Source: Planctomycetota bacterium (GTDB taxonomy: Bacteria > Planctomycetota > B15-G4 > JADJEK01). From it: a stretch of 64,000 nt of DNA. The stretch covers positions 160,001 to 224,000 of the forward strand of contig JBGAIQ010000004.1 in NCBI GenBank assembly GCA_044225365.1. Direction: 5' to 3'. The notes below the pieces were generated by a model. It was not told the DNA's origin and searched no databases. It was given only the letters and a program-made list of their open reading frames with translations. Positions within the stretch are counted from its first letter, which is position 1; each line of letters opens with the position of its first letter. Below are positions 1 to 64,000 of this stretch, in pieces. Both the position numbers and the translations under genes were made by a program.

Positions 1-1177
1 TCGTTAGCGTGGCGGTCGCCGAGTCCACCGGCTTCGATTTCAGAGTGAAGACCGCGGGTGTGATCGCGATGCCGAAGAAGTCGATCGCGACGGAAGTGAC
101 CACGACGTCGATCGACGCCCCTAGATCGTCGACGAAACGGGTGCCGGTGGGAAGATCCAAACGCGTCACGTGGATCGCGGCAAGGACGTTCGGCCCCACA
201 CCGACTCCCATTTCCCAATCCGCGCCATCGTTCGTGGTGTCCGGCGGCGTAGAAGGTGCGAGTCGCGTCGCGATGGCGGTGACGAGTCCCGCGCTCGAAT
301 AGGGCGACTTACCGGCAAGAACGGGCTCGCTCAGAACGAGATTCGCCACCGTCCGAGTCTCGATCCGCGGTCCCTCACCCGTCGAGCGCACGAGGACGAC
401 ACCGGGTTTTGCCGCGTCGCCGATCCGCGTCGGAGCGACGGACACCACGTCGGACGGCAAGGTCACCTTGGCAGCGAGCGACGAAGCCACGAATACCGGT
501 TCGGTCGCGACCTGGAAGAAGGTGAGTTCGCATCCTCCCGCGGACCTTCGAGCGATCACGAGTTCGTCGCCCGGCACCTCGTCGACCCCGAGCCCGAACG
601 CCGCGAACAGCTCCCCGCCGGCGACCGCAGGAGTGACGTCGAGAACGAGCAGCGGTGGCCCGAGTGGCTTCTTCTTTCCGGCGGGAGGGTCACGAATCTC
701 GACCCGCTGCGATCCGTCGGAGTTGCGGCACGACAAGACGAGATGGTCCTTGCCCGATCCGTTGCGCGAGAATCGACCGAGCGCCACGATTCGATCGGGC
801 AGCGCCGGGAGCGCGGGATCCGATTTCGAAGTCGAGGCCGCGACTTTCGGCTTCTTCTCGGCGAGCGCGAAGGGCGCCGACACGATTCGAATCGAGCTGC
901 GGCCGGACTTCGCGTCGAAGAACAGCGTCGCGATCTCGTCGCCGCCATCGCCATCGAGATCGATCGCGCAGATGTGATGAACGGCGTTCTTGCCATTCGC
1001 CGCGAAGAAATGCGTGAAGCTCGCATGGGCTGGGGCGAGCGATTCCGCGACGCCATCCTCGGACGAACATGCGTGCCGCGTGAGGAAGAGCGGCGAGGTC
1101 GGTTTCGATCCGTCGACGTGCAGCAGCGCGAGGGGGTCGGAGGCGAGAGCGATGGAGAACAGTGCTGCGGTCCACAT
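1..1177 (-). CDS. Hypothetical, probably secreted protein with an FG-GAP-like motif (partial, runs off the left edge)
   Basis: Manual translation: ATG at 1177 after GAGGTG, N-terminus MWTAALFSIALAS, motif IDLDGDGGDEI, open frame to base 1. Absent from the ORF track because no stop lies in the window. Confidence 0.7.
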   Translation of the reverse strand, partial: MWTAALFSIALASDPLALLHVDGSKPTSPLFLTRHACSSEDGVAESLAPAHASFTHFFAANGKNAVHHICAIDLDGDGGDEIATLFFDAKSGRSSIRIVSAPFALAEKKPKVAASTSKSDPALPALPDRIVALGRFSRNGSGKDHLVLSCRNSDGSQRVEIRDPPAGKKKPLGPPLLVLDVTPAVAGGELFAAFGLGVDEVPGDELVIARRSAGGCELTFFQVATEPVFVASSLAAKVTLPSDVVSVAPTRIGDAAKPGVVLVRSTGEGPRIETRTVANLVLSEPVLAGKSPYSSAGLVTAIATRLAPSTPPDTTNDGADWEMGVGVGPNVLAAIHVTRLDLPTGTRFVDDLGASIDVVVTSVAIDFFGIAITPAVFTLKSKPVDSATATLT

Positions 1178-1315
1178 GGCGCACCTCTTTCGCAACGAGG
1201 GGTTCGCCCCGGGACAGGCACGCGGCGTGCCGCCGCTGTTCACATCGAAATCACGGATTCCGTTACGGGATCGGAGCGCGCGTGTGCGATCGGCCACGCG
1301 CCGCTTCGTCGTTCG

Positions 1316-3745
1316 TCACGGCTGGACCGCAGGGAAGACGAGCACGCCCGCGTTGTGCTCGGCCACGACGACCGAGCGATCCGGACCGATCGCGATCGAG
1401 ATCGGCAGTCCGGGCGAGTCGAAATGGAAGAGCGGTTTCAGGAAGTTCGCGGGATCGTCCTTCGCGATCGAGAGGCAGATGTACCCCGCGCTCCAGCCCG
1501 CGAGGTGGAGTCGATCGCCGTCGATCACCGCATCGAAGAGCGAGTCACGGCCGTAGACGCCGACGTTCTCGAAGGTCACATCGCGCACGAGGAAGTGATT
1601 CTCCCCGTGGAGACCCTTGTCCTTGGGCCTCGAATCGAAGTCGAAGACTCGCAGGATACCCGCGGTGTCCGCGACGAAGAGCTCGTTGCCCCGCATCGCG
1701 AGGCCGATCTGGATCTCCCCGTTCGGCACGAAACGAGTCCCGCGCGGGAATCGCAGCGGGCCGAACGTGGCGTCCTCCACGACAGGATCCGCGAGGTCGA
1801 AGTACTGCAGATATCCGTCGAACGGCTGCGCCGGCGCCGCCCCGCCACGCCCTCCTCCGCCGCGGCCGCCGGCGGGATCGCGCTGCGCACCCGACCCGAG
1901 GATCACGAACGACTCGTCCGCATGGATGCCCATCACTTTGCCGCTTCGCGCGGTGCGTATCCCCGTGGCATCCTGCGCATTGTCCGGGCTCGTGATCGCG
2001 CGCCAAAGAGGCGGACACTTCAATGCGTATTCGGCCGGCCGCTCGATGCCCTCGTAGATGTTTGCACGCGCCTTGCAGGCGAGGACCTGCGCGATCGAGA
2101 AGCGCTGCCAGCCAAAGACGGTGTTGGTCGAGACGACGTCGAGGTTGTCGCCGTCGATCGTCACGCGATAGCTGCGCGGGGTGAGCCCGAGCGACTCGAA
2201 CTCCTTCTTGCCGCGAACGGCATCGGGAACGGTGATCCAGAGCGGCGTGAGCGACTGCGCTCCCGTCGGGTTCGTCGGATCGATCTTGACGATTCCGACG
2301 CGGAAGAAGTTGTTCACGAAGACGTAGTCGAACGAACGGAGGAATCCGTCGGGTTGCGCCTTCTCGAGTCGACGGGTGACCGCGCAGAACGTGCCACCCG
2401 ATTCGGGGACGCGATGCAGCAGTCGCGGATGCGTCTTGTCGCTGACGTCGAGGATCTGCAGTCCGCCGATGTCGGAGATCGCGTAGACGATCTTGGGATC
2501 GGTCGGCGAGAACGCGCAGTCGATCGCGCCGGCGCGGGTATCGATCTCGAGCCCGAGTTCCTGGAGCCCGGGCAGACCGTCGCGCCGCGGTTTGTCCTTG
2601 GAGGGTCGCATGCGAACCGCGCCGAACGTGAAATCGAGCGCGAGGAAGTCGCCTCCTTCGCAGTGCGGGAGCGGAGCGACGTCCTTGATCCAGTTCATCA
2701 CGTTGCTCGGTGCGTGGCTCGACAGCTCATCCGCGAATCCCAGGATGGTGACCGCGGGAGTCCCCGTCTCGAGTGCTCCGATCTGGAAGACAGCCGTCGC
2801 GGATCGCGGGTCGTAGTGCGGCTCGCCGCGCCAGGCCCCGAACTCGGGAGTGAAAGGACTCTGCTGCGATGCGATCGCCGTGCCCTCGAGGCCGACGTAC
2901 CCGCGATCGTCCAGGACGCGAATGCGTCCGACCGCGAGCGGGGTCTCCGGTTTGGGTGAGCGTTGCGGACCGGGGTTCTTGTTCGCCGGGAGCACGAATT
3001 TCTGGCGCTTCACGACGCCGAGCGATCGCGCGTCGCGAATCGTGAGATCGCCGAGGTCTTCGGCAAAGAGAGCGAAGCGACCATCGCTCGTGAGAGCGAC
3101 CGACCGCGCGACGCCGGTCGAGGGTTGCTTCGCCGCGAGCAGCGGGTGCGCGGGATCCGACAGATCGAAGCGCAGGACGTCGCCATCTCCGCCCGCCACG
3201 ATCACGAAGCCGTCGCCGAGCGCGACACCCATCGCGCGCCCCTTCTCGATCTTCGTCCGCGACAACTCGTGACAGCCATCCTTGCCGCGGCGGAAGAGCG
3301 CGATGCCGCCACCGCCATCGGCGAAGGCGACGAGATCGCCGCGCACCGCGACGTCGAACGCGATGTCGTTCGAAGCGCCGATCTTCGTCGCCGGTCCGGG
3401 ATTCCTCTTGTCGGTGACGTCGACGTGGAAGAACCCGCCGCGGGATCCCGCGACGAAGAGATCGCTGCCTTGCGTAGCGAGCGAGAAGACGAAGCCCGCC
3501 GTAGGGATCTCGGAGACGGGCACCGCCAAGGCGTGGCTGCCCGGACCCACTTGCTTCGGATCGGCGAGCGGGCACACGAGCACCGCGCCGCCCGAGGATG
3601 CGTAGGCGTACCGACCGTCCTCGGACGCGACGACGGAATAGGCGAACCCGTTCGGCCACCTTCCGCAAGGCAACTGCTCACGATCCTCCGCCCGCGCAAC
3701 GAAGCTGGGCACGAGCAGCGCGAGGAGCAAAAGCGTCGTTCGCAT
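1316..3745 (-). CDS. Secreted LVIVD-repeat / beta-propeller protein
   Basis: Signal peptide MRTTLLLLALLVPSFVARA; repeated motifs such as FVAGSRGGFFHVDVTD, YAISDIGGLQILDVSDKTHP, VVAEHNAGVLVF. Start trimmed from ORF 1316..3814. Confidence 0.8.
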   Translation of the reverse strand: MRTTLLLLALLVPSFVARAEDREQLPCGRWPNGFAYSVVASEDGRYAYASSGGAVLVCPLADPKQVGPGSHALAVPVSEIPTAGFVFSLATQGSDLFVAGSRGGFFHVDVTDKRNPGPATKIGASNDIAFDVAVRGDLVAFADGGGGIALFRRGKDGCHELSRTKIEKGRAMGVALGDGFVIVAGGDGDVLRFDLSDPAHPLLAAKQPSTGVARSVALTSDGRFALFAEDLGDLTIRDARSLGVVKRQKFVLPANKNPGPQRSPKPETPLAVGRIRVLDDRGYVGLEGTAIASQQSPFTPEFGAWRGEPHYDPRSATAVFQIGALETGTPAVTILGFADELSSHAPSNVMNWIKDVAPLPHCEGGDFLALDFTFGAVRMRPSKDKPRRDGLPGLQELGLEIDTRAGAIDCAFSPTDPKIVYAISDIGGLQILDVSDKTHPRLLHRVPESGGTFCAVTRRLEKAQPDGFLRSFDYVFVNNFFRVGIVKIDPTNPTGAQSLTPLWITVPDAVRGKKEFESLGLTPRSYRVTIDGDNLDVVSTNTVFGWQRFSIAQVLACKARANIYEGIERPAEYALKCPPLWRAITSPDNAQDATGIRTARSGKVMGIHADESFVILGSGAQRDPAGGRGGGGRGGAAPAQPFDGYLQYFDLADPVVEDATFGPLRFPRGTRFVPNGEIQIGLAMRGNELFVADTAGILRVFDFDSRPKDKGLHGENHFLVRDVTFENVGVYGRDSLFDAVIDGDRLHLAGWSAGYICLSIAKDDPANFLKPLFHFDSPGLPISIAIGPDRSVVVAEHNAGVLVFPAVQP

Positions 3746-3919
3746 GGGGACCGGCTCTTTCTCGAATCTTCGAAGACACCCGCGAAACGTGCAGGCGACG
3801 ACCATGTACTTCATCGGTCGGCGATATCATCGGAATCGAGACCCTGTTTCCAATGTAAGCGCGGCGCAACATCGGATCGTCGCGCACGTGACAGGACCCC
3901 TGCGGACGAGTTTCGAAGC

Positions 3920-6900
3920 ATGAGCGATCGGGGACGAGTGAGTCGGGCGTGGACCAATCTGCTCGCGCAGTTGCGTCGAGCCTCGCCGCCGCTTGCCGCC
4001 CTGCTCGAACACCTCGTCGAGCGGCGGATCGACTCGCGCCGCTATCGAATCCTCTCCGAGATCGCGCGGGGCGGAATGGGGATCGTGTTCCGTGTCGTCG
4101 ACGAGGACCTCGATCGCACGCTCGCGATGAAGGTTGCCCGCGAACCTCTGCCTCTCTTCGGCGATCACCTGCCGAACGAGTACGACGCACTCTTCCATGC
4201 GCGCTTCCTGCGCGAGCTGCGAATCACCGGCCAACTGAATCATCCCGGCATCGTCGCTTTGCACGACGTCGGCATCGACGAGCACGATCGCCTCTTCTTC
4301 ACGATGAAACTCGTCGAGGGCGAGAATCTCGCGACGATCCTGCGCGCGATGAAGCACAGCGATCAGAAGTGGACGTTGCCGAGAGTGCTCGAGATCTTGG
4401 TGCGCGTGTGCGATGCAATGGCGCACGCCCACAGCCTGAAGATCATCCACCGCGACTTGAAACCGTCGAACATCATGGTCGGTCGGTTCTCCGAGACGTA
4501 CGTGATGGACTGGGGTCTCGCCCGATTCCTCGACGAACCCGAGCCGCAAGGCGAAGATCCCGACGGCGATCGTCCGGCGCCGCAACGGTCGACGAAGAGC
4601 GCGAGTCTCGACGAGACCCTCGAAGCGCAGACACTCGACGGCGAGGCCGTCGGTACGCCGTCGTACATGGCGCCCGAGCAGGCGCTCGGCGTGCTCGAGC
4701 GCGTCGGGCCGCTCTCCGATGTCTACTCGGTCGGCGCGATCCTCTACCACGCGCTCACCGGCGAACTGCCGTACACCGTTCCGCGGGACGGCTCCAGCGC
4801 GAAGAAGGTGAAACGATCCCACAACGTGCTCTCCGCGGTGGCGTCGGGAGATTGCGCGTCGATCGAATCCCTGAGCCCGAGCGCGCCGCAGGAGCTCGTC
4901 GCGATCTGTGAGCGGGCGATGGCTCGCGACTTCGAGAAACGCTACCCCTCGATGGAGCATCTCGGAGCAGATCTCCGTGCGTACCTCGAAGGCCGTGTCG
5001 TGGCCGCGTTCGAGAGTGGCACCTGGGCCGAGTTGAAGAAGTGGTATCGCCGCAATCGAAAGGTCGCGCTTCCGGCGATCTTGTTCGTCTTCGCTCTCTC
5101 GACCGCAGTCGGCTTCGGGCTGCGCAACAGCGAACTCGTCCAGAAATGGACAAACATCCAGGACTCGACGAGTCGGCGAATTGGATCCCTCGAGTCGGAC
5201 CTCGCGGAGGCTCGTCGGGTTGCGACGCAGGGCGTCGACGCGCTCGCGGCCGCGCAGAAGAACGCCGATGACGCGGCGCGATTGCGGAGCGAACTCCAAT
5301 CGCAACTCGACGCGGCGAATCTGGCAGCGTCGAACGCTCGGAAGAGTGCCGACGAACGCCTTCTCGAGTCGGCGCGAATCACCGAGGAGAACGAGCGCCT
5401 GAAGGGTGCCGCGAGCGAACTGGGGAAGCAGATCGCGGAAGTGAAGCGACTCGAATCGGAGATCGAACGTCTGAAGAACTCCGCACCCACGGCGCAGCCT
5501 GCGAGTCAGGATTCTCGCATCGCCGGCGATGCGGCGAAGGCGGCGGCGGAGATCATCGACGTGCGCGAGCGCCTGGCTCGCATGGCCAGCCCGTTGAAGA
5601 CGGCGGTCGCCGACTACGAGGGCTGGCTCGAGGATCACCGCGCCGCGCTGTCCGACGCCTCCGATTCGATCGCCGCGATCGAAGGACTCGACGATTCCGC
5701 TCCGCCCCTCCTTCGCCACCTGGCGCTCGTCCTAAAGCGATTGCGCGACGACCTGGAGAATGGGAACAACGGCGTGCTCGGACCCGGCCTCGCCCTATCG
5801 AGCCTGGACGTCGAGAAACTCGCGGCGCAGGCGAGGATGCTCGATGGCGTGCGTACGGGGCCTCTCCCCGCCGGCGTGTTGACTTGGGATCAGGCGCGGG
5901 AGGAACTCGCGAAGATCCCGGGATTCGACGGCGTCGTGTTGGGCAGACAGGACGATCTGCTGCCCATCGGCAGGAATCCGGACAGCGGGCTCCTCGAATT
6001 CTGGCACGTCCTGAGCGGCTCGTTGCCGAAACGAGATGCGAAGCGTCGCATCGTGCGGACCGATGGCGATGGCCTCGTCTTCGTCCTCCTACCCGGTGGC
6101 GAATTCAGGATGGGCGCACAGCGCGAACGATCGTCCGATCGCGGCGGCATCGACTTCGATCCTGACGCCGAGGCGAACGAGGCGAACAAGGGCGGCGAGC
6201 CCGTCAAGGTCGCGCTCGATCCGTACTTCATCGCGACGACCGAGATCACGTTCGCGCAATGGCAGAGGTTCTTCCGCCGCGTCGCGCCGGCGCACTTCGC
6301 CCTCGGGTCGTCGTGGGTCTTCGCGAAGGGCGCCGCGCCGGAGATCATCACGGGATCGCATCCCGTCGAAGGCGTCACGTGGGACGAAGCGAACGCGCTG
6401 CTGCCGCGCTACGGTCTCTCGTTGCCCACCGAAGCGCAGTGGGAGTACGCCGGACGAGCGATTCCCGCGCTTTCGAACAAGCGCGGACCGGATCCCGACG
6501 GCGTGCCGTGGTGGTTCGGCGACCACGGCGCGATCGAGAAGCTCGCGAACTTCGGCAACATCCTCGACCACAAACGCGGCGCGCTCTTCATGACGCCTTC
6601 GGCCGAGGATCAGAAGGTCGAGGACGCATTCACCCTCACGGCGCCCGTCGGTTCCTTCGCTCCGAATCCCGTCGGGCTCTTCGACGTGATCGGCAACGTC
6701 TCGGAATGGTGCCTCGACGCCCGCGTCGATCGCTACGACGAACCGCCCCGCGCGGCGGATGGACTGCGCGGACATGGCGATCGAGGGGTCGAGGATCAGC
6801 ATCCCTATCGCGGCGGCGATTATCGATCGACGAGCCATTTCGCTCGTCTGACCTCGCGACGCTTCGGACGGCACGACGAGTCGCTCGACAACGTCGGAGT

Positions 6901-6928
6901 GCGTCCCGTACGTCTGCTGCCGCGTTGA
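3920..6928 (+). CDS. Ser/Thr protein kinase with TM segment, coiled coil and C-terminal FGE-sulfatase (SUMF1-like) domain
   Basis: Kinase motifs RGGMGIV, AMK, HRDLKPSN, DWGLA, GTPSYMAPE; TM VALPAILFVFALSTAVGFGL; FGE motifs LPTEAQWEYAGRA and GLFDVIGNVSEWC. Start at MSDRG is approximate. Confidence 0.9.
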   Translation: MSDRGRVSRAWTNLLAQLRRASPPLAALLEHLVERRIDSRRYRILSEIARGGMGIVFRVVDEDLDRTLAMKVAREPLPLFGDHLPNEYDALFHARFLRELRITGQLNHPGIVALHDVGIDEHDRLFFTMKLVEGENLATILRAMKHSDQKWTLPRVLEILVRVCDAMAHAHSLKIIHRDLKPSNIMVGRFSETYVMDWGLARFLDEPEPQGEDPDGDRPAPQRSTKSASLDETLEAQTLDGEAVGTPSYMAPEQALGVLERVGPLSDVYSVGAILYHALTGELPYTVPRDGSSAKKVKRSHNVLSAVASGDCASIESLSPSAPQELVAICERAMARDFEKRYPSMEHLGADLRAYLEGRVVAAFESGTWAELKKWYRRNRKVALPAILFVFALSTAVGFGLRNSELVQKWTNIQDSTSRRIGSLESDLAEARRVATQGVDALAAAQKNADDAARLRSELQSQLDAANLAASNARKSADERLLESARITEENERLKGAASELGKQIAEVKRLESEIERLKNSAPTAQPASQDSRIAGDAAKAAAEIIDVRERLARMASPLKTAVADYEGWLEDHRAALSDASDSIAAIEGLDDSAPPLLRHLALVLKRLRDDLENGNNGVLGPGLALSSLDVEKLAAQARMLDGVRTGPLPAGVLTWDQAREELAKIPGFDGVVLGRQDDLLPIGRNPDSGLLEFWHVLSGSLPKRDAKRRIVRTDGDGLVFVLLPGGEFRMGAQRERSSDRGGIDFDPDAEANEANKGGEPVKVALDPYFIATTEITFAQWQRFFRRVAPAHFALGSSWVFAKGAAPEIITGSHPVEGVTWDEANALLPRYGLSLPTEAQWEYAGRAIPALSNKRGPDPDGVPWWFGDHGAIEKLANFGNILDHKRGALFMTPSAEDQKVEDAFTLTAPVGSFAPNPVGLFDVIGNVSEWCLDARVDRYDEPPRAADGLRGHGDRGVEDQHPYRGGDYRSTSHFARLTSRRFGRHDESLDNVGVRPVRLLPR

Positions 6929-6931
6929 CGT

Positions 6932-9094
6932 TCAGCGCACGGCCGCAACGCCGGTCGTGATCGCCGCGACGCGGTAGTTCCCGCCCGCGACGAAATCGGC
7001 GCGCGGTGCGGCGTCCTCGCGGCGGAGCAGATGGCCGAGGGCGGCGCAGCTCGCGGCACGGGCTTGCGACCAGGCTTCCGCATCACCCGCGAGGCTGACG
7101 AGGCTCGCCACCGAATTGCGATCGCCCGTGACACCGATCGCCGCAGCGAGCGAGATCACGCTGTTCAGGGTTCGCTCGCCGCGCAACGCCTCGAGGAGTC
7201 GCGGGTTCGAGTTCGTGCTGTGCAGGAGCCGCACGGCCCACGCCACGTGCCCGCGCATCTCGGGATCGCGATCGTCGAAGAGAAGGCTCTCGAGGTCTTG
7301 CCGCGCATTCTCGGCCCCGGCGAGTCCGAGGGCGAGAGCGCAGTAGCCGATCAGGCTCGGCTGGTCGCTTTCGGCGAGGCGCGTCCGCAAGGCGCTCGAG
7401 TGCGATGGATCGCCGAAGAGGCCGAGCGAGAGAGCCGCAGCGCTCGCGAACTCCGGGTTGGTCTCATGCTCGAGCTTGGCGGTGAGGGCGTCCGCGATCG
7501 TGGCCACGTCCGAACTCGCGCGTTGAGCGTCGAGGAAGGAGCGGCCGATCATGCCGAGCGCGAGGCTCGCCCAGGGCTCGTCGCTCTTGTTGTGGGCATC
7601 GCGAATCGTCTGTCCGAGGAACTGGACGACCGACTGCTCGAGCGCGCTGGAATCGTCCGTGGGTTCCTGCGACCCTCGCGCAACGATTTCGCCGAGAGCG
7701 ATCAGAGCGAAGTGGCGAGTGCCGAGGTTGCCGTCGTTCGCAGCTTTCTCGCGCAGCGCGAGAACGACTTCGCGATCCCTCAGTGACGCGAGGCGACCGA
7801 GCGCGATCACGCACGATTCCTGGATCCGTCGCTCCGTCCCCTTCGCAGTCAACTCGCGGAACAGATCCGGGATCGCACTCTCGGCGCCGAGTTCGGCGAG
7901 GGCGATCGGAACCTCCGCGGCGACATCGACCGCGAGCTTGCCATCGCGAAGACGCGCAACGAGGAACGGCGAGCGATCCGCCGCACTGCCGCAGCGAGCC
8001 AGCGAGAGCACGGCGATCTCCGCGAGCTTCGATGACTTCTTCGCGCCGCTGCGCACCGCGTCCTCGAGGGACGGCGCGGCGGACGGATCGCCGATGCAGC
8101 CGAGGGCGAACGCCGCCGTCGCCCGCAGTTCGTCGCGGATCGAGCCGTTCGAGGCGACCGCGATGCGACCGTCGCGATGATCGTCGACGATCTTGCGCAG
8201 CGTCTCGACGCTGTCGACGCATCCGAGCACACCGAGGGCGGCGACGATCTTCTCCTGGCGTTCGCTGGACGCTCGCGGCAGGGAGGCGATGAGGAGGTTG
8301 GCGACGCGCGGCGCATCCTGACGCGGCGCGATCTTCGACAGTGCGATGGCGGCCGCGGCGGCGATCGAGTCGTCGTCCGAATCGAGGCTGCGTTCGAGCG
8401 TCGGAACGACGCGGCGCGAGATCTCGGCATCGGAGAGCATGCGGGAGGCGTTCTCGATGCGGGTGACGCCCGTGCCGCTGAGGAAGCCGTTGCGATCCGT
8501 CGTGGGTTCGACGTCGAAGTCGCCGTCGATCATGAAACGGTGAGCGTTCGCCGCCCACCACGCCTGCCAGGTCTCGTCGAAATCCGTGCGGGGTGCGCGT
8601 CGCGTCAGATCGCCCGGCTGCCGCGCGTAACCCGGTCCACCGCCGCCCGTCGGGGGCCGCACGGTGCCGCCTCGGGGAGCGCTTGGCGCGGGCCCATGCG
8701 GAGGGGTGATCGTCGGACCATGGGTTCCGCCCACGGGTCCGCCCGGCTCATGATCGCGGGGATCCGGACGTCCAGTTGCCGGAATGGGAGTCGGGCGAAC
8801 GTTTCTTGGACCGCCTCCGACGCTTCCGCCGGTGGGATTGCCGGGGGTCGTGGGATCGGGACGACCCGAGCCGCCGCTGCCACCGGTTCCGCCCGTTCCA
8901 CCAGTTCCATCGTGGCCGCCCGCTCCGCCGGTTCCGCCCGTTCCACTGCCCGAGCCGTCGCCCGAACCGCTGGATCCTGAACCACTTCCGGAACCCGACC
9001 CGTCATGCTGCGCGAACGCGAGGCCGGGCATGAGCACGGCAGCGGCGAGTGCGGTAACGAGCAACCACGGCGTCGTCCATGCGGGGCGTAGCAT
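6932..9094 (-). CDS. Secreted HEAT-repeat protein with Gly/Pro-rich N-terminal region
   Basis: Signal peptide ending AFA-Q; GSGSG/GGTGG low-complexity tract; repeated AAxALG helical units. Confidence 0.85.
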   Translation of the reverse strand: MLRPAWTTPWLLVTALAAAVLMPGLAFAQHDGSGSGSGSGSSGSGDGSGSGTGGTGGAGGHDGTGGTGGTGGSGGSGRPDPTTPGNPTGGSVGGGPRNVRPTPIPATGRPDPRDHEPGGPVGGTHGPTITPPHGPAPSAPRGGTVRPPTGGGGPGYARQPGDLTRRAPRTDFDETWQAWWAANAHRFMIDGDFDVEPTTDRNGFLSGTGVTRIENASRMLSDAEISRRVVPTLERSLDSDDDSIAAAAAIALSKIAPRQDAPRVANLLIASLPRASSERQEKIVAALGVLGCVDSVETLRKIVDDHRDGRIAVASNGSIRDELRATAAFALGCIGDPSAAPSLEDAVRSGAKKSSKLAEIAVLSLARCGSAADRSPFLVARLRDGKLAVDVAAEVPIALAELGAESAIPDLFRELTAKGTERRIQESCVIALGRLASLRDREVVLALREKAANDGNLGTRHFALIALGEIVARGSQEPTDDSSALEQSVVQFLGQTIRDAHNKSDEPWASLALGMIGRSFLDAQRASSDVATIADALTAKLEHETNPEFASAAALSLGLFGDPSHSSALRTRLAESDQPSLIGYCALALGLAGAENARQDLESLLFDDRDPEMRGHVAWAVRLLHSTNSNPRLLEALRGERTLNSVISLAAAIGVTGDRNSVASLVSLAGDAEAWSQARAASCAALGHLLRREDAAPRADFVAGGNYRVAAITTGVAAVR

Positions 9095-9287
9095 GGTGAT
9101 CCTCCCAACGGCGACCTGAAACGTTCGGCGATCGATCCCGGATACTCCGCGCCGGCACGCCGGTATCCGTCCGATCTCGATCTATGTTGTCGCGCGCGCG
9201 CGACAGCCGTTGCACACCGTTCCAGGAATTTCTCGAGGCCGCCCGCATAGACCCGGCCAAAGCCGGCTCGCCAGGGGAGTTGCGGAT

Positions 9288-10742
9288 TCAGGCGAGGATT
9301 TCGGTGAGGATCTCGCCCTTCACGTCCGTGAGGCGCATGTCGCGGCCGCCGAATCGGAAGGTCAGGCGCTTGTGGTCGATGCCGAGCAGGTGGAGCATCG
9401 TGGCATGGAGGTCGTACATCTCGGCCTTCTTCTCGACGGCCTTGTACCCGTACTCGTCGGTCGCTCCATAGGCCATGCCGCCCTTCACGCCGCCGCCCGC
9501 GAGCCAGCAAGAGAAGCCGAACGGATTGTGGTCGCGGCCATTGCTGCCCTGGGCGAAGGGCGTGCGTCCGAATTCGCCGGAGAAGACGACGAGCGTCTCG
9601 TCGAGCATGCCGCGGGACTTCAGGTCGGCGAGCAATGCTGCGATCGGCTGATCGACGGCGCGAGCGTTGTCGGCGTGATCGCGCTTCAGATTGGCGTGCT
9701 GATCCCAGCGGTCGTGACCCGGGATCGAGGGACACGTCAGTTCGATGAAGCGCACGCCGCGCTCGACGAGCCGGCGCGCGAGCAGACATTGCATCGCGTA
9801 TTTCCGCGTCGCTTCGAACTCGGACTCGAAGCCATAGCGCCGCTTCAGTTCCTCGGACTCACCCGAGAGATCCATCAGTTCGGGAACGGCGGCCTGCATG
9901 CGGAATGCGAGTTCGTGGTTCGAGATCGCGGACTCGATCGCGTCGTGATGACCCGCGCGCGCGAGCAGGCCCTGATCGAGCCGTCGCATGAGCGCGAGCT
10001 TGTTCGTCTGCAACTCGACCTCTGGTTCGCTCGGACGGATGTTCGCGACGGGGAGCGCGGCAGGTTTGAAGACGGAGCCCTGATGCGTCGCGGGAAGGAA
10101 ACCGCTCGCGAAGCAATCGAGCCCGCCCGGCGGGATGAGCCCGCCGTTCATGACGACGAAGCTCGGCAGATTGTGATTCTCGCTCCCGAGCCCGTAGGAG
10201 AGCCACGCGCCGGTGCTCGGCCTTCCGGCCTGACCGTGGCCGGTATGCAGGAAGTAGTTCGCGTTGGTGTGCTCGGAGAATTCCGACGTCATCGAGCGGA
10301 TCACGCAGAGGTCGTCGGCACGATCCCGCACGAAGGGGAAGAGGTCGCTGATCTCGAGCCCGCTCTGCCCGCCGCGCTGGAACTTCCAAGGCGAACCCAA
10401 TGTCGCGCCGTTGTTGTCGAACTGCGTCGGCTCCATCTTCATCTTGAACGGCTGACCGCTCTCGGCCGTGAGGCGCGGCTTGGGATCGAAGGTGTCCACT
10501 TGCGAAGGCGCGCCATCCATGTACAGGAAGATCACGTTGCGGGCCCGAGGCTGGAAGTGGCACAGACCGAGCGATGAATTCGGCGAAGGCAGGGGCGCAT
10601 CGGCTCCAAACGCGGAGGGCCGACCGAAGAGCGCGGTGAATGCGAGAGCGCCAAAGCCCGTTCCACAGCGTTCGAGGAACTCGCGGCGGGTTCGCGGCGG
10701 CGGAGCGCGATCAGTGCGGTGAGATCTCGTCTTGGGTGTCAT
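9288..10742 (-). CDS. DUF1501 family protein (Tat-exported)
   Basis: Twin-arginine TRREFL; motifs IFLYMDGAPSQVDTFDPKP, WDQH, GEFGRTP, GRDH; ATGA overlap with the upstream gene stop. Confidence 0.92.
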   Translation of the reverse strand: MTPKTRSHRTDRAPPPRTRREFLERCGTGFGALAFTALFGRPSAFGADAPLPSPNSSLGLCHFQPRARNVIFLYMDGAPSQVDTFDPKPRLTAESGQPFKMKMEPTQFDNNGATLGSPWKFQRGGQSGLEISDLFPFVRDRADDLCVIRSMTSEFSEHTNANYFLHTGHGQAGRPSTGAWLSYGLGSENHNLPSFVVMNGGLIPPGGLDCFASGFLPATHQGSVFKPAALPVANIRPSEPEVELQTNKLALMRRLDQGLLARAGHHDAIESAISNHELAFRMQAAVPELMDLSGESEELKRRYGFESEFEATRKYAMQCLLARRLVERGVRFIELTCPSIPGHDRWDQHANLKRDHADNARAVDQPIAALLADLKSRGMLDETLVVFSGEFGRTPFAQGSNGRDHNPFGFSCWLAGGGVKGGMAYGATDEYGYKAVEKKAEMYDLHATMLHLLGIDHKRLTFRFGGRDMRLTDVKGEILTEILA

Positions 10743-13700
10743 CGGAGGAAGTAGAACTCCTTGCCGTTGAACAGGACCTGGCAGAGGTCCGCCAGTGCGC
10801 GATCCTGCGCGTGATCGGGATCGACGGCGCCGTAGTCCTTCTGCTGCGCAGCGAGGAACTCCGCGGCGAGCCGCTTCTCGTCGTCCGCGGGAGCGCGGCC
10901 CAAGGCGTCGAGGTAGATCGTCGCGAGGACGTCGCCCGCGCTCGCCTCGCACTTCGCCTTCACGCGCTGCGCGAATCGTTTCGCCATCTCGATCACGAAC
11001 GGATCGTTCATGAGGATGAGACCCTGCGCCGGGACGTTCGAGATGCTCCGCCGCCCGACGCAGGTCGACGGGAGAGGGGTGTCGAACGCGAGCATGAAGG
11101 GCGACAGGAAATTGCGGCGCACTTCGATGTAGACGCTGCGCCTTCCGCCGCCGTCGAGCGGTCCGCTCGCGCCCGGGCGACCGCGACCGTCCATGAAGTC
11201 GGTGAGCGCGATCGGCACCGACGGGCCGTACATCGTGGTGTCGAGACTGCCCGCGATCGCGAGCATCCCGTCGCGGAGCGCCTCGCCCTCGAGACGTCGC
11301 ACCGATGCGCGATGCAGCAATCGGTTCTGCGGATCGATCCGCTCCGCGTTGGCGTCCGTCGAGTCGCTCGCCATGCGATAGGTCGCGGACATCACGAGCC
11401 GCTTGATGAGCGCCTTCTGCGACCAACGCCCGTCGGTTCGGAACCAACTCGCGAGATGGTCGAGCAGCTCGGGATGGCTCGGCGCTTCGCCGAGCTTGCC
11501 GAAGTCATCGCAGGTCGGAACGATCCCGCGCCCGAACAGGTGATGCCAGACGCGATTCACCGCGACGCGCGCGGGCAGCGGATTGGATTCCGCGAGCCAG
11601 CGGTTCGCGAGCTCGAGGCGGCCCGACCCGTTCTCGCCCATCTTCGGCTGGACGGCGTCGCCGCCCGCCAGCGCTTCGAGGAAGCGACGCGGTTGATCCG
11701 GCCCCGGGTTCATCCACTTGCCGCGGAGGAACACGTACTCGTCCTCGCCGAATCCGTCCTCGATCGCGAGCGCGTGCTGGGGCGCGGGGATCGAGGCTTC
11801 GATCGCGGCGTACTCGGCATCGATCGCGTCTATGCGCGGATCGGAGAGGAGGAAGCGACCGTCGCGCAGCAATTCGGTGCGGCACGCATCGGCCGTGACG
11901 GGGTTCCCCCTGTGTCCAGGACTGGAATTCGCCCGCGATCCCTGCGGGGCGTCGACGAGATCCGGTGAATTGGCGAACTCGATCGAGTCGACGGCGATCC
12001 ATCCTGCGCCCTCATCGAGGATCTCGATGTGGGCGCGGTGGCCCTTGTACTTCGCAACCCGTTGCGCGTGCCATTGCCAGGAGTCACCGACGTTGACGTC
12101 GAACGTCATGCCGTCGAACAACAGCGCGTTGAAGACATCGAGCTCGTAGCTGTCGACGATCACCCGTACCCGGGAGCCCTCTCCCTTCAACCGATACAGG
12201 ATCCAGTCCGAATCGATCGTGAACGACTTGGAACGCAGTGCGCCCTCGAGCTTCTTGCTGTCGACGCCGCTGTGCGCGCACGACGCGAGGATACGCTGCC
12301 GATGTTCACCGAAGCCGAGTCGCCCGGCCGCTGGTGCACCCCCGAAGGCGAAGCCGGACTCTCGCCAGTTCTCGAAGCCCTCGGTGAAGGCCTCGAAGAT
12401 GCGGGTCGACGATTTCACGGTTCGCCGATCGCCGGATTCGGGATCGTCGTCCAGATCGAGGGACGCCGTCCTGGCGAATCGCTCGAGACGAGTTGCGTCG
12501 ACCCCGAAGTTCGAAGCCACCGTCGCGACCTGCGTCGACCATTGCGCGGGATCGAGCATCGACGTCAGTCGAACCGAGTCGATTCCGACCATGTAGGCCT
12601 TCACCGCCGTGGGATTGCATCCCTTGATCTCCGCGACCAACGTGTGCTTACCGGCTCTCCCGAAACGATGCACACCGAGCGGAACGAAGCCCGTCGCGTC
12701 GACATCCAGGGCGAAGAGATCGATCTCCGCACCGGCGGGTTGCCCGTCGACGTAGAACTGGACGATTCCGTAGTCCCGCGCTTTCGTCAGGGCGGCTTCG
12801 ACGCGGAAGTCTCCGGCACGGGGAATCTCGATCGTCAATTCGAGCTGCGATCCGGGATGAGCTCCCGTCCACCACAGTTGATCGTCGTTCGACCACTTCC
12901 GGGTCCCGTACCCACCCATCGGCTGCATGCTCAAATTGCCGTCGTGCGGCGACTTCGCCCAATCGAGATGCGCCTCGAGGCTTTCGCTCGCGCCATCGGG
13001 GGCCGGAACGACCGCAGAAGCATCCCGGTAGGCCTTCGCCGTTCGGTAGGTCGCAACCGGGTCCTTGCCCACGATCTCTTCGAACAGCTTCTCGCGTTTC
13101 TCCCGGAGCGCTTTCAACTCGGAGACTTTCTTCTCGATCGTGCGATGCGGATCGAGGAACGCGGTCTGCTGGTGCGAGCTCTTCATGAAGCCGGCGAGCG
13201 CGTAGTAATCGCGCGTGGAGATCGCGTCGAACTTGTGGTCGTGGCAGCGCGCGCAGCCGACGGTCAGGCCGAGGAACGCCTTAGAGATCACGTCGATCTC
13301 GTTGTCGACGCGATCGGCCTCGTCCTGCCGAGGATCGACCGGCGCGTGCGTCGCTTGCGGGAAGAAGAAGTGCGCGGTCGCGAGCAGCGATTGATTGGTC
13401 TCGTCGTCGGGATCGCGCCGTGGCGGATCGAGCAGATCGCCCGCCAGGTGTTCCTTCAGCATCTGGTCGTAGGGCACGTCGGCGTTGAGCGCCTTGATCA
13501 GGTAGTCGCGGTAGCGCCAGGCCTCGTAGGTCGGGTAGTCGAACTCGTGGCCGTAGGTCTCGGCGTAGCGAAAGAGATCCATCCAATGACGCGCCCACCG
13601 CTCGCCGAAGCGTGGTGACGCGAGCAAGGAATCGACGACCTTCTCGAAAGCGTTCGCCGACGGATCGGTGACGAATGCATCGATCGCTTCCGGCTCCGGT

Positions 13701-14344
13701 GGCAAGCCGATGAGGTCGAAGTAGGCGCGGCGAATGAGCGTCCGACGGTCGGCTTCCGCGGCCGGCGAGAGCCCCGCCTGCTTCAAGCGATCGAGCACGA
13801 AGCGATCGAGCGCATCGCGCGACCAGGAATCTCCCGCGATCGCCGGCGGCTGCGCGGCGCGGATCGGCTGCCAGCACCAGTGCTCGGACTTGCGCTTCTC
13901 GATGTCGACCGGCGCATCCTTCTTCGGCACGGACGAGCCGGTCGCCCCTTGTGCCTCCTTCGTCCACGGCGCGCCGATCTCGATCCAGTGCTGGATATCG
14001 GCGAGGGCGACGTCGGGCAGCTTGCCCTTCGGCGGCATCTGCAGGTGGATGTCGTCGTAGCGAATCGCCTTCATGAGACGACTCTTCTCGGCATCCCCGG
14101 GAACGAGCGCAGGTCCGGATTCACCGCCGGCCAGGAGCGACTCGAGGTGATCGACGCGGAGTCCGGCCTTCTGCTTCATCTCCCCGTGGCAGCCCTGGCA
14201 GCTTTCGATCAGCACCGGGCGGATGCGCGTTTCGAAGAACTGCAGGTCGTCGGGCGTCGGCGGAGCGCCGTGCGCGACGCCCGGAAATCCGAGACCGACT
14301 CCGAGGAGAACGATCCCGTGCGCGAGGGTTTTCGCGTGAGGCAT
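10739..14344 (-). CDS. Planctomycete cytochrome c / PSD1 (DUF1549-DUF1553) protein
   Basis: FFETRIRPVL..CQGCH, FGERWARHWMD, CARCHDHKFD, VNRVWHHLFGRGIV; GGAGG before ATG 14344. Confidence 0.92.
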   Translation of the reverse strand: MPHAKTLAHGIVLLGVGLGFPGVAHGAPPTPDDLQFFETRIRPVLIESCQGCHGEMKQKAGLRVDHLESLLAGGESGPALVPGDAEKSRLMKAIRYDDIHLQMPPKGKLPDVALADIQHWIEIGAPWTKEAQGATGSSVPKKDAPVDIEKRKSEHWCWQPIRAAQPPAIAGDSWSRDALDRFVLDRLKQAGLSPAAEADRRTLIRRAYFDLIGLPPEPEAIDAFVTDPSANAFEKVVDSLLASPRFGERWARHWMDLFRYAETYGHEFDYPTYEAWRYRDYLIKALNADVPYDQMLKEHLAGDLLDPPRRDPDDETNQSLLATAHFFFPQATHAPVDPRQDEADRVDNEIDVISKAFLGLTVGCARCHDHKFDAISTRDYYALAGFMKSSHQQTAFLDPHRTIEKKVSELKALREKREKLFEEIVGKDPVATYRTAKAYRDASAVVPAPDGASESLEAHLDWAKSPHDGNLSMQPMGGYGTRKWSNDDQLWWTGAHPGSQLELTIEIPRAGDFRVEAALTKARDYGIVQFYVDGQPAGAEIDLFALDVDATGFVPLGVHRFGRAGKHTLVAEIKGCNPTAVKAYMVGIDSVRLTSMLDPAQWSTQVATVASNFGVDATRLERFARTASLDLDDDPESGDRRTVKSSTRIFEAFTEGFENWRESGFAFGGAPAAGRLGFGEHRQRILASCAHSGVDSKKLEGALRSKSFTIDSDWILYRLKGEGSRVRVIVDSYELDVFNALLFDGMTFDVNVGDSWQWHAQRVAKYKGHRAHIEILDEGAGWIAVDSIEFANSPDLVDAPQGSRANSSPGHRGNPVTADACRTELLRDGRFLLSDPRIDAIDAEYAAIEASIPAPQHALAIEDGFGEDEYVFLRGKWMNPGPDQPRRFLEALAGGDAVQPKMGENGSGRLELANRWLAESNPLPARVAVNRVWHHLFGRGIVPTCDDFGKLGEAPSHPELLDHLASWFRTDGRWSQKALIKRLVMSATYRMASDSTDANAERIDPQNRLLHRASVRRLEGEALRDGMLAIAGSLDTTMYGPSVPIALTDFMDGRGRPGASGPLDGGGRRSVYIEVRRNFLSPFMLAFDTPLPSTCVGRRSISNVPAQGLILMNDPFVIEMAKRFAQRVKAKCEASAGDVLATIYLDALGRAPADDEKRLAAEFLAAQQKDYGAVDPDHAQDRALADLCQVLFNGKEFYFLR

Positions 14345-14582
14345 GTCGACGAAGCCTCCGAAACGGCGTCGAGCCGGCCCAGTGAGCCCCGCGCCCCGAT
14401 GCGCGTGGCTCCATTCGGCCGGAAACGACGACCGCAGGCATTCTGCCACAGGATTCCACCGCCGGGAGGACTCATTCCGGGCCGAGCTGCGCCCTCCTCG
14501 TCACCCCGACGCAGGTCGCACCGTGAACGGTCATCTAGAATCCGATTCTCGAGACTCTTGAATCCCGGAAGCCCCGCGCGGC

Positions 14583-17228
14583 ATGTCGCGAGCACCCATG
14601 CGTCCTCCCTACGAACGTCCGCAGACGACCGATCCGCTTCCGATCCTCGCTCACGCGTGCTGGCTCCACGGGCTCGCGCGGAGGCTGGTCGAGGACCCGG
14701 CGCTCGCGGACGACCTGGTGCAGGAAACCCAGATCGCGGCGATCGCCGCGCAGCCGGACGCTTCGCGCCCGCTGCGCGGCTTCCTCGCCACGATCCTGCG
14801 GCACTTTCGGCGCCAGCATCATCGCTCGCAACTGCGCCGTGAGCATCGCGAGAAGATCGCGGCGGCCGCGGACCTCCTGGCCTCGCACGACGATCCGGTC
14901 GAAAGACTCGAATCGCACCGTCAAGTCGTCGACGCCGTCGCAGCTCTTGCCGAGCCCTACCGCTCGACGATCCTCTTGCGGTACTTCGAGGATCTCGCGC
15001 CGAGCGCGATCGCATCCCGGCAGAGGGTCCCGGTCGCGACCGTGAAGACACGGTTGCAACGCGGACTCGAACTGCTGCGCGCGAGGCTCGCTCGCGACTG
15101 CGACGGTTCCGGGCGGACGTGGGTATCGCTGCTGCTCCCGCTCGCGCGACCCGCGATCGGGATTCCCACCGTTGCGCTCGGAGTCCTCTCGATGAAACTG
15201 AAATATGCGCTCGCCGTGATCGTCGTCGGCGCCCTTGGTGTCGGCGCCTTCCTGTTCGACGGTGCCGGCACGACCTCGCAGACGAAACGCACCGAACCCG
15301 TGAGCCCCATGCAAGCGGATCGCGCGGCAGAGCGAACGAGCGGCGATCCCACCGTCGTTCGCGAAGTCGTGCGATCGAGCGCTCCGATCCCGAAGAACGC
15401 TGCGGCGAAGGACGCCGCGCCGACGAAAGCCGAGCCGAAGCCTGCGCCCGAGCGGCGCATCCTCCAGGGGATCGTGCTCGACTCGTCCGCGAATCCGGTC
15501 CCCGGAGTCGAGCTCGCCTTCGTGAAGGGACGCAGCGGCGAGAAGATCGATCTCGCCGCGCCTGCCCCGCACAGCGGCGCCGACGGCCGCTTCGAAGCCG
15601 GAGAGCCCGATGATTGGGAGCGGCTGATCGCATCCGGGACGCAATACGCCACCATCTCCGCCGCAGCACGCACTGAGCGACGTGTCGATCTCGTCGTGAT
15701 CGTCGGCTCGGCAGTCGACTATTCCGGAGTCGTCGTCGACGAGGACGGCAGGGCGATCCCGAGGGCGGACATCGAATTCCACTTGCCGCGGGGCTTCCGC
15801 ACGCGCTTTCCCCGAGTCATCGATTCGGCGGTCGACATCCCGATCGTGTTACAGACCGACGAGTCGGGACGATTCTCGCGGGAACGGGCACCTTCGGTCG
15901 TGGGGATGTCGATCTTCGTCAACGCTCCGGGTTTCGAGATCGGCATCGTGGCCGCGCCGCCCGGGGGCGACCGTGCCCTGAGGATCGTGCTGCATAAGCC
16001 GCATCGCGCCGATCAGAGGATCGAAGGCGCCGTCGTGGATGCGCTCGGCGCGATCGTGCCGAACGCTCTCGTCTCGCTGCGGGGAGAGATCACTCGCACC
16101 GATGAGAGCGGCCGCTTCGCGCTCGATCTCGACGATGCCGCCTGGATCGCTCGCCTTTCGGAGAAGTTCGGCGAGCCGGCGGCGCGAGTCGCCGGGTTCG
16201 TGAAGTCGAGCGGCTTCGGCAAGGACTCGCCGCTCGCACTGCGGTTGATCGCTGTCACCGAAGGCGCATTGCCCGCGATCTACTCGCCGCCGATCGGACC
16301 GGACGGGCCGATGTTTCCGAGCTTCGTTCTGTTGCGACTCGGCAAGGAGCCGTTGTCGATCGCGGGTACGGTACAGGATGCCGCGGGACAGCCTGCGGCG
16401 GGCGTGACGGTGTGGGTCGACGACCCCCAGGTCTTCGGCGCATCGGACGATGGCGGTCCGCTCTCGATCGAAGCGGTGGTCGACGATCGCAATGGCCGCG
16501 GTTGGCGCTCGACGACCTCGGATTCGTCCGGACATTTCCTCGTTCGTGGCCTCGTCGACCGAAACTACCGGCTCGCTGCGATGAACAGCGATCTCCTACG
16601 CGCGAACGTTTCGTCGGTCGCTGCAGGAAGAGACGATGTCGTTCTTCGATTCTCCGAAGGAGCCGCGCATGCGAGCGTTCGCGGGCGAGTCGTGTCGCGG
16701 CATGCGAAACCGATGGCGGGCGTCCAGGTTCACACCCAGGCCGACGCATTCGCCTTCGGCGGTTCGACCTGGCACACCATCGGTGAACCGGTCACGACCG
16801 ATGCCGACGGCCGCTTCGAGTTGAAGAACGTGCCGAAGCAAGGGGTCTACTTGCGCCTCGACGGCGACTCCATCGTTCCGCTCGAATACGGTCGCGCGCT
16901 TCCAGATCTTTCCAGCGCATCGAAGCGCGAGATCACGGATCTCGAGATCCTGGTGTCCGTCCGTTGCCACGTCCGCGTCGACCTCGGGTCATCGCTCGTC
17001 GCCAACGAGTTCGGCATCGTGGATTCCACGGGCGCGCCGCTTCCGATCGACCTGATCGAGGGCGGGAGTCGCTCGACGCGTGAGCGGTTCGAGTTGACGG
17101 ACGGTCGTTCCGCAGTGGTGTCGATCCCGGACGACGCGGTGGCCGCCGTGCTCTACCTCGACGGAACGGAAGTAAGGCGACTACCGATCGAATTCGCGGC
17201 CGAAGGCGTGACCACGATCAAGCCGTGA
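14583..17228 (+). CDS. ECF sigma-70 factor fused via a TM segment to carboxypeptidase-regulatory-like beta-sandwich repeats
   Basis: Region 2 ADDLVQET, region 4 ATVKTRLQRGLELLR, hydrophobic segment, repeated GxVxD..GxP / TDxxGRF units. Start is 14583 or 14598. Confidence 0.85.
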   Translation: MSRAPMRPPYERPQTTDPLPILAHACWLHGLARRLVEDPALADDLVQETQIAAIAAQPDASRPLRGFLATILRHFRRQHHRSQLRREHREKIAAAADLLASHDDPVERLESHRQVVDAVAALAEPYRSTILLRYFEDLAPSAIASRQRVPVATVKTRLQRGLELLRARLARDCDGSGRTWVSLLLPLARPAIGIPTVALGVLSMKLKYALAVIVVGALGVGAFLFDGAGTTSQTKRTEPVSPMQADRAAERTSGDPTVVREVVRSSAPIPKNAAAKDAAPTKAEPKPAPERRILQGIVLDSSANPVPGVELAFVKGRSGEKIDLAAPAPHSGADGRFEAGEPDDWERLIASGTQYATISAAARTERRVDLVVIVGSAVDYSGVVVDEDGRAIPRADIEFHLPRGFRTRFPRVIDSAVDIPIVLQTDESGRFSRERAPSVVGMSIFVNAPGFEIGIVAAPPGGDRALRIVLHKPHRADQRIEGAVVDALGAIVPNALVSLRGEITRTDESGRFALDLDDAAWIARLSEKFGEPAARVAGFVKSSGFGKDSPLALRLIAVTEGALPAIYSPPIGPDGPMFPSFVLLRLGKEPLSIAGTVQDAAGQPAAGVTVWVDDPQVFGASDDGGPLSIEAVVDDRNGRGWRSTTSDSSGHFLVRGLVDRNYRLAAMNSDLLRANVSSVAAGRDDVVLRFSEGAAHASVRGRVVSRHAKPMAGVQVHTQADAFAFGGSTWHTIGEPVTTDADGRFELKNVPKQGVYLRLDGDSIVPLEYGRALPDLSSASKREITDLEILVSVRCHVRVDLGSSLVANEFGIVDSTGAPLPIDLIEGGSRSTRERFELTDGRSAVVSIPDDAVAAVLYLDGTEVRRLPIEFAAEGVTTIKP

Positions 17229-17243
17229 TCGCGAGGTTCGCGC

Positions 17244-17600
17244 TCAGCGCGCGCCGTGGCTCGCCTTCACCATCGTGTGGATCCCTCCGCGGACGTAGAA
17301 GTCGCCCTCGACCTCCATCCACTTGGGATGGGTCGCCGCGACGAGATCGTCGAGGATGCGATTCGTGACGTCCTCGTGGAAATGCCCTTCGTCGCGGAAC
17401 GACCACATGTAGAGCTTCAGCGACTTCAGCTCGACGCAGACTTCCGCGGGGACGTAGCGGATGCGGAAGGTCGCGAAGTCGGGTTGTCCCGTCTTCGGAC
17501 AGAGGCAGGTGAACTCCGGAACCTCGAACGCGATCTCGTAGGCGCGGCCGGGACGCGGATTGGGAAAGGTCTCGAGTTGCTTGGTCGGGCGAGTGGTCAT
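17244..17600 (-). CDS. queF: NADPH-dependent 7-cyano-7-deazaguanine (preQ0) reductase, short type
   Basis: [15 protein letters not shown] (catalytic Cys), VELKSLKLY QueF motif, HE, RGGI. Confidence 0.95.
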
Positions 17601-17607
17601 CGTTGAA

Positions 17608-17636
17608 AGGGTCTAGGACCACGAGCCGAATGTCAA
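17608..17636 (-). promoter_or_regulatory. Putative sigma70 promoter of queF
   Basis: Minus strand TTGACA (17636-17631), 17 nt spacer, GACCCT (17613-17608), then 7 nt to the ATG. Confidence 0.45.
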
Positions 17637-17809
17637 TTCAGATTCGGCGCACCGATCCATGAGATGACACTTTGGAGATCCGCATCCGCTATTCGTCTTG
17701 AATCGATACGATCCGGCCCAAGGCGCTTCGAACCCCACCCTCTTGCGCCTTCCTTGCCCAGGCTCGTCACGGCGGACGAGTTCCCGACCAGATCCTCATC
17801 GGAGTCGAT

Positions 17810-20659
17810 ATGAGCTTTCGCTTCGCGTTACGCTCGAGTGCGTGCGTTGCATTCGTCGCGTGCTTCTCGGGCGCCTTCGGGCAGGACGAGGACACGATGA
17901 CCAATTCCGGTCCGGTCCTCAATTTCGAGAATCCGCTGGTTCATCCCCTGGCGATCTCGGCGGACGGCAAGCGCCTCCTCGCGGTGGACACGCCCGACGC
18001 GCGACTTTCGGTGTTCGACACGACGACGGCATCGATTCCCGCGCTCATTTCGGAGATCCCGGTCGGGATCGAGCCGGTGTCGGTAAGGATTCGGACCACG
18101 GACGAGGTCTGGGTCGTCAATCACACCTCCGACAGCATCTCGGTCGTGTCGCTCGCTCAAGGGGTGGTCACGGATACGATCTACGTGAAGGACGAACCGT
18201 CCGACGTCCTCTTCGCCGGGACGCCGACCCGCGCCTACGTCAGCGTATCGGGCAACAAGGAAGTGCGCGTCTATGACGTCACGACCCACGCGCTCGTCGC
18301 CACGATCGCGATCCAGGGCGTTCAGCCGCGCGCGCTCGCAGCGAGCCTCGATGGCACGAAGGTCTACGTCGCCATGGCGCTCTCTGGGAACAAGACGACG
18401 GTGATCCCTTCGAATCTCGCGCCGCCCCAGCCGAACCCGACGAACCCGAACGCAGGCACCCCGCCGAAAACAGCTTTGATCGTGGACTCGACGGACCCCG
18501 CGTGGGCCGGCGCGATTCCCTATTCGATCGCCGACAACGACGTCGCCGAGATCTCGACGGCCTCGAACACGGTCACTCGTTACTTCCATGGCGTCGGCAC
18601 GACGCTCTGGAACATCGCGGTTCAACCCACGACCGGTGATCTGTTCGTCGCCAATACCGACGCGCGAAACGTGGTGCGATTCGAGCCTGCGCTGCGCGGC
18701 CATGCGGTCGACAACCAGGTCGCGAGGATCGCACAGGGCTCCGGCGCCGTAAACGAGATCGACCTCAATCCGGGCGTGAACTACGCAGTCCTGCCGAACC
18801 TTTCGGCGAAGGCGACCGCGCTCGCCCAGCCAACCGACATCGCCTTCGATTCGACCGGCAACACGATGTACGTCGCCGCCTTCGGCACCGACCGCATCGC
18901 GAAGATGACTCCGAGCGGCACCATCTTGTCGCGCATCGAGATGGGAGCGGCGACGGGCTCGACGGTCGATCCCAAGACCAAGCGTGGGCCGCGCGCGATG
19001 GTGATTCATCCCTCCGGAGCCCGGCTCTACGTGCTGAATCGCATCTCGAACACGATCGGCGTCGTCAATACGGCGACGGACGCCGTGACCCTCGAGGTTG
19101 CGCTGGGCGCCTACGATCCGACGCCGGCGACCACGCGGATCGGTCGCGGCTTCCTCTACGACGCAAAGCTCTCGGGCAATGGCACGATGTCGTGCGCGAG
19201 TTGCCACGTCGATGCCGATTCCGATCACGAGGATTGGGATCTCGGCGATCCCGAAGGCGATCCGGAGGACATCCCCGACCCGTCGAACATCTACGGCGTG
19301 ATCCACATGCATCCCATGAAGGGACCGATGTTCACGCAGACCCTGCGGGGTCTTGCCGGCAATACCCCGCTTCACTGGCGTGGCGATCGCGCGGACTTCA
19401 CGGCGTTCAACTCGGCCTTCTCGAAGCTCATGGGCGGCAGCATGCTCGCCGCCGCCGACATGCAGGCGTTCTCGGACTTCATGAACGGCGTCGTGTTCGA
19501 ACCGAACCCGAACATGAACATCGATCGCTCGCTCCCGGCCTCGATCGCGGGCGGAAATCCGACGGTCGGCAAGGACATCTACAAGAACGGCTCGGCGAAT
19601 ACTCCGATCGGGGCGTGCAACAACTGCCATCACCTGCCCCTCGGCACCGGCAGCAAGATCGTCAACAAGACGGTGCTGGGACAGGCCCAGGGCCTGAAGG
19701 TCCCGCAGCTTCGGACCTCGTACAAGAAGCTGAACTTCGACAATTCTCCCGGCGCGACGTCGCTCGAGGGCTTCGGCTTCGCTCATGACGGAGCCTTCGC
19801 AACGATCGAGTCGTTCCTCAGCAATCCCGTCACCTTCGGCCCACTCGCCACGTCACCCCAGCAGCAGAAGGACCTCGCTGCGTTCGTGATGTGCATCGAC
19901 ACCGGCACGCCACCGGCGGTCGGTTACTCGCGCACGGTCACCGCCGCGAACATGAACACCGCGCCCATCACCACGGACGTCAATCTCCTCACGTCGCAAG
20001 CGCAACTCGCGGACGTCGACGTCATTGCCAAGGGCCGTCTCGACGGCGTCCTCCACGGTCTCTTGTATCTGCCCTCGATCGGCAAGTTCCAGACCGACAA
20101 GGGCGGATACGGACCGTTCACTTGGAGCGAGCTGAAGACGAAGATCGGGGCGGGTGGAATCCTCACGTTGATGGCGGTTCCCCTCGGCTCCGGCAAGCGC
20201 ATGGGCGTCGACCGCAACATGAACGGCATCCCGGACGCGGAAGAGACCTCTACCTTCGCGCTCGAGAGTTACGGCTCTCCGTCGCCAGCGTGTGCAGGGA
20301 ACATCCACGTGGCTTCGAACTCCGAACCGTTCGAAGGCAATGCGAACTTCGCCTTCACGTGTACCAACCTCACGCCGCTGACGAACTCGTGGCTCGTGCT
20401 GACGCCGGGCGAGGGAATGGAACCGCCCCTGACGATGTTCGGCATGAACCTGTGGGTCGATGTGACCACTCCGACGTTCGTGTTGCTCAACATCCCTGCC
20501 GATGATCTCGGGTTCGGTTTCCTGAAGATCCCCTTGCCGTTGAATCCGCCGTATCTCGACCTCCCGTTCTCGGCGATGGTCGTCACGACGAATCCGTGCG
20601 GATCGGTCGGCCTCGCAGGATCGCAAGGAGTTCGCTTCGCGATCACGACCGTGAACTGA
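17810..20659 (+). CDS. Secreted YVTN-type beta-propeller plus di-heme cytochrome c (CCP/MauG-like) protein with C-terminal domain
   Basis: Signal peptide; repeats IPVGIEPVSV, VWVVNHTSDSISVV, LYVLNRISNTIGVV; heme motifs CASCH and CNNCH; PLHWRGDR, KVPQLR. Confidence 0.85.
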   Translation: MSFRFALRSSACVAFVACFSGAFGQDEDTMTNSGPVLNFENPLVHPLAISADGKRLLAVDTPDARLSVFDTTTASIPALISEIPVGIEPVSVRIRTTDEVWVVNHTSDSISVVSLAQGVVTDTIYVKDEPSDVLFAGTPTRAYVSVSGNKEVRVYDVTTHALVATIAIQGVQPRALAASLDGTKVYVAMALSGNKTTVIPSNLAPPQPNPTNPNAGTPPKTALIVDSTDPAWAGAIPYSIADNDVAEISTASNTVTRYFHGVGTTLWNIAVQPTTGDLFVANTDARNVVRFEPALRGHAVDNQVARIAQGSGAVNEIDLNPGVNYAVLPNLSAKATALAQPTDIAFDSTGNTMYVAAFGTDRIAKMTPSGTILSRIEMGAATGSTVDPKTKRGPRAMVIHPSGARLYVLNRISNTIGVVNTATDAVTLEVALGAYDPTPATTRIGRGFLYDAKLSGNGTMSCASCHVDADSDHEDWDLGDPEGDPEDIPDPSNIYGVIHMHPMKGPMFTQTLRGLAGNTPLHWRGDRADFTAFNSAFSKLMGGSMLAAADMQAFSDFMNGVVFEPNPNMNIDRSLPASIAGGNPTVGKDIYKNGSANTPIGACNNCHHLPLGTGSKIVNKTVLGQAQGLKVPQLRTSYKKLNFDNSPGATSLEGFGFAHDGAFATIESFLSNPVTFGPLATSPQQQKDLAAFVMCIDTGTPPAVGYSRTVTAANMNTAPITTDVNLLTSQAQLADVDVIAKGRLDGVLHGLLYLPSIGKFQTDKGGYGPFTWSELKTKIGAGGILTLMAVPLGSGKRMGVDRNMNGIPDAEETSTFALESYGSPSPACAGNIHVASNSEPFEGNANFAFTCTNLTPLTNSWLVLTPGEGMEPPLTMFGMNLWVDVTTPTFVLLNIPADDLGFGFLKIPLPLNPPYLDLPFSAMVVTTNPCGSVGLAGSQGVRFAITTVN

Positions 20660-20844
20660 ACGGAAGAAGTCGTCGCGAGAACGCAGGCGCCGTGTGCGGA
20701 TCAATTCCGTGCTCAGCGCCTGCTTGCCTGTCGCTCACCATCAAGAAACGGCAAATCCAGCGACCTGCGAGCGGTGGCTTTTGCCGAACCGCGGTACCGC
20801 GAGTAGGATCACGGCCCTTCGATTCACGAACCGAGGATCCACCC

Positions 20845-21858
20845 TTGAAGCCCACCTCCTGCCTCCTTGCCGCCGCCATCGCGTCCGCACTCGCGACTTC
20901 CGCGCACGCTCAGGTCTTCCTCAACGAGGTCTTCTACGACGCGACCGGTACCGACGGCGGCAAGACGTTCATCGAGATCTATGGTCCTCCGGGCCTCGAC
21001 ATCAGCGGCTACCAGATCCTCTCGATCGAGGGCTCGCCGAACACCACGCCCGGTCTCACCTGCGGCAACGTCAATCAAACGGGACCGATCACCCTGCCCC
21101 CGGGATCGATCATCCAGCCCGATGGATTCTTCGTCGTAGCGGATGCCGAGGCGGGCATCACTCAGGTCGTGTGCGCGCCCACCCACAACAATGGGCAGCC
21201 CGACTACATCGTCGAGAACGCCGACTTCGAGAACGGGCCGGATGAATCGGTCGAATTGGTTGCGGGTTTCAGCGTGATCGACGCGCTGCAGGTGACGGGA
21301 CCCACGCCCCCGACCTGCACGATCGATGTGAACGGCCAACCGATGGGATTCGGCACGCCGGCGCCCGACGTCTTCGGCGGGTTCAGCCTCGAGCGCTATC
21401 CCGCGGGCTCGAACACGGCGAACAACATCGTCGACTTCGGCGTCCAGGGCCGGCCCTCGCCGGGCTCGTCGCGCCTCCCCGGCGCACTCGTGTTCGACGT
21501 CGGAACGATCAATGCGACGAACGGCGGCGGCACCAATTTGTCGGTCAGCTTCGCGAACAGCGCGAATCGGCCGTACCTCGTCGTCGCGTCGGTGACGGCG
21601 CCCGTCGGCAGCTACCCGCTCGGCGTGCCCTACGATGCGATCACCGACGTCTTCTTCCAGCTCTCCGCGATCCCGAATCCGCTCGTCGTCAACTTCGCCG
21701 GGTACCTCGATGCGAGTGGCAAGGCCACCGCGACGTTCAGCGTCCCCGCTGGACTCGTGTCCCTTCCGGGTACGATCGAGTTCTACTTCTGCGCGATCAT
21801 GCCGGTCACGCTGAACAACAACCAGACGAACGTCGCGAACATCCACTTCACGCCCTGA
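20845..21858 (+). CDS. Secreted lamin-tail-domain protein with C-terminal domain
   Basis: TTG start after GAGGA; signal peptide ending AHA-Q; VFLNEVFYD..FIEIYG..DISGY signature. Confidence 0.8.
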   Translation: MKPTSCLLAAAIASALATSAHAQVFLNEVFYDATGTDGGKTFIEIYGPPGLDISGYQILSIEGSPNTTPGLTCGNVNQTGPITLPPGSIIQPDGFFVVADAEAGITQVVCAPTHNNGQPDYIVENADFENGPDESVELVAGFSVIDALQVTGPTPPTCTIDVNGQPMGFGTPAPDVFGGFSLERYPAGSNTANNIVDFGVQGRPSPGSSRLPGALVFDVGTINATNGGGTNLSVSFANSANRPYLVVASVTAPVGSYPLGVPYDAITDVFFQLSAIPNPLVVNFAGYLDASGKATATFSVPAGLVSLPGTIEFYFCAIMPVTLNNNQTNVANIHFTP

Positions 21859-21869
21859 TCGCGGGCGCC

Positions 21870-21901
21870 GCGGCGAGGTGACGACGCCGTCGCCTCGCCG
21901 C
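21870..21901 (+). terminator. GC-rich hairpin downstream of the lamin-tail gene
   Basis: GCGGCGAGGTGACG-acgc-CGTCGCCTCGCCGC; no U-tract. Confidence 0.4.
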
Positions 21902-21923
21902 CTCGAGCGATCTTCGAAGCCCC

Positions 21924-23150
21924 GTGTACCCCAAGCTCCGACCGATCGAGATCATCCCCTTCCAACAGTCCGGACGCGATGCCTTCGCGTTGCGCGATCC
22001 CACGGGACTCGCGCCGAACACGATCGTCGTCTCTCCACCGGTGCTCTTCATCCTCCAGCGCCTCGACGGGGAGCACGATGCCGCGACGATCCGCAAGGAA
22101 TTCGAGGCCGCGTCCGGCAGCCGCCTTCCGCCCGCGCAGCTCGATCAGCTATTGCAAGGACTCGACCAAGGGCATTTCCTCGAGGGTCCCGACTTCGAAG
22201 CGCACCGTGCGCGCACGATCGAAGAGTTCCGCGATGCGCCATCGCGCCCGCCGCTCCATGCCGGTGAGGCCTATCCGAGCGACAAGCTCGCACTGAAGGA
22301 CTGGTACTACTCCCTCGAGTCCGACGAAGGCACGCCGCACGTCCCGAGCGGGGCGCTCGTCGGCATCGCGGCCCCGCACATCGATTGTCGCTTTGGTGGC
22401 GCCTCGTGCCGCCTCGTCCACGAACAACTCGTCGAACGGCGTCCGGACATCGACACGCTCGTCGTGCTCGGCACGGGACATTGCGCGGGCGAGGATCTCT
22501 ACACGCTCACTCGTCAACACTACGCCACACCGCGGCGGGTACTGAAAACCGATCGCGAACTCGTCGATGCGATCGGCAAGCGCCTCGGGAGCGAGAACGT
22601 GTTCGCCGCCGAGATCCTGCATCGCGGCGAGCACTCGGTCGAGTTCCAGGCGCTCTTTGCCGATCTCGCCGCCGGCGATCGCGAACCACCCCGCCTCGTG
22701 CCCGTCCTCGTCGGCTCGTTCCACGAATACATGGCACAAGGCATCGAGCCGTTCTCGACCCCTTACGTCCGCAGCTTCGTCGACGCGCTGCGAGAAGAGA
22801 TCGATCGCCTCGGTCGCAAAGCGGCCTTCGTGGCATCGATCGATCTCTCGCACATCGGCCCGCGCTACGGCGATTCGAAGGGCCTCTCCGCCGCCGACGC
22901 ACGGCGCATCGAGATCGAGGACCGCGAACTGCTCCGGTTCGCCGAGGATGGCGATCCCGAAGGGTTCTTCCGCCACAACCAGATCGCGCACGATGCGCGA
23001 CGAGTCTGCGGGTTCTCCGCTCTGTACACGCTCCTCCGCCTCTTGCCGAACGCGCGCGGAACGCTCCTCCGCTACGACCAGACTACGTTTCCCGAGACCG
23101 AGGACACCGTCGCCCACTGCGCCATGGTGTTCGAACAGGACGACGCGTGA
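21924..23150 (+). CDS. MEMO1 family protein (AmmeMemoRadiSam protein B), long form
   Basis: HAGEAYP, APHID, LGTGH, HRGEHSVEFQ, SIDLSHIGPRYGD, VCG motifs. Confidence 0.9.
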   Translation: MYPKLRPIEIIPFQQSGRDAFALRDPTGLAPNTIVVSPPVLFILQRLDGEHDAATIRKEFEAASGSRLPPAQLDQLLQGLDQGHFLEGPDFEAHRARTIEEFRDAPSRPPLHAGEAYPSDKLALKDWYYSLESDEGTPHVPSGALVGIAAPHIDCRFGGASCRLVHEQLVERRPDIDTLVVLGTGHCAGEDLYTLTRQHYATPRRVLKTDRELVDAIGKRLGSENVFAAEILHRGEHSVEFQALFADLAAGDREPPRLVPVLVGSFHEYMAQGIEPFSTPYVRSFVDALREEIDRLGRKAAFVASIDLSHIGPRYGDSKGLSAADARRIEIEDRELLRFAEDGDPEGFFRHNQIAHDARRVCGFSALYTLLRLLPNARGTLLRYDQTTFPETEDTVAHCAMVFEQDDA

Positions 23151-24097
23151 ATCGAAGATCGCTGCGGAGACTCTTCGTCCTCGGCCGGGAGTCGGAAGCG
23201 ATCGCGAGCGCAGTAGCGCGAAATGCACCCGAGCTCGAAGTCCGGCACGCATCGTTCGAGACCGCGACGGCCGCAGAGTTGTTGCCTGCGGACATGCTCC
23301 TCGCGTTCCGCATTCCTCCCGCGTTGCACCACGCGGTGAGCGGGATCTCGTGGTTCCAGTCGACGGGCGCCGGCGTCGACGGACTCCTCGCGTGCCCGCA
23401 CCTGCCCAAGGACGCGCCGGTCACTCGTGTGCTCGACGTCTTCGGTCCCCCGATGAGCGACTACGTCCTGATGCGCTGCCTCGAGATCGCGCAGGACGAT
23501 GTGCGGCAAGGCCGAGGTCAGCGAGCGCGACAATGGGACGTGTTCTATCCGAGGTTGCTCTCCGAGGTCGTCGTCGGCGTGCTCGGCGTCGGTGAGATCG
23601 GCGGGACGATCGCGCGACGTCTCGCCCAGAACGGGGCGACGGTCATCGGGATCAATCAGAGCGGCCGGCCTGTCGATGGCCTGACGGAGATCGTGCCCGT
23701 TTCCCGACTCGACTCCGTACTTCCACGACTCGATGTGCTCGTCCTCGTTACACCGAACACCGTCGCGACGCGGGCATTGATCGGTCCCACCGAACTCGCC
23801 CGCATGAAGTCGAGCGCCTGGTTGATCAACGTCTCGCGCGGCAGTTGCGTCGATGAATCGGCATTGATCGCGGCGCTGTCGACTGGACGAATCGCCGGCG
23901 CGGCGCTCGACGTCTTCGAGATCGAACCCTTGCCCGAGTCCTCGCCCCTCTGGGACATGGAGAACGTACGAATCTCGCCCCACATCTCGGGGCTCACGCG
24001 GCCCGAGCAAGCCGCGGACGCATTCTTGCAGAATTACGCCCGACTGCTGCGGGGCGAACCGCTGCGCGGTCTCGTCGATCGCGCGCGGGGTTACTGA
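23147..24097 (+). CDS. D-2-hydroxyacid dehydrogenase
   Basis: GTGA overlap start; GAGVD, GVGEIG Rossmann motif, [23 protein letters not shown]. Confidence 0.92.
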
Positions 24098-24474
24098 GCG
24101 TCGTCGCGAATCGGAATCGGATTGCGATCGTCGTCCACGGCGACGTACGTGACGTTCGCCGTCGTCACCTGAACCTTCTCTCCCGTCGCGTATCGCTCGA
24201 CCTCGACGTCCACCTCGACCGTGAGGGACGTCCGTCCGGTGTGAACGGTTCGTGTGTAGAACGAAACGGTATCGCCGACGAACACCGGCGACACGAAGAT
24301 CACCTCGCGCATCGCCTTCGTGACGAACACCTTTCGCGCCGAACGTCGCGCCTCGATTCCGCCTGCGAGGTCGATGTACGAGAGGATGACGCCACCGAAG
24401 ATCGACCCCATTCCGTTGGTGTCGCGCGGCAACATGGTGAGTCGGATCGCAGGGTTCGTTCGGTCGTAGGTCAT
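24091..24474 (-). CDS. Acyl-CoA thioesterase (hotdog fold, YciA-like)
   Basis: [36 protein letters not shown]. Confidence 0.9.
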
Positions 24475-24542
24475 CAGCGGTTCACTTCGGTTTCGTGATT
24501 GGAAAGCAAGCGTGCGATCATACCCTGGGTGGACACCATGCC

Positions 24543-26039
24543 ATGCGCAACGTTGAACTGGACTCGATGACCAGGCCGCCGGAACCTCGACTCGAAGACT
24601 TCATCCAGGCGATCCCCGGGCCTGCGATCGTGCTTCGCAAGGACGAGCGCGTCGCCGCCGTGAACGAGGCGTTTCTCGACGAACTCGCCGCCGAGGACGC
24701 CTATCGCGAGACGATCGTCGGCGCATCGCTCGGAGAACTCGCTGACAGTCTCGACGCCACCGTGATCGAACCGCTCCGCAAGGCACTCGCGTGCGAGCGA
24801 CTCTCGTTGCCCGGCGTCCTGCTCTGGCCCTTCGGCGCGAAGCAGCCCGAGCGCTTCGACGTGAACATCGCGCGAATCGACGCCGCCCATTCCCTCATCA
24901 CGTTCACCCTCGATCCCGAGGACACCGCGCTGCTCAGCGAATCGCGTCGCATCCAACGCCTCGCCTGCCTGGGAATGGCGGCTTCCGGCGTGGCGCACGA
25001 CCTGAACAACCATCTCGCGGCGTCCATGAACACCGCGTCGCTCCTCGCCGAGGAACTCACCTCCGCGTCGCCCCACTCGAGGGCGCTGGAGATCATCGTC
25101 GGCTCTTCGAGCGAGGCTGCGGGACTCGCCCGCAAGTTGCTCGCTTTCGCGGGTCATGGGCAACCTCAGATCCGACCGCTCTCCCTCGAGAAGCTCGTCG
25201 CCGATGCAGCCTTGCTCGTGCGACACGAACTCCCGCGCGACGGTCGCATCCATTTCGAGTTCACGGCCGATGACCGTGAGTTGCATGGCGACGCGACGCA
25301 GATCGAACATGCGGCTCTATTGATGCTGCTGCGCACGGCACGCGCCCTCGACTCGAACAAGATCGCAACCGTTCGTTCGCGCCGGGTCGACGTGCCGCAC
25401 GCACAACTCTCGAACTTCAAACGTCGACTCGCTGCCGGTTCCTATATCGGCCTCGAATTCACCGCCCCGGTGACGAGCGAAGGCGCTCCGACCGTGGACG
25501 ACATCCTCGTGACGGTCGATGCGATCGCGGTCGAGCATGGCGGCGGACTCGTCATCGAGCGATCCGAGAACGAAGAGACGGTGAGGATCCTGCTCGCCGT
25601 GGCGCGCATCCACTCGGCGGACCGGTCGGAAAACGAACCGAACGCCGACGCGACGCGCGAGGATCGCACCGTGCTGATCGTCGACGACGACGCGATGGTT
25701 CGCGACGTCGCGGTGGCCATGGTTCGCCGCCTCGGTTACGTCGCCCTGGCAGCGACGAGCGGTGAAGAAGCACTCTCCGTCCTCCGCTCGAAGGACACAC
25801 ACGTCGACCTCGTGATCCTCGACCTCGTCCTCGGCGACATCGATGGCAGGACCGTCCTCCTCGCCCTGACCGAACTCGAACATCGCCCCAAGGTGATCGT
25901 CTCGTCCGGTTTCGGGCAAGACGACTCGATGACCCATATGCCGAAGACGGTCGGTACGCTGGAGAAGCCGTACACGCTCGCCGCTCTGCGCCAGGCCCTC
26001 GTTCGAGCATTCTCGAACACTGAGGCCGACGACGCCTGA
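24543..26039 (+). CDS. Hybrid histidine kinase / receiver protein with degenerate ATPase domain
   Basis: H-box GVAHDLNN; receiver VLIVDDD..LVILD..SSG..KPY; N and G boxes not recognisable. Start uncertain (24495, 24543 or 24567). Confidence 0.8.
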
Positions 26040-26061
26040 GCGTTGGGTTCGAGGATCGTCG

Positions 26062-28179
26062 ATGAAATCGGGAAAGACTGGACTCCTCGCCGCGGCCGTC
26101 GTCCTGGTCGTGGCGATCGCCTGCGGCTTCTTCGTTCTCCTGTCGGGCAACTCGAACGAGGACGACAAGGTGTCGTCGACTTCGAGCACGGGTTCGGAGA
26201 GGTCCGATTCGAAGGCGCCACTCGAACCGCCGACGGTTCCGAGCGACCCCGCGCGGCGGGCTGCCGAAGAAGGCGAGAAACCGGCACCCCGCGTCGATGC
26301 GCCCAAGCTCGCGGTCGCCAGCGTGCACGGCGTCCTCCTCGATCGCGATTCATCGCAGCCCGTCGCCGCGGCCAAGGTCGTCGCACTTCGGGTCGACGGC
26401 TCTACTCTGGAACGCTTGACGACTCAGAACGGGCGTTTCGAGTTCAAGGACCTCGACGATGGGGAATCGATCGTGATCCACACCGAAGCGCTCGGATTCG
26501 CACCACCGCGCGAGCCGCCGCGGGTGAAAGCGCATCAGGATGGTGGCGAGGACGTCGTCGTTCGCGTCGCGCACGCGATCGTGCTGCGAGGACGACTCCT
26601 CGACGAAGATGGCCGCGGTGTCATGGCACGCCTCGAGATCCGCCGCGGCTCACGGCGCCTGTCCCTCGAGAGCGACGCGAATGGCGCGTTCATGATGAAC
26701 GATCTCGCCGGTCGACTCGGGTTCGACTCCAACCCTCCTGAGGCGCTCGGACAGTTGTGGACGCGCAGCACGACGCATCTCGACGCATTCCGTTCACTGC
26801 GGCGGAGCGAACTCGAGCGTGGCGACGAGATCGAGATCCGACTCACGAAGGGCGGCAGCATCCTCGGGCGCTGCGTCGCGGTCGGCGACGTCCCGTTGAG
26901 GGATCTGAACGTCGTCTGCTACTCGCGTGACAGCTCGCGCTTCGCGTCGATGCGATCGACGCGAACGGATGCCCTCGGAAATTTCCGGTTCGGCGGGCTC
27001 GACGCCGGTGTGTATCGCATCGAGCCCGCTGCGACCACGGACGACCTTGCACCCAACCACCGCTCGATCGAGATCGAGGTGCAAGACGCACGCGAAGTCT
27101 CGGGAGCCGAGTTCATCTATGGACCGGGGTTCTCGATCGGCGGAAGTGTGGTCGATCGCAAGGACGAGTCCCCGCTCCCCGACCGAATCGTACTCCTGAA
27201 TCATGACGACTGGCTCGAACCGCAGTTGACGGTGAGCGACGAGAAGGGAGAATTCCACTTCGGCCCGCTCACCGAGGGGAAGTACACGGTCGTGCTCCGC
27301 GGCATCTCGCTGCGCGACCCCGCAGAGCCGCAGATCATCGAGGTCGCGGCGGGCGTGACCGATATCCGGTTCAAGGTCGACGAACCGCTGCGCGACGGCG
27401 TCCTCGCGTTGAAATTGTACGATGCGGCATCTGGCAAACCGCTGGAGCCGGGAACCGAGGTCTCCCTCCACGTCATCGGGCACGGGGACAACGATCGTCG
27501 CGTGCGTTTCGCCTCGGGCGCGATCTGCGAAGAAGGCGGTGTCGCCGTGCTACGGCGCCTGCGCCGTTGGCGCTACGAAGTCGAGATCATCGTCGGCGGA
27601 TTCGCCACGAAGCGCGTGGAATTCAATGTGACCAAGGAAGCGGAGCGGATCGAACTCGATGTGCCGCTCGTCGTGGGTGTCACGGTGCGCGGTCGCGTGC
27701 TCGACCCTTCCGGCAAGCCGATCGAAGGCGCGCGTGTCGCGAGCTTCCGCAAGGATGCCCTCGATCTCACCCTCACCGACGAGAGCGGTGTCCTGAGTGA
27801 CGTCGATGGCGCGTTCACGCTCGAGCACGTCCCGCTCGAGGAGTCGTACGTCGCCGCGAAGGCAAGTGGTCTCGCTGCCTCACGCGTGGCACTCGAAGCC
27901 GGGAACCGCGACGTCGCCGGCCTCACGCTCCGCCTCTCGCACGGTGTGACGATCTACGGTTACGTACACCACCCGAACGGATACCCCGCGTACCGGTTCT
28001 TGCTCGAACTCACGGGCGCCGTCGCAGCGGAATCGGCGAGCACGGACGATTCGGGACGCTTCGAGTTCGAGGACGTCGAGCCGGGTCCGTTCACGATTCG
28101 CGACGGCGATGGCGCCGTGCTCTACGAGGACACCGTGGGCGAGGAGCCACTCGAGGTCGAACTGGAAGTCCCCGACTGA
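26062..28179 (+). CDS. Membrane-anchored carboxypeptidase-regulatory-like repeat protein
   Basis: N-terminal TM anchor; repeats GRVLDPSGKPIEGARV, TDALGNFRF, TDDSGRFEF. Confidence 0.85.
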   Translation: MKSGKTGLLAAAVVLVVAIACGFFVLLSGNSNEDDKVSSTSSTGSERSDSKAPLEPPTVPSDPARRAAEEGEKPAPRVDAPKLAVASVHGVLLDRDSSQPVAAAKVVALRVDGSTLERLTTQNGRFEFKDLDDGESIVIHTEALGFAPPREPPRVKAHQDGGEDVVVRVAHAIVLRGRLLDEDGRGVMARLEIRRGSRRLSLESDANGAFMMNDLAGRLGFDSNPPEALGQLWTRSTTHLDAFRSLRRSELERGDEIEIRLTKGGSILGRCVAVGDVPLRDLNVVCYSRDSSRFASMRSTRTDALGNFRFGGLDAGVYRIEPAATTDDLAPNHRSIEIEVQDAREVSGAEFIYGPGFSIGGSVVDRKDESPLPDRIVLLNHDDWLEPQLTVSDEKGEFHFGPLTEGKYTVVLRGISLRDPAEPQIIEVAAGVTDIRFKVDEPLRDGVLALKLYDAASGKPLEPGTEVSLHVIGHGDNDRRVRFASGAICEEGGVAVLRRLRRWRYEVEIIVGGFATKRVEFNVTKEAERIELDVPLVVGVTVRGRVLDPSGKPIEGARVASFRKDALDLTLTDESGVLSDVDGAFTLEHVPLEESYVAAKASGLAASRVALEAGNRDVAGLTLRLSHGVTIYGYVHHPNGYPAYRFLLELTGAVAAESASTDDSGRFEFEDVEPGPFTIRDGDGAVLYEDTVGEEPLEVELEVPD

Positions 28180-28198
28180 GGACCGACGGCGGGCCGCG

Positions 28199-29209
28199 TC
28201 AGTTCTCGCGCGCCGCGAGCAGACAAGCCTTGATCGCGGATGCGAGAGACTGCGCCTCGGCCGACTCGAACTTGCCGGCACGCAGATCGACGTCGACGAC
28301 GAACACGCCGGGCTTGAAGCCGGACCCTTCGAGCTGATCGCGCAGCGAACTCTCGAGCGGTCGCTTGAACTCGTTCGCCTCCGATCCGTGGCACTTTCCG
28401 CAGTCGAGCTTCAAGTCGCTCTTCACGAACTTGCGGGCGCCTTCGGCGTCGCCCTTCGTCTCGAGTTCGGTCACCTTGGCCACGTCGGCGCGCAGTTCCT
28501 TCAGTTGATCGCGGTACACGCCGAGCGTCTTCGGAACGATGACGGCGGTCCGTAGGTTCTCGGAGAACAGCTCGATCTTCGCGGCTTGATCGTCGAACGC
28601 CTTGATCTTCGGAGCGAGCGGGTCGGATTTCTCCGCCGCGGCTTCGAGATCGCGCCAGCAGTCGGCGAACTCCCACATCAAGTGATGATGCTTCAGGAGC
28701 ACCCACGCCTTCTTGTCGGCGGGCTTCGGCGGCGGCTTGGCGCTCGACATCACCGCGTCGCGCCGCTTGATGACGCCGCCGATGTCCTCGTTCGACGCGT
28801 CGCTGAGGACGACGCCGTCGGGTTTGTCGAACTGCTTCACGAACGGTGCGAAGTCGGCGATCTCCTTCCCATACTCGTCGAACACTCCGGCCTTTCGAAT
28901 GCTGCCGTCGGGAGAGAGACAGGCGCCGACGCGCACGACCTTGCCGCGCCAGGTGAGATCGACGAGGGCGACCTTGTACACCCCGTCGCTGGCCTCGGCC
29001 TGATAACGCCGCAAGCTCTTCACCGAATCCTGCCCGACCGCCGTGCGCGCGATCCACTTCGACTGCGCCGCCGTCGTGAGTTCGGGCAGCGACGAGACTC
29101 GCGATCCGGCCTTGTCGACGAGTCGCTTGATCCGCTCGCCGTCCTTCTCACCGGGAGCCGCGAACAGCATGAGAAGGAAGGCGCCCGCGAGCGCATGTCG
29201 TACGACCAT
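28199..29209 (-). CDS. Secreted mono-heme c-type cytochrome, hypothetical
   Basis: AAGGAG before ATG 29209; signal peptide; CGKCH after a helical region. Confidence 0.7.
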   Translation of the reverse strand: MVVRHALAGAFLLMLFAAPGEKDGERIKRLVDKAGSRVSSLPELTTAAQSKWIARTAVGQDSVKSLRRYQAEASDGVYKVALVDLTWRGKVVRVGACLSPDGSIRKAGVFDEYGKEIADFAPFVKQFDKPDGVVLSDASNEDIGGVIKRRDAVMSSAKPPPKPADKKAWVLLKHHHLMWEFADCWRDLEAAAEKSDPLAPKIKAFDDQAAKIELFSENLRTAVIVPKTLGVYRDQLKELRADVAKVTELETKGDAEGARKFVKSDLKLDCGKCHGSEANEFKRPLESSLRDQLEGSGFKPGVFVVDVDLRAGKFESAEAQSLASAIKACLLAAREN

Positions 29210-29239
29210 GGTGACTCCTTGGACCCCGGGGCGGGCCAT

Positions 29240-30508
29240 TCAGCGATTCACATTCGACGTGGCGAGGATATTGCCGAGGACCGTCGAGAACAACGAGCCG
29301 ACGAGACCGATCAGGATGCAGACGATGCCGTCCGTCGATCGCTCGGCGCCGAAGACGTCGCCCACGAGGAGGACGCCCGTGGTGCCGATCAGCACGAGCG
29401 AGACGGTCAGTGCGATCATGAAGATCCGGGTGGCGCCGGGAGCGCACTTGCCGGCGGACGACGCCGGGATCGTGAGGACCGCGTAGATCAACGCGGCCAC
29501 GGCAGGCGGGAAGCCGATCGCCCAACCCAGGATCGCGCCGAACAGCGCCGATGCGAGGATGGCGCCCACGGCGTAGGCCGCGGCGCGCTCCGCCGCGGTG
29601 AGCGCTTGCCGCCCGAACGGATCGGTCGCGAGGAGCAGATTGAAGAACGGGTGAGCGAGCCAGGAGCCGAGCATGAGGAGCACGAAGACGATCTGGAAGA
29701 TGAGCGCGTAATCGTGTCCGCGGTTCGACTTGTCGAGCGCGTCCACCGCGAGCCTCAGGGCGACGTACGAACCACCGAACAGCGCGGTTCGCATACCTCG
29801 TGGCTGGCGCGACATCCACAGCACGTACGTGAGCAAAGGGCGATAGAGCGGATTCTTCGCTTTCATCGCCTCGACGAGCCCGGCGCGCGCCGATTCGAGA
29901 TTCGGATTGCGGCGGAGCGCTTCGCTGAAGTGGAAACGCGCGGCGGCGTATTCCTTGTGTTCGAGCGCGAACCATCCGCGGTTGGAATGCGTGAAGGGGT
30001 CCTCGGGATCGTTGCTGAGCGCTGCGTTCAGGGTCTGCCGCGCTTCGTCGTGGTTTCCAAGTCGTTGAAGCGCGCGCGCCCGGGCGTTCAAGCATTCGCT
30101 CGACTCGGGGTCGAGTTCGAGTCCGCGGTTCGCAGCGTCGAGCGCCTCGTCGTGACGACCGAGCGCGAGGAGGTAGATGCCGTGCAGCCCGTGGTAGTAC
30201 GGAGCACGCGGCGCGAGACGCAGCGCGTCCTCGATCGCGGCGACGGCGATCTTGTAGCGACCGGTCGCCGCGACGCTCGCGGCGAGCGAGAAGTGCGCGA
30301 ACGACGACTGCGGATCGATCGCGATCGCCTGGCGCGCAGCTTCCTCTGCCGACTCGAACTCCTTCTTGCCGGTACGACAGAGTGCGAGCAGAGCAACGGC
30401 ATCGACGTCACCCGGCGCGTCGGCGAGGTGACTGCGCAAGGTCTCGATCGCGGCGTCGTGGCGGCCCTGTTCGTACAAGAGCCGCGCTCGCTCCAGGCTT
30501 CCCGCCAT
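29240..30508 (-). CDS. TPR-repeat protein with C-terminal multi-TM domain
   Basis: About 6 TPR units (AIAIDP, ALRLAP, GLELDP, ALSNDP) followed by several hydrophobic helices. Confidence 0.85.
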   Translation of the reverse strand: MAGSLERARLLYEQGRHDAAIETLRSHLADAPGDVDAVALLALCRTGKKEFESAEEAARQAIAIDPQSSFAHFSLAASVAATGRYKIAVAAIEDALRLAPRAPYYHGLHGIYLLALGRHDEALDAANRGLELDPESSECLNARARALQRLGNHDEARQTLNAALSNDPEDPFTHSNRGWFALEHKEYAAARFHFSEALRRNPNLESARAGLVEAMKAKNPLYRPLLTYVLWMSRQPRGMRTALFGGSYVALRLAVDALDKSNRGHDYALIFQIVFVLLMLGSWLAHPFFNLLLATDPFGRQALTAAERAAAYAVGAILASALFGAILGWAIGFPPAVAALIYAVLTIPASSAGKCAPGATRIFMIALTVSLVLIGTTGVLLVGDVFGAERSTDGIVCILIGLVGSLFSTVLGNILATSNVNR

Positions 30509-30514
30509 CTGATC

Positions 30515-31885
30515 TCACATCCCGAGGTAGCGCTTCACGTCGTCGTACTGCCCACCCTGATTCGAATACAGGACGTAGTTCCGCGCGGTCGCGAACCATT
30601 CGCGCGTCGTCGGCTTCACCTTCTTCGCGGCTGCGAGAAGGTCCTTCGTCGTGATCGGCTTCGGCGCGCCCGTCTTCAAGGCGTCGCGGAGCTTGTCCTC
30701 GATCGCGAGGTCGACGACTCCCTTCAGATCCGCCCCGCTGAAGTGCTCCGTGGCCTTCGCAAGCTTGCCGCCGTCGACGGGCTCATGGGGCCTTTCTTTC
30801 AGCAAGACGCGCAGGATCGCGACACGGGCCGCTTCGTCCGGAGGCGGAACGAACAGGATGCGATCGAACCGACCGGGGCGCCGGAACGCCGAATCGAGAT
30901 GCCACGGCGCGTTCGTCGCCGCGAGCACGAGCACGCCGTCGTTGTCGCCGCGTGCGCCATCGAGTTCGTCGAGGAATTGATTCACGAGCGTGCGCATCCC
31001 GCTGTGGCGCAAGTCGCCGCGATTCGACGCGAGCGCATCCACTTCGTCGAAGAAGAGCACGAACGGCTTGCTGCGGCGTGCCTGGTCGAACAGTTCGTGG
31101 AGCTGCTTCTCGCTGTTGCCGATCCACATGTCGAGGACGTCGGACAGGCCCACCGCGAAGAAGCCCGCCTTCACCTGACCCGCCGTCGCGCGCGCGAGAT
31201 GCGTCTTGCCGCAACCCGGCGGTCCGTAGAGAAGGATGCCGCCCCCCGTCTTCTTGCCGTAGGCTTTGAAGAGTTCGGGATTGAGCAACGGCTGGATGAC
31301 CTTGATGTCGATCTCGGCCTTGACCTCGTCCATGCCGCCGACGGCGGAGAAGTCGATATCGGGTCGTTCGACCTCGATCTCGGCGTCGGCGTTCCCGTCG
31401 CTGCCGTCCGTGCCCATCGCCATCGCCTCGCCCGCCCCACCGGGATCGCGGAGGAGGAGTCGCTCGAGGTCGGGGTCCTTCGCGGCGGGATCGAGTTCGA
31501 CGGCTTCGCGATAGTGATGAGCCGCTCCGGTCGAATCGCCGCCGCGATACTTGATGCGTGCGAGCAAGCGATGTGCGGTCGCCGGCACGTTGCCCTTCGC
31601 GAGCACGCTCTCCAGCACGACGAGGGCGTGCGAGTCGCGTCCGAGGTCCGCGTAACAGGTCGCGAGTGCCACCTTGAGATCGGCGTCGTCGGGGGTCAGC
31701 TTCAGCGCTTCACGGAATTGCTCGAGAGCCTCGTCCCTCTTCTCCTCCCTCACCAGCATCTCCGCGAAATGGCGGCGCAACTGTGCGTTGCCCGGCATCG
31801 CCTTCACGGCATCGCCGAGGATTCGCAAGGTCTCGTCCATGCCGCCCTTTCCCCTGTCGTTGCCGTCCTTGGTGTCGTCGCTCAA
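30515..31885 (-). CDS. TPR-containing AAA+ ATPase (single AAA module)
   Basis: TTG start after AGGAG; Walker A GPPGCGKT, Walker B FFDEVD, SRH ATNAPWHLDSAFRRPGRFD. Confidence 0.92.
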   Translation of the reverse strand: MSDDTKDGNDRGKGGMDETLRILGDAVKAMPGNAQLRRHFAEMLVREEKRDEALEQFREALKLTPDDADLKVALATCYADLGRDSHALVVLESVLAKGNVPATAHRLLARIKYRGGDSTGAAHHYREAVELDPAAKDPDLERLLLRDPGGAGEAMAMGTDGSDGNADAEIEVERPDIDFSAVGGMDEVKAEIDIKVIQPLLNPELFKAYGKKTGGGILLYGPPGCGKTHLARATAGQVKAGFFAVGLSDVLDMWIGNSEKQLHELFDQARRSKPFVLFFDEVDALASNRGDLRHSGMRTLVNQFLDELDGARGDNDGVLVLAATNAPWHLDSAFRRPGRFDRILFVPPPDEAARVAILRVLLKERPHEPVDGGKLAKATEHFSGADLKGVVDLAIEDKLRDALKTGAPKPITTKDLLAAAKKVKPTTREWFATARNYVLYSNQGGQYDDVKRYLGM

Positions 31886-31932
31886 CGGTGAAACTCCTGT
31901 TCAGTCGCGCCCCCCGAGTATAGAACGAAGGG

Positions 31933-32460
31933 ATGACCAGCCCACAATCTTCGCAATCCGCGAACTTGCCCTGCACCCGCGATCTCACCCTGCGCTTCGC
32001 GGTCCTGCCCGCTGCGGTGCTGCTCGTCATCACCTGCGCGCGCAGCTACCTCGAGATCCATCATCCCGAGCACGCCAACATGGTTTCCGCGATGACCCTG
32101 CTCATCGCGATGAATCTCGTATGGCCTGCGATCTTCCTCGCCAAGAACGCCACGTTCGGACAGTTTCTCAAGGTGAACCTGCTCCTCATCCTGCTCGTTC
32201 GCGCGCCGATCGCGGCGATGTACGGATTGGCGTTCGCCGGGCAATGGAAGGTCGAAGGCACGGGTGAGTTCGTTCGCTACATCGTGCAGTTCACCGACGG
32301 CAAACAAGGCCCGAAGCTCGCTCTCGATACGAACCCCTTCATCATTTTCGCCGTATCGCTCTTCTTCTCGACCCTCGTCCATCTCGTCATGACCCTCGTC
32401 GCGTACGCGCTGACGTGGGCCGGAGCGTTCAAGAGCAAACGGTCGTTCATGCGGCCTTGA
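31933..32460 (+). CDS. Hypothetical 4-TM membrane protein
   Basis: Four hydrophobic segments; fills the gap between convergent/divergent genes. Confidence 0.7.
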   Translation: MTSPQSSQSANLPCTRDLTLRFAVLPAAVLLVITCARSYLEIHHPEHANMVSAMTLLIAMNLVWPAIFLAKNATFGQFLKVNLLLILLVRAPIAAMYGLAFAGQWKVEGTGEFVRYIVQFTDGKQGPKLALDTNPFIIFAVSLFFSTLVHLVMTLVAYALTWAGAFKSKRSFMRP

Positions 32461-34144
32461 TGCGGCGAGCGAGCAAGGACTTCACGCGCGCAGCTTCGTC
32501 GAGCTTCATCGCATTCGCCGCCGCGAAGTAGACGAGGCCTCCGGCGAGGATCGCGCCGGAGCACACGATCGCGCGCGCGAAGGTCGAGGGCTGCGGGAAC
32601 AAGTGCTCGAGCCCTAGCCTCGCGAAGTGCGCGGTGACCCCGAGCAGGAGCGAACCGATCCCAATCCGTACGAGTCCTGCGACGATGTAACCGCCGCGCA
32701 GCGGGCCGACCTTGCGACGCAGCAGCTCGAACAGGAAGAGCGCGTTGAGCGTCGCAACGAGGGCCGTCGAGAGCGCGAGGCCGCGCTCGCGCAATGTCCC
32801 GACGAGCGCCCAATTGAGGCCGAAGTTCACGGCGATCGACAGCATCGAGATGCGGGCGGGAGTCTTGGCGTCGTTCTGCGCGTAGAACGCGGGCGCCAGG
32901 ATCTTGATGAGCGAATAGCCGACGAGGCCGAGCGCATAGCAGGCGAGGGTCGAAGCGGTGCTCGTTGTGTCCTCGGCGCTGAAGCGACCGCGTTCGTAGA
33001 TCATCGCGATGATCGGACGACCGAGCACGATGAGGCCCACGGCCGAGGGGAGCGTCAGGAAGAGCGCGTAACGCAACGACGACGCCAGCGTGGTCCGAAA
33101 CTCCCCGCTGTCGCCACGCGCGGCGGAGCGCGAGATCGACGGCAGCGTCGCCGTCGCGATCGCGACGCCGAAGACTCCGATCGGGAACTGCATGAGACGA
33201 AAGGCGTAGTTGAGATGCGAGACCGCGCCATGCGCGCCGCCCTCGTCGAGCCCCGTCGCGAAGTTGCTGTTGACGAGGATGTTCACCTGGACCGCGGCGG
33301 CGCCGATCACCGCGGGTCCGAGCAGACGCAGGACTTCCTTCAGACCGGGATCATCGAATCCGAAATCGAACCGATACCGGAGTCCCGAGCGCCTCAGCGC
33401 CGGGATCTGACACGCGAACTGCATGAACCCGCCGACGAGCACGCCGACCGCCATCCCGAAGATGGCGTGACTCGCGCCGCCGATGTCGGTCACGATCGAT
33501 TTGCCGTGGAAGATCGCGTCCGCGACCGAGGACACGTAATCCGGCGCGAAGAGATAGCTCGCGAGGAGGCCGACCACGATCGAGCCGCCATTGAAGAACG
33601 TGGAGGCCATCGCGGGGATGCCGAAGACGCCGCGTGCGTTCAACGCGCCCATCGCCACCGCGGCGAGCACCACGAGCAGGAGGAAAGGGAACATCCAGCG
33701 CGTGAGTTCGATCGTGAGCTCGCGCTGCGCGGGCTCCCACTTGTGCGCGAAGAGATTCACGAGCTGCGGCGCGAAGACGATCCCGAGCGCGCAGATGAAC
33801 GCCACAGCGAGGAACAGGAAGTTGAAGACCTTGACGGACAAGTCGAGCGCCGACTGCGTCCCCTCCGTCTCGAGCTTCTGAGAGAACGTCTTCACGAACG
33901 CCGAAGAGAGCGCGCCCTCCGCGAGCAGATCCCGCAACAGATTCGGGATGCGAAATGCGATCTGGAACGCGTCGTTCGCCTGACCCGCTCCGAAGAACGC
34001 TGCGAACACCTGCTCGCGTACGAGGCCGAGCACGCGACTCGAGAGCACCGCGAGTCCAACGATCCCCGCGGATCGCGCGACGCCGCGCGCGCCGGCCTCG
34101 CGGTCCTTTGGCGTGTTCGTCGGAGCTCCTTCGTCTTCTTGCAT
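32447..34144 (-). CDS. murJ: Lipid II flippase MurJ (MviN)
   Basis: SRVLGLVRE, AFRIPNLLRDLLAEGALSSAF, RLMQFPIGVFG, AFYAQNDAKTP. Confidence 0.95.
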   Translation of the reverse strand: MQEDEGAPTNTPKDREAGARGVARSAGIVGLAVLSSRVLGLVREQVFAAFFGAGQANDAFQIAFRIPNLLRDLLAEGALSSAFVKTFSQKLETEGTQSALDLSVKVFNFLFLAVAFICALGIVFAPQLVNLFAHKWEPAQRELTIELTRWMFPFLLLVVLAAVAMGALNARGVFGIPAMASTFFNGGSIVVGLLASYLFAPDYVSSVADAIFHGKSIVTDIGGASHAIFGMAVGVLVGGFMQFACQIPALRRSGLRYRFDFGFDDPGLKEVLRLLGPAVIGAAAVQVNILVNSNFATGLDEGGAHGAVSHLNYAFRLMQFPIGVFGVAIATATLPSISRSAARGDSGEFRTTLASSLRYALFLTLPSAVGLIVLGRPIIAMIYERGRFSAEDTTSTASTLACYALGLVGYSLIKILAPAFYAQNDAKTPARISMLSIAVNFGLNWALVGTLRERGLALSTALVATLNALFLFELLRRKVGPLRGGYIVAGLVRIGIGSLLLGVTAHFARLGLEHLFPQPSTFARAIVCSGAILAGGLVYFAAANAMKLDEAARVKSLLARRIKAA

Positions 34145-34236
34145 GGCGCCGTACTCTACGAACGTCGCTTCGCGATCTCGACCTCGAGCCGCACAGAGAT
34201 CGCGGCCGGTGGAGATCCGTTCGTTATGCTTCCGTC

Positions 34237-34749
34237 ATGCCTTCCTCCTCCGCCCCCTACAAGAGCTTCGCGCAGTTCCGCAAGGTCCTCCATCTGATCT
34301 ACGCCGCGATGTGCTTCGGCCTCGCGACGGCGACGGGACTCTTCTACTTCGTGTCGCGCTCGATGAGCCCGCCCGACCCGAAGCAGATGGAGAACATGAA
34401 CGAGCGCGCACTGCTGATCGCCGCGTCGGTGGTCTCGGTGGCGGCCGTGGGAATCGCCGCATTCCTGCCCATGCTCGCGACGAATCGAGTGCCGGACTCG
34501 CAGTTCGCCTTGAAGATCCGCAGCGTGCTCTACTCGAAGATCCTCTTCGTCGCGGCCTTCGAAGGCGGCGGCCTGCTGTGGGCCATCCTCGGCGTGCTCT
34601 TCCGCGACGAACGTTATTTCCTGGGTCCGATCGTGGCGCTCGCGATCCTCATCGTCTTCTTCCCGAACACGGCGCGACTCGAAGCGGCTCTCGGCGTCGA
34701 CGAAGCGACGGCGGATCGGCGTCTCTTGGAGATGGGAGCTGGCGGATGA
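34237..34749 (+). CDS. Hypothetical membrane protein
   Basis: MPSSSAPYK start, four hydrophobic segments, ATGA overlap with the next gene. Confidence 0.7.
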   Translation: MPSSSAPYKSFAQFRKVLHLIYAAMCFGLATATGLFYFVSRSMSPPDPKQMENMNERALLIAASVVSVAAVGIAAFLPMLATNRVPDSQFALKIRSVLYSKILFVAAFEGGGLLWAILGVLFRDERYFLGPIVALAILIVFFPNTARLEAALGVDEATADRRLLEMGAGG

Positions 34750-36107
34750 TCCGGATCCTGCGCACCGTTCTCGGACTCCTTCTGCTCGCGACGGTCGTCG
34801 TCGCGTGTCGCCCCGTCGTCACCGTGAAGATGCGCACCAAGGTTGCGACGGGCGGCGCAACCACTCGCGAAACGGAACTCCGGCGCACCGTCGACTCGGA
34901 CAACAAGTCCGATCCGAGCCGGACCAAGCCGCTGCGCGAGTTCTTCCCGACGGCGTTCGGCGAAGGCTTCCCGAAACGTAGCGAGGACGCGAACGCCATC
35001 TCGCTCGCGGGCTCGTTTCCGAATCCCGAGGCGATCCCCGCCGACTTCGAGCGGGCCGTCGACCTCGTGAACAACAGCTCGCGCAACAAGATCTCGTTCA
35101 AGACCGAGGACATCCTGTTCGGCACGCGATACCTCTATCGCGAGCGCTTCGCCGACGCGATCGAGCCCGAGGACCTGGCCAAGGCGCGCGACGAACTCAT
35201 CGATCAATGCATCCGGTTCGTGCGCGCCGCAGCGCGGTACGAGTTCGGTCGCGATTTCGATACCGCCGCATTCGAGACCTGGGTGAAAAGCGATCTGCGC
35301 AAGCTCCTCGTCGACCTGATGGAGATCTACTACTCCGAGCGACGCAACTTCGGGAAGAAGGATCCGCATACCGGCGAAGATGGATTCGACCGCGCGTGGA
35401 AGCGCGTTCGCGCCCGTCTCGAACACTCCGGCCTCGCGCTCGACGCGGACATGGACGCTCCGCTCAATCGTCTCCTCATCGAGAGCTGGATCTCGGATCA
35501 ACTCGCACTCCAACTCGTGCGCCGCGGCGCGACGAAGCACCCGAAGATCGAGGAGTTCAAGTACCTGTTCCCCGAGAAGGAGCCGTGGTCCGGACTCGAG
35601 CGCGTGATGGAGAAGACGGCGGAGCAGGAATACGGCTCGCTCGAAGCCGCGCAGAAGGCGTTCGAGCGTTCGTTGCTCGCCGTGACCGGGACGTTCGGCT
35701 CCGCCGACTTCGACTACCGCTTCGACTGCGCCGTCGAGATGCCCGGATTCCTGCTGAGGACCAACGGCAACATCGAATCGACGACGAGCGCGTTCTGGCT
35801 CTTCGAAGGCGAAGACATGTTTCCAAACGGCGTGTCGCTCGAACTCGAGTCCGCCGTGATGGAGACCGACCTCTGCGCTCGCATCAAGGAACTGAAGGCT
35901 TCTCTCGAACCCCGCGACGCCGTGTGGCTGATCTCGCACCTCGAGGGGACCGACGCGCCGTCGCGAGCCGAGATGAAGAAGGCACTCACCGAATGCGCGC
36001 GCTACGGATCGCTCGCCTGGTTCGACGATCCGGCGCTGCCCGATCCGCAGGATCGCGCGACCCTCAAAGGCAAACTCGAACCGATCCTCGCCGGATTGCG
36101 GCGCTGA
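34746..36107 (+). CDS. Hypothetical lipoprotein
   Basis: MIRILRTVLGLLLLATVVVAC lipobox-like signal peptide. Confidence 0.75.
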   Translation: MIRILRTVLGLLLLATVVVACRPVVTVKMRTKVATGGATTRETELRRTVDSDNKSDPSRTKPLREFFPTAFGEGFPKRSEDANAISLAGSFPNPEAIPADFERAVDLVNNSSRNKISFKTEDILFGTRYLYRERFADAIEPEDLAKARDELIDQCIRFVRAAARYEFGRDFDTAAFETWVKSDLRKLLVDLMEIYYSERRNFGKKDPHTGEDGFDRAWKRVRARLEHSGLALDADMDAPLNRLLIESWISDQLALQLVRRGATKHPKIEEFKYLFPEKEPWSGLERVMEKTAEQEYGSLEAAQKAFERSLLAVTGTFGSADFDYRFDCAVEMPGFLLRTNGNIESTTSAFWLFEGEDMFPNGVSLELESAVMETDLCARIKELKASLEPRDAVWLISHLEGTDAPSRAEMKKALTECARYGSLAWFDDPALPDPQDRATLKGKLEPILAGLRR

Positions 36108-36122
36108 CGCCTAGCAGTGCCG

Positions 36123-36650
36123 TCAATCGGCATCATCCGCGGAATCGAGAGGGCTCGCGCGGAAGAAGTTGAAGACGTCGTTCTCGGTGCGCGCCGCGAG
36201 GAGATGCGGCAACGTCGCACTGCGCAGGAAGAGCTCGCCCGCTTCACGGTAGATCTTGAGGTAGAGCCGGTCGTCCCATGGCGGCGCGACGAGCACGAGG
36301 AAGATGTGGACGAGTTCGCCGTCGGGCGCGCCGTAAGCGAGGCCCGGCAACGAACGCAGGAGCGCGATCGTCGGCTCCTTCACGTTCATCGTCCGCACGT
36401 GGGGAATCGCGAGGCCGCCGCCGACGGCCATCGTCGCCTTCTTCTCGCGGTCGTAGAGATCCTTGAACAATCGGGTCGCGTTCCCGACGCGCCCCGTCTC
36501 GTCGAGGAACTGCGCGATCTCTTCGAGTACGCGCTCCTTCAATACGCGAGTCGCACGCGGGCCAAGCTCCTCGAGCTCGTCCTGCGTGAGCGGCTCGGTG
36601 TGCATCGCGAGCCGAATGCGGTCGTTTCGAAGATGCCGCGCGATGAGCAT
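36123..36650 (-). CDS. Stand-alone PTS EIIA (Fru/Ntr-type) domain protein
   Basis: REKKATMAVGGGLAIPHVR with the phospho-His; GAPDGELVHIFLVL. Confidence 0.88.
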   Translation of the reverse strand: MLIARHLRNDRIRLAMHTEPLTQDELEELGPRATRVLKERVLEEIAQFLDETGRVGNATRLFKDLYDREKKATMAVGGGLAIPHVRTMNVKEPTIALLRSLPGLAYGAPDGELVHIFLVLVAPPWDDRLYLKIYREAGELFLRSATLPHLLAARTENDVFNFFRASPLDSADDAD

Positions 36651-36717
36651 GGCCCGTTTCCGACGGCCAGGGTTCGGATCGCAGAGGATACCCGCCGGCG
36701 CGCGCCCGCGCGCCTCC

Positions 36718-37203
36718 CTACAGCACGAGCTCCATGTAGACGTCCGCGGTCACGTACGGAACGTCCTTCGGAACCGGGCCGCGGACGAACCCCAAACGCT
36801 CGTACAAACCGAGAGCCGCCTTCAACTTCGTCGACGAGACGAGGATCACTCTTCGCGCGCCGTGAGCCCTCGCCCAGTCGATCGCCCGCATCGTCAATGC
36901 CCTGCCGATCCCCCCACCGCGGGCTTTGGAATCGACCGCCAGCTTCACGAGTTCGAAGCTCGTCGAATCGTGCGGCTTCACCCCGCACACGCCGACGATG
37001 CGCCCATTCGAACGGGCGACGAAGATCTCACCGCCCTCGTCGAGGATCGTCTGCCGGGGGCGTTCGAGATGTGGGAGATCGCCGTCCTCCAACAGATCGT
37101 GCTGCACGAGCCAGTCGCGATTGAGACGCGCGAAATCCGGGGCGTCGTCGTCGCGGAACGAGGCGATCTCGAATGCACTCGACGGAGCGTGCTCGGCTTC
37201 CAT
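36718..37203 (-). CDS. GNAT family N-acetyltransferase
   Basis: FELVKLAV, ARGGGIG acetyl-CoA motif, ALGLYERLGF; TGATG overlap with the upstream gene. Confidence 0.88.
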   Translation of the reverse strand: MEAEHAPSSAFEIASFRDDDAPDFARLNRDWLVQHDLLEDGDLPHLERPRQTILDEGGEIFVARSNGRIVGVCGVKPHDSTSFELVKLAVDSKARGGGIGRALTMRAIDWARAHGARRVILVSSTKLKAALGLYERLGFVRGPVPKDVPYVTADVYMELVL

Positions 37204-38585
37204 CACAGGCGCGCCCATACGGCTTTGAGATACTGCGTCTCGGGCACGTACGGACTCACGGGATGATCGGGCGCGGCGCCGGTCTTCGCGAGGATCTGGA
37301 TCGGTCGCGCGGCGTGTCTCGGACGACCCGTCGCCGTCTTCTCCGGAAGTTCCTCGCCCGCCTGCCGCGAGGCCTGGAACACGAGCTTCGTGAACTCTTC
37401 TTCCGGCATCAGTCCCGAGCACGAGCACGTAAGGAACAGTCCGCCCGGTTTCACGAGCTGCATGGCGAGGCGGTTGAGGTCGAAGTACTTCTTGCGGCCC
37501 TCGTCCACTTCGAGGCGATTGTGGATGAGCTTCGGTGGATCGAGGACGACCACATCGAAGCGATGGCCGTGGAGCAAGCGATCGCGCATGTACGTGAACG
37601 CGTCGGCCTGCACGAAGTTGATGCGGACCTGGTTCAGGTTCGCGTTCTCACGCGCGAGCAGGAGTGGCTCCTCGTCGAGATCGACTCCCGTGACTTCGCT
37701 TGCGCCGCCGAGCTTCTTCGCCTGTATCGAGAACCCGCCCGAGTAGCAGCACAGATCGAGGACGGTCTTGTCCTTCACGAACGACGCGAGCATCTTGCGA
37801 TTGTCGCGTTGATCGCAGAAGAAGCCCGTCTTGTGCCCTCCTTCGAACCGAATGCGGAACCGAGAGCCGTGCTCCTCGATCGTGATCTTCTGCGGCGCGG
37901 AGTCGGATTGCACGACGGGGACTTCGTAGCCCTCCTGCGCGAGGAAGTGCGGGCTCGGCTTCACGATCGTGTGCTTCGTACCCAGATCTCGCGCGAGGCG
38001 ATCGAGGAACGCAGAAGCGCGCAGGTACATTCCGAGGCTGAACGCCTCGGCGGAGAGGACGTCGCCGTAGCGATCGATCACGAGTCCCGAGAACCCATCG
38101 GCTTCGGCATGAACGACGCGATAAGCTGTCGTGACGGAATCGAGGCGCAGGACGTCGCGTCGCAGTTCTGCGGCACGCGAGAGGAGACCGCCGAAGAACT
38201 CGGCGTCGGGAGGAGCTTCGCCGTGGCGCACGATGCGCACCAGGATCTCGCTCTTCGGATTGAAGAAGCCGAAGCCGAGCAGCTTGTCGGGAGCGCCCTT
38301 GCTCGGCACGACCGGCGCGGAATCGTCGGCCTCGTCGGTCCGTTCGGGCTTGTCGTTGTAGACAGGCGATGGCGCGTAGATCGCGACGAGATCGCCCGGC
38401 CTAGTCGCCGAATCGACCTTGGCGATGCGCTTGCGATAGAGCAGCGGGTACGCGGTCCACGCCTTCAACTCGACCTCGGGCGGCGCGCCGCGCAGATCGA
38501 TGTCGAGCGATCGTTGCGCGAAGCGCGAAGTTGCCGAAGTCGCCTCCTCGCGGGGGCGTCGCTTGCCTCCGTCGTCGTTCGTCAA
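37203..38585 (-). CDS. Class I SAM-dependent rRNA methyltransferase, RlmI-like (PUA domain)
   Basis: EADGFSGLVIDRY, GHKTGFFCDQRDNR, VLDLCCYSGGFS, VVLDPP, TCSCS, PETQYLK. TTGA-overlap start inferred. Confidence 0.88.
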   Translation of the reverse strand: MTNDDGGKRRPREEATSATSRFAQRSLDIDLRGAPPEVELKAWTAYPLLYRKRIAKVDSATRPGDLVAIYAPSPVYNDKPERTDEADDSAPVVPSKGAPDKLLGFGFFNPKSEILVRIVRHGEAPPDAEFFGGLLSRAAELRRDVLRLDSVTTAYRVVHAEADGFSGLVIDRYGDVLSAEAFSLGMYLRASAFLDRLARDLGTKHTIVKPSPHFLAQEGYEVPVVQSDSAPQKITIEEHGSRFRIRFEGGHKTGFFCDQRDNRKMLASFVKDKTVLDLCCYSGGFSIQAKKLGGASEVTGVDLDEEPLLLARENANLNQVRINFVQADAFTYMRDRLLHGHRFDVVVLDPPKLIHNRLEVDEGRKKYFDLNRLAMQLVKPGGLFLTCSCSGLMPEEEFTKLVFQASRQAGEELPEKTATGRPRHAARPIQILAKTGAAPDHPVSPYVPETQYLKAVWARL

Positions 38586-39373
38586 TTCCCGGCTCCCGTG
38601 GGAGCTGCAGCCGGCGGAAGGTTGAACGTCCTCGGATCGACGCCCGTGTTCCACGCGAGCGAGTCGATGCGGAGTTCCTCCATCAGCTTGTTGCCGTCGT
38701 AGCTCTTCCAGACGAACGGCACGCGGCCCGCGCGCGGATCGTCGCGATAGTCGTCGAAATAGGTGTCGATCGCGCGATCCTTGCCATCGGCGAATGGGAT
38801 GAAGGTCTGCATCAGCCGGGGCTCGAGCGACGTTCCGTCGAGCATCAGGTAGCACGGTCGACCTTTGACGTTGACCTTCGACAGACGGATCCACGTCTCG
38901 CCCTTCGGGCCGCGCGTGTTCTCCTTGAGCTCCGTCGCTCCGCCCGAGCCGGTTCGGAAGTAGTGGAGTACGAACAATCGATTCATGAAGTGCGCGATCC
39001 CCGTGTCGTCGAGAGGCACGTCGGCTCGCGAGACCTTGCCGTCGGTGTACTCCACGCAGCGGGTCCCATCGGAGACGAGCTTCTTGCCCTTCAACGGCCC
39101 GCCCGTCACCTCGATCGAGAACGAGCCGGGGCGCTTCCACTTCACGACGTAGCGCGCGTCGATGGGATCGATGTCGTAGTTGAGGCGGATCGTGGCGAAG
39201 ACCGTGAGGTCGTCCGCCTGCTCCATCGGATCGATCTTGCTCTTCGCCTTCTCGAGCGCCTGATTCAGCACCTCGGACGCGGTGTACGGACCCTGCCAAC
39301 CCTTCGGCGGGTCGTAGTACGTGGTGCATGCGGCGAGCATGAGGATCGCGACAAGACTGCTGAAACGGCGCAT
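38582..39373 (-). CDS. Hypothetical lipoprotein, possibly LolA-like fold
   Basis: Lipobox MRRFSSLVAILMLAAC; beta-rich body ending WNTGVDPRTFNLP. Confidence 0.7.
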   Translation of the reverse strand: MRRFSSLVAILMLAACTTYYDPPKGWQGPYTASEVLNQALEKAKSKIDPMEQADDLTVFATIRLNYDIDPIDARYVVKWKRPGSFSIEVTGGPLKGKKLVSDGTRCVEYTDGKVSRADVPLDDTGIAHFMNRLFVLHYFRTGSGGATELKENTRGPKGETWIRLSKVNVKGRPCYLMLDGTSLEPRLMQTFIPFADGKDRAIDTYFDDYRDDPRAGRVPFVWKSYDGNKLMEELRIDSLAWNTGVDPRTFNLPPAAAPTGAGN

Positions 39374-39470
39374 CAATCGACCTCCGACGACGGACCCGGA
39401 ACAAGCTACCAAGCGCAAAGCGATTGGACGACGGTTGCCGCTTCGACTCCACATCCGCATCATGAGGGCC

Positions 39471-41420
39471 ATGACTCACGCCTCGAAGAACCCGCGTCCG
39501 TTCGCTCCTACCGCATTCGCCCTGCTGATCACGACGGCCTCCCTCGCGAGCTCGGCGCGAGCGCAAGACGACTCCGCCGTCGAAGTCGCCATCGACGGGC
39601 GCTTCGAGGACTGGGCGGGAAAGAACGCCGTCGCCCTCGCCTCGGGCACCTATCTCTACGTGCATTTCCACGTTCCCAGCGAGTACACGCTGCAGGCGGG
39701 CACGCAGTCCACCTACCTCGACCTCGACCTCGACGGCAAGGCGACGACGGGAAAGACGATGGGCGAAGGCGCGGGCGCGCTCGGAGTCGATCTCGAGATC
39801 GTGTTCAATCCACCCTCGGAGCGCGATCCCAAGAACTCGAAATCGATTCGCGGCGGCCTCGAGATCCGCAACTACGAGGACAACGGATTGTTCGACCGCG
39901 TCGGACATTCCACGATCGACCTCAGCTTCGCGCCGACGATCGCATCGAGCGAGTACGAGCTGCGGATCGGCCGCGTCCAGTCGCTGAAGGAGCCCGCGGG
40001 TTCGCGGTTCCGCTCGTCGAGCAAAGTACGCGGAGCGATCCGGATCGAGGGCGGCACCGCGAGCGCGCCGACGAAGGTGTTCACGAGCGACGTCTTCGAG
40101 GCGACGCTGCCACCGCTCGGCAAACGCGCTCGTTTCTCCGGAGCGATCCCGAAGAAGCCCGCCGGCAGCCTGCGGCTCGTCTCGTGGAACGTCGAGAAGG
40201 AGGGTCCGGATCACGATCCGAAGCCGTTCGCGAACATCCTGCACGAATTGGATCCCGACGTCATCCATCTGCAGGAGTGGAAGGCGAGCGACGAGGATCT
40301 CGTCGCGTGGTTCTCGGCGAACTATCCCTCGAAGGAACCGTGGCGCGCGCACACCTACAAGGATCTCGATTCGTCGATCGTCACGCGTCTGCCGCTCACC
40401 GCGATCGAAGGTGATCGATTGATGCCGAGTCACAAGGTCGACGGCAAGGCCGCGCAGACGGTGCGTTTCGTGGCAGCGCGCATCGAGTCGCCTCTCGGCC
40501 CGCTCCTCGCGGGGTCGATGCATCTCAAGTGCTGCGGCGGAAAGGACACGTACGAGGATCGCCTGCGCATCGCGCAGACGGAAGCGATCCGCGACTTCGC
40601 GCACCACGTGCTCGCGAACGACTCCTCGCTCATCCCGTTGTTCTCGGGTGACCTCAATCTCGTGGGCACCGGGGAGCCGCTTCTGAACCTCGGGAAGGGA
40701 CTCGACACCGACGGCAGCGACCTTGCGATCGCGAACGCGAGCGTCCTCGGTGAACCGTCGAACTACACGTGGTCCGACTCCGAATCGCCATTCAGCCCGG
40801 GCCGCCTCGATTACGCGCTCTTTGGCGACAATGTGCTCGAAGTCGCGCAGAGCTTCGTCTTCGACGGCGACCGCATCGATCCCGCGACCCTGAAGGCGGT
40901 AGGACTCGAGCCGAAGGATTTCAGGGCGAGCGACCATCGGCCGCTGGTCGTCGATTTGAAGAAGAAGACTCCCGTCGTGAAGGCACCGATCCCCGACTTG
41001 AAACCGATCACCGGCGGCGAGTTGCTCTCGCTCGCCACGGACGGCACGGCGGACGTCACGATCGTGAACCTGTGGGCGACGTGGTGCGTTCCGTGCGTGA
41101 AGGAACTCCCCGACCTGCTGCGCGCCGCGAGCGAGAAGGGGCCGAAGGTGCGCTTGATCCTCGTTTCCTGCGACGGCAAGAACGACTTGGAGAAGGCGAA
41201 GCAACTCCTCGGTCGCCTCGGCGTCGAATTCCAGACCTATGCGAAATCAGGTTCCGACGCGGAGTTCATCGACGCACTCGACAGGGAATGGGAAGGCACC
41301 CTTCCTGTCACCCTCGTCTACGATCGCTCCGGCAAGAAGCGGCTCACGCATCAGGGTCAGGCTTCGTACGAGGAGTTCGCGCGCCTCGCCTCGCTCGAAG
41401 ACGAGGCGAAGAACCGGTAA
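39471..41420 (+). CDS. Secreted endonuclease/exonuclease/phosphatase-family protein fused to a TlpA-like thioredoxin domain
   Basis: LVSWNV, DPDVIHLQE, HLKCC, GDLN, RLDY, SDHRP; C-terminal VNLWATWCVPCVKELP. Confidence 0.88.
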   Translation: MTHASKNPRPFAPTAFALLITTASLASSARAQDDSAVEVAIDGRFEDWAGKNAVALASGTYLYVHFHVPSEYTLQAGTQSTYLDLDLDGKATTGKTMGEGAGALGVDLEIVFNPPSERDPKNSKSIRGGLEIRNYEDNGLFDRVGHSTIDLSFAPTIASSEYELRIGRVQSLKEPAGSRFRSSSKVRGAIRIEGGTASAPTKVFTSDVFEATLPPLGKRARFSGAIPKKPAGSLRLVSWNVEKEGPDHDPKPFANILHELDPDVIHLQEWKASDEDLVAWFSANYPSKEPWRAHTYKDLDSSIVTRLPLTAIEGDRLMPSHKVDGKAAQTVRFVAARIESPLGPLLAGSMHLKCCGGKDTYEDRLRIAQTEAIRDFAHHVLANDSSLIPLFSGDLNLVGTGEPLLNLGKGLDTDGSDLAIANASVLGEPSNYTWSDSESPFSPGRLDYALFGDNVLEVAQSFVFDGDRIDPATLKAVGLEPKDFRASDHRPLVVDLKKKTPVVKAPIPDLKPITGGELLSLATDGTADVTIVNLWATWCVPCVKELPDLLRAASEKGPKVRLILVSCDGKNDLEKAKQLLGRLGVEFQTYAKSGSDAEFIDALDREWEGTLPVTLVYDRSGKKRLTHQGQASYEEFARLASLEDEAKNR

Positions 41421-41447
41421 GCTCGTCCAACCTGGAGGTATGAAGTC

Positions 41448-42110
41448 ATGCGTCGTCTCGCCCTCGCTCTCGCTCTCGTCTCCGGCACGCTCCTGTCCAC
41501 CGGCCTCATCGCCCAGGACAAGAAGCACGAATCGAAGAAGGCCCCCGCTCGTCTCCAACTCGGTGCGGCCGCGCCCGCGGGGAAGACCGAGATGGAAGGC
41601 GTCGACGGCAAGAAGTACACGATCGACGGCGTCGCGGGCAAAGCCGGCACGCTCGTCATCTTCTCCTGCAACCATTGCCCGTACGCCAAGGCCTGGGCGG
41701 GCCGCATCGCGGCTCTCGGGAACGAGTACGCCAAGAAGGGCTTCGGCGTCCTCGTGGTGAACAGCAACGACATCGCCGTTCATGCCGACGACAGCATGGA
41801 CAAGATGAAGGACGAGTCGAAGCGGCTGAAGCTGGAGTTCCCCTACGTGATGGACTCCGACTCCTCGGTCGCGCGGGCGTTCGGCGCCACCAAGACGCCC
41901 GAGGTCTTCCTCTTCGACAAGGACAAGAAGCTCGTCTACTGGGGCGCCGTCGACGACAACTCGGACGACGAGAAGGCCGTGAAGCAGCACTACCTGAAGG
42001 ACGCGCTCGACGCCGTCGTCGCCGGCAAGAAGCCCGAGCCCGCGGAGACCAAGGCGCTCGGTTGTGGAATCAGCTTCCGCCCCGAAGCTCCGGAGAAGAA
42101 GGGCTCCTGA
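41448..42110 (+). CDS. Secreted thioredoxin-family (AhpC/TSA-like) protein
   Basis: GGAGG SD; FSCNHCPY, FGATKTPEVFLFD, YWGAVDD, C-terminal GC. Confidence 0.9.
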   Translation: MRRLALALALVSGTLLSTGLIAQDKKHESKKAPARLQLGAAAPAGKTEMEGVDGKKYTIDGVAGKAGTLVIFSCNHCPYAKAWAGRIAALGNEYAKKGFGVLVVNSNDIAVHADDSMDKMKDESKRLKLEFPYVMDSDSSVARAFGATKTPEVFLFDKDKKLVYWGAVDDNSDDEKAVKQHYLKDALDAVVAGKKPEPAETKALGCGISFRPEAPEKKGS

Positions 42111-42537
42111 AGCCCGCGACGCAGAGCGCGCCCCAACCGAGGAGCAGCAGCACGCCGCCGATCGGCGTGATCGGTCCGAGCCAGCTGGGGAAGGTCGGCG
42201 CGGAAAGGGCCATCGCGTAGAGCGAGCCCGAGAACAGGAAGATCCCGGCGGTGAACGATGATGCTGCAAAGTTCGCGGCGCGTTCACCGCCGCGCGCGTT
42301 CATCGTGCCGCAGAGCACGATCAGCGGCGCGTGATAGAGCTGGTAGCGCGCGGCCGTTTCCCACCACTCGAGCGCCTTCGGCTCGAGCTTCGACTTGAGC
42401 GCGTGCGCAGCGAACGCGCCGGCCGCGACGCCGAGGAATCCGAGGATTCCTCCGACCACGAGCCATCGCTTCCTGCGAGCCGAGTCTTCTTGCGTCGCAA
42501 GAGCGTCCGAATCCGGTGTGATCATGGGAGTCCTCAT
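42070..42537 (-). CDS. DUF423 membrane protein (YgdD-like)
   Basis: GAFAAHAL, YQLYHA, FSGSLY, LGPITPIGG. Confidence 0.9.
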   Translation of the reverse strand: MRTPMITPDSDALATQEDSARRKRWLVVGGILGFLGVAAGAFAAHALKSKLEPKALEWWETAARYQLYHAPLIVLCGTMNARGGERAANFAASSFTAGIFLFSGSLYAMALSAPTFPSWLGPITPIGGVLLLLGWGALCVAGFRSPSSPELRGGS

Positions 42538-44636
42538 TCCTGCGAGCGGACGCGCAACAGCGCGACACCATCGAAGGGCAGTCGAAGGGAGTACGACGAC
42601 GTCGCTGCCGTGCCGATCGCGCCCTTCGCAAGGTCGTCGACGAAGACCGGATGATCGAATTCCAGCTCGAAGGAATCGGCGAGGGCCGCATCGACTCCCC
42701 CAAGATCGAGATCTGGAAGACTGAATTCGGTGCGCACGATCCCGTAGAGCTTGCCTCGTTCGGATTCGTGCTCGAACACGCGCACGCGCGGCACGCCGCC
42801 GCCCGCGCTTCGCTTCACTCGAAACGGAATCGTCGCTCCAGCGGCAGTGAACACGTCGCGCAGGCCGTTCTCGAATGCGATCGCGGACTCGATCCCGCGA
42901 TCACGCAGCGCGCGATAGTCGCGAAGATTGCGATCGAGGAAGATCGCGCGCGTTTCCTCTGGGGACCGGATCTTCAGGTCACGTTCGACGGAACGGATCT
43001 TCGTCAGCGCCTCGTCCGCGAGGTGCTCGTCGCCAGGATTCGCCTCGTCCCACGGCGCCTCGCACCGCTTGCGTTCGATTCCGAACACGTCGTCGAGGCG
43101 ACCGCGCAAAAGACCGTTGCCGTGCTCATCGAACAGCCCGCAATCGGCATCCGCAAGGACGGTACCGCCCTTCGCGACGAACTCGCGAATGCGACTCTCG
43201 ACGGCGCCCGACATCGCGATCACCCGCGGCAGGACGAGGACCCTCACGTTCGCGAGCGGATCACCGCCCGCTGCCGATTCGAGGTCCTCGTCGGCGAGGA
43301 AACGAAACGGCGCGAGGAGATCGGAGAGGAGGAGCTGCCAGCCCCAGTAGACCTCGGCGAGCGGGAGGATCTCGCCCTCGAGCCGAGCGGCGCGCGTCGG
43401 CCAGTAGATTCCGTCCGGTTCGGCTTCGATCAGCCATTCGAGCTTGAGGGAGCGCGCCGAGTAGAGGATCGCAACCCGCGGCGACACGTCGCGAGCGTTC
43501 ACCCATTCGTGCGCTCCTTCGGTTGCGAAGAACCGAGCGCTCTCCGATATGGCGACCGCAAAATTGGAAGCGACGACGGGCAGGGGCTTCGAGGACGAGT
43601 CCACCCTCGCGTCGAACCAGACGTCTGCATGCTCCACGATTCCACCGCGCGCTCCGACGAAGAACTGCTCGAACATCGCGCGGCGCGACAAACGAAAGTC
43701 CCCTTCGGCCTGTCCCGGGATCGGATGCAACGGAAGGAACACGCGACAGTCTGGCCGCTTCACGGAGCATGCGATCTCGCTCGAGGTCGGATCGCGCGGC
43801 GGACAGATCAGCGTGACGACACGGGGCAGGCGCGACCAATCGACGCCGCTGAAGGGATTCGGCAGCGCACCCCCGACGAAACCGGCGGCGACGTCGGAGT
43901 CCCCGCGCGCCTTCTTTGCCAGATCGGCGAGGATCTGAGTCATCGAGCGATCGAGGAACTCACGGTAGTCGAGCCAGCCGCCGACGCGAGCCTGCGTGCG
44001 CGTCTTCCCCTCGTTCTGCGCGCGCGCGCGATCCACGCCCCACGGCTCGAGCGCCTCGAAGCTCGTGCCGTCGATACCCAGCGCGGTCGCCGCGGCCTCG
44101 GCGCTCTGGAAACGCGTCGCGAGATCGCGCCGCCAGGCTGCGATGCAGTCGCCGCACATGCAGATGTCACTGGGATCGGAGTCGCGACCCCACGACGGCT
44201 CGTTCGCGACCGAGATCCCGATCACGTTCGGACGTTTCGATTCTCGGACTTCCGCGAGGCGAGGATCGAAGATGCCGGCTTCGAGCGCGCGACGCGGACA
44301 GGTCGATCGCACCGTGAGGCGAGGATCTCGCGTCACGAGATATCGTGCGGCGCTGTCCTCGTACTCCGGATCGCTCCATCGCAGTTCGCCGCGATCGGCG
44401 ACGCGATCGAGAAGGACGGGCGCGGAGTCGGTGTTCGTCGAAGCGACCACCGGGTCCGCGACCGAGATCGAAAGACCGGAGACCGACGTACGTTCGAGGA
44501 TCGCCTTTTCGGGCTCCGTCGGCGGATGCGAGAGACGAACGAAGATGGGAAACACGGGGCTCGAGGGCGCACTCTCGACGCTCGCGGCGCACACCGGACT
44601 CACCGCGAACGAGACGACTAGGACTGGAAGGAGCAT
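42534..44636 (-). CDS. Secreted GH42-like glycoside hydrolase with trimerisation domain
   Basis: NEP motif followed by CMCGDC, VAILYS, VLVLP, FVAKGGTVLAD, LDDVFGI. Start at MLLPVLVVS inferred. Confidence 0.7.
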   Translation of the reverse strand: MLLPVLVVSFAVSPVCAASVESAPSSPVFPIFVRLSHPPTEPEKAILERTSVSGLSISVADPVVASTNTDSAPVLLDRVADRGELRWSDPEYEDSAARYLVTRDPRLTVRSTCPRRALEAGIFDPRLAEVRESKRPNVIGISVANEPSWGRDSDPSDICMCGDCIAAWRRDLATRFQSAEAAATALGIDGTSFEALEPWGVDRARAQNEGKTRTQARVGGWLDYREFLDRSMTQILADLAKKARGDSDVAAGFVGGALPNPFSGVDWSRLPRVVTLICPPRDPTSSEIACSVKRPDCRVFLPLHPIPGQAEGDFRLSRRAMFEQFFVGARGGIVEHADVWFDARVDSSSKPLPVVASNFAVAISESARFFATEGAHEWVNARDVSPRVAILYSARSLKLEWLIEAEPDGIYWPTRAARLEGEILPLAEVYWGWQLLLSDLLAPFRFLADEDLESAAGGDPLANVRVLVLPRVIAMSGAVESRIREFVAKGGTVLADADCGLFDEHGNGLLRGRLDDVFGIERKRCEAPWDEANPGDEHLADEALTKIRSVERDLKIRSPEETRAIFLDRNLRDYRALRDRGIESAIAFENGLRDVFTAAGATIPFRVKRSAGGGVPRVRVFEHESERGKLYGIVRTEFSLPDLDLGGVDAALADSFELEFDHPVFVDDLAKGAIGTAATSSYSLRLPFDGVALLRVRSQE

Positions 44637-44676
44637 CGAGGAGCTCGAATTCGCCGTCGAACCGTTCTCGATCCTA

Positions 44677-45336
44677 TCACCGTACGAGGCGAGCGAGCAG
44701 TTCGCGCGCGGCCGACTCGCAATCACGCGCGCCGAGAATCGCCTGCGAGACCGCGATGCGATCCCCACCCTGCTGAACGATGAGGTCGACGTTGGCGCAA
44801 GTGATTCCGCCGATCGCGAACACCGGGATCTCGACGCTCGAAACGACCGGTCGCAGTGCGGGAGGCCCCACGAGTTCGATCTTCGCCTTCGTCGCGGTAT
44901 CGAACATCGCTCCGAATCCCAGGTAGTCGGCGCCCTTGCTCGCGGCGACCTTCGCCTGCCCCAATGTATGGGTCGAGACTCCCACGAGCGCATCGCGTCC
45001 GAGTTTCGCCCGCGCGGTCGCGACGCTCGCGTCGCCTTGCCCGAGATGGACCCCGTCGGCTCCACTCGAACACGCCGCTTCGATGTCGTCGTTCACGATG
45101 AGCAGCGCCCCTTCGAGCCACGGCTTCAGTTCTGCGGCGAGACGGACGACATCTCGTGTCGGCGCTTCCTTCGCCCGGAGTTGGACGATTCCAACTCCAC
45201 CGCGAACGGCGGCGCCGATGCGTTCGCAGAACCGCGAGAGTTCTTCGCGACGAAGCGTCACCGGGGGCTGCGCGACGAGGTAGAGACGCGTCGCCGCGAG
45301 CGCCCGGGCTCGCTCCTCGCCGTGACGATTTGTCAT
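44677..45336 (-). CDS. thiE: Thiamine-phosphate synthase
   Basis: VQLRAK, IVNDD, ADGVHLGQGD, GVSTH, FDTATK, AIGGI. Confidence 0.93.
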   Translation of the reverse strand: MTNRHGEERARALAATRLYLVAQPPVTLRREELSRFCERIGAAVRGGVGIVQLRAKEAPTRDVVRLAAELKPWLEGALLIVNDDIEAACSSGADGVHLGQGDASVATARAKLGRDALVGVSTHTLGQAKVAASKGADYLGFGAMFDTATKAKIELVGPPALRPVVSSVEIPVFAIGGITCANVDLIVQQGGDRIAVSQAILGARDCESAARELLARLVR

Positions 45337-45585
45337 CGATGACTCCGGCCGACTCCGACCTCTGGTCGCTGTCGGGACAAAATGTCGCGAATTCCGGTGG
45401 ACGAGCTCACGACCGACTTCCGCGCCTGCACATAAGTGTTTGGCAATTCGAATGCAACGATACCCGACCGGACCCGTTGTTTGGCATCACGTTTGTGGTG
45501 CCGCGCTCGCCTCGTTCGTCGAGGCAGGGTGTGGTCGGTAGAACGACCCTTCCGAGTGACATCGAATCGAAGTCGAACGACTTTC

Positions 45586-45996
45586 ATGACTCGCCACAAC
45601 CGAAACAAGAAGCATCCCATGGAGATCCTGCTCGCGGAAGACGACACCAGCGTCCGCGCGGCTCTCAAGGAGTTTCTCGGTCGCGAGGGCTTCGTCGTCT
45701 ACGAAGCCGACAGCGGACTCGCCGCGCTCGAAATCCTTCAGCGTACACGCGTCACGTTCTCCATCATGGATGTCGACATGCCCGGGATGACCGGATTCGA
45801 AGTGCTGAAGATCGTCCGCCAGCAGCTTGGCGGCGCGCTTCCTTGCATCTTCATCTCCGGTGACAGCTCGCGGGAACGACAGATGAAGGCACTCGAAGTC
45901 GGAGCTTTCTCGCTCCTCGAAAAACCGATCGCACCCGATCTGCTGCGCTTCTCGGTGCAGCGACTCGTGGATTTCCACTACGGCAAGCTTCGCTGA
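45586..45996 (+). CDS. Single-domain response regulator
   Basis: ILLAEDD, IMDVDMPGMTG, ISG, EKP. Start is 45586 or 45619. Confidence 0.88.
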   Translation: MTRHNRNKKHPMEILLAEDDTSVRAALKEFLGREGFVVYEADSGLAALEILQRTRVTFSIMDVDMPGMTGFEVLKIVRQQLGGALPCIFISGDSSRERQMKALEVGAFSLLEKPIAPDLLRFSVQRLVDFHYGKLR

Positions 45997-46202
45997 GCGC
46001 AGCAGCTCGGAGCGACTCGTCGCTCCAGCGATGCGACTTGCGGGCTTTGGCGTAGCGACGGACAGCGGGATCGGTCCCCTGCCGAAGTTTTGACACCGCA
46101 CGGCGACGTGCTCCTCCTTCTCGATCGGCGACGGTCGAGTCCGCAGGGCCGGCGTCGCGCGAATTCGTATTCGATCGAGCAACGTGTTTTGAGGAGTTCG
46201 CC

Positions 46203-46529
46203 ATGGCGACGAAGGCAAAGACCCAGACGAGTGTGAAGACGTCCGTGAAGCCGCTGAACGACCACATCCTGGTCCGCCCGGCCGAGGCCGAGGAGAAGAC
46301 CCGCGGCGGCATCATCCTCCCGGACACGGCGAAGGAGAAGCCGGCGGAAGGCGTCGTGATCGCCCTCGGCGAAGGCCGCCTGCTCGACGACGGCAAGCGC
46401 GCCACGTTCCAGGTGAAGGTCAACGACCGCGTCATCTACTCGAAGTACGCCGGCCACGAGATCACGATCGATGGCGAGGAGTACAAGGTCATCCAGGAGT
46501 CCGACGTGTACGCGGTGATCGAGAACTGA
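46203..46529 (+). CDS. groES: Co-chaperonin GroES
   Basis: KPLNDHILV, EEKTRGGIILPDTAKEKP, KYAG; GAGGAG SD. Confidence 0.97.
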   Translation: MATKAKTQTSVKTSVKPLNDHILVRPAEAEEKTRGGIILPDTAKEKPAEGVVIALGEGRLLDDGKRATFQVKVNDRVIYSKYAGHEITIDGEEYKVIQESDVYAVIEN

Positions 46530-46585
46530 TCGCTGCCCGCGACTCCTGAACCCGAAACCAACCACCAAGAAAAAGAGACAAGACC

Positions 46586-48202
46586 ATGGGTGCGAAGCGC
46601 ATTGCGTATGACCAGGAAGCCCGAGAGCTGATTCGCAGCGGCGTGCGGAAGCTCGCCCGCGCCGTGAAGGTGACGCTCGGTCCCCGCGGCCGAAACGTGA
46701 TCCTCCAGAAGTCGTTCGGCTCGCCGACCGTCACCAAGGACGGCGTCTCCGTCGCGAAGGAGATCGAGCTCGAGGACGCGTACGAGAACATGGGCGCGCA
46801 GATCGTGAAGGAGGTCGCCTCGAAGACCTCCGACGTCGCCGGTGACGGCACCACGACCGCGACCGTCCTCGCCGAGGCAATCTTCGAAGAGGGCCTCAAG
46901 AACGTCGCGGCCGGCGCCAATCCCGTCGACCTCAAGCGCGGCATCGAGAAGGCCGTCGCAGCGATCGTGGCTCACCTCAAGGATCAGAGCACTTCGATCA
47001 AGAATCGCGACGAGATCGCGCAGGTCGCGACGATCGCGAGCAACGGCGACGTCGAGATCGGCGGCAAGATCGCCGAGGCGATGGAGCGCGTCGGCAAGGA
47101 CGGCGTCATCACGATCGAGGAAGGCAAGTCGCTGAACACCGAGATCGAGTGGGTCGAGGGCATGCAGTTCGACAAGGGCTACCTCTCGCCCCACTTCGTG
47201 ACCGACGTCGCGAAGATGGAAGCGGTCCTCGAGGACCCGTTCATCCTGATCCACGAGAAGAAGATCTCGTCGGTGAAGGACCTCATCCCGGTCCTCGAGA
47301 AGGTCGCTCAGGCGGGTCGCCCGCTCGTGATCATCGCCGAGGAGATCGAGGGTGAAGCGCTCGCGACGCTCGTCGTGAACAAGCTGCGCGGCATCTTCTC
47401 CTGCTGCGCCGTGAAGGCTCCGGGCTTCGGCGATCGCCGCAAGGCGATGCTCGAGGACATCGCGATCCTCACGGGCGGCACCGCGATCTTCGAAGACCTC
47501 GGAATCAAGCTCGAGAACATCGCTCTCACCGACCTCGGTCGCGCGAAGAAAGTGTTCATCGACAAGGACAACACCACGATCATCGAAGGCGCGGGCAAGA
47601 AGGCCGACATCCAGGCCCGCATCGGTCAGATCAAGTCCGAGATCGAGCGCACGACCTCCGACTACGACAAGGAGAAGCTCCAGGAGCGCCTTGCCAAGCT
47701 CGCGGGCGGCGTGGCGCAGGTCAACGTCGGCGCGGCGACCGAGTCCGAGATGAAGGAGAAGAAGGCGCGCGTCGAGGACGCGCTCCACGCGACTCGCGCG
47801 GCCGTCGAGGAGGGCATCCTCCCCGGTGGCGGCGTCGCGCTCCTGCGTTCGCAGAAGGTCCTCGACGGTCTCACCCTCAAGGGTGACGAGGGCGTCGGCG
47901 TCGGCATCATCCGCCGCGCGCTCGAGCTCCCGCTGAAGACGATCGCGGCGAACGCCGGCGTCGACGGCGCGATCGTCGTCGAGAACGTGAAGAACCAGAA
48001 GAAGGCGTCCGAAGGCTACGACGCGGCGACCCTCGAGTACTGCGACATGGTGAAGCGCGGCATCATCGACCCGACGAAGGTCACCCGCAGCGCCCTCCAG
48101 AACGCGGCCTCGATCGCCACGCTCCTCCTCACGACCGACGCTCTCGTTTCGGACATCCCGGAAGAGAAGGCGGGCGCGAAGGCCGGGCCCGCGGCGTACT
48201 GA
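46586..48202 (+). CDS. groEL: Chaperonin GroEL
   Basis: [35 protein letters not shown]. Confidence 0.98.
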
Positions 48203-48227
48203 GCCCGACTGACGGATTCGTCACCTG

Positions 48228-48273
48228 AAAGGACCCGCATTCCACGACGTGGAATGCGGGTCCTTTCCCTTTT
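48228..48273 (+). terminator. Rho-independent terminator after groEL
   Basis: Perfect inverted repeat AAAGGACCCGCATTCCAC / GTGGAATGCGGGTCCTTT followed by CCCTTTT. Confidence 0.85.
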
Positions 48274-48514
48274 CACCCCGCAATGAAGAGATCGAACGAT
48301 CGCAAATATATGTGATATAGTAGTTTGTGATTCTGAACCCGAGGCCGACTCGAAACCCACGCGAATCGACTGCCCCTGCATCCACGGGCGAGTTCTACCC
48401 GAAATCTGACGCGTCTGTCATTTTTTCGAGTTCGCGCTCGAAGGGCGTCCCGCTCCACGGACTTCTCTCGACCGCACGACCCATCCGCCCACCCAAAACA
48501 CGATCAGGTCCAGG

Positions 48515-50137
48515 ATGTCACAGGCCAATCTCCCGCCCTCCCGCGTGTTCGCCCTCGCAGCGATCTTCGTCACCTTTTCTCCCTCCACCTACGCCCGACA
48601 GCCCCGACAACTCGGACTCGAGCACGCGCTCGAGGAGAAGCTGAACGATGGCGCGGAGTTCAGCAAGAAGTTGAAGAAGGTGCGTGAGCACGGCGACGAG
48701 ATCTTTGGCGCCGCTTGGACGAAAGCCGACGGTCAGGGCCGGCCGCTGACGAACGGCAAGGGCGGGACGATCGCGGATCCGAACGATCCCCTCGTTGGCG
48801 CGCGGCGCATGAACTCGATCTCAGGACCCGACGCGTCGTCGTGCGCGGGCTGCCACAACAAACCGTTCGATGGAGGCGGCGGCGATTTCAGTTCGAGTGT
48901 CTTCGTGCTCTCCGAGCGGTTCGATCACATCAGCTTCGACGCCTCGGAGCTCACGTCGTTGAAGGGCGAGAAGGACGAGAATGGCCAGACCGTGAATCTG
49001 AAGACGGTCGGGAACCTTCGAGCTTCGATCGGCCTCGGCGGCTCCGGGTACATCGAACTCCTCGCCCGCCAGATCACCGAGGACTTGCAGACGGACCGCG
49101 ACTCGCTCGCGCCGGGAGCTTCGATCGCTCTCGTTTCCGAACGCACGGGGAACCTCGAGTTCGGAACGCTCTCGCGCGATGCGCAAGGCGTGTGGGACAC
49201 GAGCGCCGTGGTCGGGTTGCCCAGCTCGAGCACCGCTTCGACGGGCCCGTCGGATCCACCGAGCCTCATCGTGAAGCCGTTCCACCAATCCGGAGCGGTC
49301 GTGTCGCTGCGACAATTCGCGAACAACGCGCTGAACCAACATCACGGCATCCAATCGAGCGAGCGGTTCGGCGCGGGCATCGACGCGGACGGGGACGGCA
49401 TCGCCGATGAGCTCGGCATCGCGGACGTCACCGCGCTCACGCTCGACTCCGCGCAGTATCCCGTTCCTGGCCGCGTGATCCCCCGCGACAAGGCCCTGGA
49501 GGAGGTCATCCGCCGAGGCGAGGACAACTTCAAGGACATCGGATGCGTGGCTTGCCACGTCCCCGAGCTGCCGCTCGCGTCGTCGCTGTTCACCGAACCG
49601 AATCCCTTCAACCCGAAGGACGGCAATCTCGATCCGACCGACGCCTACGTCGCCACCTACGGCACGTTCGCCTTCGACCTCAACGATGCGACGCTCGATG
49701 GCCCGCGGCTCAAGGCCAACTCGGAAGGGATCACGTTCGTCCCGGCGTTCACCGATCTGAAGCTCCACGACATCACCGACCCGAACCTCACTTGGCCCTT
49801 GGACGAGAACGAGGAGCCCCTCGACATGGAGCTCAGCCCTCCGACCCTCGGCCACAACGCCCGCTTCCTCACGAAGAAGCTCTGGGGCTTCGCGAACGAA
49901 CCGCCCTACTTCCACCACGGCCGTTACACCACGATCCGCGAAGCGATCGAGGCTCACAAGGGCGAGGCCGCGGCGGCCGCGGCGCAGTGGTCCTCCCTCA
50001 GCGCCGACGACAAGGACTCGGTGATCGAATTCCTGAAGACGCTGCAGGGTCGGCCCGCAGACTCGAAGAACCGAATCGTCGACGAGAATGGAAAGCCGCG
50101 GAAGTGGCAGAAGTTCGCCGCGAAGGATTTCGATTGA
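48515..50137 (+). CDS. Secreted di-heme oxidoreductase family (DHOR / thiol oxidoreductase-like) protein
   Basis: CAGCH and CVACH; FTDLKLHDI; TKKLWG..PPYFHHGR..IEAHKGEA; IEFLKTL. Confidence 0.87.
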   Translation: MSQANLPPSRVFALAAIFVTFSPSTYARQPRQLGLEHALEEKLNDGAEFSKKLKKVREHGDEIFGAAWTKADGQGRPLTNGKGGTIADPNDPLVGARRMNSISGPDASSCAGCHNKPFDGGGGDFSSSVFVLSERFDHISFDASELTSLKGEKDENGQTVNLKTVGNLRASIGLGGSGYIELLARQITEDLQTDRDSLAPGASIALVSERTGNLEFGTLSRDAQGVWDTSAVVGLPSSSTASTGPSDPPSLIVKPFHQSGAVVSLRQFANNALNQHHGIQSSERFGAGIDADGDGIADELGIADVTALTLDSAQYPVPGRVIPRDKALEEVIRRGEDNFKDIGCVACHVPELPLASSLFTEPNPFNPKDGNLDPTDAYVATYGTFAFDLNDATLDGPRLKANSEGITFVPAFTDLKLHDITDPNLTWPLDENEEPLDMELSPPTLGHNARFLTKKLWGFANEPPYFHHGRYTTIREAIEAHKGEAAAAAAQWSSLSADDKDSVIEFLKTLQGRPADSKNRIVDENGKPRKWQKFAAKDFD

Positions 50138-50214
50138 GCCGCGCGACGACTCGCGTGACGCCGCCCTCTCTCATGTCGCCCGGGACGCTTCATGCGTCGG
50201 ACGAATCGTGACGA

Positions 50215-52182
50215 TCACCTCGAAGCGAAGACGGGCATCACGGTCGTCGTCGCCGTTGCATGGATGTCCTGCTTCAGCTTGTCGACGTCCTTGCGCAGCT
50301 CGCGCACCTCGTTGCGAAGATCGTTGATCATCTCGCGAAGCTCCTGATCGCCGCTCTCCGAAGGAGCGGGCGACCCGCGGCGGAGTTCCATCCTGCCACC
50401 GCTTCGCAGGCGCAATTGGCCCCCGGGCGCGGGGGGCGGAGCCACCTCTTCCGAGGGACTCGCGGCCTCGGGAGTCCGATTCTCGACCTTGTTGCCTCGC
50501 CGGGGGACAACGAGTGCGCGCGGCGCCGTGCGGAGCCGCATGCCCTGCGCGATCTTCGCCGGCAACTCCGAGTGGAGGCGGGCGAGTTTCGAGCGCAGCT
50601 TCTCGCCGACCTTCGCGTCGAGATCGATCTTCTTGCCGTTCACGATGATCGTCGGCAGGCGCGTGTTCTGTCCGTCGATGCGAATCTCCGGGATCTCCAC
50701 GCCCTGCGTGTGGATCTCGGGGATGACGATCTGCGGAATCGTGATGTCCGGAATCTTCATGCCCGGAACGACGACGCTGCCCTTCTTCACCTTGGCGACC
50801 TTCGTCTTTCCCGTATCGGGATCGACGGTGAGCGCGACGACGTCGTTGTCGCTCGCCCCTTCGGCGAAGGGGTCGGCTTCGGGCGCCAAATCGTCGGATC
50901 CGAGCACCGACGCAAGATCGAGGTCGCCGAGATCGATCTCGAACGCGCCCTCGTCGTCGGCGCAGTCGGTGCACGCATCGGTGCAGTCCGTGCACTCGTC
51001 CGCGCAGTCCTCCGCAGCTTCTCGAGCCTCTTCCGCGGCGTCCTCCGCAGCCTCTCGCGCCTCTTCCGCAGCGTCCTCCGCGGCGTCGGCTGCGTCCTCG
51101 GCCGCCTCCTCCGCAGCTTCACGAGCTTCTTCTGCAGCGGCCTCGGCTTCTTCGGCCTGACCCATCGCCTCGTCCAGGATCCCTTCGAGTTGATCTTGGA
51201 GTTGCGCGATCGCATCTTCGATCTGATCCCGCAGCTCGTCGCCAAGACCCTCGAGCTGATCGTTGAGCTGCGCGATCGCATCGTCGAGCTGAGCTTGTGC
51301 GTCCGAATCGATGTCGGCGCTTTCGCCGCCTTCGAAGATGCTCGCAACCATCGGCAATTCGATCGTCGCTGTCGACGGTGCGAGTTCGGTCGTCTCGACC
51401 GTCTCGACGGGTGCTCCGCCGACGACGACCGACTGCGAGGCCTTCGGCGGCATCGGAGCCTTCCCAGGCTTCGACCGCAGCTTGCTCGCTCCATTCACCG
51501 ATGGCGCGTCACTCGGTACGGCACCACCCACGCTACCGCCGACACCACCACCGAGCCCGCCGCCCGCGCTCTGACCGACGCCCACGGACGAGCCGAGCCC
51601 GGATGCGGAGCCACCCACACCGACCGGCGAACCGCCGCCGAGACTGTAGACGACCCCCGGCCCACCCGCGGTCGAAACGCCGCCCTGGCCATAGGCGATC
51701 ACGTTCGCAGAACCCGGACCGCTCGTCGAAATCGAGCCCGCGAGTCCGCCGATGGAGCCGTTACGGGCCGGCGGGAGAGTGAGCGACGTGACGCTGCTGT
51801 GCTTCGCCTTCTTCGTCGCTTTGGGCGGAGCAGGGGGTGCTGCTGGAATCGTGGAATCCGGGGCCATCGGGGCCATCGGGGCCATCGGGGCCATCGGGGC
51901 CATCGGGGCCATCGGGGCCATGGGAGCTCTGGGCGCACGCGGCGCTCGAGGTGCTCGGGGTGCGCGCGGGGCGCTCGGGGCGGCGATCGCCCCGGCCGCG
52001 GCTTGTCCCTCCTTCGGCGGGCAGTACGCAGCGAGCGTCAGGCCCGTCAACGGAACGCGACCGTTCACGTTCGCGGCGCCTCCGCCCATCGCGACAGCTT
52101 GTGCGGAGCCAGGGTTCAGGAAATACATCGCGCCGACGCCGAGCGTCAATGCGAGGCCAATACCGAGCTTGTTCGAGATCAC
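50215..52182 (-). CDS. Secreted low-complexity protein (PRA/MAP repeats, Gly-rich, acidic coiled coil)
   Basis: GTGA overlap with the M56 gene, GGAGG SD, signal peptide ending AQA. Confidence 0.8.
   Translation of the reverse strand: MISNKLGIGLALTLGVGAMYFLNPGSAQAVAMGGGAANVNGRVPLTGLTLAAYCPPKEGQAAAGAIAAPSAPRAPRAPRAPRAPRAPMAPMAPMAPMAPMAPMAPMAPDSTIPAAPPAPPKATKKAKHSSVTSLTLPPARNGSIGGLAGSISTSGPGSANVIAYGQGGVSTAGGPGVVYSLGGGSPVGVGGSASGLGSSVGVGQSAGGGLGGGVGGSVGGAVPSDAPSVNGASKLRSKPGKAPMPPKASQSVVVGGAPVETVETTELAPSTATIELPMVASIFEGGESADIDSDAQAQLDDAIAQLNDQLEGLGDELRDQIEDAIAQLQDQLEGILDEAMGQAEEAEAAAEEAREAAEEAAEDAADAAEDAAEEAREAAEDAAEEAREAAEDCADECTDCTDACTDCADDEGAFEIDLGDLDLASVLGSDDLAPEADPFAEGASDNDVVALTVDPDTGKTKVAKVKKGSVVVPGMKIPDITIPQIVIPEIHTQGVEIPEIRIDGQNTRLPTIIVNGKKIDLDAKVGEKLRSKLARLHSELPAKIAQGMRLRTAPRALVVPRRGNKVENRTPEAASPSEEVAPPPAPGGQLRLRSGGRMELRRGSPAPSESGDQELREMINDLRNEVRELRKDVDKLKQDIHATATTTVMPVFASR
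51859..51921. repeat. Perfect 9-bp tandem repeat (CGGGGCCAT)x7 encoding (Met-Ala-Pro)7 on the minus strand
   Basis: Read directly from the sequence. Confidence 0.97.
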
Positions 52183-53798
52183 GGTTTCCTCCGGGAATTG
52201 CTGCGGTCTGATTCGTTTTCGGTCGTCGTGGCGCTTCGCGAGGTGCGCGCGCGCCAATAGGCGGCGAGCTTCGTTCGCTGGCCCTCGAGGCGTTCGAGTC
52301 GAGATTCGAGGGCATCGAGTGATGCCTCGTAGGTTGCTGCACCGCTCTCGCCGAGGTCGGCGCGAACGGCGTGGAGTTCGCTCGAGAGCGCGGTGATCTC
52401 CGCGTCGAGCGAGGCGATCACTTCGGAAAGCTCGGCGCCGGCCTCGTCGTTCGCGAGAGCGAGGGTTCCTACGCTCGTCTCCTTCGGTGACGGAGTCATG
52501 AGTCCGACCGAAGGATGCGCGAGCGCAACGCGGCGCGGTGGCACGGCAACGGCAGGCGTCGAGATCGCGACGAGAGGGAGCACGAGGAAGACGAGCGGCG
52601 CGACGTTGCGTTGAGAGCGTTCGCGTTGAAGCGTGCGATCCTCGTCGAGCAGGCCTTCGATGCGCCGGCCGAGTGCGGATCCGAACTCCGCCATCGCGGG
52701 TGCGAGCGAACGCTGCGGCGCGTCGTGGATCCAGGACGCTACTTCGGCGAGGCAGCCCGCGAGAGCGAGGCCCGCGCCGAGTCGTTCCACCGCAAACGCA
52801 TCGCAACGCTGCTCGATCACCTCGAAGAGTTGGCGTCGCGCGAGGCGATTCAGCGGCTGGAAGAACATCACGCTCTCCAGCGTTCGCGCGAGAACGAGTC
52901 GCAGCGGATCGCGCCGGACGAGGTGAGCGAGCTCGTGCGCGAGCATCGCTTCTTGCTGACTGGGATCGAGTTCATCGAGTGCGCGAACCGGTACGCAGAT
53001 CTCGCGGTCGAAGAACCCGAACGCAACGGGACTCGCGATTCGATGGGAAGTCGTCAGCGACACGTGGAACGAGATGCCGAATCGAGCCTTCAGTGTTTCG
53101 AGGCGATCGAAGAGTTCGCCCGAAGGAACGAGACGTCGCTCGCGCAACGCCCGGCGCGACCGTACGACGAGGCACAGCAGCCAGAGCGCGCCGCCGATCA
53201 TCGCGAGCCCGAGCACCGGCGAAGCGATCACGCGAACCGATGGAACGGCAGCGCGGAGTCGCAAGATGAACGCAGTGATCGCCGAAGGAAATGACGACTC
53301 CTCGCCAGGTACCTTGCCGTGCACAACCAAGAGCTCGGCGGGCTTTGGGTCGGCGACGACGGAGGCACGCGCTTTTCCGTCCTTCGACTTCGCCTGGATC
53401 GGACCTCCGAATCCTTGGAATCTCCGAAGTGACGTGTCGTCAGGATCGTTCGAACGGGCGGGGAACTCGGCGGACGGCGCGTTCGGGCGACCGTCGTTCA
53501 CAACCTCGCATTCCTGCGACAGAGCAGAGCTCGGGGTTGTGGCGACGGGGTCGGCCGCCGCTCGCAGTTGAATTGTAGGTACGCGCGGCGCGGGCCCCGT
53601 GGCGAACTGGAAGCAGGTGGTGACGATGCCGCCGAAGAGCGCGGCGCTCCACAGCGCCTCGCGCAACGGATTCGAACGCGGCTTGGCGAAGCGAACGAGT
53701 GCGTACACCGCGACGATCAGCACGCTGCTGTGGATGAGGTAGGTCAATACGAACGCGAGAGCCTGATCGGCGAGCGGCGAGAGGGATGGCAGGCTCAT
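52179..53798 (-). CDS. M56 family (BlaR1/MecR1-type) metallopeptidase
   Basis: TM helices, SPVAFG, LAHELAHLVRRD, FFQPL, EQRCD, RRIEGLL. Confidence 0.92.
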   Translation of the reverse strand: MSLPSLSPLADQALAFVLTYLIHSSVLIVAVYALVRFAKPRSNPLREALWSAALFGGIVTTCFQFATGPAPRVPTIQLRAAADPVATTPSSALSQECEVVNDGRPNAPSAEFPARSNDPDDTSLRRFQGFGGPIQAKSKDGKARASVVADPKPAELLVVHGKVPGEESSFPSAITAFILRLRAAVPSVRVIASPVLGLAMIGGALWLLCLVVRSRRALRERRLVPSGELFDRLETLKARFGISFHVSLTTSHRIASPVAFGFFDREICVPVRALDELDPSQQEAMLAHELAHLVRRDPLRLVLARTLESVMFFQPLNRLARRQLFEVIEQRCDAFAVERLGAGLALAGCLAEVASWIHDAPQRSLAPAMAEFGSALGRRIEGLLDEDRTLQRERSQRNVAPLVFLVLPLVAISTPAVAVPPRRVALAHPSVGLMTPSPKETSVGTLALANDEAGAELSEVIASLDAEITALSSELHAVRADLGESGAATYEASLDALESRLERLEGQRTKLAAYWRARTSRSATTTENESDRSNSRRKP

Positions 53799-54187
53799 GG
53801 CTCACCCGCCTTCTCGCGTCGCCGCGATGCGATCTTCTTCTTGAGCGCTGCGATCTCCGTCTCCTCGATCTCCCCCGCCGCGAGGAGGTGATTGACGAGT
53901 GCGAGCGAATCGCCGAGGAACGCGCGGTCGACGAATTCGTCGACCATCGAGCGCTCGACATCCGCCTGCTGGTGGACGGCCCGGTAGACGAATACGCGGC
54001 CGTCGACACGATGATCGACGAGCGCCTTCGCCTCCATCTTCTTCAGCATCGTTGCGATCGTGGTCGGTGCGAGCCCGTGCTCTTCGAGAAGTGCTTGATG
54101 GACCTCGTTCGCACTCGCCTCCCCTCGCTCCCAGAGGACGCGCAGGATGGCGAGCTGCAGGGCTCCCAATTGCCGGGGTTGTCGCAT
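53795..54187 (-). CDS. BlaI/MecI/CopY family repressor
   Basis: LQLAILRVLW, LAPTTIATMLKKMEAK, GRVFVY, FLGDSLALVNHL; ATGA overlap with the M56 gene. Confidence 0.92.
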   Translation of the reverse strand: MRQPRQLGALQLAILRVLWERGEASANEVHQALLEEHGLAPTTIATMLKKMEAKALVDHRVDGRVFVYRAVHQQADVERSMVDEFVDRAFLGDSLALVNHLLAAGEIEETEIAALKKKIASRRREKAGEP

Positions 54188-54241
54188 CGGATTCTCCGGT
54201 CCAGCACTCGCGGCTTCCGTCGCACGAACGACCGCGTTAGT

Positions 54242-54255
54242 ACTACCTCGGTAGT
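54242..54255. promoter_or_regulatory. Putative BlaI-type operator palindrome
   Basis: ACTACC-TC-GGTAGT, resembling the ACTACA-NN-TGTAGT BlaI/MecI operator, 55 nt upstream of the blaI-like start. Confidence 0.7.
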
Positions 54256-54355
54256 TTGTCGCTTGTTGGATGAGTCTCAAGAAAAAAATCTCGAAGCCGC
54301 CGCGCGGCCGAGGTCGCGCGCGATCGTCGCGCACCGAGAATTCTCCGGTAGCGTC

Positions 54356-54382
54356 GCAACCGAACCGCGGCGTCCCACCGTA
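54356..54382 (+). promoter_or_regulatory. Possible ECF-type promoter
   Basis: GCAAC-N18-CGTA upstream of the ECF sigma gene, matching the generic AAC...CGT pattern. Confidence 0.3.
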
Positions 54383-54441
54383 TGAGTTGCGAATCGACTC
54401 CGGGATAGGCACCGGCTCTGCAGGAACCTCGGACCATTTCC

Positions 54442-54906
54442 TTGGAACAGATCGTCGCCACGCACGAAGCGCGCCTCGTCCGCTTGCTGACGCGAATCCT
54501 CGGCGATTCGCACGCGGCGCGCGATGCGGCGCAGGACACGTGGTACGCGATCTTCCAGGCGCGCGAACGACTTCTCGAGGGAGTCGATCCCTGGCCGTAC
54601 ATCCGCACGACGGGCGTTCGGAAGGCGATCGATCTCCTCCGAGGCCTGTCGCGCGGAGTCCCCCTCACGATCGTGGCCGATCGAATCGAGCAGCATCCGG
54701 CGCCAAGCTTGCGCGACGACGCGCTCGATCTCGAAGGCTTGTCACCCGAGGAACGCGCGTGCCTCACGCTCTACTTCGTGGAAGGTTGTTCGGTGAACGA
54801 AATCTCGAGACAACTGCATGCGCCCGAAGGCACGGTGAAGTCGTGGATGTTCCGTGGCCGCGAGAAACTAAGGCAGCGACTCCGCGCGAAGGGACCAACA
54901 CCATGA
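54442..54906 (+). CDS. ECF RNA polymerase sigma factor
   Basis: ARDAAQDT, KAIDLLR, LSPEERACLTLYFVEG, EGTVKSWMFRGREKLR; TTG start. Confidence 0.88.
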   Translation: MEQIVATHEARLVRLLTRILGDSHAARDAAQDTWYAIFQARERLLEGVDPWPYIRTTGVRKAIDLLRGLSRGVPLTIVADRIEQHPAPSLRDDALDLEGLSPEERACLTLYFVEGCSVNEISRQLHAPEGTVKSWMFRGREKLRQRLRAKGPTP

Positions 54907-55382
54907 TGCCGACCTCTCTCGATTGCTCCGCGCTGGTAAACGCCCTCGAACTCTCGAGCGTCGACGCCGAGCCCGATCTCGCCGCGATCGATCTCCATCT
55001 CGCGCGCTGTGCGAAGTGTCGCGCCGATCATCCCGAGGTCGCGTACCTGCGCGGACTACGAGATCCGATCGCGGCGGGTTCCCACTCCCCCCGCGTCCTC
55101 CGCTTCCACGGAATCGAAGGCGCGAGGATCCTCCGCCCGACTCGAGCGCTCGCCGCGGCGGCCGTGTTGATCTTCTGCACCTTCGCGCTCGATCGATCGA
55201 GGCAGCGCGTCTTTCACCCGATCTCTCCCCCGGCTCCCGACCAAACGTCGATCGCACGCGTGGGCCGCGTTCGAATCCTCCCCTCCCACCTGTCGAGCGT
55301 GACGACGACCGTCGCGAGTTCGACGGGAACCCGCAACTCCACGACCCGGCGCACGATCGCGCTCGATCCCCGAACGAACTGA
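54903..55382 (+). CDS. Zinc-binding anti-sigma factor (ZAS / zf-HC2)
   Basis: ATGA overlap; HLARCAKC (HxxxCxxC); one TM segment. Confidence 0.78.
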   Translation: MMPTSLDCSALVNALELSSVDAEPDLAAIDLHLARCAKCRADHPEVAYLRGLRDPIAAGSHSPRVLRFHGIEGARILRPTRALAAAAVLIFCTFALDRSRQRVFHPISPPAPDQTSIARVGRVRILPSHLSSVTTTVASSTGTRNSTTRRTIALDPRTN

Positions 55383-55397
55383 CGCGAGTTTCCATCC

Positions 55398-56711
55398 ATG
55401 TCGATTTCGATGCCCATCGTCACCGCCGCGGCGATCACTTCTCTCTTCGGAGCGACCCTCGACGCGCGCGCCCAAACGATCGTCGCAAAGGGTGACACGA
55501 CGATCGATCGAAAGCAGGAGCCCGGCGCGTCGCCCTTCGGCGACCTGATCGGCGAGCACACGCTGACGCCCACGAGCGGCGGTGAATCGCGATTGCGCTT
55601 CGTGCTCATGCGATCGAATCCATCGACGGTTCCCAGTGCCGGCGCCGGAGAGACCGATCCGCCGCAGGGCGTGAAGGCGGTCGATCGTTATCTCTTCGAG
55701 GTCCTGCGCAGTGTCGATCGCGATCGACTGCACGATCTCGTCGCGATCGACCAGCTCGTCACCCGCGTGAGCGAGGACACGAGGACGATCGAGCTCGAGC
55801 ATTCCATCGAGGTACAGGGACCGGAGGATTCGTTACGACGCGCCCTTTCGAAGCTGGACGCATTCGTCGCTGCGAACCGCACCCTCATCACGGTTTCGAT
55901 CACGGCGGCGAAGAAAGCCACTCCCGCGGCGAACGATACGGCGCTCGTTTCGATCGTCGACCAGGCTGCATGCGACGCGATCCGTTCGGCCATGAAGTCG
56001 GCGTCGCACGAGGTGCTCAGTGCCCCGACTCTCACGGTCTACGGCGGACAACGCGGCGAGATCTCGGCGTTGAACGACACTCCCTACATCGCCGATTTCA
56101 CCGTCACGGCCACGAAAGACGCACTCATCGCCGACCCCGTGATCAAAGTGCTCAAAGAAGGGATTCGCTTCAGCGTCACGCCGATCGTCGACGTCGATGG
56201 AGAGCACCTCCATCTCGCGATCGAGTCCTGGATCGGTCGCGTGCGCCGACCGATCCGGGAATTCCAGACGACGCTCGCGGCTGGGGCCGCGCAGGTCACA
56301 TTGCAATTGCCGGAAGCGCTCGAGACGCGGTGGAAGAGCGATTTCCTCGCAATGTCCCGCGACGACCACGCGGTGCACGTCGAGAAGATCCGTTTCGTCG
56401 AGTTCGACGACGAGAAGGGCGAGATCCCGGAGGAACTCGAGTTGCTGATCGAGGTCCGGCGCGCGACACCTCCTTCGAACGACGGAGGTCCCTTCAGCGG
56501 AATGGTGATCGGCGTGGACGCCTCGAACCTCCGCGTCTTCGTCACCTGTCGAGACTCGAGTGGGAAGACGACGACACTTCGAGCGAATCAGATCTCCATC
56601 TTCCGGGGAAACGACCCCGTGGGCGAATGCGTGGTTCTCGAGAATCTAGGCGGAGTGCTCGTGTGCAGGCTCGCGAAGGGAGAAGCCCGCGCGGGCGATT
56701 CCGCAAAGTGA
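55398..56711 (+). CDS. Secreted protein with a partial secretin-like domain
   Basis: Signal peptide ending ARA-Q; VLSAPTLTVYGGQRGEI...EGIRFSVTPIV resembles the type II/III secretin core. Confidence 0.65.
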   Translation: MSISMPIVTAAAITSLFGATLDARAQTIVAKGDTTIDRKQEPGASPFGDLIGEHTLTPTSGGESRLRFVLMRSNPSTVPSAGAGETDPPQGVKAVDRYLFEVLRSVDRDRLHDLVAIDQLVTRVSEDTRTIELEHSIEVQGPEDSLRRALSKLDAFVAANRTLITVSITAAKKATPAANDTALVSIVDQAACDAIRSAMKSASHEVLSAPTLTVYGGQRGEISALNDTPYIADFTVTATKDALIADPVIKVLKEGIRFSVTPIVDVDGEHLHLAIESWIGRVRRPIREFQTTLAAGAAQVTLQLPEALETRWKSDFLAMSRDDHAVHVEKIRFVEFDDEKGEIPEELELLIEVRRATPPSNDGGPFSGMVIGVDASNLRVFVTCRDSSGKTTTLRANQISIFRGNDPVGECVVLENLGGVLVCRLAKGEARAGDSAK

Positions 56712-56813
56712 ACATGCGGGCGGGCGCGGCGGCCCATTTCTCGTGATTTGGGAACCGAAGCGAGGAGTGATTTCGGGTAGGCTCTGGCCTTTTCCGCCTG
56801 TTGGAGCCTCTTT

Positions 56814-58469
56814 CTGTCTGCATCATCCGACTCGTCCGCGTTCGCCTCCCTCGGACTCTCCGCCGCGTCACTCGACGCGCTCGCGCGGGCGAACTACACG
56901 GCTCCAACCCCCATTCAGCAGAAGGCCATTCCGCTGGCTCTCGAGGGCCGTGACATCATTGGTTGCGCTGCAACCGGCACCGGGAAGACGGCGGCGTTCC
57001 TCCTCCCCATCATCGAGAAACTGACGGGAAAGCGCGGCCCGCGCGCTCTCGTCCTCGCCCCCACTCGCGAACTCGTGCAGCAGATCGCCGAGCACCTCGA
57101 ACGCTTCGGCGCATCGCGCGGAGTGCGCGGCGCCGAGATCATCGGCGGCGCGTCGATGGGCAATCAGGTCGCGCAACTTCGCCAACAGCGCGAAGTCATC
57201 ATCGCGACGCCGGGCCGCCTCCTCGATCACCTCGAACAACGCACCGCGCAGCTCGACCAGGTCGAGATCCTCGTCCTCGACGAGGCCGACCGCATGCTGG
57301 ACATGGGCTTCATGCCGCAGCTCAAGCGGATCATGCGCTACGTGCCCGAGCGTCGGCAGACGATGCTGTTCTCCGCCACGATGGCGGGGGAAGTCGCGGA
57401 ATTCGCGAAGCGCGCACTCCACGATCCGGCCCGCGTCGAGATCGAGCGCAGCGGGACGGTCGCCCGTAACGCCACGCAAACCGCTTTCGTGGTCAACGAA
57501 GCCGACAAGACCGCTCTCCTCCTCGCGCTGCTCTCGCAGGACGAAGAGACCACGCTCGTCTTCGCACGCACGCAGCGCCGCGCGGACAAGCTCGCGAAGA
57601 CGCTCGCTCGGCTCGGACATCGAGTCGCGCGGATCCACGGCGGACGCACGCAAGCTCAACGCGAGCACGCTCTCGATGGTTTCAAGTCGGGGCAGCATCG
57701 CGTGCTCGTCGCCACCGACATCGCGGCGCGCGGCATCGATGTGAGCGACATCGGTCACGTCGTGATGTTCGACATCTCGCGAGCGCCCGAAGACCACGTC
57801 CATCGCGTCGGACGAACGGCCCGCGCCGAGGCCGTGGGTCACGCGTCGACGTTCGTCGCGCACGAGGAACTGCGCGCGCTGAAGGACATCGAACGCTTCC
57901 TGCGTACTTCGATCACTCGCGCCGACCTGCCCGATCTCTCGACGTGGCGCGCCGAGATCGAGCGCGCGCGGTTCGCCGCCGAATCGCAGCATGCATCTCA
58001 TGCGCCGCGCGCACACTCCAACGCACCACGACGCGGACCGCCGCGCGAGAAGTCGCGCGGTTATGGAAAGTCGCACGGCAACCCGGGACATTCCGCAAAG
58101 CCGGGGCACGGCGGCAAGAAATTCGGAAGTGGACGCCGCGGATTCGCATTCATCGGCCGGTCGAGTTCGTCGCCCCGCCCGAGTTCCGCCCCACGCTCGA
58201 ATCATTTCGATTCGCCCGAACGCCGGTCCGACGCGCCCGTTCGCAACGACGAACGCGGACATTTCCGCAATGAACCGCGGCGCGAACACTTCGAGGATCG
58301 ACCGACAGGAAAAGGCGCGAATACCTTCAGTCGCGGTCCCTATGAAGGCCGACAAGACAACGTAGACCGCAGAGGTTCCGATTCCCGCCCCTCGGGTCAG
58401 AATGCTCCACGCGGCCGCTTCGACGCTCGCAAGAATCGTCCCTACCGTTCCCGAGGAGAGCGATCCTGA
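56814..58469 (+). CDS. DEAD-box RNA helicase (RhlE-like), probable CTG start
   Basis: Q motif FASLGL..YTAPTPIQ, ATGTGKT and PTREL lie upstream of the ORF-track start at 57075; also DEAD, SAT, ARGID, HRVGRTAR and an Arg/Gly-rich tail. In-frame TAG at 56778; GGAG (56803-56806), 7 nt, then CTG at 56814. Confidence 0.9.
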   Translation: MSASSDSSAFASLGLSAASLDALARANYTAPTPIQQKAIPLALEGRDIIGCAATGTGKTAAFLLPIIEKLTGKRGPRALVLAPTRELVQQIAEHLERFGASRGVRGAEIIGGASMGNQVAQLRQQREVIIATPGRLLDHLEQRTAQLDQVEILVLDEADRMLDMGFMPQLKRIMRYVPERRQTMLFSATMAGEVAEFAKRALHDPARVEIERSGTVARNATQTAFVVNEADKTALLLALLSQDEETTLVFARTQRRADKLAKTLARLGHRVARIHGGRTQAQREHALDGFKSGQHRVLVATDIAARGIDVSDIGHVVMFDISRAPEDHVHRVGRTARAEAVGHASTFVAHEELRALKDIERFLRTSITRADLPDLSTWRAEIERARFAAESQHASHAPRAHSNAPRRGPPREKSRGYGKSHGNPGHSAKPGHGGKKFGSGRRGFAFIGRSSSSPRPSSAPRSNHFDSPERRSDAPVRNDERGHFRNEPRREHFEDRPTGKGANTFSRGPYEGRQDNVDRRGSDSRPSGQNAPRGRFDARKNRPYRSRGERS

Positions 58470-59335
58470 ATCTTCAAGCCACACAACCCGATCGTGATCC
58501 GACGCGCCCCTGGACCTGGGGTTTCTTCGACTGGCTGCCGGGCGAAGGACGGACGCTCTTCTGGATCGTCCTGATCCACGTCCTCTCGATCGTTGGAATC
58601 GTCCTGTTCCCGCTTCCCAGTCTGAACGTCGGGCTCGCGGCCTTCGCGCTCGCCTTCCTCGGCGGGCTCGGAACGACCGTCGGTTATCACCGCGCACTCG
58701 CCCACAAGGCCGTCACGCTGAACCCGGTCGTACAGTTCTGCCTCACGTTCCTCGCGATGTTCAACGGCTCGGGCGCGCCCGCGACCTGGACGTCGAATCA
58801 TCGCAATCACCACATGAACGCGGAGACCGAGGCCGACGTCTCGAGCCCGCGCATCGGCGGTTTCTGGTGGGCGCATCTCCGCTGGCTCTGGCAGTCCTCG
58901 CAGAGCTCGCTCACGCGCTACGCACCCGATCTCGACACGCCGTACTGGCGCTTCTGGACCAAGGCGCAGCCCTTCGTCGTCGCTGCGTCGCTGTTCGTCG
59001 GTCTCCCCTTCGGCTGGCAGGCGTTCTTCTGGATGGGCGCGATTCGCCTCACCTTCTCGCTGCACGCGCAGTGCACCGTGAACTCGATTGCCCACATGAA
59101 GAAGGGCGTCGCTCCGGGCGAGGATTCGTCGCAGAACCTTCTCTGGCTCGGCTTCTTCCAGTGGTTCCAGGGTGAGAACTGGCACGGCAATCACCACGCC
59201 GAACCCAATTCCGCGCAGCTCGGCTGGAGCTGGCGTCAGCCCGACCTCGGCTGGGCCTTCATCTACGTGATGGAGAAGGTCGGCCTCGCGAGCCGAGTCC
59301 GCCGGCGCAAGGACGTGGCGCGAAAAGCGGCCTGA
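58466..59335 (+). CDS. Membrane fatty-acid desaturase (delta-9-like), probable CTG start
   Basis: His boxes HRALAH (upstream of the ORF-track ATG at 58757), HRNHH, HGNHH; N-terminal TM helices. GAGGAG (58453-58458), 7 nt, then CTG at 58466 overlapping the helicase TGA. Confidence 0.88.
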   Translation: MNLQATQPDRDPTRPWTWGFFDWLPGEGRTLFWIVLIHVLSIVGIVLFPLPSLNVGLAAFALAFLGGLGTTVGYHRALAHKAVTLNPVVQFCLTFLAMFNGSGAPATWTSNHRNHHMNAETEADVSSPRIGGFWWAHLRWLWQSSQSSLTRYAPDLDTPYWRFWTKAQPFVVAASLFVGLPFGWQAFFWMGAIRLTFSLHAQCTVNSIAHMKKGVAPGEDSSQNLLWLGFFQWFQGENWHGNHHAEPNSAQLGWSWRQPDLGWAFIYVMEKVGLASRVRRRKDVARKAA

Positions 59336-59358
59336 CCCCCCCCGAATCGATCGACTCG

Positions 59359-59398
59359 AAGAGCGGCCTTCACCTGCGGGTGCGGCCGCTCTTTCGTT
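59359..59398 (+). terminator. Terminator hairpin after the helicase-desaturase operon
   Basis: Stem AAGAGCGGCC / GGCCGCTCTT with inner CACC/GGTG pairing, followed by TCGTT. Confidence 0.6.
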
Positions 59399-59544
59399 GC
59401 ATCGCACGCTCGCTCGAGAATCCCGCGAGAAGCGTGGCGGGTTCCGAACTCGCTTTCCGACCCTTTCTCCTGAACCCGAATCGCGCGATCCCGATGCGGC
59501 ACGTCGCCGCCGAGGGATCTCGCACCTCGAACAGGAGAAACGTC

Positions 59545-61653
59545 ATGTCCCGCCTCCAGAGTCGCCTCGCGCTTTCCTTCGCCGCCTGCCTCCTCGGTGC
59601 CTCGCACGCGCTTGCGACCGACGACGACGCGAACGACGCCCAAACCGCCTGGGTCTGGTATCACGATCAGACACCTTCGCAGATCACGGCCCTCATCCAA
59701 CAGGGTTATCGCGTCACGAATATCGAAGTCGACTCCGCATCCCCCGCGCTGTTCACCGTCGCGATGGTGAAGAACTCCGGTTCGTACGCGAAGACCTTCT
59801 GGTGGTACTACGGACAGGACTCCGCGACGATCGCCACCGAGCTCGCCCAGAACAGCGCGCGCCTGATCGATCTCGAACCGTACAACCTGAACGGTCAGGT
59901 GCGTTTCGCCGCCGTCATGGTGAAGAACACCGGCGCCGACGCAAAGAACTGGTGGTGGGTCGCGAGCTCGAATCTGAACGATGTCTCGACGACACTGACG
60001 CAGAACGGCGCGCGTCTCACCAAGCTCGATGAAGTCACGATCGGCGCGAACACCTACTACGCCGCGATCATGATCCAGAACTCGGGCGCCGACGCGAAGA
60101 GTTGGTGGTGGTACCACGGCGTCGACGGCTCGTTCGTCGCGACGCAGCTCGGTGCGACCGGCGCCCGTCTGCTCGATCTCGCGCGGCGGTCGGATGGACT
60201 CTTCGACGTCGTCCTCGCGCAGAACGACGAAGGCTTCCATTGGTGGTGGTACTACGGCCTCGACGAGGCCGCGCTGAATGCGGAAATGGCCCAGACCGGC
60301 TCACGGGCCCTCTGCGTCCAGAAGTCGAATTCGTTCCTCGGTGCGACCTACTCCGCCGTGCTCATCAACGACTCGAACGCGCTGACCACGACGGTCGGCG
60401 ACATCTTGCGCACCGGCACCGATGGCGTTTCGGGCCTCTACCTCAAGGAGATCAACGGTCCCGTCCTCGCGAGCCTCGAGGAGCAATACGTCTTCGAGCC
60501 CGCGAGCACTTTGAAGACGCTCGTCCATGCCCATGCGATGAAGCAAGTCGCGCTCGGCACGGTCTCGCTGAACCAGCCGATCCTCGTCGACACGGGGCTC
60601 ACCGGTTCGTGTCCGAACGGCACGCAGCCCGTCATCGAGTCCCTGCAGGTCGTCCTCACCAAGATGATGCAGAACTCCGACAATGCCCGCACCAAAGCGG
60701 CCGTCGACTTCTTCGGGCAAGCGAACATCAACGCCACCGCGGTCGCGCTCGGCATGACCCACTCGCAGATCAACCATGTATTCGGATGCGGCGGTCCGAT
60801 TCCGAATCAGCTCACACTCGTCGACGGCGACGCGCTTCACGAGGCCGTCGCGAATGGATTCCTGGGCGCACAGAAGCAGACGTTCCACGACATCATGCTG
60901 TCGAGCGTCCCGGGATATGCGGGCGGCCTCCTCGGACAGGTGATCGATCAGGAAGCCGCGGCGATCGGCGTCAGCAACGCGATGAAGGCGCAGTTCATCA
61001 CGCTCGCCGAGATGGCGTACAAGGGCGGCAGCTACACGATCTTCCCGGGTCCGAAGGAATACCGATCGGTCCTCTCGTACGTCGATCTCCCCTTCCTCGC
61101 GCAGTTCTTCGGAAACACCGTGGTCACGCATCATCAGTACGTCACCGGGATCTTCGTCCACGCGGCTTCGAACGGCTTGACGGTCGACGGCGTCGTCAAT
61201 CACGCCGCATCGGAGCTGCTGCGCGATGAGATCCATGCGGCACTCCTCACCTGGAAGTCGAACTGCGTCGCGTTCAATGCGTCCTACGGTTCGGGCAAGG
61301 CGGGAACCAAGGGCGTGCCGACTCTCACGTCGAGCCAGCTCCCGAGCCTCGGCGCGACGTCGAGCATCACGCTCGGCAACGGCAAACCCGGAGCCGCACC
61401 GCTGCTCTTCGTCGGCTTGAACAGTTCGAACCAGAGCTTCGACGGCGGCAAGTTGCTGGTCCAGCCGCAACTCATCCTGACGCTCCCCGTGATTCCCCAG
61501 AATGGAACGCTCTCGATCGCGGGCACGCTGCCGGCGGATCCGACGCTCTGTGGCGTCACGATCTATCACCAGATGATGTTCGCCGACGCGGGCGCGTCCG
61601 GCCCGTATCACACGGCGCAGACCGCGGGTCTCGCGCGCACGCTCGGCAACTGA
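59545..61653 (+). CDS. Secreted serine hydrolase (class A beta-lactamase fold) with Trp-rich tandem repeats and C-terminal domain
   Basis: AGGAG SD, signal peptide; about 5 repeats of about 50 aa containing WWYYG-type motifs; SxxK (ASTLK), SDN, KGG. Confidence 0.85.
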   Translation: MSRLQSRLALSFAACLLGASHALATDDDANDAQTAWVWYHDQTPSQITALIQQGYRVTNIEVDSASPALFTVAMVKNSGSYAKTFWWYYGQDSATIATELAQNSARLIDLEPYNLNGQVRFAAVMVKNTGADAKNWWWVASSNLNDVSTTLTQNGARLTKLDEVTIGANTYYAAIMIQNSGADAKSWWWYHGVDGSFVATQLGATGARLLDLARRSDGLFDVVLAQNDEGFHWWWYYGLDEAALNAEMAQTGSRALCVQKSNSFLGATYSAVLINDSNALTTTVGDILRTGTDGVSGLYLKEINGPVLASLEEQYVFEPASTLKTLVHAHAMKQVALGTVSLNQPILVDTGLTGSCPNGTQPVIESLQVVLTKMMQNSDNARTKAAVDFFGQANINATAVALGMTHSQINHVFGCGGPIPNQLTLVDGDALHEAVANGFLGAQKQTFHDIMLSSVPGYAGGLLGQVIDQEAAAIGVSNAMKAQFITLAEMAYKGGSYTIFPGPKEYRSVLSYVDLPFLAQFFGNTVVTHHQYVTGIFVHAASNGLTVDGVVNHAASELLRDEIHAALLTWKSNCVAFNASYGSGKAGTKGVPTLTSSQLPSLGATSSITLGNGKPGAAPLLFVGLNSSNQSFDGGKLLVQPQLILTLPVIPQNGTLSIAGTLPADPTLCGVTIYHQMMFADAGASGPYHTAQTAGLARTLGN

Positions 61654-61677
61654 GTCTCGAAGTCCTCGAAGTGTGTT

Positions 61678-61712
61678 CGTCGAGATCGGCGCGACCCGTG
61701 CCGATCTCGACG
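61678..61712 (+). terminator. Hairpin downstream of the serine hydrolase gene
   Basis: CGTCGAGATCGGC-N9-GCCGATCTCGACG. Confidence 0.5.
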
Positions 61713-61810
61713 TTCGCGTAGTCCATGCGTCGAGGTGGCCAACCGTGTTAAGTTCGAATGCTGGCCCAGCGCCGGAAACGACGCGATTCGAGGGCCGTCG
61801 GAGACGATGC

Positions 61811-64000
61811 GTGCCTGCCGACTGGAAGACCCCATCCCCGATCGCCGTTCGAGTCCTGCTCGATTTCCTTGCGGCGCAGAATCGCAAGGGCGGCGGAAGC
61901 GACTCGCTCGACCAGTTGTGCGTGCAGCACCCCGAGCAAGCCGCCGAATTGCGCATGCTCTACGCCGAATGGGGATCGATCGAAACGATCGAGGATTCGA
62001 ACGTCGCCGAGTCCATCGTCGCCCGCCTCGCTCGCGATCTCGGCCAGGACATCGATCCTCAGATCGCGCTGCGCGACGGGGAGACCGCGAAGACGACGGA
62101 CTCGAGCAGCGAGGACGAGAAGGGCGAGAGCGGAAGGATCCCCCGACAGCTCGTGGCTCGCGGTGGAATGGCGACGATCTACCGCATCCAGGATCCCGAA
62201 CTGCGCCGCGATCTCGCGATGAAGATCGCTCATCCCGCAGTGCGCAAGACGGCCCGACTCCTCGCGCGCTTCCTCGAGGAAGCGCAGATCACCGCGCAGC
62301 TCGACCATCCCGGCATCGTTCCGGTGCACCAACTGGGAATGGACGACGACGGCAGCGTGTACTTCACGATGAAGCTGGTGCGCGGCCGCACCCTGCAGGA
62401 AGTGCTCGATCTCGTCGAACGCGGCGATTCCGAGTGGACGCGGACGCGAGCGCTCGGCGTGCTCCTCCGCGTCTGCGAAGCGGTCGCCTTCGCTCACAGC
62501 AAGGGCGTCATCCATCGCGACCTCAAACCGACGAACGTCATGGTCGGTCGCTTCGGCGAGACGTACGTCATGGACTGGGGTCTCGCGCGCGTGATCGGAC
62601 GCGAGGACTCTCACGACGTTCGCCTGGATCTGACGGGCGCATCGCAAACCCGCATCGTGACCGTCCGATTCCCCGGAGAAGGAACGCCGGTCGATTCGCC
62701 TCTCCACACTCTCGACGGCGACGTCGTCGGCACGCCGATCTACATGTCGCCGGAACAGGCTCGGGGGGCGCTCGAAGAGATCGGCCCCGCCTCCGATGTC
62801 TATTCCGCGGGAGCGATCCTCTACCAACTCCTCGCAGGGTCGGCGCCGTTCGTGAAGAAAGGAGAGTCCCTGTCGGCCCGCGGCGCATGGAGCCGCGTCC
62901 TCGAAGGTCCCCCCGAACCGCTCTCGACGCTCGCTCGCGAGATCCCTCCGGAACTCGTCTCGATCTGCGAGAAGTCGATGGCCCGCAAGATCACGGATCG
63001 ATACCGCGACATGTCGGAGATGGCGAGCGATCTGCGTGCGTTCCTCGAGAACCGAGTCGTCAAGGCGTATGCGAGGGGTCCGATGGCCGAACTACGGAAA
63101 TGGGTGACCCGCAATCGCGGAGTCGCAGCGTCGATCGCCTCCGCCGTCGCCGTCGTGATCGCGGCCGGCGGCTACGTCGTACACATCGAAACCCGGGCGA
63201 ACACGCGATCCGAGGCTTTGTTGCCCGGCCACGTCCGAACCGAGCTGAACCGCCTCGCGATCGAGGCCGCGGCGCTGTGGCCCGCCGTTCCGGAGAAGCT
63301 CCCGTCGATCGATCGATGGCTGCGGGACGCACAAGAGCTCGCGCCGTCGATCGAGGCGTTGAAGCGCCAGCTCGAAGGCCTCGAAACCCACGGCGAGGCG
63401 GACGCGAGCGGAACCGAAGGATCGAGCGATCGAATCGCGCTGCAGAGCGAGCTCGACGCCGTCGACGAGTCGCATACGTTGATCGAGAGCGCTCTCGGAT
63501 CGATCGACGGAATGGCGTCGGAGGGAGAGAGGTCCGCGGAGGTACGCCTGTTGACGGAGGAGAAGCGCCGACTCGAGGCGCGCGGCAGGAGCCTCCTCTC
63601 CAGGATCCAACGCACGCCGTTCCGCTTCTCCGAATGGCGGGATGCGACGCAGTACGCCGCACTCGTCCCCGTTCTCGACGAAGCGGAACGCTTCCACGAT
63701 CCCGATCCGATGATCGGAACCGTCGCCTCGATCGCAGCGAGGCGCGTCTTCGCGTCGAATCTCGCGAAGCGCTCGCTCGAAGATCGACACGAGGAATGGA
63801 AGGAGGCGATCGAGGCGATCGCGGATCCGTCGCACTGCCCCGCCTACCATGGTCTCAAGATCCACGCGCAGCTCGGGCTCGTTCCGCTCGGACGCGATCG
63901 TGAGTCCGGGCTGTACGAGTTCGCCGCGCTCTCCAGCGGTGAGATCCCGTCGCGCGACTCGAACGGTCGACTCGTCGCAACTGCCGACTCCGCGATCGTG
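61811..64000 (+). CDS. Ser/Thr protein kinase, paralog of 3920..6928 (partial, runs off the right edge)
   Basis: Manual translation from GTG 61811 (GGAG, 7 nt): RGGMATIY, AMK, HRDLKPTN, DWGLA, GTPIYMSPE, TM segment, and LVPLGRDRESGLYEF at the window end. Confidence 0.9.
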   Translation, partial: MPADWKTPSPIAVRVLLDFLAAQNRKGGGSDSLDQLCVQHPEQAAELRMLYAEWGSIETIEDSNVAESIVARLARDLGQDIDPQIALRDGETAKTTDSSSEDEKGESGRIPRQLVARGGMATIYRIQDPELRRDLAMKIAHPAVRKTARLLARFLEEAQITAQLDHPGIVPVHQLGMDDDGSVYFTMKLVRGRTLQEVLDLVERGDSEWTRTRALGVLLRVCEAVAFAHSKGVIHRDLKPTNVMVGRFGETYVMDWGLARVIGREDSHDVRLDLTGASQTRIVTVRFPGEGTPVDSPLHTLDGDVVGTPIYMSPEQARGALEEIGPASDVYSAGAILYQLLAGSAPFVKKGESLSARGAWSRVLEGPPEPLSTLAREIPPELVSICEKSMARKITDRYRDMSEMASDLRAFLENRVVKAYARGPMAELRKWVTRNRGVAASIASAVAVVIAAGGYVVHIETRANTRSEALLPGHVRTELNRLAIEAAALWPAVPEKLPSIDRWLRDAQELAPSIEALKRQLEGLETHGEADASGTEGSSDRIALQSELDAVDESHTLIESALGSIDGMASEGERSAEVRLLTEEKRRLEARGRSLLSRIQRTPFRFSEWRDATQYAALVPVLDEAERFHDPDPMIGTVASIAARRVFASNLAKRSLEDRHEEWKEAIEAIADPSHCPAYHGLKIHAQLGLVPLGRDRESGLYEFAALSSGEIPSRDSNGRLVATADSAIV

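What the first reader, a model, noticed from the sequence alone, without database searches (positions are those of the whole stretch)
56778..59398. Helicase-desaturase operon in which both genes appear to initiate at CUG: candidate start-codon-based translational control of cold adaptation
Seen: two adjacent, overlapping genes ending in one terminator hairpin. Each lacks any in-frame ATG/GTG/TTG upstream of essential motifs, and each has a CTG exactly 7 nt after an SD (GGAG; GAGGAG). The other genes called in this window have usable canonical starts. Established: DEAD-box helicases and membrane desaturases are classic cold-induced functions; IF3 discriminates against non-canonical starts, and infC uses AUU for autoregulation. 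Inference: the operon may couple RNA remodelling and membrane fluidity to initiation fidelity (IF3 level or ribosome maturation state), possibly as a feedback loop through a ribosome-assembly helicase.
Basis: partly seen in the sequence, partly recalled or inferred. Interest (0 to 1): 0.85.

Follow-up and report, generated by a model that had tools for sequence, protein, structure and literature searches.

The report
Helicase-desaturase operon starting at CUG codons
Two neighbouring genes, an RNA helicase and a membrane fatty-acid desaturase, can only be translated from the very rare start codon CUG, and related bacteria keep the same arrangement, so it is a real, inherited feature that probably keeps both proteins scarce and tied to each other.

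Summary
Helicase ORF 56781..58469 has no in-frame ATG/GTG/TTG before 57075, which lies after motifs Q, I and Ia. Desaturase ORF 58346..59335 has none before 58757, after His box 1. Each has a CTG 7 nt after GGAG or GAGGAG.

It is not a sequencing error. All 5 helicase orthologues found in the 11 other species genomes of the family (3 genera with the window's genome) also lack a canonical start. They keep GGAG, 6-7 nt, CTG, with an in-frame stop 1-11 codons upstream.

The desaturase CTG overlaps the helicase TGA (CTGA) in 4 genomes. The homologous codon is TTG in the genus where the genes are unlinked.

In my home-made ORF survey of 4037 ORFs, these two genes are the two most extreme. I found no genome-wide sign of CTG starts.

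Best reading: real SD-directed CUG initiation for the helicase, and termination-coupled CUG initiation for the desaturase, both limiting expression. The proposed role as a sensor of cold, IF3 or ribosome maturation is plausible from E. coli literature but untested. infC here starts with ATG, and relatives have a canonical initiator tRNA.

A second desaturase clade in soil metagenomes has a conserved AUU start.

The parts
56778..56780 (+). In-frame TAG that closes the helicase frame upstream
   Evidence: The orthologues have an in-frame stop 1, 3 or 11 codons before their CTG.
56787..56813 (+). Helicase leader: U-rich tract (TTTTCC 56790-56795) and SD GGAG 56803-56806
   Evidence: The T-rich tract and GGAG are the conserved columns of the six-genome leader alignment. 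Folding predicts that the GGAG is paired in all six, but z-scores of -2.0 to +0.8 are not significant.
56814..56816 (+). CTG, proposed start codon of the helicase
   Evidence: It is the only near-cognate codon between the upstream stop and the Q-motif Phe that is shared by all six genomes. NCBIfam RhlE and CshA profile positions 1-2 align to residues 9-10 counted from this codon.
56814..58469 (+). DEAD-box RNA helicase CDS, 551 aa, with a basic Arg/Gly/Ser-rich C-terminal tail
   Evidence: Pfam DEAD 6.7e-55 and Helicase_C 1.5e-30. Motifs PTPIQ 56904-56918, AATGTGKT 56967-56990 and DEAD 57279-57290 are read.
57075..57077 (+). First in-frame canonical start codon (GTG) of the helicase frame, too late to be the start
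   Evidence: A protein started here would lack motifs Q, I and Ia.
58453..58458 (+). SD GAGGAG for the desaturase, inside the helicase 3' end
   Evidence: The corresponding sequence is GAGAGG in the three genus-g6 genomes.
58466..58469 (+). CTGA junction: desaturase CTG overlapping the helicase TGA
   Evidence: The same junction is present in G005, G010 and G011. The C is the 4-fold-degenerate third base of the last helicase codon (TCC here, GCC in g6), so the helicase coding sequence does not constrain it.
58466..59335 (+). SCD-type (delta-9-like) membrane fatty-acid desaturase CDS, 289 aa
   Evidence: PDB SCD1 4ymk E 2e-12, residues 28-276. NCBIfam DesA_fam_desat 8.4e-23, below its cut-off. 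His boxes HRALAH 58688-58705, HRNHH 58799-58813 and HGNHH 59183-59197 are read. No Pfam hit. The nearest Atlas clusters carry PF00487.
58757..58759 (+). First in-frame canonical start codon (ATG) of the desaturase frame, too late to be the start
   Evidence: A protein started here would lack the first two predicted membrane helices and His box 1.
59348..59404 (+). Terminator-like hairpin closing the two-gene unit
   Evidence: -34 kcal/mol, z -4.74. One search lists its inner stem.

Best explanation
Both genes are intact, functional and translated from CUG.

The helicase is initiated de novo. The 30S subunit is placed by the conserved GGAG, 6-7 nt upstream, probably helped by the conserved U-rich tract, and initiator tRNA pairs with CUG through a first-position mismatch.

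The desaturase is initiated at the CUG of a CUGA stop/start overlap. Initiation is either by ribosomes that have just terminated on the helicase UGA, held in place by the GAGGAG 7 nt upstream, or de novo at the same site. Its output therefore follows helicase translation.

CUG is a very poor initiator in the one organism where it has been measured. The arrangement should therefore keep both proteins low and make their synthesis unusually dependent on whatever sets initiation stringency.

What is shown and what is inferred:
- Shown by sequence comparison: which codon must be the start, the SD, the overlap and their inheritance.
- Inferred: use of initiator tRNA, re-initiation, and low or regulated output.
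For: (1) No alternative start exists.
- Searches show this for the window.
- In G008 the in-frame TGA is one codon before the CTG. In G003 a TAG is three codons before it.

(2) Conservation.
- Helicase orthologues (66-71% identity) were found in 6 of the 12 species genomes of the family, in 3 of 7 genera. All 6 of 6 have GGAG, 6-7 nt, CTG and no canonical start before the Q-motif Phe.

(3) The stretch after the CTG is translated.
- In the eight codons AFASLGLS, the differences among the three genera are all synonymous: 4 codons differ and none changes the residue (DNA).
- Motifs Q, I and Ia are invariant in alignment A1.

(4) More distant helicase relatives carry GTG, TTG or ATG at the corresponding place (L037-L042, L044, L045 at about 47-53% identity; L074 and L075). 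The CTG is therefore derived and has then been kept.

(5) Desaturase.
- Of 15 orthologous loci, 2 (G000 and G010) have no canonical start at all before the conserved PWTW.
- The CTGA junction is shared by G000, G005, G010 and G011.
- The homologous codon is TTG in G008 and G003, where the desaturase is not next to the helicase.

(6) Specificity within the genome.
- Among 4037 ORFs, these two rank first and second for distance from coding onset to the first canonical start (83 and 79 codons). Only 6 ORFs exceed 50 codons, and two of those are 5'-truncated fragments.

(7) The machinery looks ordinary.
- The 16S 3' end carries CCUCC.
- The initiator tRNA in G003, G005 and G011 contains the canonical GGGCUCAUAACCC.

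(8) Independent parallel: another clade of this desaturase family has a conserved GGAG-N5-ATT start.
Against: - No expression or protein data exist. Nothing shows that ribosomes start at either CTG.
- CUG gave 0.86% of AUG output in E. coli (passage of PMC11497404 citing other work), so it is fair to ask whether enough protein would be made.
- Conservation of the C alone is weak evidence. At 4-fold sites of the same gene, a C in the window genome is C in all six genomes at 27 of 82 sites.
- For the desaturase, G005 has an ATG 8 codons after the CTG and G011 a GTG 10 codons after it. In the window, ATC 58463 is also in frame.
- CTG at NTGA junctions across the genome is not enriched over the GC3 background: CTG 129, GTG 188, ATG 327, TTG 64.
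- The six genomes are kin: three genera, not six independent cases.
- The ORF survey rests on a home-made codon model.
Confidence: 0.72

Rival explanations
1. The CUG starts act as a sensor. When initiation fidelity drops (low IF3 per ribosome, or immature 30S subunits entering translation, as happens in the cold), CUG initiation rises. More helicase and, through coupling, more desaturase are then made. If the helicase aids ribosome assembly or RNA unfolding, this closes a feedback loop. This adds a layer to the best explanation rather than replacing it.
For: - Weak starts recur in both gene families: CTG here, ATT in a second desaturase clade, and a DEAD-box paralogue without a canonical start in genus g22.
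- The helicase and this desaturase are linked in 4 genomes of the family, in G022 in the reverse order, and in 3 of 80 metagenome loci.
- E. coli rbfA, ksgA and lepA mutants misinitiate more at CUG, and the defects worsen at 25 C (passages of PMC6868393).
- From general knowledge, not from a call: DEAD-box helicases and desaturases are classic cold-induced genes.
Against: - Nothing in the locus or its neighbourhood is specific to cold.
- The helicase is not an equivalog of CsdA, SrmB, DbpA, RhlE or CshA.
- infC has ATG.
- AUU and GUG mRNAs competed worse at low temperature in E. coli extracts (abstract of PMC5499595).
- The predicted pairing of the SD is not better than in shuffled sequence.
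- No known RNA element lies in the leader.
Confidence: 0.2
2. Artefact or decay: the C at one or both positions is an assembly error, or the genes are recent pseudogenes that have lost their start codons.
For: - The genome is a 103-contig metagenome-assembled genome.
- Among the four runs laid, only X1 gave contigs that cover both sites without a difference, and X1 may be the source sample.
Against: - The same CTG is present in five other assemblies for the helicase and three others for the desaturase.
- Both ORFs are intact.
- Mean column identity is 83% for the helicase and 76% for the desaturase, with all catalytic motifs invariant.
Confidence: 0.03
3. The proteins are made by another route. 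Candidates are N-terminally truncated products from the internal GTG 57075 and ATG 58757, a helicase-desaturase fusion by -1 frameshifting, or desaturase initiation at ATC 58463.
For: - The desaturase frame is open for 40 codons before the CTG and lies in the -1 frame relative to the helicase.
- ATC 58463 lies 4 nt after GAGGAG.
Against: - Truncated products would lack the P-loop, or His box 1 and the first membrane helices.
- There is no X_XXY_YYZ heptamer or homopolymer run of 5 or more in 58346-58466.
- The codon before the CTG is CGC in genus g6, so the ATC is not conserved.
Confidence: 0.05

Closest known systems
infC (IF3) AUU start codon and its autoregulation in E. coli
   Same: A conserved near-cognate start codon with an SD, whose use depends on initiation-factor proofreading. 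It is the textbook case of a start codon serving as a regulatory device (named in passages of PMC3592434).
   Different: The codon here is CUG, not AUU. The genes are not initiation factors, and no feedback is shown. infC of this very genome has ATG.
Rare bacterial CUG start codons
   Same: Initiator tRNA pairing with CUG through a first-position mismatch. CUG is reported as 0.024% of bacterial start codons and 0.86% of AUG output in E. coli (passage of PMC11497404). Switches to CUG numbered 2 of 61,358 ancestral AUG starts, 1 of 5,080 GUG starts and 1 of 2,468 UUG starts (passage of PMC5622118).
   Different: Here there are two in one operon, one of them kept across three genera and with no canonical alternative. 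My literature searches turned up no conserved CUG start described for a helicase or a desaturase.
Translational coupling at ATGA-type 4-nt overlaps (termination-reinitiation)
   Same: The stop of the upstream gene overlaps the start of the downstream gene by 4 nt, with an SD inside the upstream gene. In E. coli reporters about half of downstream translation at such junctions came from re-initiation (passages of PMC3592434; listing and abstract of PMC6728339). This genome has 327 ATGA-type junctions by my count.
   Different: The overlapped start is CUG. The papers I read did not test re-initiation on a near-cognate codon.
DEAD-box RNA helicases RhlE, CshA and CsdA/DeaD
   Same: DEAD and Helicase_C core with all motifs, plus a basic low-complexity C-terminal tail.
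   Different: It scores below the curated cut-off of every named equivalog, so its cellular role is unknown. It has a CUG start and is physically linked to a desaturase.
SCD-type acyl-CoA/acyl-lipid delta-9 desaturases (mouse SCD1, PDB 4ymk; bacterial DesA family)
   Same: Four-helix membrane core, the three His boxes and the NSxAH motif. It aligns to SCD1 over residues 28-276.
   Different: It is short (289 aa). It misses Pfam PF00487 in hmmscan even at E 10 and reaches only 81 of 400 bits on NCBIfam DesA_fam_desat. Regiospecificity and substrate are unknown.

Membership tests
DEAD-box RNA helicase (superfamily 2) | Motifs Q (F..PTPIQ), I (AxTGxGKT), Ia (PTRELA), II (DEAD), III (SAT), VI (HRxGRxxR) | tested here: met
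   FASLG...PTPIQ, AATGTGKT, PTRELV, DEAD, SAT and HRVGRTAR all appear in the translation. Pfam DEAD 6.7e-55 and Helicase_C 1.5e-30.
Named helicase equivalogs (CshA, RhlE, RhlE1/2, DbpA, SrmB, CsdA, RhlB) | Score at or above the NCBIfam curated cut-off | tested here: not met
   The best is CshA at 407.4 bits against 646. RhlE scores 373.7 against 743, and CsdA 314.8 against 890.
Membrane diiron fatty-acid desaturase, SCD/delta-9 type | His boxes HxxxxH, HxxHH, HxxHH and the N-x3-H motif, with membrane helices before box 1 | tested here: met
   HRALAH, HRNHH, NSIAH and HGNHH. SCD1 4ymk E 2e-12 over residues 28-276. These residues are invariant in alignment A2.
Membrane diiron fatty-acid desaturase, SCD/delta-9 type | Match to Pfam FA_desaturase PF00487 or NCBIfam DesA_fam_desat at the curated cut-off | tested here: not met
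   No Pfam family at E up to 10. NCBIfam 81.1 bits against 400. The Atlas neighbours (scores 0.96-0.97) do carry PF00487.
Genes with a conserved near-cognate start codon (infC-like) | No canonical start is possible, and the near-cognate codon with its SD is conserved in orthologues | tested here: met
   Helicase: 6 of 6 orthologous genomes. Desaturase: CTG in 4 genomes, of which 2 have no alternative.
Genes with a conserved near-cognate start codon (infC-like) | Output responds to IF3 or initiation fidelity; feedback by the gene product | not testable with these tools
   This needs reporters or ribosome profiling. The only indirect data are from E. coli literature.
Translationally coupled gene pair (termination-reinitiation) | 4-nt stop/start overlap on one strand, with an SD 5-10 nt upstream | tested here: met
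   CTGA at 58466-58469 and GAGGAG at 58453-58458. The same junction is in three g6 genomes.
Translationally coupled gene pair (termination-reinitiation) | Downstream translation depends on upstream translation | not testable with these tools
   The only indirect hint: where the pair is unlinked (genus g4), the homologous start codon is TTG.
Cold-shock regulon | Induction at low temperature, or a cold-responsive leader such as a cspA-type thermosensor | tested here: inconclusive
   No Rfam family in 56300-59600 apart from one chance-level snoRNA hit. The leader folds are not better than shuffles. Expression could not be measured.

The most novel reading that the evidence does not exclude
A lineage of bacteria has fixed CUG start codons on a DEAD-box helicase and, through a CUGA overlap, on a membrane desaturase. 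The operon would then read out the stringency of start-codon selection (IF3 occupancy and 30S maturation state). It would raise RNA-remodelling and membrane-fluidising capacity exactly when ribosome assembly falters, as in the cold. The independent AUU start in another clade of the same desaturase family would make start-codon weakness a recurrent regulatory solution for this enzyme.
Probability: 0.18. Interest if true: 0.85.

Novelty: new variant of a known kind. Interest (0 to 1): 0.6.

Why it matters
CUG is almost never a bacterial start codon, and most gene callers do not consider it. Pipelines limited to ATG, GTG and TTG would truncate genes like these or flag them as broken.

Here comparative data leave CUG as the only possible start of an essential-looking enzyme core, and the state has lasted across three genera. 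That gives a natural, testable system for several questions:
- how much protein a CUG start can deliver in a bacterium other than E. coli;
- whether re-initiation at a stop/start overlap tolerates a near-cognate codon;
- whether weak start codons are used to gate stress functions.

The recurrence of weak starts in one desaturase family (CTG, TTG, ATT) suggests selection to keep this membrane enzyme scarce or conditional.

Tried and rejected
Reads and contigs.
- All four runs laid were Logan contigs, not raw reads.
- X1 covers 56600-57168 and 57710-59450 with no differences, but it may be the sample the genome came from.
- X3 and X4 carry a related strain. X3 has 40 differences over 56603-57208, and X4 has 23 over 56603-56869.
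- Ninety-four difference rows were not shown, so I cannot say what X3 and X4 read at 56814.
- No listed piece of X3 or X4 spans 58466.
- X20, an RNA library, gave only two short pieces inside the helicase 3' half. I draw no conclusion on expression, habitat or transcript ends from any of this.

Known RNA elements and promoters.
- The Rfam scan at E up to 1 gave one chance-level snoRNA hit.
- No sigma-70-like promoter was found.

Leader structure.
- The alignment fold gave -5.4 kcal/mol with little covariation.
- The SD is predicted to be paired in all six leaders, but with different partners and z-scores of -2.0 to +0.8. I rejected this as evidence for a thermosensor.

General relaxation of start-codon choice.
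- CTG codons in upstream zones are preceded by an SD in 7.9% of cases, against 8.2% for all codons and 33% for first ATGs.
- CTGA junctions are not above background.
- The initiator tRNA is canonical in relatives. It is not assembled in G000 itself, so that genome could not be checked.

Conservation of the C as a selection test: the 4-fold-site control gave 27 of 82, so the test is not significant on its own.

Frameshift fusion: no slippery site.

Wider searches.
It added only two GTG-started relatives labelled Anaeromyxobacteraceae. I could not place the organism taxonomically.
- A possible third CTG-start gene (C32) has no Pfam family and no orthologue in the family, so it could not be tested.

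Literature.
- Searches found no description of a CUG-started helicase or desaturase. One search (desaturase + start codon + AUU + IF3) returned 0 papers.
- I saw passages of PMC11497404, PMC6868393, PMC12548453, PMC3592434 and PMC5622118.
- I saw the outline and abstract of PMC5499595.
- I saw only a reference-list passage of PMC7949028.
- I opened no supplementary files. Start-codon tables in such supplements might list similar cases.

Tools not used: structure prediction, complex prediction and the large protein searches. No claim here needed them.
Full report
WHAT IS IN THE SEQUENCE

On the + strand, frame 0 is open from 56781 (after TAG 56778-56780) to TGA 58467-58469. It encodes a DEAD-box helicase. 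A second frame is open from 58346 to TGA 59333-59335 and encodes a membrane desaturase.

The first in-frame ATG, GTG or TTG of the helicase frame is GTG 57075. Counted from CTG 56814 this is residue 88, behind the Q motif (PTPIQ), motif I (AATGTGKT) and motif Ia (PTRELV).

The first canonical codon of the desaturase frame is ATG 58757, residue 98 from CTG 58466. It lies behind GYHRALAHK, the first histidine box.

GGAG 56803-56806 lies 7 nt before CTG 56814. GAGGAG 58453-58458 lies 7 nt before CTG 58466. That CTG shares its last two bases with the helicase stop, giving CTGA.

A strong hairpin at 59348-59404 follows the desaturase (-34 kcal/mol, z -4.74).

It missed only that ATC 58463 is also in frame.

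WHAT THE GENES ARE

The helicase matches Pfam DEAD (6.7e-55) and Helicase_C (1.5e-30). In NCBIfam it is closest to CshA, RhlE and relatives but falls below every curated cut-off. It is a DEAD-box helicase of unassigned role, with a long basic, Arg/Gly/Ser-rich tail. The RhlE and CshA profiles begin at residues 9-10 counted from CTG 56814, which is where an N-terminus is expected.

The second protein has no Pfam hit even at E 10. It does align to mouse stearoyl-CoA desaturase 1 over residues 28-276 (E 2e-12). It has the HxxxxH, HxxHH, NSxAH and HxxHH motifs. Its nearest Atlas clusters are acyl-CoA desaturases that carry PF00487.

IS IT AN ERROR?

No. The window lies in a 6.5-Mb, 103-contig genome. 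Its family holds 12 species genomes in the collection. Helicase orthologues at 66-71% identity occur in 6 of the 12, in 3 of 7 genera.

In all six the arrangement is the same:
- There is an in-frame stop shortly upstream: 11 codons in the window genome and genus g6, 3 codons in G003, and 1 codon in G008.
- GGAG follows, then 6-7 nt, then CTG.
- There is no ATG, GTG or TTG before the conserved Phe of the Q motif.

In G008 the reading is TGA GTT CTG. Nothing but the CTG can serve there.

The eight codons AFASLGLS that follow differ among the genera at four codons, always synonymously. Motifs Q, I and Ia are invariant. So this stretch is translated.

More distant relatives have GTG, TTG or ATG at the corresponding place. 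These are the family f3 and f4 genomes at about 47-53% identity and two MAGs labelled Anaeromyxobacteraceae. The CTG is a derived state that has since been retained.

THE DESATURASE START

I examined 15 orthologous loci.
- The window genome and G010 have no canonical start anywhere between the upstream stop and the conserved PWTW.
- G005 and G011 have an ATG or a GTG 8 and 10 codons after the CTG, at positions that are not conserved.
- All four of these genomes (genera g1 and g6) share the helicase-desaturase order and the CTGA junction. The coordinates worked out agree to the base.

The C of the CTG is the third base of a 4-fold-degenerate helicase codon (TCC here, GCC in g6). The helicase protein therefore does not hold it in place.

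In genus g4 the two genes lie on different contigs. There the desaturase is preceded by about 270 nt of non-coding sequence that still aligns with the junction region, and the homologous codon is TTG. This fits the idea that a CUG suffices when the start is fed by terminating ribosomes, while a free-standing start carries a better codon. With one such contrast, this is a hint and not a test.

IS IT SPECIAL WITHIN THE GENOME?

I trained a codon log-odds model on 1522 long ORFs and chose 4094 non-overlapping coding ORFs, of which 4037 are closed on the left. For each I compared the estimated coding onset with the first canonical start.
- The first canonical start lies more than 20 codons after the onset in 25 ORFs, more than 30 in 12, more than 50 in 6, and more than 80 in 1.
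- The desaturase (83 codons) and the helicase (79 codons) rank first and second.
- Of the other four above 50, two are 5'-truncated fragments, an AhpC/TSA gene and an epimerase gene.
- A third, on contig C32, is a possible further CTG start that I could not test.
- The fourth, on contig C35, has no Pfam family and was not followed up.
- In the window itself, 36 of the 38 ORFs have offsets of 4 or fewer.

CTG codons in upstream zones are no more often preceded by an SD (7.9%) than any codon (8.2%). First ATGs reach 33%. CTG at NTGA junctions (129) is no more frequent than the GC-rich third position predicts, against GTG 188, ATG 327 and TTG 64.

The 16S rRNA ends in CCUCC. The initiator tRNA of G003, G005 and G011 has the three G-C pairs; it is not assembled in the window genome. 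infC starts with ATG.

So the lineage shows no general loosening of start-codon choice. The peculiarity belongs to this operon.

A CAUTION ON CONSERVATION

Keeping C at the first base in six genomes sounds strong, but the genomes are kin and third positions are GC-biased. At 4-fold sites of the same gene, a C in the window genome is C in all six at 27 of 82 sites.

The argument therefore does not rest on that base. It rests on three other points:
- no alternative start exists;
- the SD is conserved at a fixed distance while the spacer sequence changes;
- the substitutions downstream of the CTG are synonymous.

HOW IT MOST LIKELY WORKS

Shown: the identity of the only usable start codons, their SDs, the overlap and their inheritance.

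Inferred:
- Initiator tRNA reads CUG with a first-position mismatch.
- The helicase is initiated de novo with help from the SD and a conserved U-rich tract.
- The desaturase is initiated largely by ribosomes terminating at the overlapping UGA. In E. coli reporters about half of translation at such junctions is re-initiation (passages of PMC3592434).

In E. coli, CUG is reported to give 0.86% of AUG output and to make up 0.024% of bacterial starts (passage of PMC11497404). Evolutionary switches to CUG are of the order of 1 in 10,000 or fewer (passage of PMC5622118).

The expected consequence is low output of both proteins and a desaturase level tied to helicase translation.

THE REGULATORY IDEA

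In its favour:
- E. coli strains with 30S assembly defects initiate more at CUG, and the defects worsen at 25 C (passages of PMC6868393).
- The helicase-desaturase link recurs. It is seen in four genomes of the family, in G022 in reverse order with canonical starts, and in 3 of 80 metagenome loci.
- Weak starts recur, as described in the next section.

Against it:
- Nothing specific to cold is present.
- The helicase has no assigned role.
- infC has ATG.
- AUU and GUG mRNAs competed worse in the cold in E. coli extracts (abstract of PMC5499595).
- There is no known RNA element or significant structure in the leader.

I put this reading at about one in five.

A SECOND CLADE WITH A WEAK START

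I recovered 80 metagenome loci (73 distinct) that encode relatives of the desaturase at 52-65% identity. Eight have no canonical start before PWTW.

Seven of these eight (L186, L193, L199, L200, L206, L223, L229) share a conserved ATT ACC GAA/AAA. In six of them an in-frame stop lies four codons upstream of the ATT. In six (all but L200) an SD-like GGAG sits 5 nt before the ATT.

L184 and L233 share the ATT motif but also have upstream canonical codons; L184 has the GGAG-N5 as well, while L233 has no SD by my criterion.

Several other loci have SD-preceded TTG starts.

This independent AUU case makes it more likely that weak initiation is selected in this enzyme family.

VERDICT

It is inherited and specific to this operon.

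It is a new variant of a known kind of feature, the near-cognate start codon. What is new is two CUG starts in one operon, one of them conserved across genera and the other at a CUGA overlap.

The function of the weak starts, whether simple attenuation or sensing, is open and directly testable.

Noticed in passing
L186, L193, L199, L200, L206, L223, L229 (also L184, L233): the region just upstream of the desaturase match, which starts near locus position 2601 in most of them: A second clade of the same desaturase family, from metagenome contigs, has a conserved ATT as the only possible start, preceded by GGAG-N5 in most of the loci. In six loci an in-frame stop lies four codons upstream. An inverted repeat, TTTGTCAA ... 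TTGACAAA, lies in front and looks like an operator or promoter.
   Followed up: partly
G000 contig C32:25510 (L234:311-313): A possible third CTG start in this genome. GGGAG is followed by 8 nt and then CTG, ahead of a hydrophobic N-terminus. The first canonical start lies 70 codons later. The protein has no Pfam family, and I found no orthologue in the 11 other genomes of the family.
   Followed up: partly
L059 (G040) and L054 (G030), genus g22: A DEAD-box paralogue with AGGAA followed by 5-7 nt and then ATT or ATC. L059 has no canonical start before the Q motif. L054 has an in-frame TTG upstream that is out of frame in L059.
   Followed up: partly
L005 (G008) and L006 (G003), upstream of the desaturase: In genus g4 the desaturase is not next to the helicase. 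Its upstream non-coding region still aligns with the helicase-desaturase junction of the other genera, and the homologous start codon is TTG.
   Followed up: yes
L008 / L040 (G022:C6): Here the gene order is reversed: desaturase first, then a DEAD-box helicase 38 nt downstream on the same strand. Both have canonical starts.
   Followed up: partly
G000 contigs C11:64-139, C45:34512-34587, C18:31478-31554: The assembly has no initiator tRNA. It has two identical tRNA(CAU) genes whose stems look like tRNA-Ile2, and one elongator tRNA-Met.
   Followed up: partly
G000 C26:6043-6543 (L061), minus strand: infC starts with ATG. The nearest GGAG is 14 nt upstream. There is no AUU-type start, unlike E. 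coli.
   Followed up: yes
G000 C14:47657-48028 and C70:160980-160570: Two ORFs that match only the C-terminal parts of their Pfam families: AhpC/TSA from profile position 43 of 124, and an epimerase/dehydratase from position 216 of 332. They look like truncated or frameshifted genes.
   Followed up: partly
window 56787-56813 and the same region of L032-L036: A conserved T-rich tract (CGTTTTCC, CGTTTCGTTTC or CCTTTTCC) lies 8-20 nt before the GGAG of the helicase leader. The GGAG is predicted to be base-paired in all six leaders, though not more stably than in shuffled sequence.
   Followed up: partly
window 59546-61653: The next gene downstream has a signal-peptide-like N-terminus and repeated Trp-rich segments. 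I did not examine it.
   Followed up: no

Follow-up and report, generated by a model that had tools for sequence, protein, structure and literature searches.

Apparent Shine-Dalgarno-led CTG start codons on both genes of a helicase-desaturase pair in an uncultured planctomycete

Where does translation begin when a gene offers none of the usual start codons ahead of its conserved region? In the genome of an uncultured planctomycete, a DEAD-box RNA helicase gene is followed by a membrane desaturase gene in the same direction, whose apparent start shares two bases with the helicase stop, and each frame runs from its preceding in-frame stop into conserved N-terminal protein sequence without an ATG, GTG or TTG. 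On both cistrons a CTG led by a Shine-Dalgarno (SD) sequence seems to serve as the start codon instead. Such codons are overlooked by gene callers, and the public records of the two proteins therefore lack their first 87–97 residues. CTG starts are already known in bacteria, and the helicase-desaturase pair appears to be a well-supported new example. The features of the locus are collected in the table below; the window referred to throughout is the whole stretch of 64,000 nucleotides that was analysed.

Features of the predicted helicase-desaturase operon (positions within the window)
Feature	Position	Strand	Remarks
In-frame stop TAG upstream of the helicase frame	56778..56780	+	stop-to-stop frame is 56781-58469
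Helicase Shine-Dalgarno GGAG	56803..56806	+	7 nt before CTG 56814; GGAG-N6/7-CTG kept in 6/6 orthologs
DEAD-box RNA helicase (RhlE/CshA-like), predicted CDS	56814..58469	+	CTG 56814 to TGA 58469; Pfam DEAD and Helicase_C
GTG of the public helicase call	57075..57077	+	yields a truncated 464-aa protein
Desaturase Shine-Dalgarno GAGGAG	58453..58458	+	inside the last helicase codons; 7 nt before CTG 58466
CTGA, -4 overlap of the putative desaturase start CTG with the helicase stop TGA	58466..58469	+	same CTGA in G005, G010 and G011
Delta-9 (SCD1-like) membrane fatty-acid desaturase, predicted CDS, 289 aa	58466..59335	+	His boxes; alignment with mouse SCD1 (4ymk)
His box 1 HRALAH	58688..58705	+	upstream of ATG 58757
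First canonical desaturase start ATG	58757..58759	+	used in the public call; truncated 192-aa protein
His box 2 HRNHH	58799..58813	+	sequence and alignment
His box 3 HGNHH	59183..59197	+	sequence and alignment

The anatomy of the junction is directly visible. The helicase ends in TCC (58464-58466) followed by TGA (58467-58469), and the final C with the first two bases of the stop forms CTG 58466-58468 in the desaturase frame. An earlier, sequence-only reading of this DNA had described this overlap, the GAGGAG seven nucleotides before it and the upstream in-frame stop (TGA 58343-58345), all correctly. From that stop to ATG 58757 there is no ATG, GTG or TTG, and CTG 58466 lies 291 nt, or 97 codons, before this ATG in the same frame. 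As the three canonical codons make up 4.9% of codons, the chance of finding none in 97 coding codons is approximately 0.007, and the desaturase ranks second of 4,319 ORFs genome-wide for coding signal ahead of the first canonical start. The SD would form a duplex of -9.3 kcal/mol with the 16S tail of the same genome, within the top 15% of ATG starts.

It had also been claimed that initiation at ATG 58757 would cost the protein its transmembrane (TM) helices and first His box, and indeed TM1, TM2 and HRALAH all lie upstream of it. The region is conserved protein, carrying a WTW motif in addition to these elements (alignment A1), and dN/dS over 82 N-terminal codons is 0.14–0.39, similar to the rest of the gene. 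A match to mouse SCD1 (E 2e-12) begins at residue 28, in TM1, and both TM1 and TM2 align; all three His boxes are invariant in alignment A1. The three His boxes and two N-terminal TM helices of an SCD1-like enzyme are thus present, while a Pfam search of the desaturase returned no family even at E 10 and the protein falls outside the curated FA_desaturase and DesA profiles (NF049918, 80.5 bits against a cut-off of 400).

Nothing in the helicase coding forces a CTG at this place. The alternative serine codons TCA, TCG and TCT would have given ATGA, GTGA and TTGA, as the same reading pointed out, and codon bias alone would favour GTGA, since TCG accounts for 66% and TCC for 28% of TCN codons in the genome. 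In genus g6 the last helicase codon is GCC, so that both codons avoid the commoner G-ending synonym (for alanine, GCG at 56%), which would make GTGA. Of the six other NTGA overlaps listed for the window, five join coding-like ORFs of at least 100 aa (+ strand: 23147, 34746 and 54903; - strand: 10742 and 38585), while at 52179, on the - strand, the tetramer is present and the junction did not pass the ORF filter. Under that junction filter, CTGA also occurs in the window at 20656 and 59332, the latter followed 16 codons on by a canonical start, GTG 59380. The CTGA tetramer itself is unremarkable; what is unusual is the absence of any canonical start.

The sequence-only reading missed that the helicase likewise has no canonical start before its conserved region. 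The first such codon in its frame, GTG 57075, lies behind the Q motif and motif I, and the only near-cognate codons ahead of the family N-terminus are CTG 56784 and CTG 56814. Position 1 of the NCBIfam CshA profile matches residue 21 of the open frame, nine codons past CTG 56814. The protein matches both Pfam domains of the DEAD-box family (PF00270, DEAD, 7e-55; PF00271, Helicase_C, 1.6e-30), and the full motif set can be read in it, including the Q motif TPIQ, motif I AATGTGKT and the DEAD box. The helicase is the first gene of the pair, with the previous ORF approximately 100 nt away, and its two paralogues in the same genome have ATG starts. The duplex of its SD with the 16S tail has an energy of only -5.6 kcal/mol, a value near the median of ATG starts; being a 4-mer whose pairing is equalled or bettered at 32% of random internal sites, it draws its weight from conservation.

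That conservation is observed directly. GGAG-N6/7-CTG aligns in all six helicase orthologs found (three genera), with in-frame stops 2, 4, 11 or 12 codons upstream of the CTG and placed differently between genera, whereas homologues of at most 53% identity mostly have an ATG, GTG or TTG on offer at the same place. The CTGA overlap with an SD 6–7 nt upstream recurs in all four genomes that have the helicase directly before the desaturase (two genera): G005, G010 and G011 share the identical overlap with GAGG 6 nt upstream, the junction in genus g6 lies within a 25-nt invariant block between variable flanks, and G010, like the genome under study, has no canonical codon ahead of desaturase TM1. 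These six genomes are related, and they amount to about three lineages for the helicase CTG and two for CTGA rather than six independent observations. Synonymous divergence between the genera, measured on the desaturase, is approximately 0.8–1.0. Conserved in this manner, CTG 58466 is the best candidate for the desaturase start and no product of drift or error.

The comparison of orthologous junctions that had been proposed earlier, in which ATGA or GTGA would have spoken for drift or error, returned CTGA in the close relatives, and ATGA and similar forms in distant pairs only. Three distant helicase-desaturase pairs have tight junctions (ATGA, TTGATG and TAA-G-GTG), and in the two genomes of genus g4 where the desaturase is unlinked from the helicase, TTG stands at an apparently homologous place. 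A single-protein search of genome contigs found three distant loci only, all with canonical starts. Canonical codons a short way downstream do occur among the relatives. In G005 an ATG lies 8 codons, and in G011 a GTG 10 codons, past the desaturase CTG, both before the conserved WTW, and scanning ribosomes could use these in its place; in the helicase of G008 and G003 an ATG lies 9–10 codons past the Q-motif Phe, making a shorter helicase conceivable.

A strain approximately 95% identical is present in three runs from two other studies. Among the 40 of its 148 differences that were listed, none falls at 56803-56816; its junction is spanned by X1 and one X5 contig only, both DNA contigs. In one RNA run, 0.05 of words matched.

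CTG initiation is not visibly a habit of this genome. CTG codons before first canonical starts were not enriched for an SD, with a 5-mer SD at 34 of 1,148 (2.96%) compared to 2.77% overall, in a test of low power that a few dozen genes would escape. A Pfam search of the 20 further ORFs ranked highest in the census gave no match for 14; three had domains that begin after the first canonical start, and two were partial (one an AhpC following a TGA, the other the C-terminal end of an epimerase). An LPG_synthase_TM ORF (C66:154302-155624) looks like the sole further candidate among them. A special initiator tRNA for CUG was ruled out, as aragorn predicted 56 tRNAs including three with CAU anticodons and one type-II Leu-CAG. 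Five folds of the two start regions gave no sign of an RNA thermometer or of structure masking either start (z +0.18 to +1.39, none beating shuffles). A scan of 56400-59700 found no promoter-like site, using a sigma-70 consensus that may not apply to this host, and two terminator-like sites (expected number 2.3), of which one falls within the desaturase gene.

On balance we regard it as probable that the two genes form an operon in which both cistrons are initiated at CUG by fMet-tRNA, and in which the desaturase CUG can be reached both by SD binding and by termination-reinitiation. The helicase CUG would be a free-standing, SD-led start, 7 nt after a GGAG-type SD (6 nt in relatives). The desaturase CUG, sharing two bases with the helicase stop as CUGA, would be open to 30S subunits, which could bind its fairly strong SD, and to ribosomes fresh from termination at the helicase stop. 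CUG is among the codons scrutinised by IF3. In a study of E. coli CAT reporters, it yielded 327–906 units against 7,314–7,838 for AUG (PMC3643588). Given a level of approximately 4–12% of AUG in these reporters and the scrutiny by IF3, the arrangement of the operon suggests a low output limited by its start codons, the level of both proteins probably being set at the helicase CUG. The sequence anatomy, the lack of canonical alternatives and the conservation are observed; from these we infer the actual use of CUG, a contribution of reinitiation and any regulatory purpose.

The sequence-only reading took the CTG to be a weak start made dependent on coupling, and in its strict form this would mean a codon too weak to act alone, with desaturase synthesis requiring ribosomes that terminate on the helicase at CUGA. 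We consider this possible without favouring it. CTGA is found in 4/4 linked genomes and TTG in 2/2 unlinked ones, as would fit a CTG tolerated under coupling, the junctions of all three distant helicase-desaturase pairs are overlapping or 1 nt apart, and NTGA is the commonest coupling motif (PMC12548453). However, the linked/unlinked contrast comes from two or three lineages only, a canonical codon follows 8–10 codons downstream in two of the four CTGA genomes, and the desaturase SD is strong and unstructured, so that de novo initiation would be possible. Coupling cannot explain everything, as the uncoupled helicase also starts at CTG; with an SD-led CTG in 6/6 helicase orthologs, such a start needs no coupling in this lineage.

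About equally tentative is the proposal that the CTG starts are real and carry no regulatory meaning, low expression being sufficient and the codons an ancestral neutral or slightly deleterious state that has been tolerated. The gene works with other starts, since genus g4 has TTG and every more distant ortholog a canonical codon. A non-canonical start on infC would have pointed to an IF3 circuit; the gene is present with an ordinary ATG, so no E. coli-type autoregulatory circuit of IF3 is evident. Yet any of three single-base changes would give a canonical start, and the helicase CTG persists in three genera. Moreover, GGAG-N5-ATT seems to be the start signal of certain desaturase orthologs in Acidobacteriota. 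This would be a second, independent non-canonical start, and the occurrence of CTG and ATT starts within a single desaturase family across two phyla gives a hint that a weak or conditional start is selected for.

Somewhat less likely is a fully independent, SD-driven initiation at CTG 58466, in which the 4-nt overlap is a by-product of tight gene packing and translation of the two genes is uncoupled. The helicase would then illustrate that SD and CTG are used alone in this lineage, and the other CTGA overlaps of the window would illustrate how readily the tetramer arises by chance. Against this, two genera retain the junction unchanged, in genus g6 within the invariant block, and tight junctions recur in distant operons.

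A regulatory role, through sensing of IF3 or ribosome maturation or through cold, is speculative. In other bacteria, cold induces both DEAD-box helicases and Delta-9 desaturases. In E. coli, immature 30S subunits without RbfA or KsgA bypass codon-anticodon proofreading, while loss of LepA leads to more use of CUG and AUA, with assembly defects that are worse in the cold (PMC6868393). The two CUG starts might then act as a sensor of initiation fidelity, giving translational feedback under cold or assembly stress without a transcription factor, although we hold this to be unlikely. Relaxed IF3 proofreading would permit more CUG starts and hence more helicase for ribosome assembly or RNA unwinding and also, by way of CUGA, more membrane-fluidising desaturase; the apparent AUU start of the acidobacterial orthologs, likewise scrutinised by IF3, would be a convergent, independent acquisition.

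Another near-cognate codon for the desaturase is improbable: ATC 58463, which had been named as a less well spaced alternative and is so, is in frame 4 nt after GGAG, a short spacing, and is CGC in genus g6, whereas CTG is conserved. An assembly error, pseudogene or frameshift fusion is more improbable still, for although the assembly is a draft in 103 contigs recovered from a metagenome, the same codons occur in independently assembled genomes and both frames are intact under purifying selection. Fusion by frameshift or readthrough was separately rejected, as the two genes are read in different frames, TCC-TGA and GCC-TGA lack a slippery heptamer, and genus g4 carries the genes apart.

The probable CUG-initiated operon has consequences for public data. 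Both proteins are represented in the public collection by shortened versions alone: TM1, TM2 and His box 1 are missing from the desaturase, and the Q motif and P-loop from the helicase. Predicting functions or building families from such calls would mislead in this clade and, in all likelihood, among the acidobacterial desaturases with ATT starts as well. The locus also offers a clean comparative case, in which different genera apparently retain CUG at both genes, as a free-standing codon at the helicase and within a stop-start overlap at the desaturase. It could be a natural substrate for asking whether reinitiating ribosomes tolerate near-cognate starts better than free 30S subunits do, and whether weak starts link expression to IF3 or ribosome status. 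A search of the available literature turned up no description of a CTG or ATT start for desaturases or DEAD-box helicases, and none of start-codon usage in Planctomycetes.

Compared with known proteins, the helicase resembles RhlE, CshA and CsdA in its full motif set and differs in scoring below every NCBIfam equivalog cut-off (e.g., 407 against 646 bits for CshA). The desaturase resembles mouse SCD1 (PDB 4ymk) in its His boxes and alignable TM1 and TM2, and differs in its lack of a Pfam match. The junction has the layout of NTGA (-4) coupled pairs (PMC6728339, PMC12548453): the genes are co-directional, start and stop share two bases, the TG, and the SD lies within the end of the upstream gene. 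Unlike in those pairs, N is C, giving a CTG in place of ATG, GTG or TTG, and dependence on upstream translation would be a prediction. Regulatory non-canonical starts are known for infC (AUU; PMC5499595), Streptomyces sigR (a GTC start repressed by IF3; PMC5472188) and Enterococcus ebpA (ATT; PMC4447247). The present pair shares with these a conserved rare start on a stress-related or dosage-sensitive gene whose annotated start is wrong or downstream; it differs in that IF3 dependence and a phenotype would here be hypothetical, and the planctomycete infC has ATG. Another parallel is Caulobacter crescentus, where CTG starts account for 0.7% of CDS by ribosome profiling and LC-MS (PMC4117421). 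Like those genes, the helicase and desaturase lie in a GC-rich host with a normal initiator tRNA, have an apparent SD-led start with a first-position mismatch, which automatic annotation missed. Unlike them, they are known by comparison only, and they have CTG on both cistrons, conserved across genera.

The sequence-only reading had described the junction between a DEAD-box RNA helicase and a membrane desaturase as a stop-start overlap with a CTG in the desaturase frame, and re-reading of the codons, Shine-Dalgarno (SD) motif, stops and ORFs bore this out in every detail. The sequence around 58450-58475 reads ...CCC GAG GAG AGC GAT CCT GAA TCT..., in which the final codons of the helicase are GGA GAG CGA TCC TGA (stop at 58467-58469). 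In the mechanical ORF list, the earliest ATG, GTG or TTG of the desaturase frame is ATG 58757, giving 192 aa; in translation, a WTW motif, two hydrophobic helices and HRALAH (58688-58705) lie upstream of this ATG, and HRNHH and HGNHH downstream. ATG, GTG and TTG together make up 4.9% of codons in the window's own genome, and the probability of finding none in 97 coding codons is ~0.007. When 4319 coding-like ORFs were ranked in a census by their coding signal 5' of the first canonical start, the desaturase came second.

Coordinates of start-site features of the desaturase and helicase
Feature	Position	Strand	Remark
Candidate desaturase start CTG	58466-68	+	overlaps helicase stop, in desaturase frame
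ATC in desaturase frame	58463-65	+	near-cognate alternative
GAGGAG, SD of desaturase	58453-58458	+	7 nt 5' of CTG
In-frame upstream TGA of desaturase frame	58343-45	+	frame reading
Desaturase stop-to-stop frame	58346-59335	+	329 aa
GGAG, SD of helicase	56803-56806	+	7 nt 5' of CTG 56814

Six other NTGA overlaps had been named in the window; five of them join two coding-like ORFs, and that at 52179 has the tetramer but fails the ORF filter. As CTGA at 20656 and at 59332 both pass the same filter, the tetramer by itself is unremarkable; the remarkable point is the lack of any canonical start. The CTGA at 59332-59335 includes the desaturase stop and shares its frame with the ORF that follows (59176-61653); it is probably due to chance, since a canonical GTG (59380) follows 16 codons on, with a signal-peptide-like stretch further into the translation.

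The same anomaly was found in the helicase. Its frame is open from 56781, following TAG 56778-80, and the earliest ATG, GTG or TTG is GTG 57075, behind both the Q motif (TPIQ) and motif I (AATGTGKT). Position 1 of the CshA profile falls on residue 21 of the open frame, at FASLGLS, and the only near-cognate codons in the 20 codons ahead of it are CTG 56784 and CTG 56814. The helicase ranked 12 of 4319 in the census. Its start lies outside any stop-start overlap, the preceding long ORF ending at 56711, and the two helicase paralogues in this genome both have ATG.

The upstream product was identified as a DEAD-box RNA helicase by Pfam (DEAD 7e-55, Helicase_C 1.6e-30), with CshA and RhlE as the nearest NCBIfam profiles, every one below its curated cut-off. 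For the desaturase, Pfam gave no match down to E 10 and the DesA-family profile was sub-threshold (80.5 bits against a cut-off of 400). Residues 28 to 276 align with mouse stearoyl-CoA desaturase 1 (4ymk, E 2e-12) over a span that takes in TM1, TM2 and the His boxes, and on this basis the gene is predicted to encode a Delta-9/SCD1-like membrane desaturase. That public gene calls shorten both proteins is a new finding. In all four sequencing runs, contig depth jumps to thousands at 57246-57336 and 57701-57791, with many loose ends; these peaks are conserved helicase motifs (DEAD, HRIGR-type) gathering contigs of other organisms, and no feature of the locus.

Several alternatives to the CTG starts were considered and rejected. 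A desaturase start at ATC is disfavoured, as this codon is not conserved in relatives. Sequence error is countered by the recurrence of the same codons in genomes assembled independently. A strain ~95% identical to the window also turns up in runs from two other studies; among the 40 of 148 strain differences listed, none falls in 56803-56816, whereas 56765 and 56766, within a GAGGAG further away, are variable. Decay to a pseudogene is at odds with the intact frames and a dN/dS of 0.14-0.39 over the N-terminal 82 codons. A helicase-desaturase fusion through frameshifting has no slippery site to act on, and the genes lie apart in the related genus g4. A special tRNA for the CTG start was not found by aragorn in the whole genome.

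Conservation of the candidate CTG starts was followed in related genomes. The desaturase was matched in 29 of 41 (the window's genome counted), with orthologs at 44-69% identity in 14 others, and the start region was inspected at 15 loci. In genus g6 (G005, G010 and G011, MAGs deposited as "Planctomycetota bacterium"), the helicase is directly upstream and its stop overlaps an in-frame desaturase CTG, the junction reading AGAGAGGTCACGC-CTGA-AC with GAGG 6 nt upstream. A 25-nt block at the junction is invariant among the three genomes, two of which show a synonymous divergence of 0.47-0.65. G010 has no canonical codon ahead of TM1 in the desaturase frame; those past the CTG in G005 (ATG, +8 codons) and G011 (GTG, +10 codons) both lack an SD and precede the WTW motif. 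In g4, no helicase was found upstream of the desaturase within 3.7 kb (G008) and 1.4 kb (G003), and TTG occupies the homologous codon, with homology assigned by position. The other nine loci, from the more distant families f2-f4, have ATG, GTG or TTG on offer.

Of the 12 genomes in the family, 6 hold helicase orthologs (E 1e-130 or better). In all six, GGAG-N6/7-CTG stands ~10 codons ahead of FASLGLS, without a canonical codon 5' of that motif, and in-frame stops precede the CTG by two codons (TGA, G008), four (TAG, G003), 11 (g6) and 12 (the window's genome). Helicase homologues at <=53% identity mostly have ATG, GTG or TTG at the same place.

Genome-wide, a 4-mer SD was found at 34% of first ATGs against an 11% background, indicating moderate SD use. 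CTG codons 5' of first canonical starts showed no SD excess across the genome, in a test of low power. When the other 20 top-ranked census ORFs were searched with Pfam, 14 had no match, in three the domains lay past the first canonical start, two were fragments and one was a further candidate (LPG_synthase_TM). Because these ORFs yield just one further candidate, the helicase-desaturase operon is the clearest case in the genome. In that candidate (L056, contig positions C66:154302-155624, +), the domain runs from residue 126 of the open frame, the first ATG, GTG or TTG is at residue 165, and AGGA-5 nt-ATC occurs at residue 82; it may represent a second non-canonical start. Census rank 1 (L039, C95:248513-249568, -) has coding signal over ~154 codons before its first canonical start; it gave no Pfam match, and no near-cognate codon led by an SD lies close to where its coding signal sets in. 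One of the two fragments, an AhpC/TSA-like ORF (L041, C14:47657-48028, +), opens at profile position 43, right after an in-frame TGA, consistent with a selenocysteine (TGA) peroxiredoxin; aragorn found a tRNA-Sec in this genome, and its whole-genome output also holds one tRNA-like call with a two-base anticodon, 'tRNA-???(cc)'. Two adjoining stop-to-stop ORFs (C49:5921-6358 and 6359-6967, -) share one frame, with coding signal up to the upstream stop in both, and are probably a single gene interrupted in frame by a stop codon, whether through recoding, error or decay to a pseudogene.

As a start codon, CUG is read by the ordinary initiator tRNA, with which it is mismatched at the first position. 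E. coli reporters gave 327-906 units for CUG vs 7314-7838 for AUG, and ~300-350 for AUU (PMC3643588). Pairing of the desaturase SD with the 16S tail of this genome (...GGATCACCTCCTTTCT) is -9.3 kcal/mol, which ranks with the strongest 15% of ATG starts, and that of the helicase SD is -5.6 kcal/mol, about the median; folding shows neither start site to be structured. The helicase CUG would keep flux low, limited by the start codon, and the desaturase CUG, in a -4 overlap, would be fed by terminating ribosomes and free 30S subunits. The proposal that the desaturase start depends on coupling to the helicase holds in part. The presence of CTG where the genes are linked vs TTG where they are not favours a contribution of coupling, a contrast drawn from two or three lineages in all. 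The free-standing candidate CTG of the helicase shows that coupling would be unnecessary to account for a CTG start in this operon. It seems rather improbable that the CUG starts are tied to immature 30S subunits at which IF3 scrutiny is relaxed (PMC6868393); if true, this would create a feedback loop acting on a ribosome-assembly helicase. Low temperature lowered the activity of AUU mRNA in one in-vitro study (PMC5499595), a result that speaks against the simple form of this idea, in which cold favours weak starts.

A metagenome scan with the desaturase ortholog alignment gave 80 loci (52-65% identity), and in 72 of them a canonical codon lies in the interval from the upstream stop to the conserved Trp motif. 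Among the eight with none in that interval, seven (L121, L128, L134, L135, L141, L158 and L164) have in common TAG/TAA-AGT-GGA-GCA-ACY-ATT-ACC, i.e., GGAG, 5 nt and ATT, with the stop four codons upstream, save that in L135 the proximal GGAG is replaced by TTGC; L104, the eighth, reads AAGGA-7 nt-ATT. The same ATT motif occurs in three named genomes (L170, L174 and L180; two Thermoanaerobaculia MAGs and one Acidobacteria gp7 MAG), two of these loci being identical to metagenome loci; here too, no ATG, GTG or TTG precedes the Trp motif. Acidobacteriota orthologs of the desaturase thus appear to start at a predicted ATT, another non-canonical codon, in a second phylum and at a different position; this looks like an independent event. 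Acidobacterial loci (e.g., L121, L170 and L180) also carry an inverted repeat, TTGTCAA-N17/18-TTGACAA, ~20-55 nt upstream of the ATT, which is missing from L158 and looks like a putative operator for a dimeric repressor.

A DEAD-box helicase was directly upstream of the desaturase in three metagenome loci of further lineages (L140, L160 and L166), with junctions ATGA, TAA-G-GTG and TTGATG, and on the other side of the desaturase in L008, L113 and L165. Linkage of the two gene families is thus a repeated occurrence. Because those three pairs have canonical tight junctions, the predicted tight pairing recurs across lineages and the candidate CTG is a peculiarity of this planctomycete clade.

CTG starts are known already, reported for 0.7% of CDS in Caulobacter (PMC4117421), as are NTGA coupling (PMC12548453) and regulatory rare starts controlled by IF3, such as infC AUU and sigR GTC (PMC5499595; PMC5472188). 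New here are two conserved predicted CTG starts within one helicase-desaturase operon, a putative CTGA start junction conserved across two genera and the ATT starts that acidobacterial desaturase orthologs appear to use.
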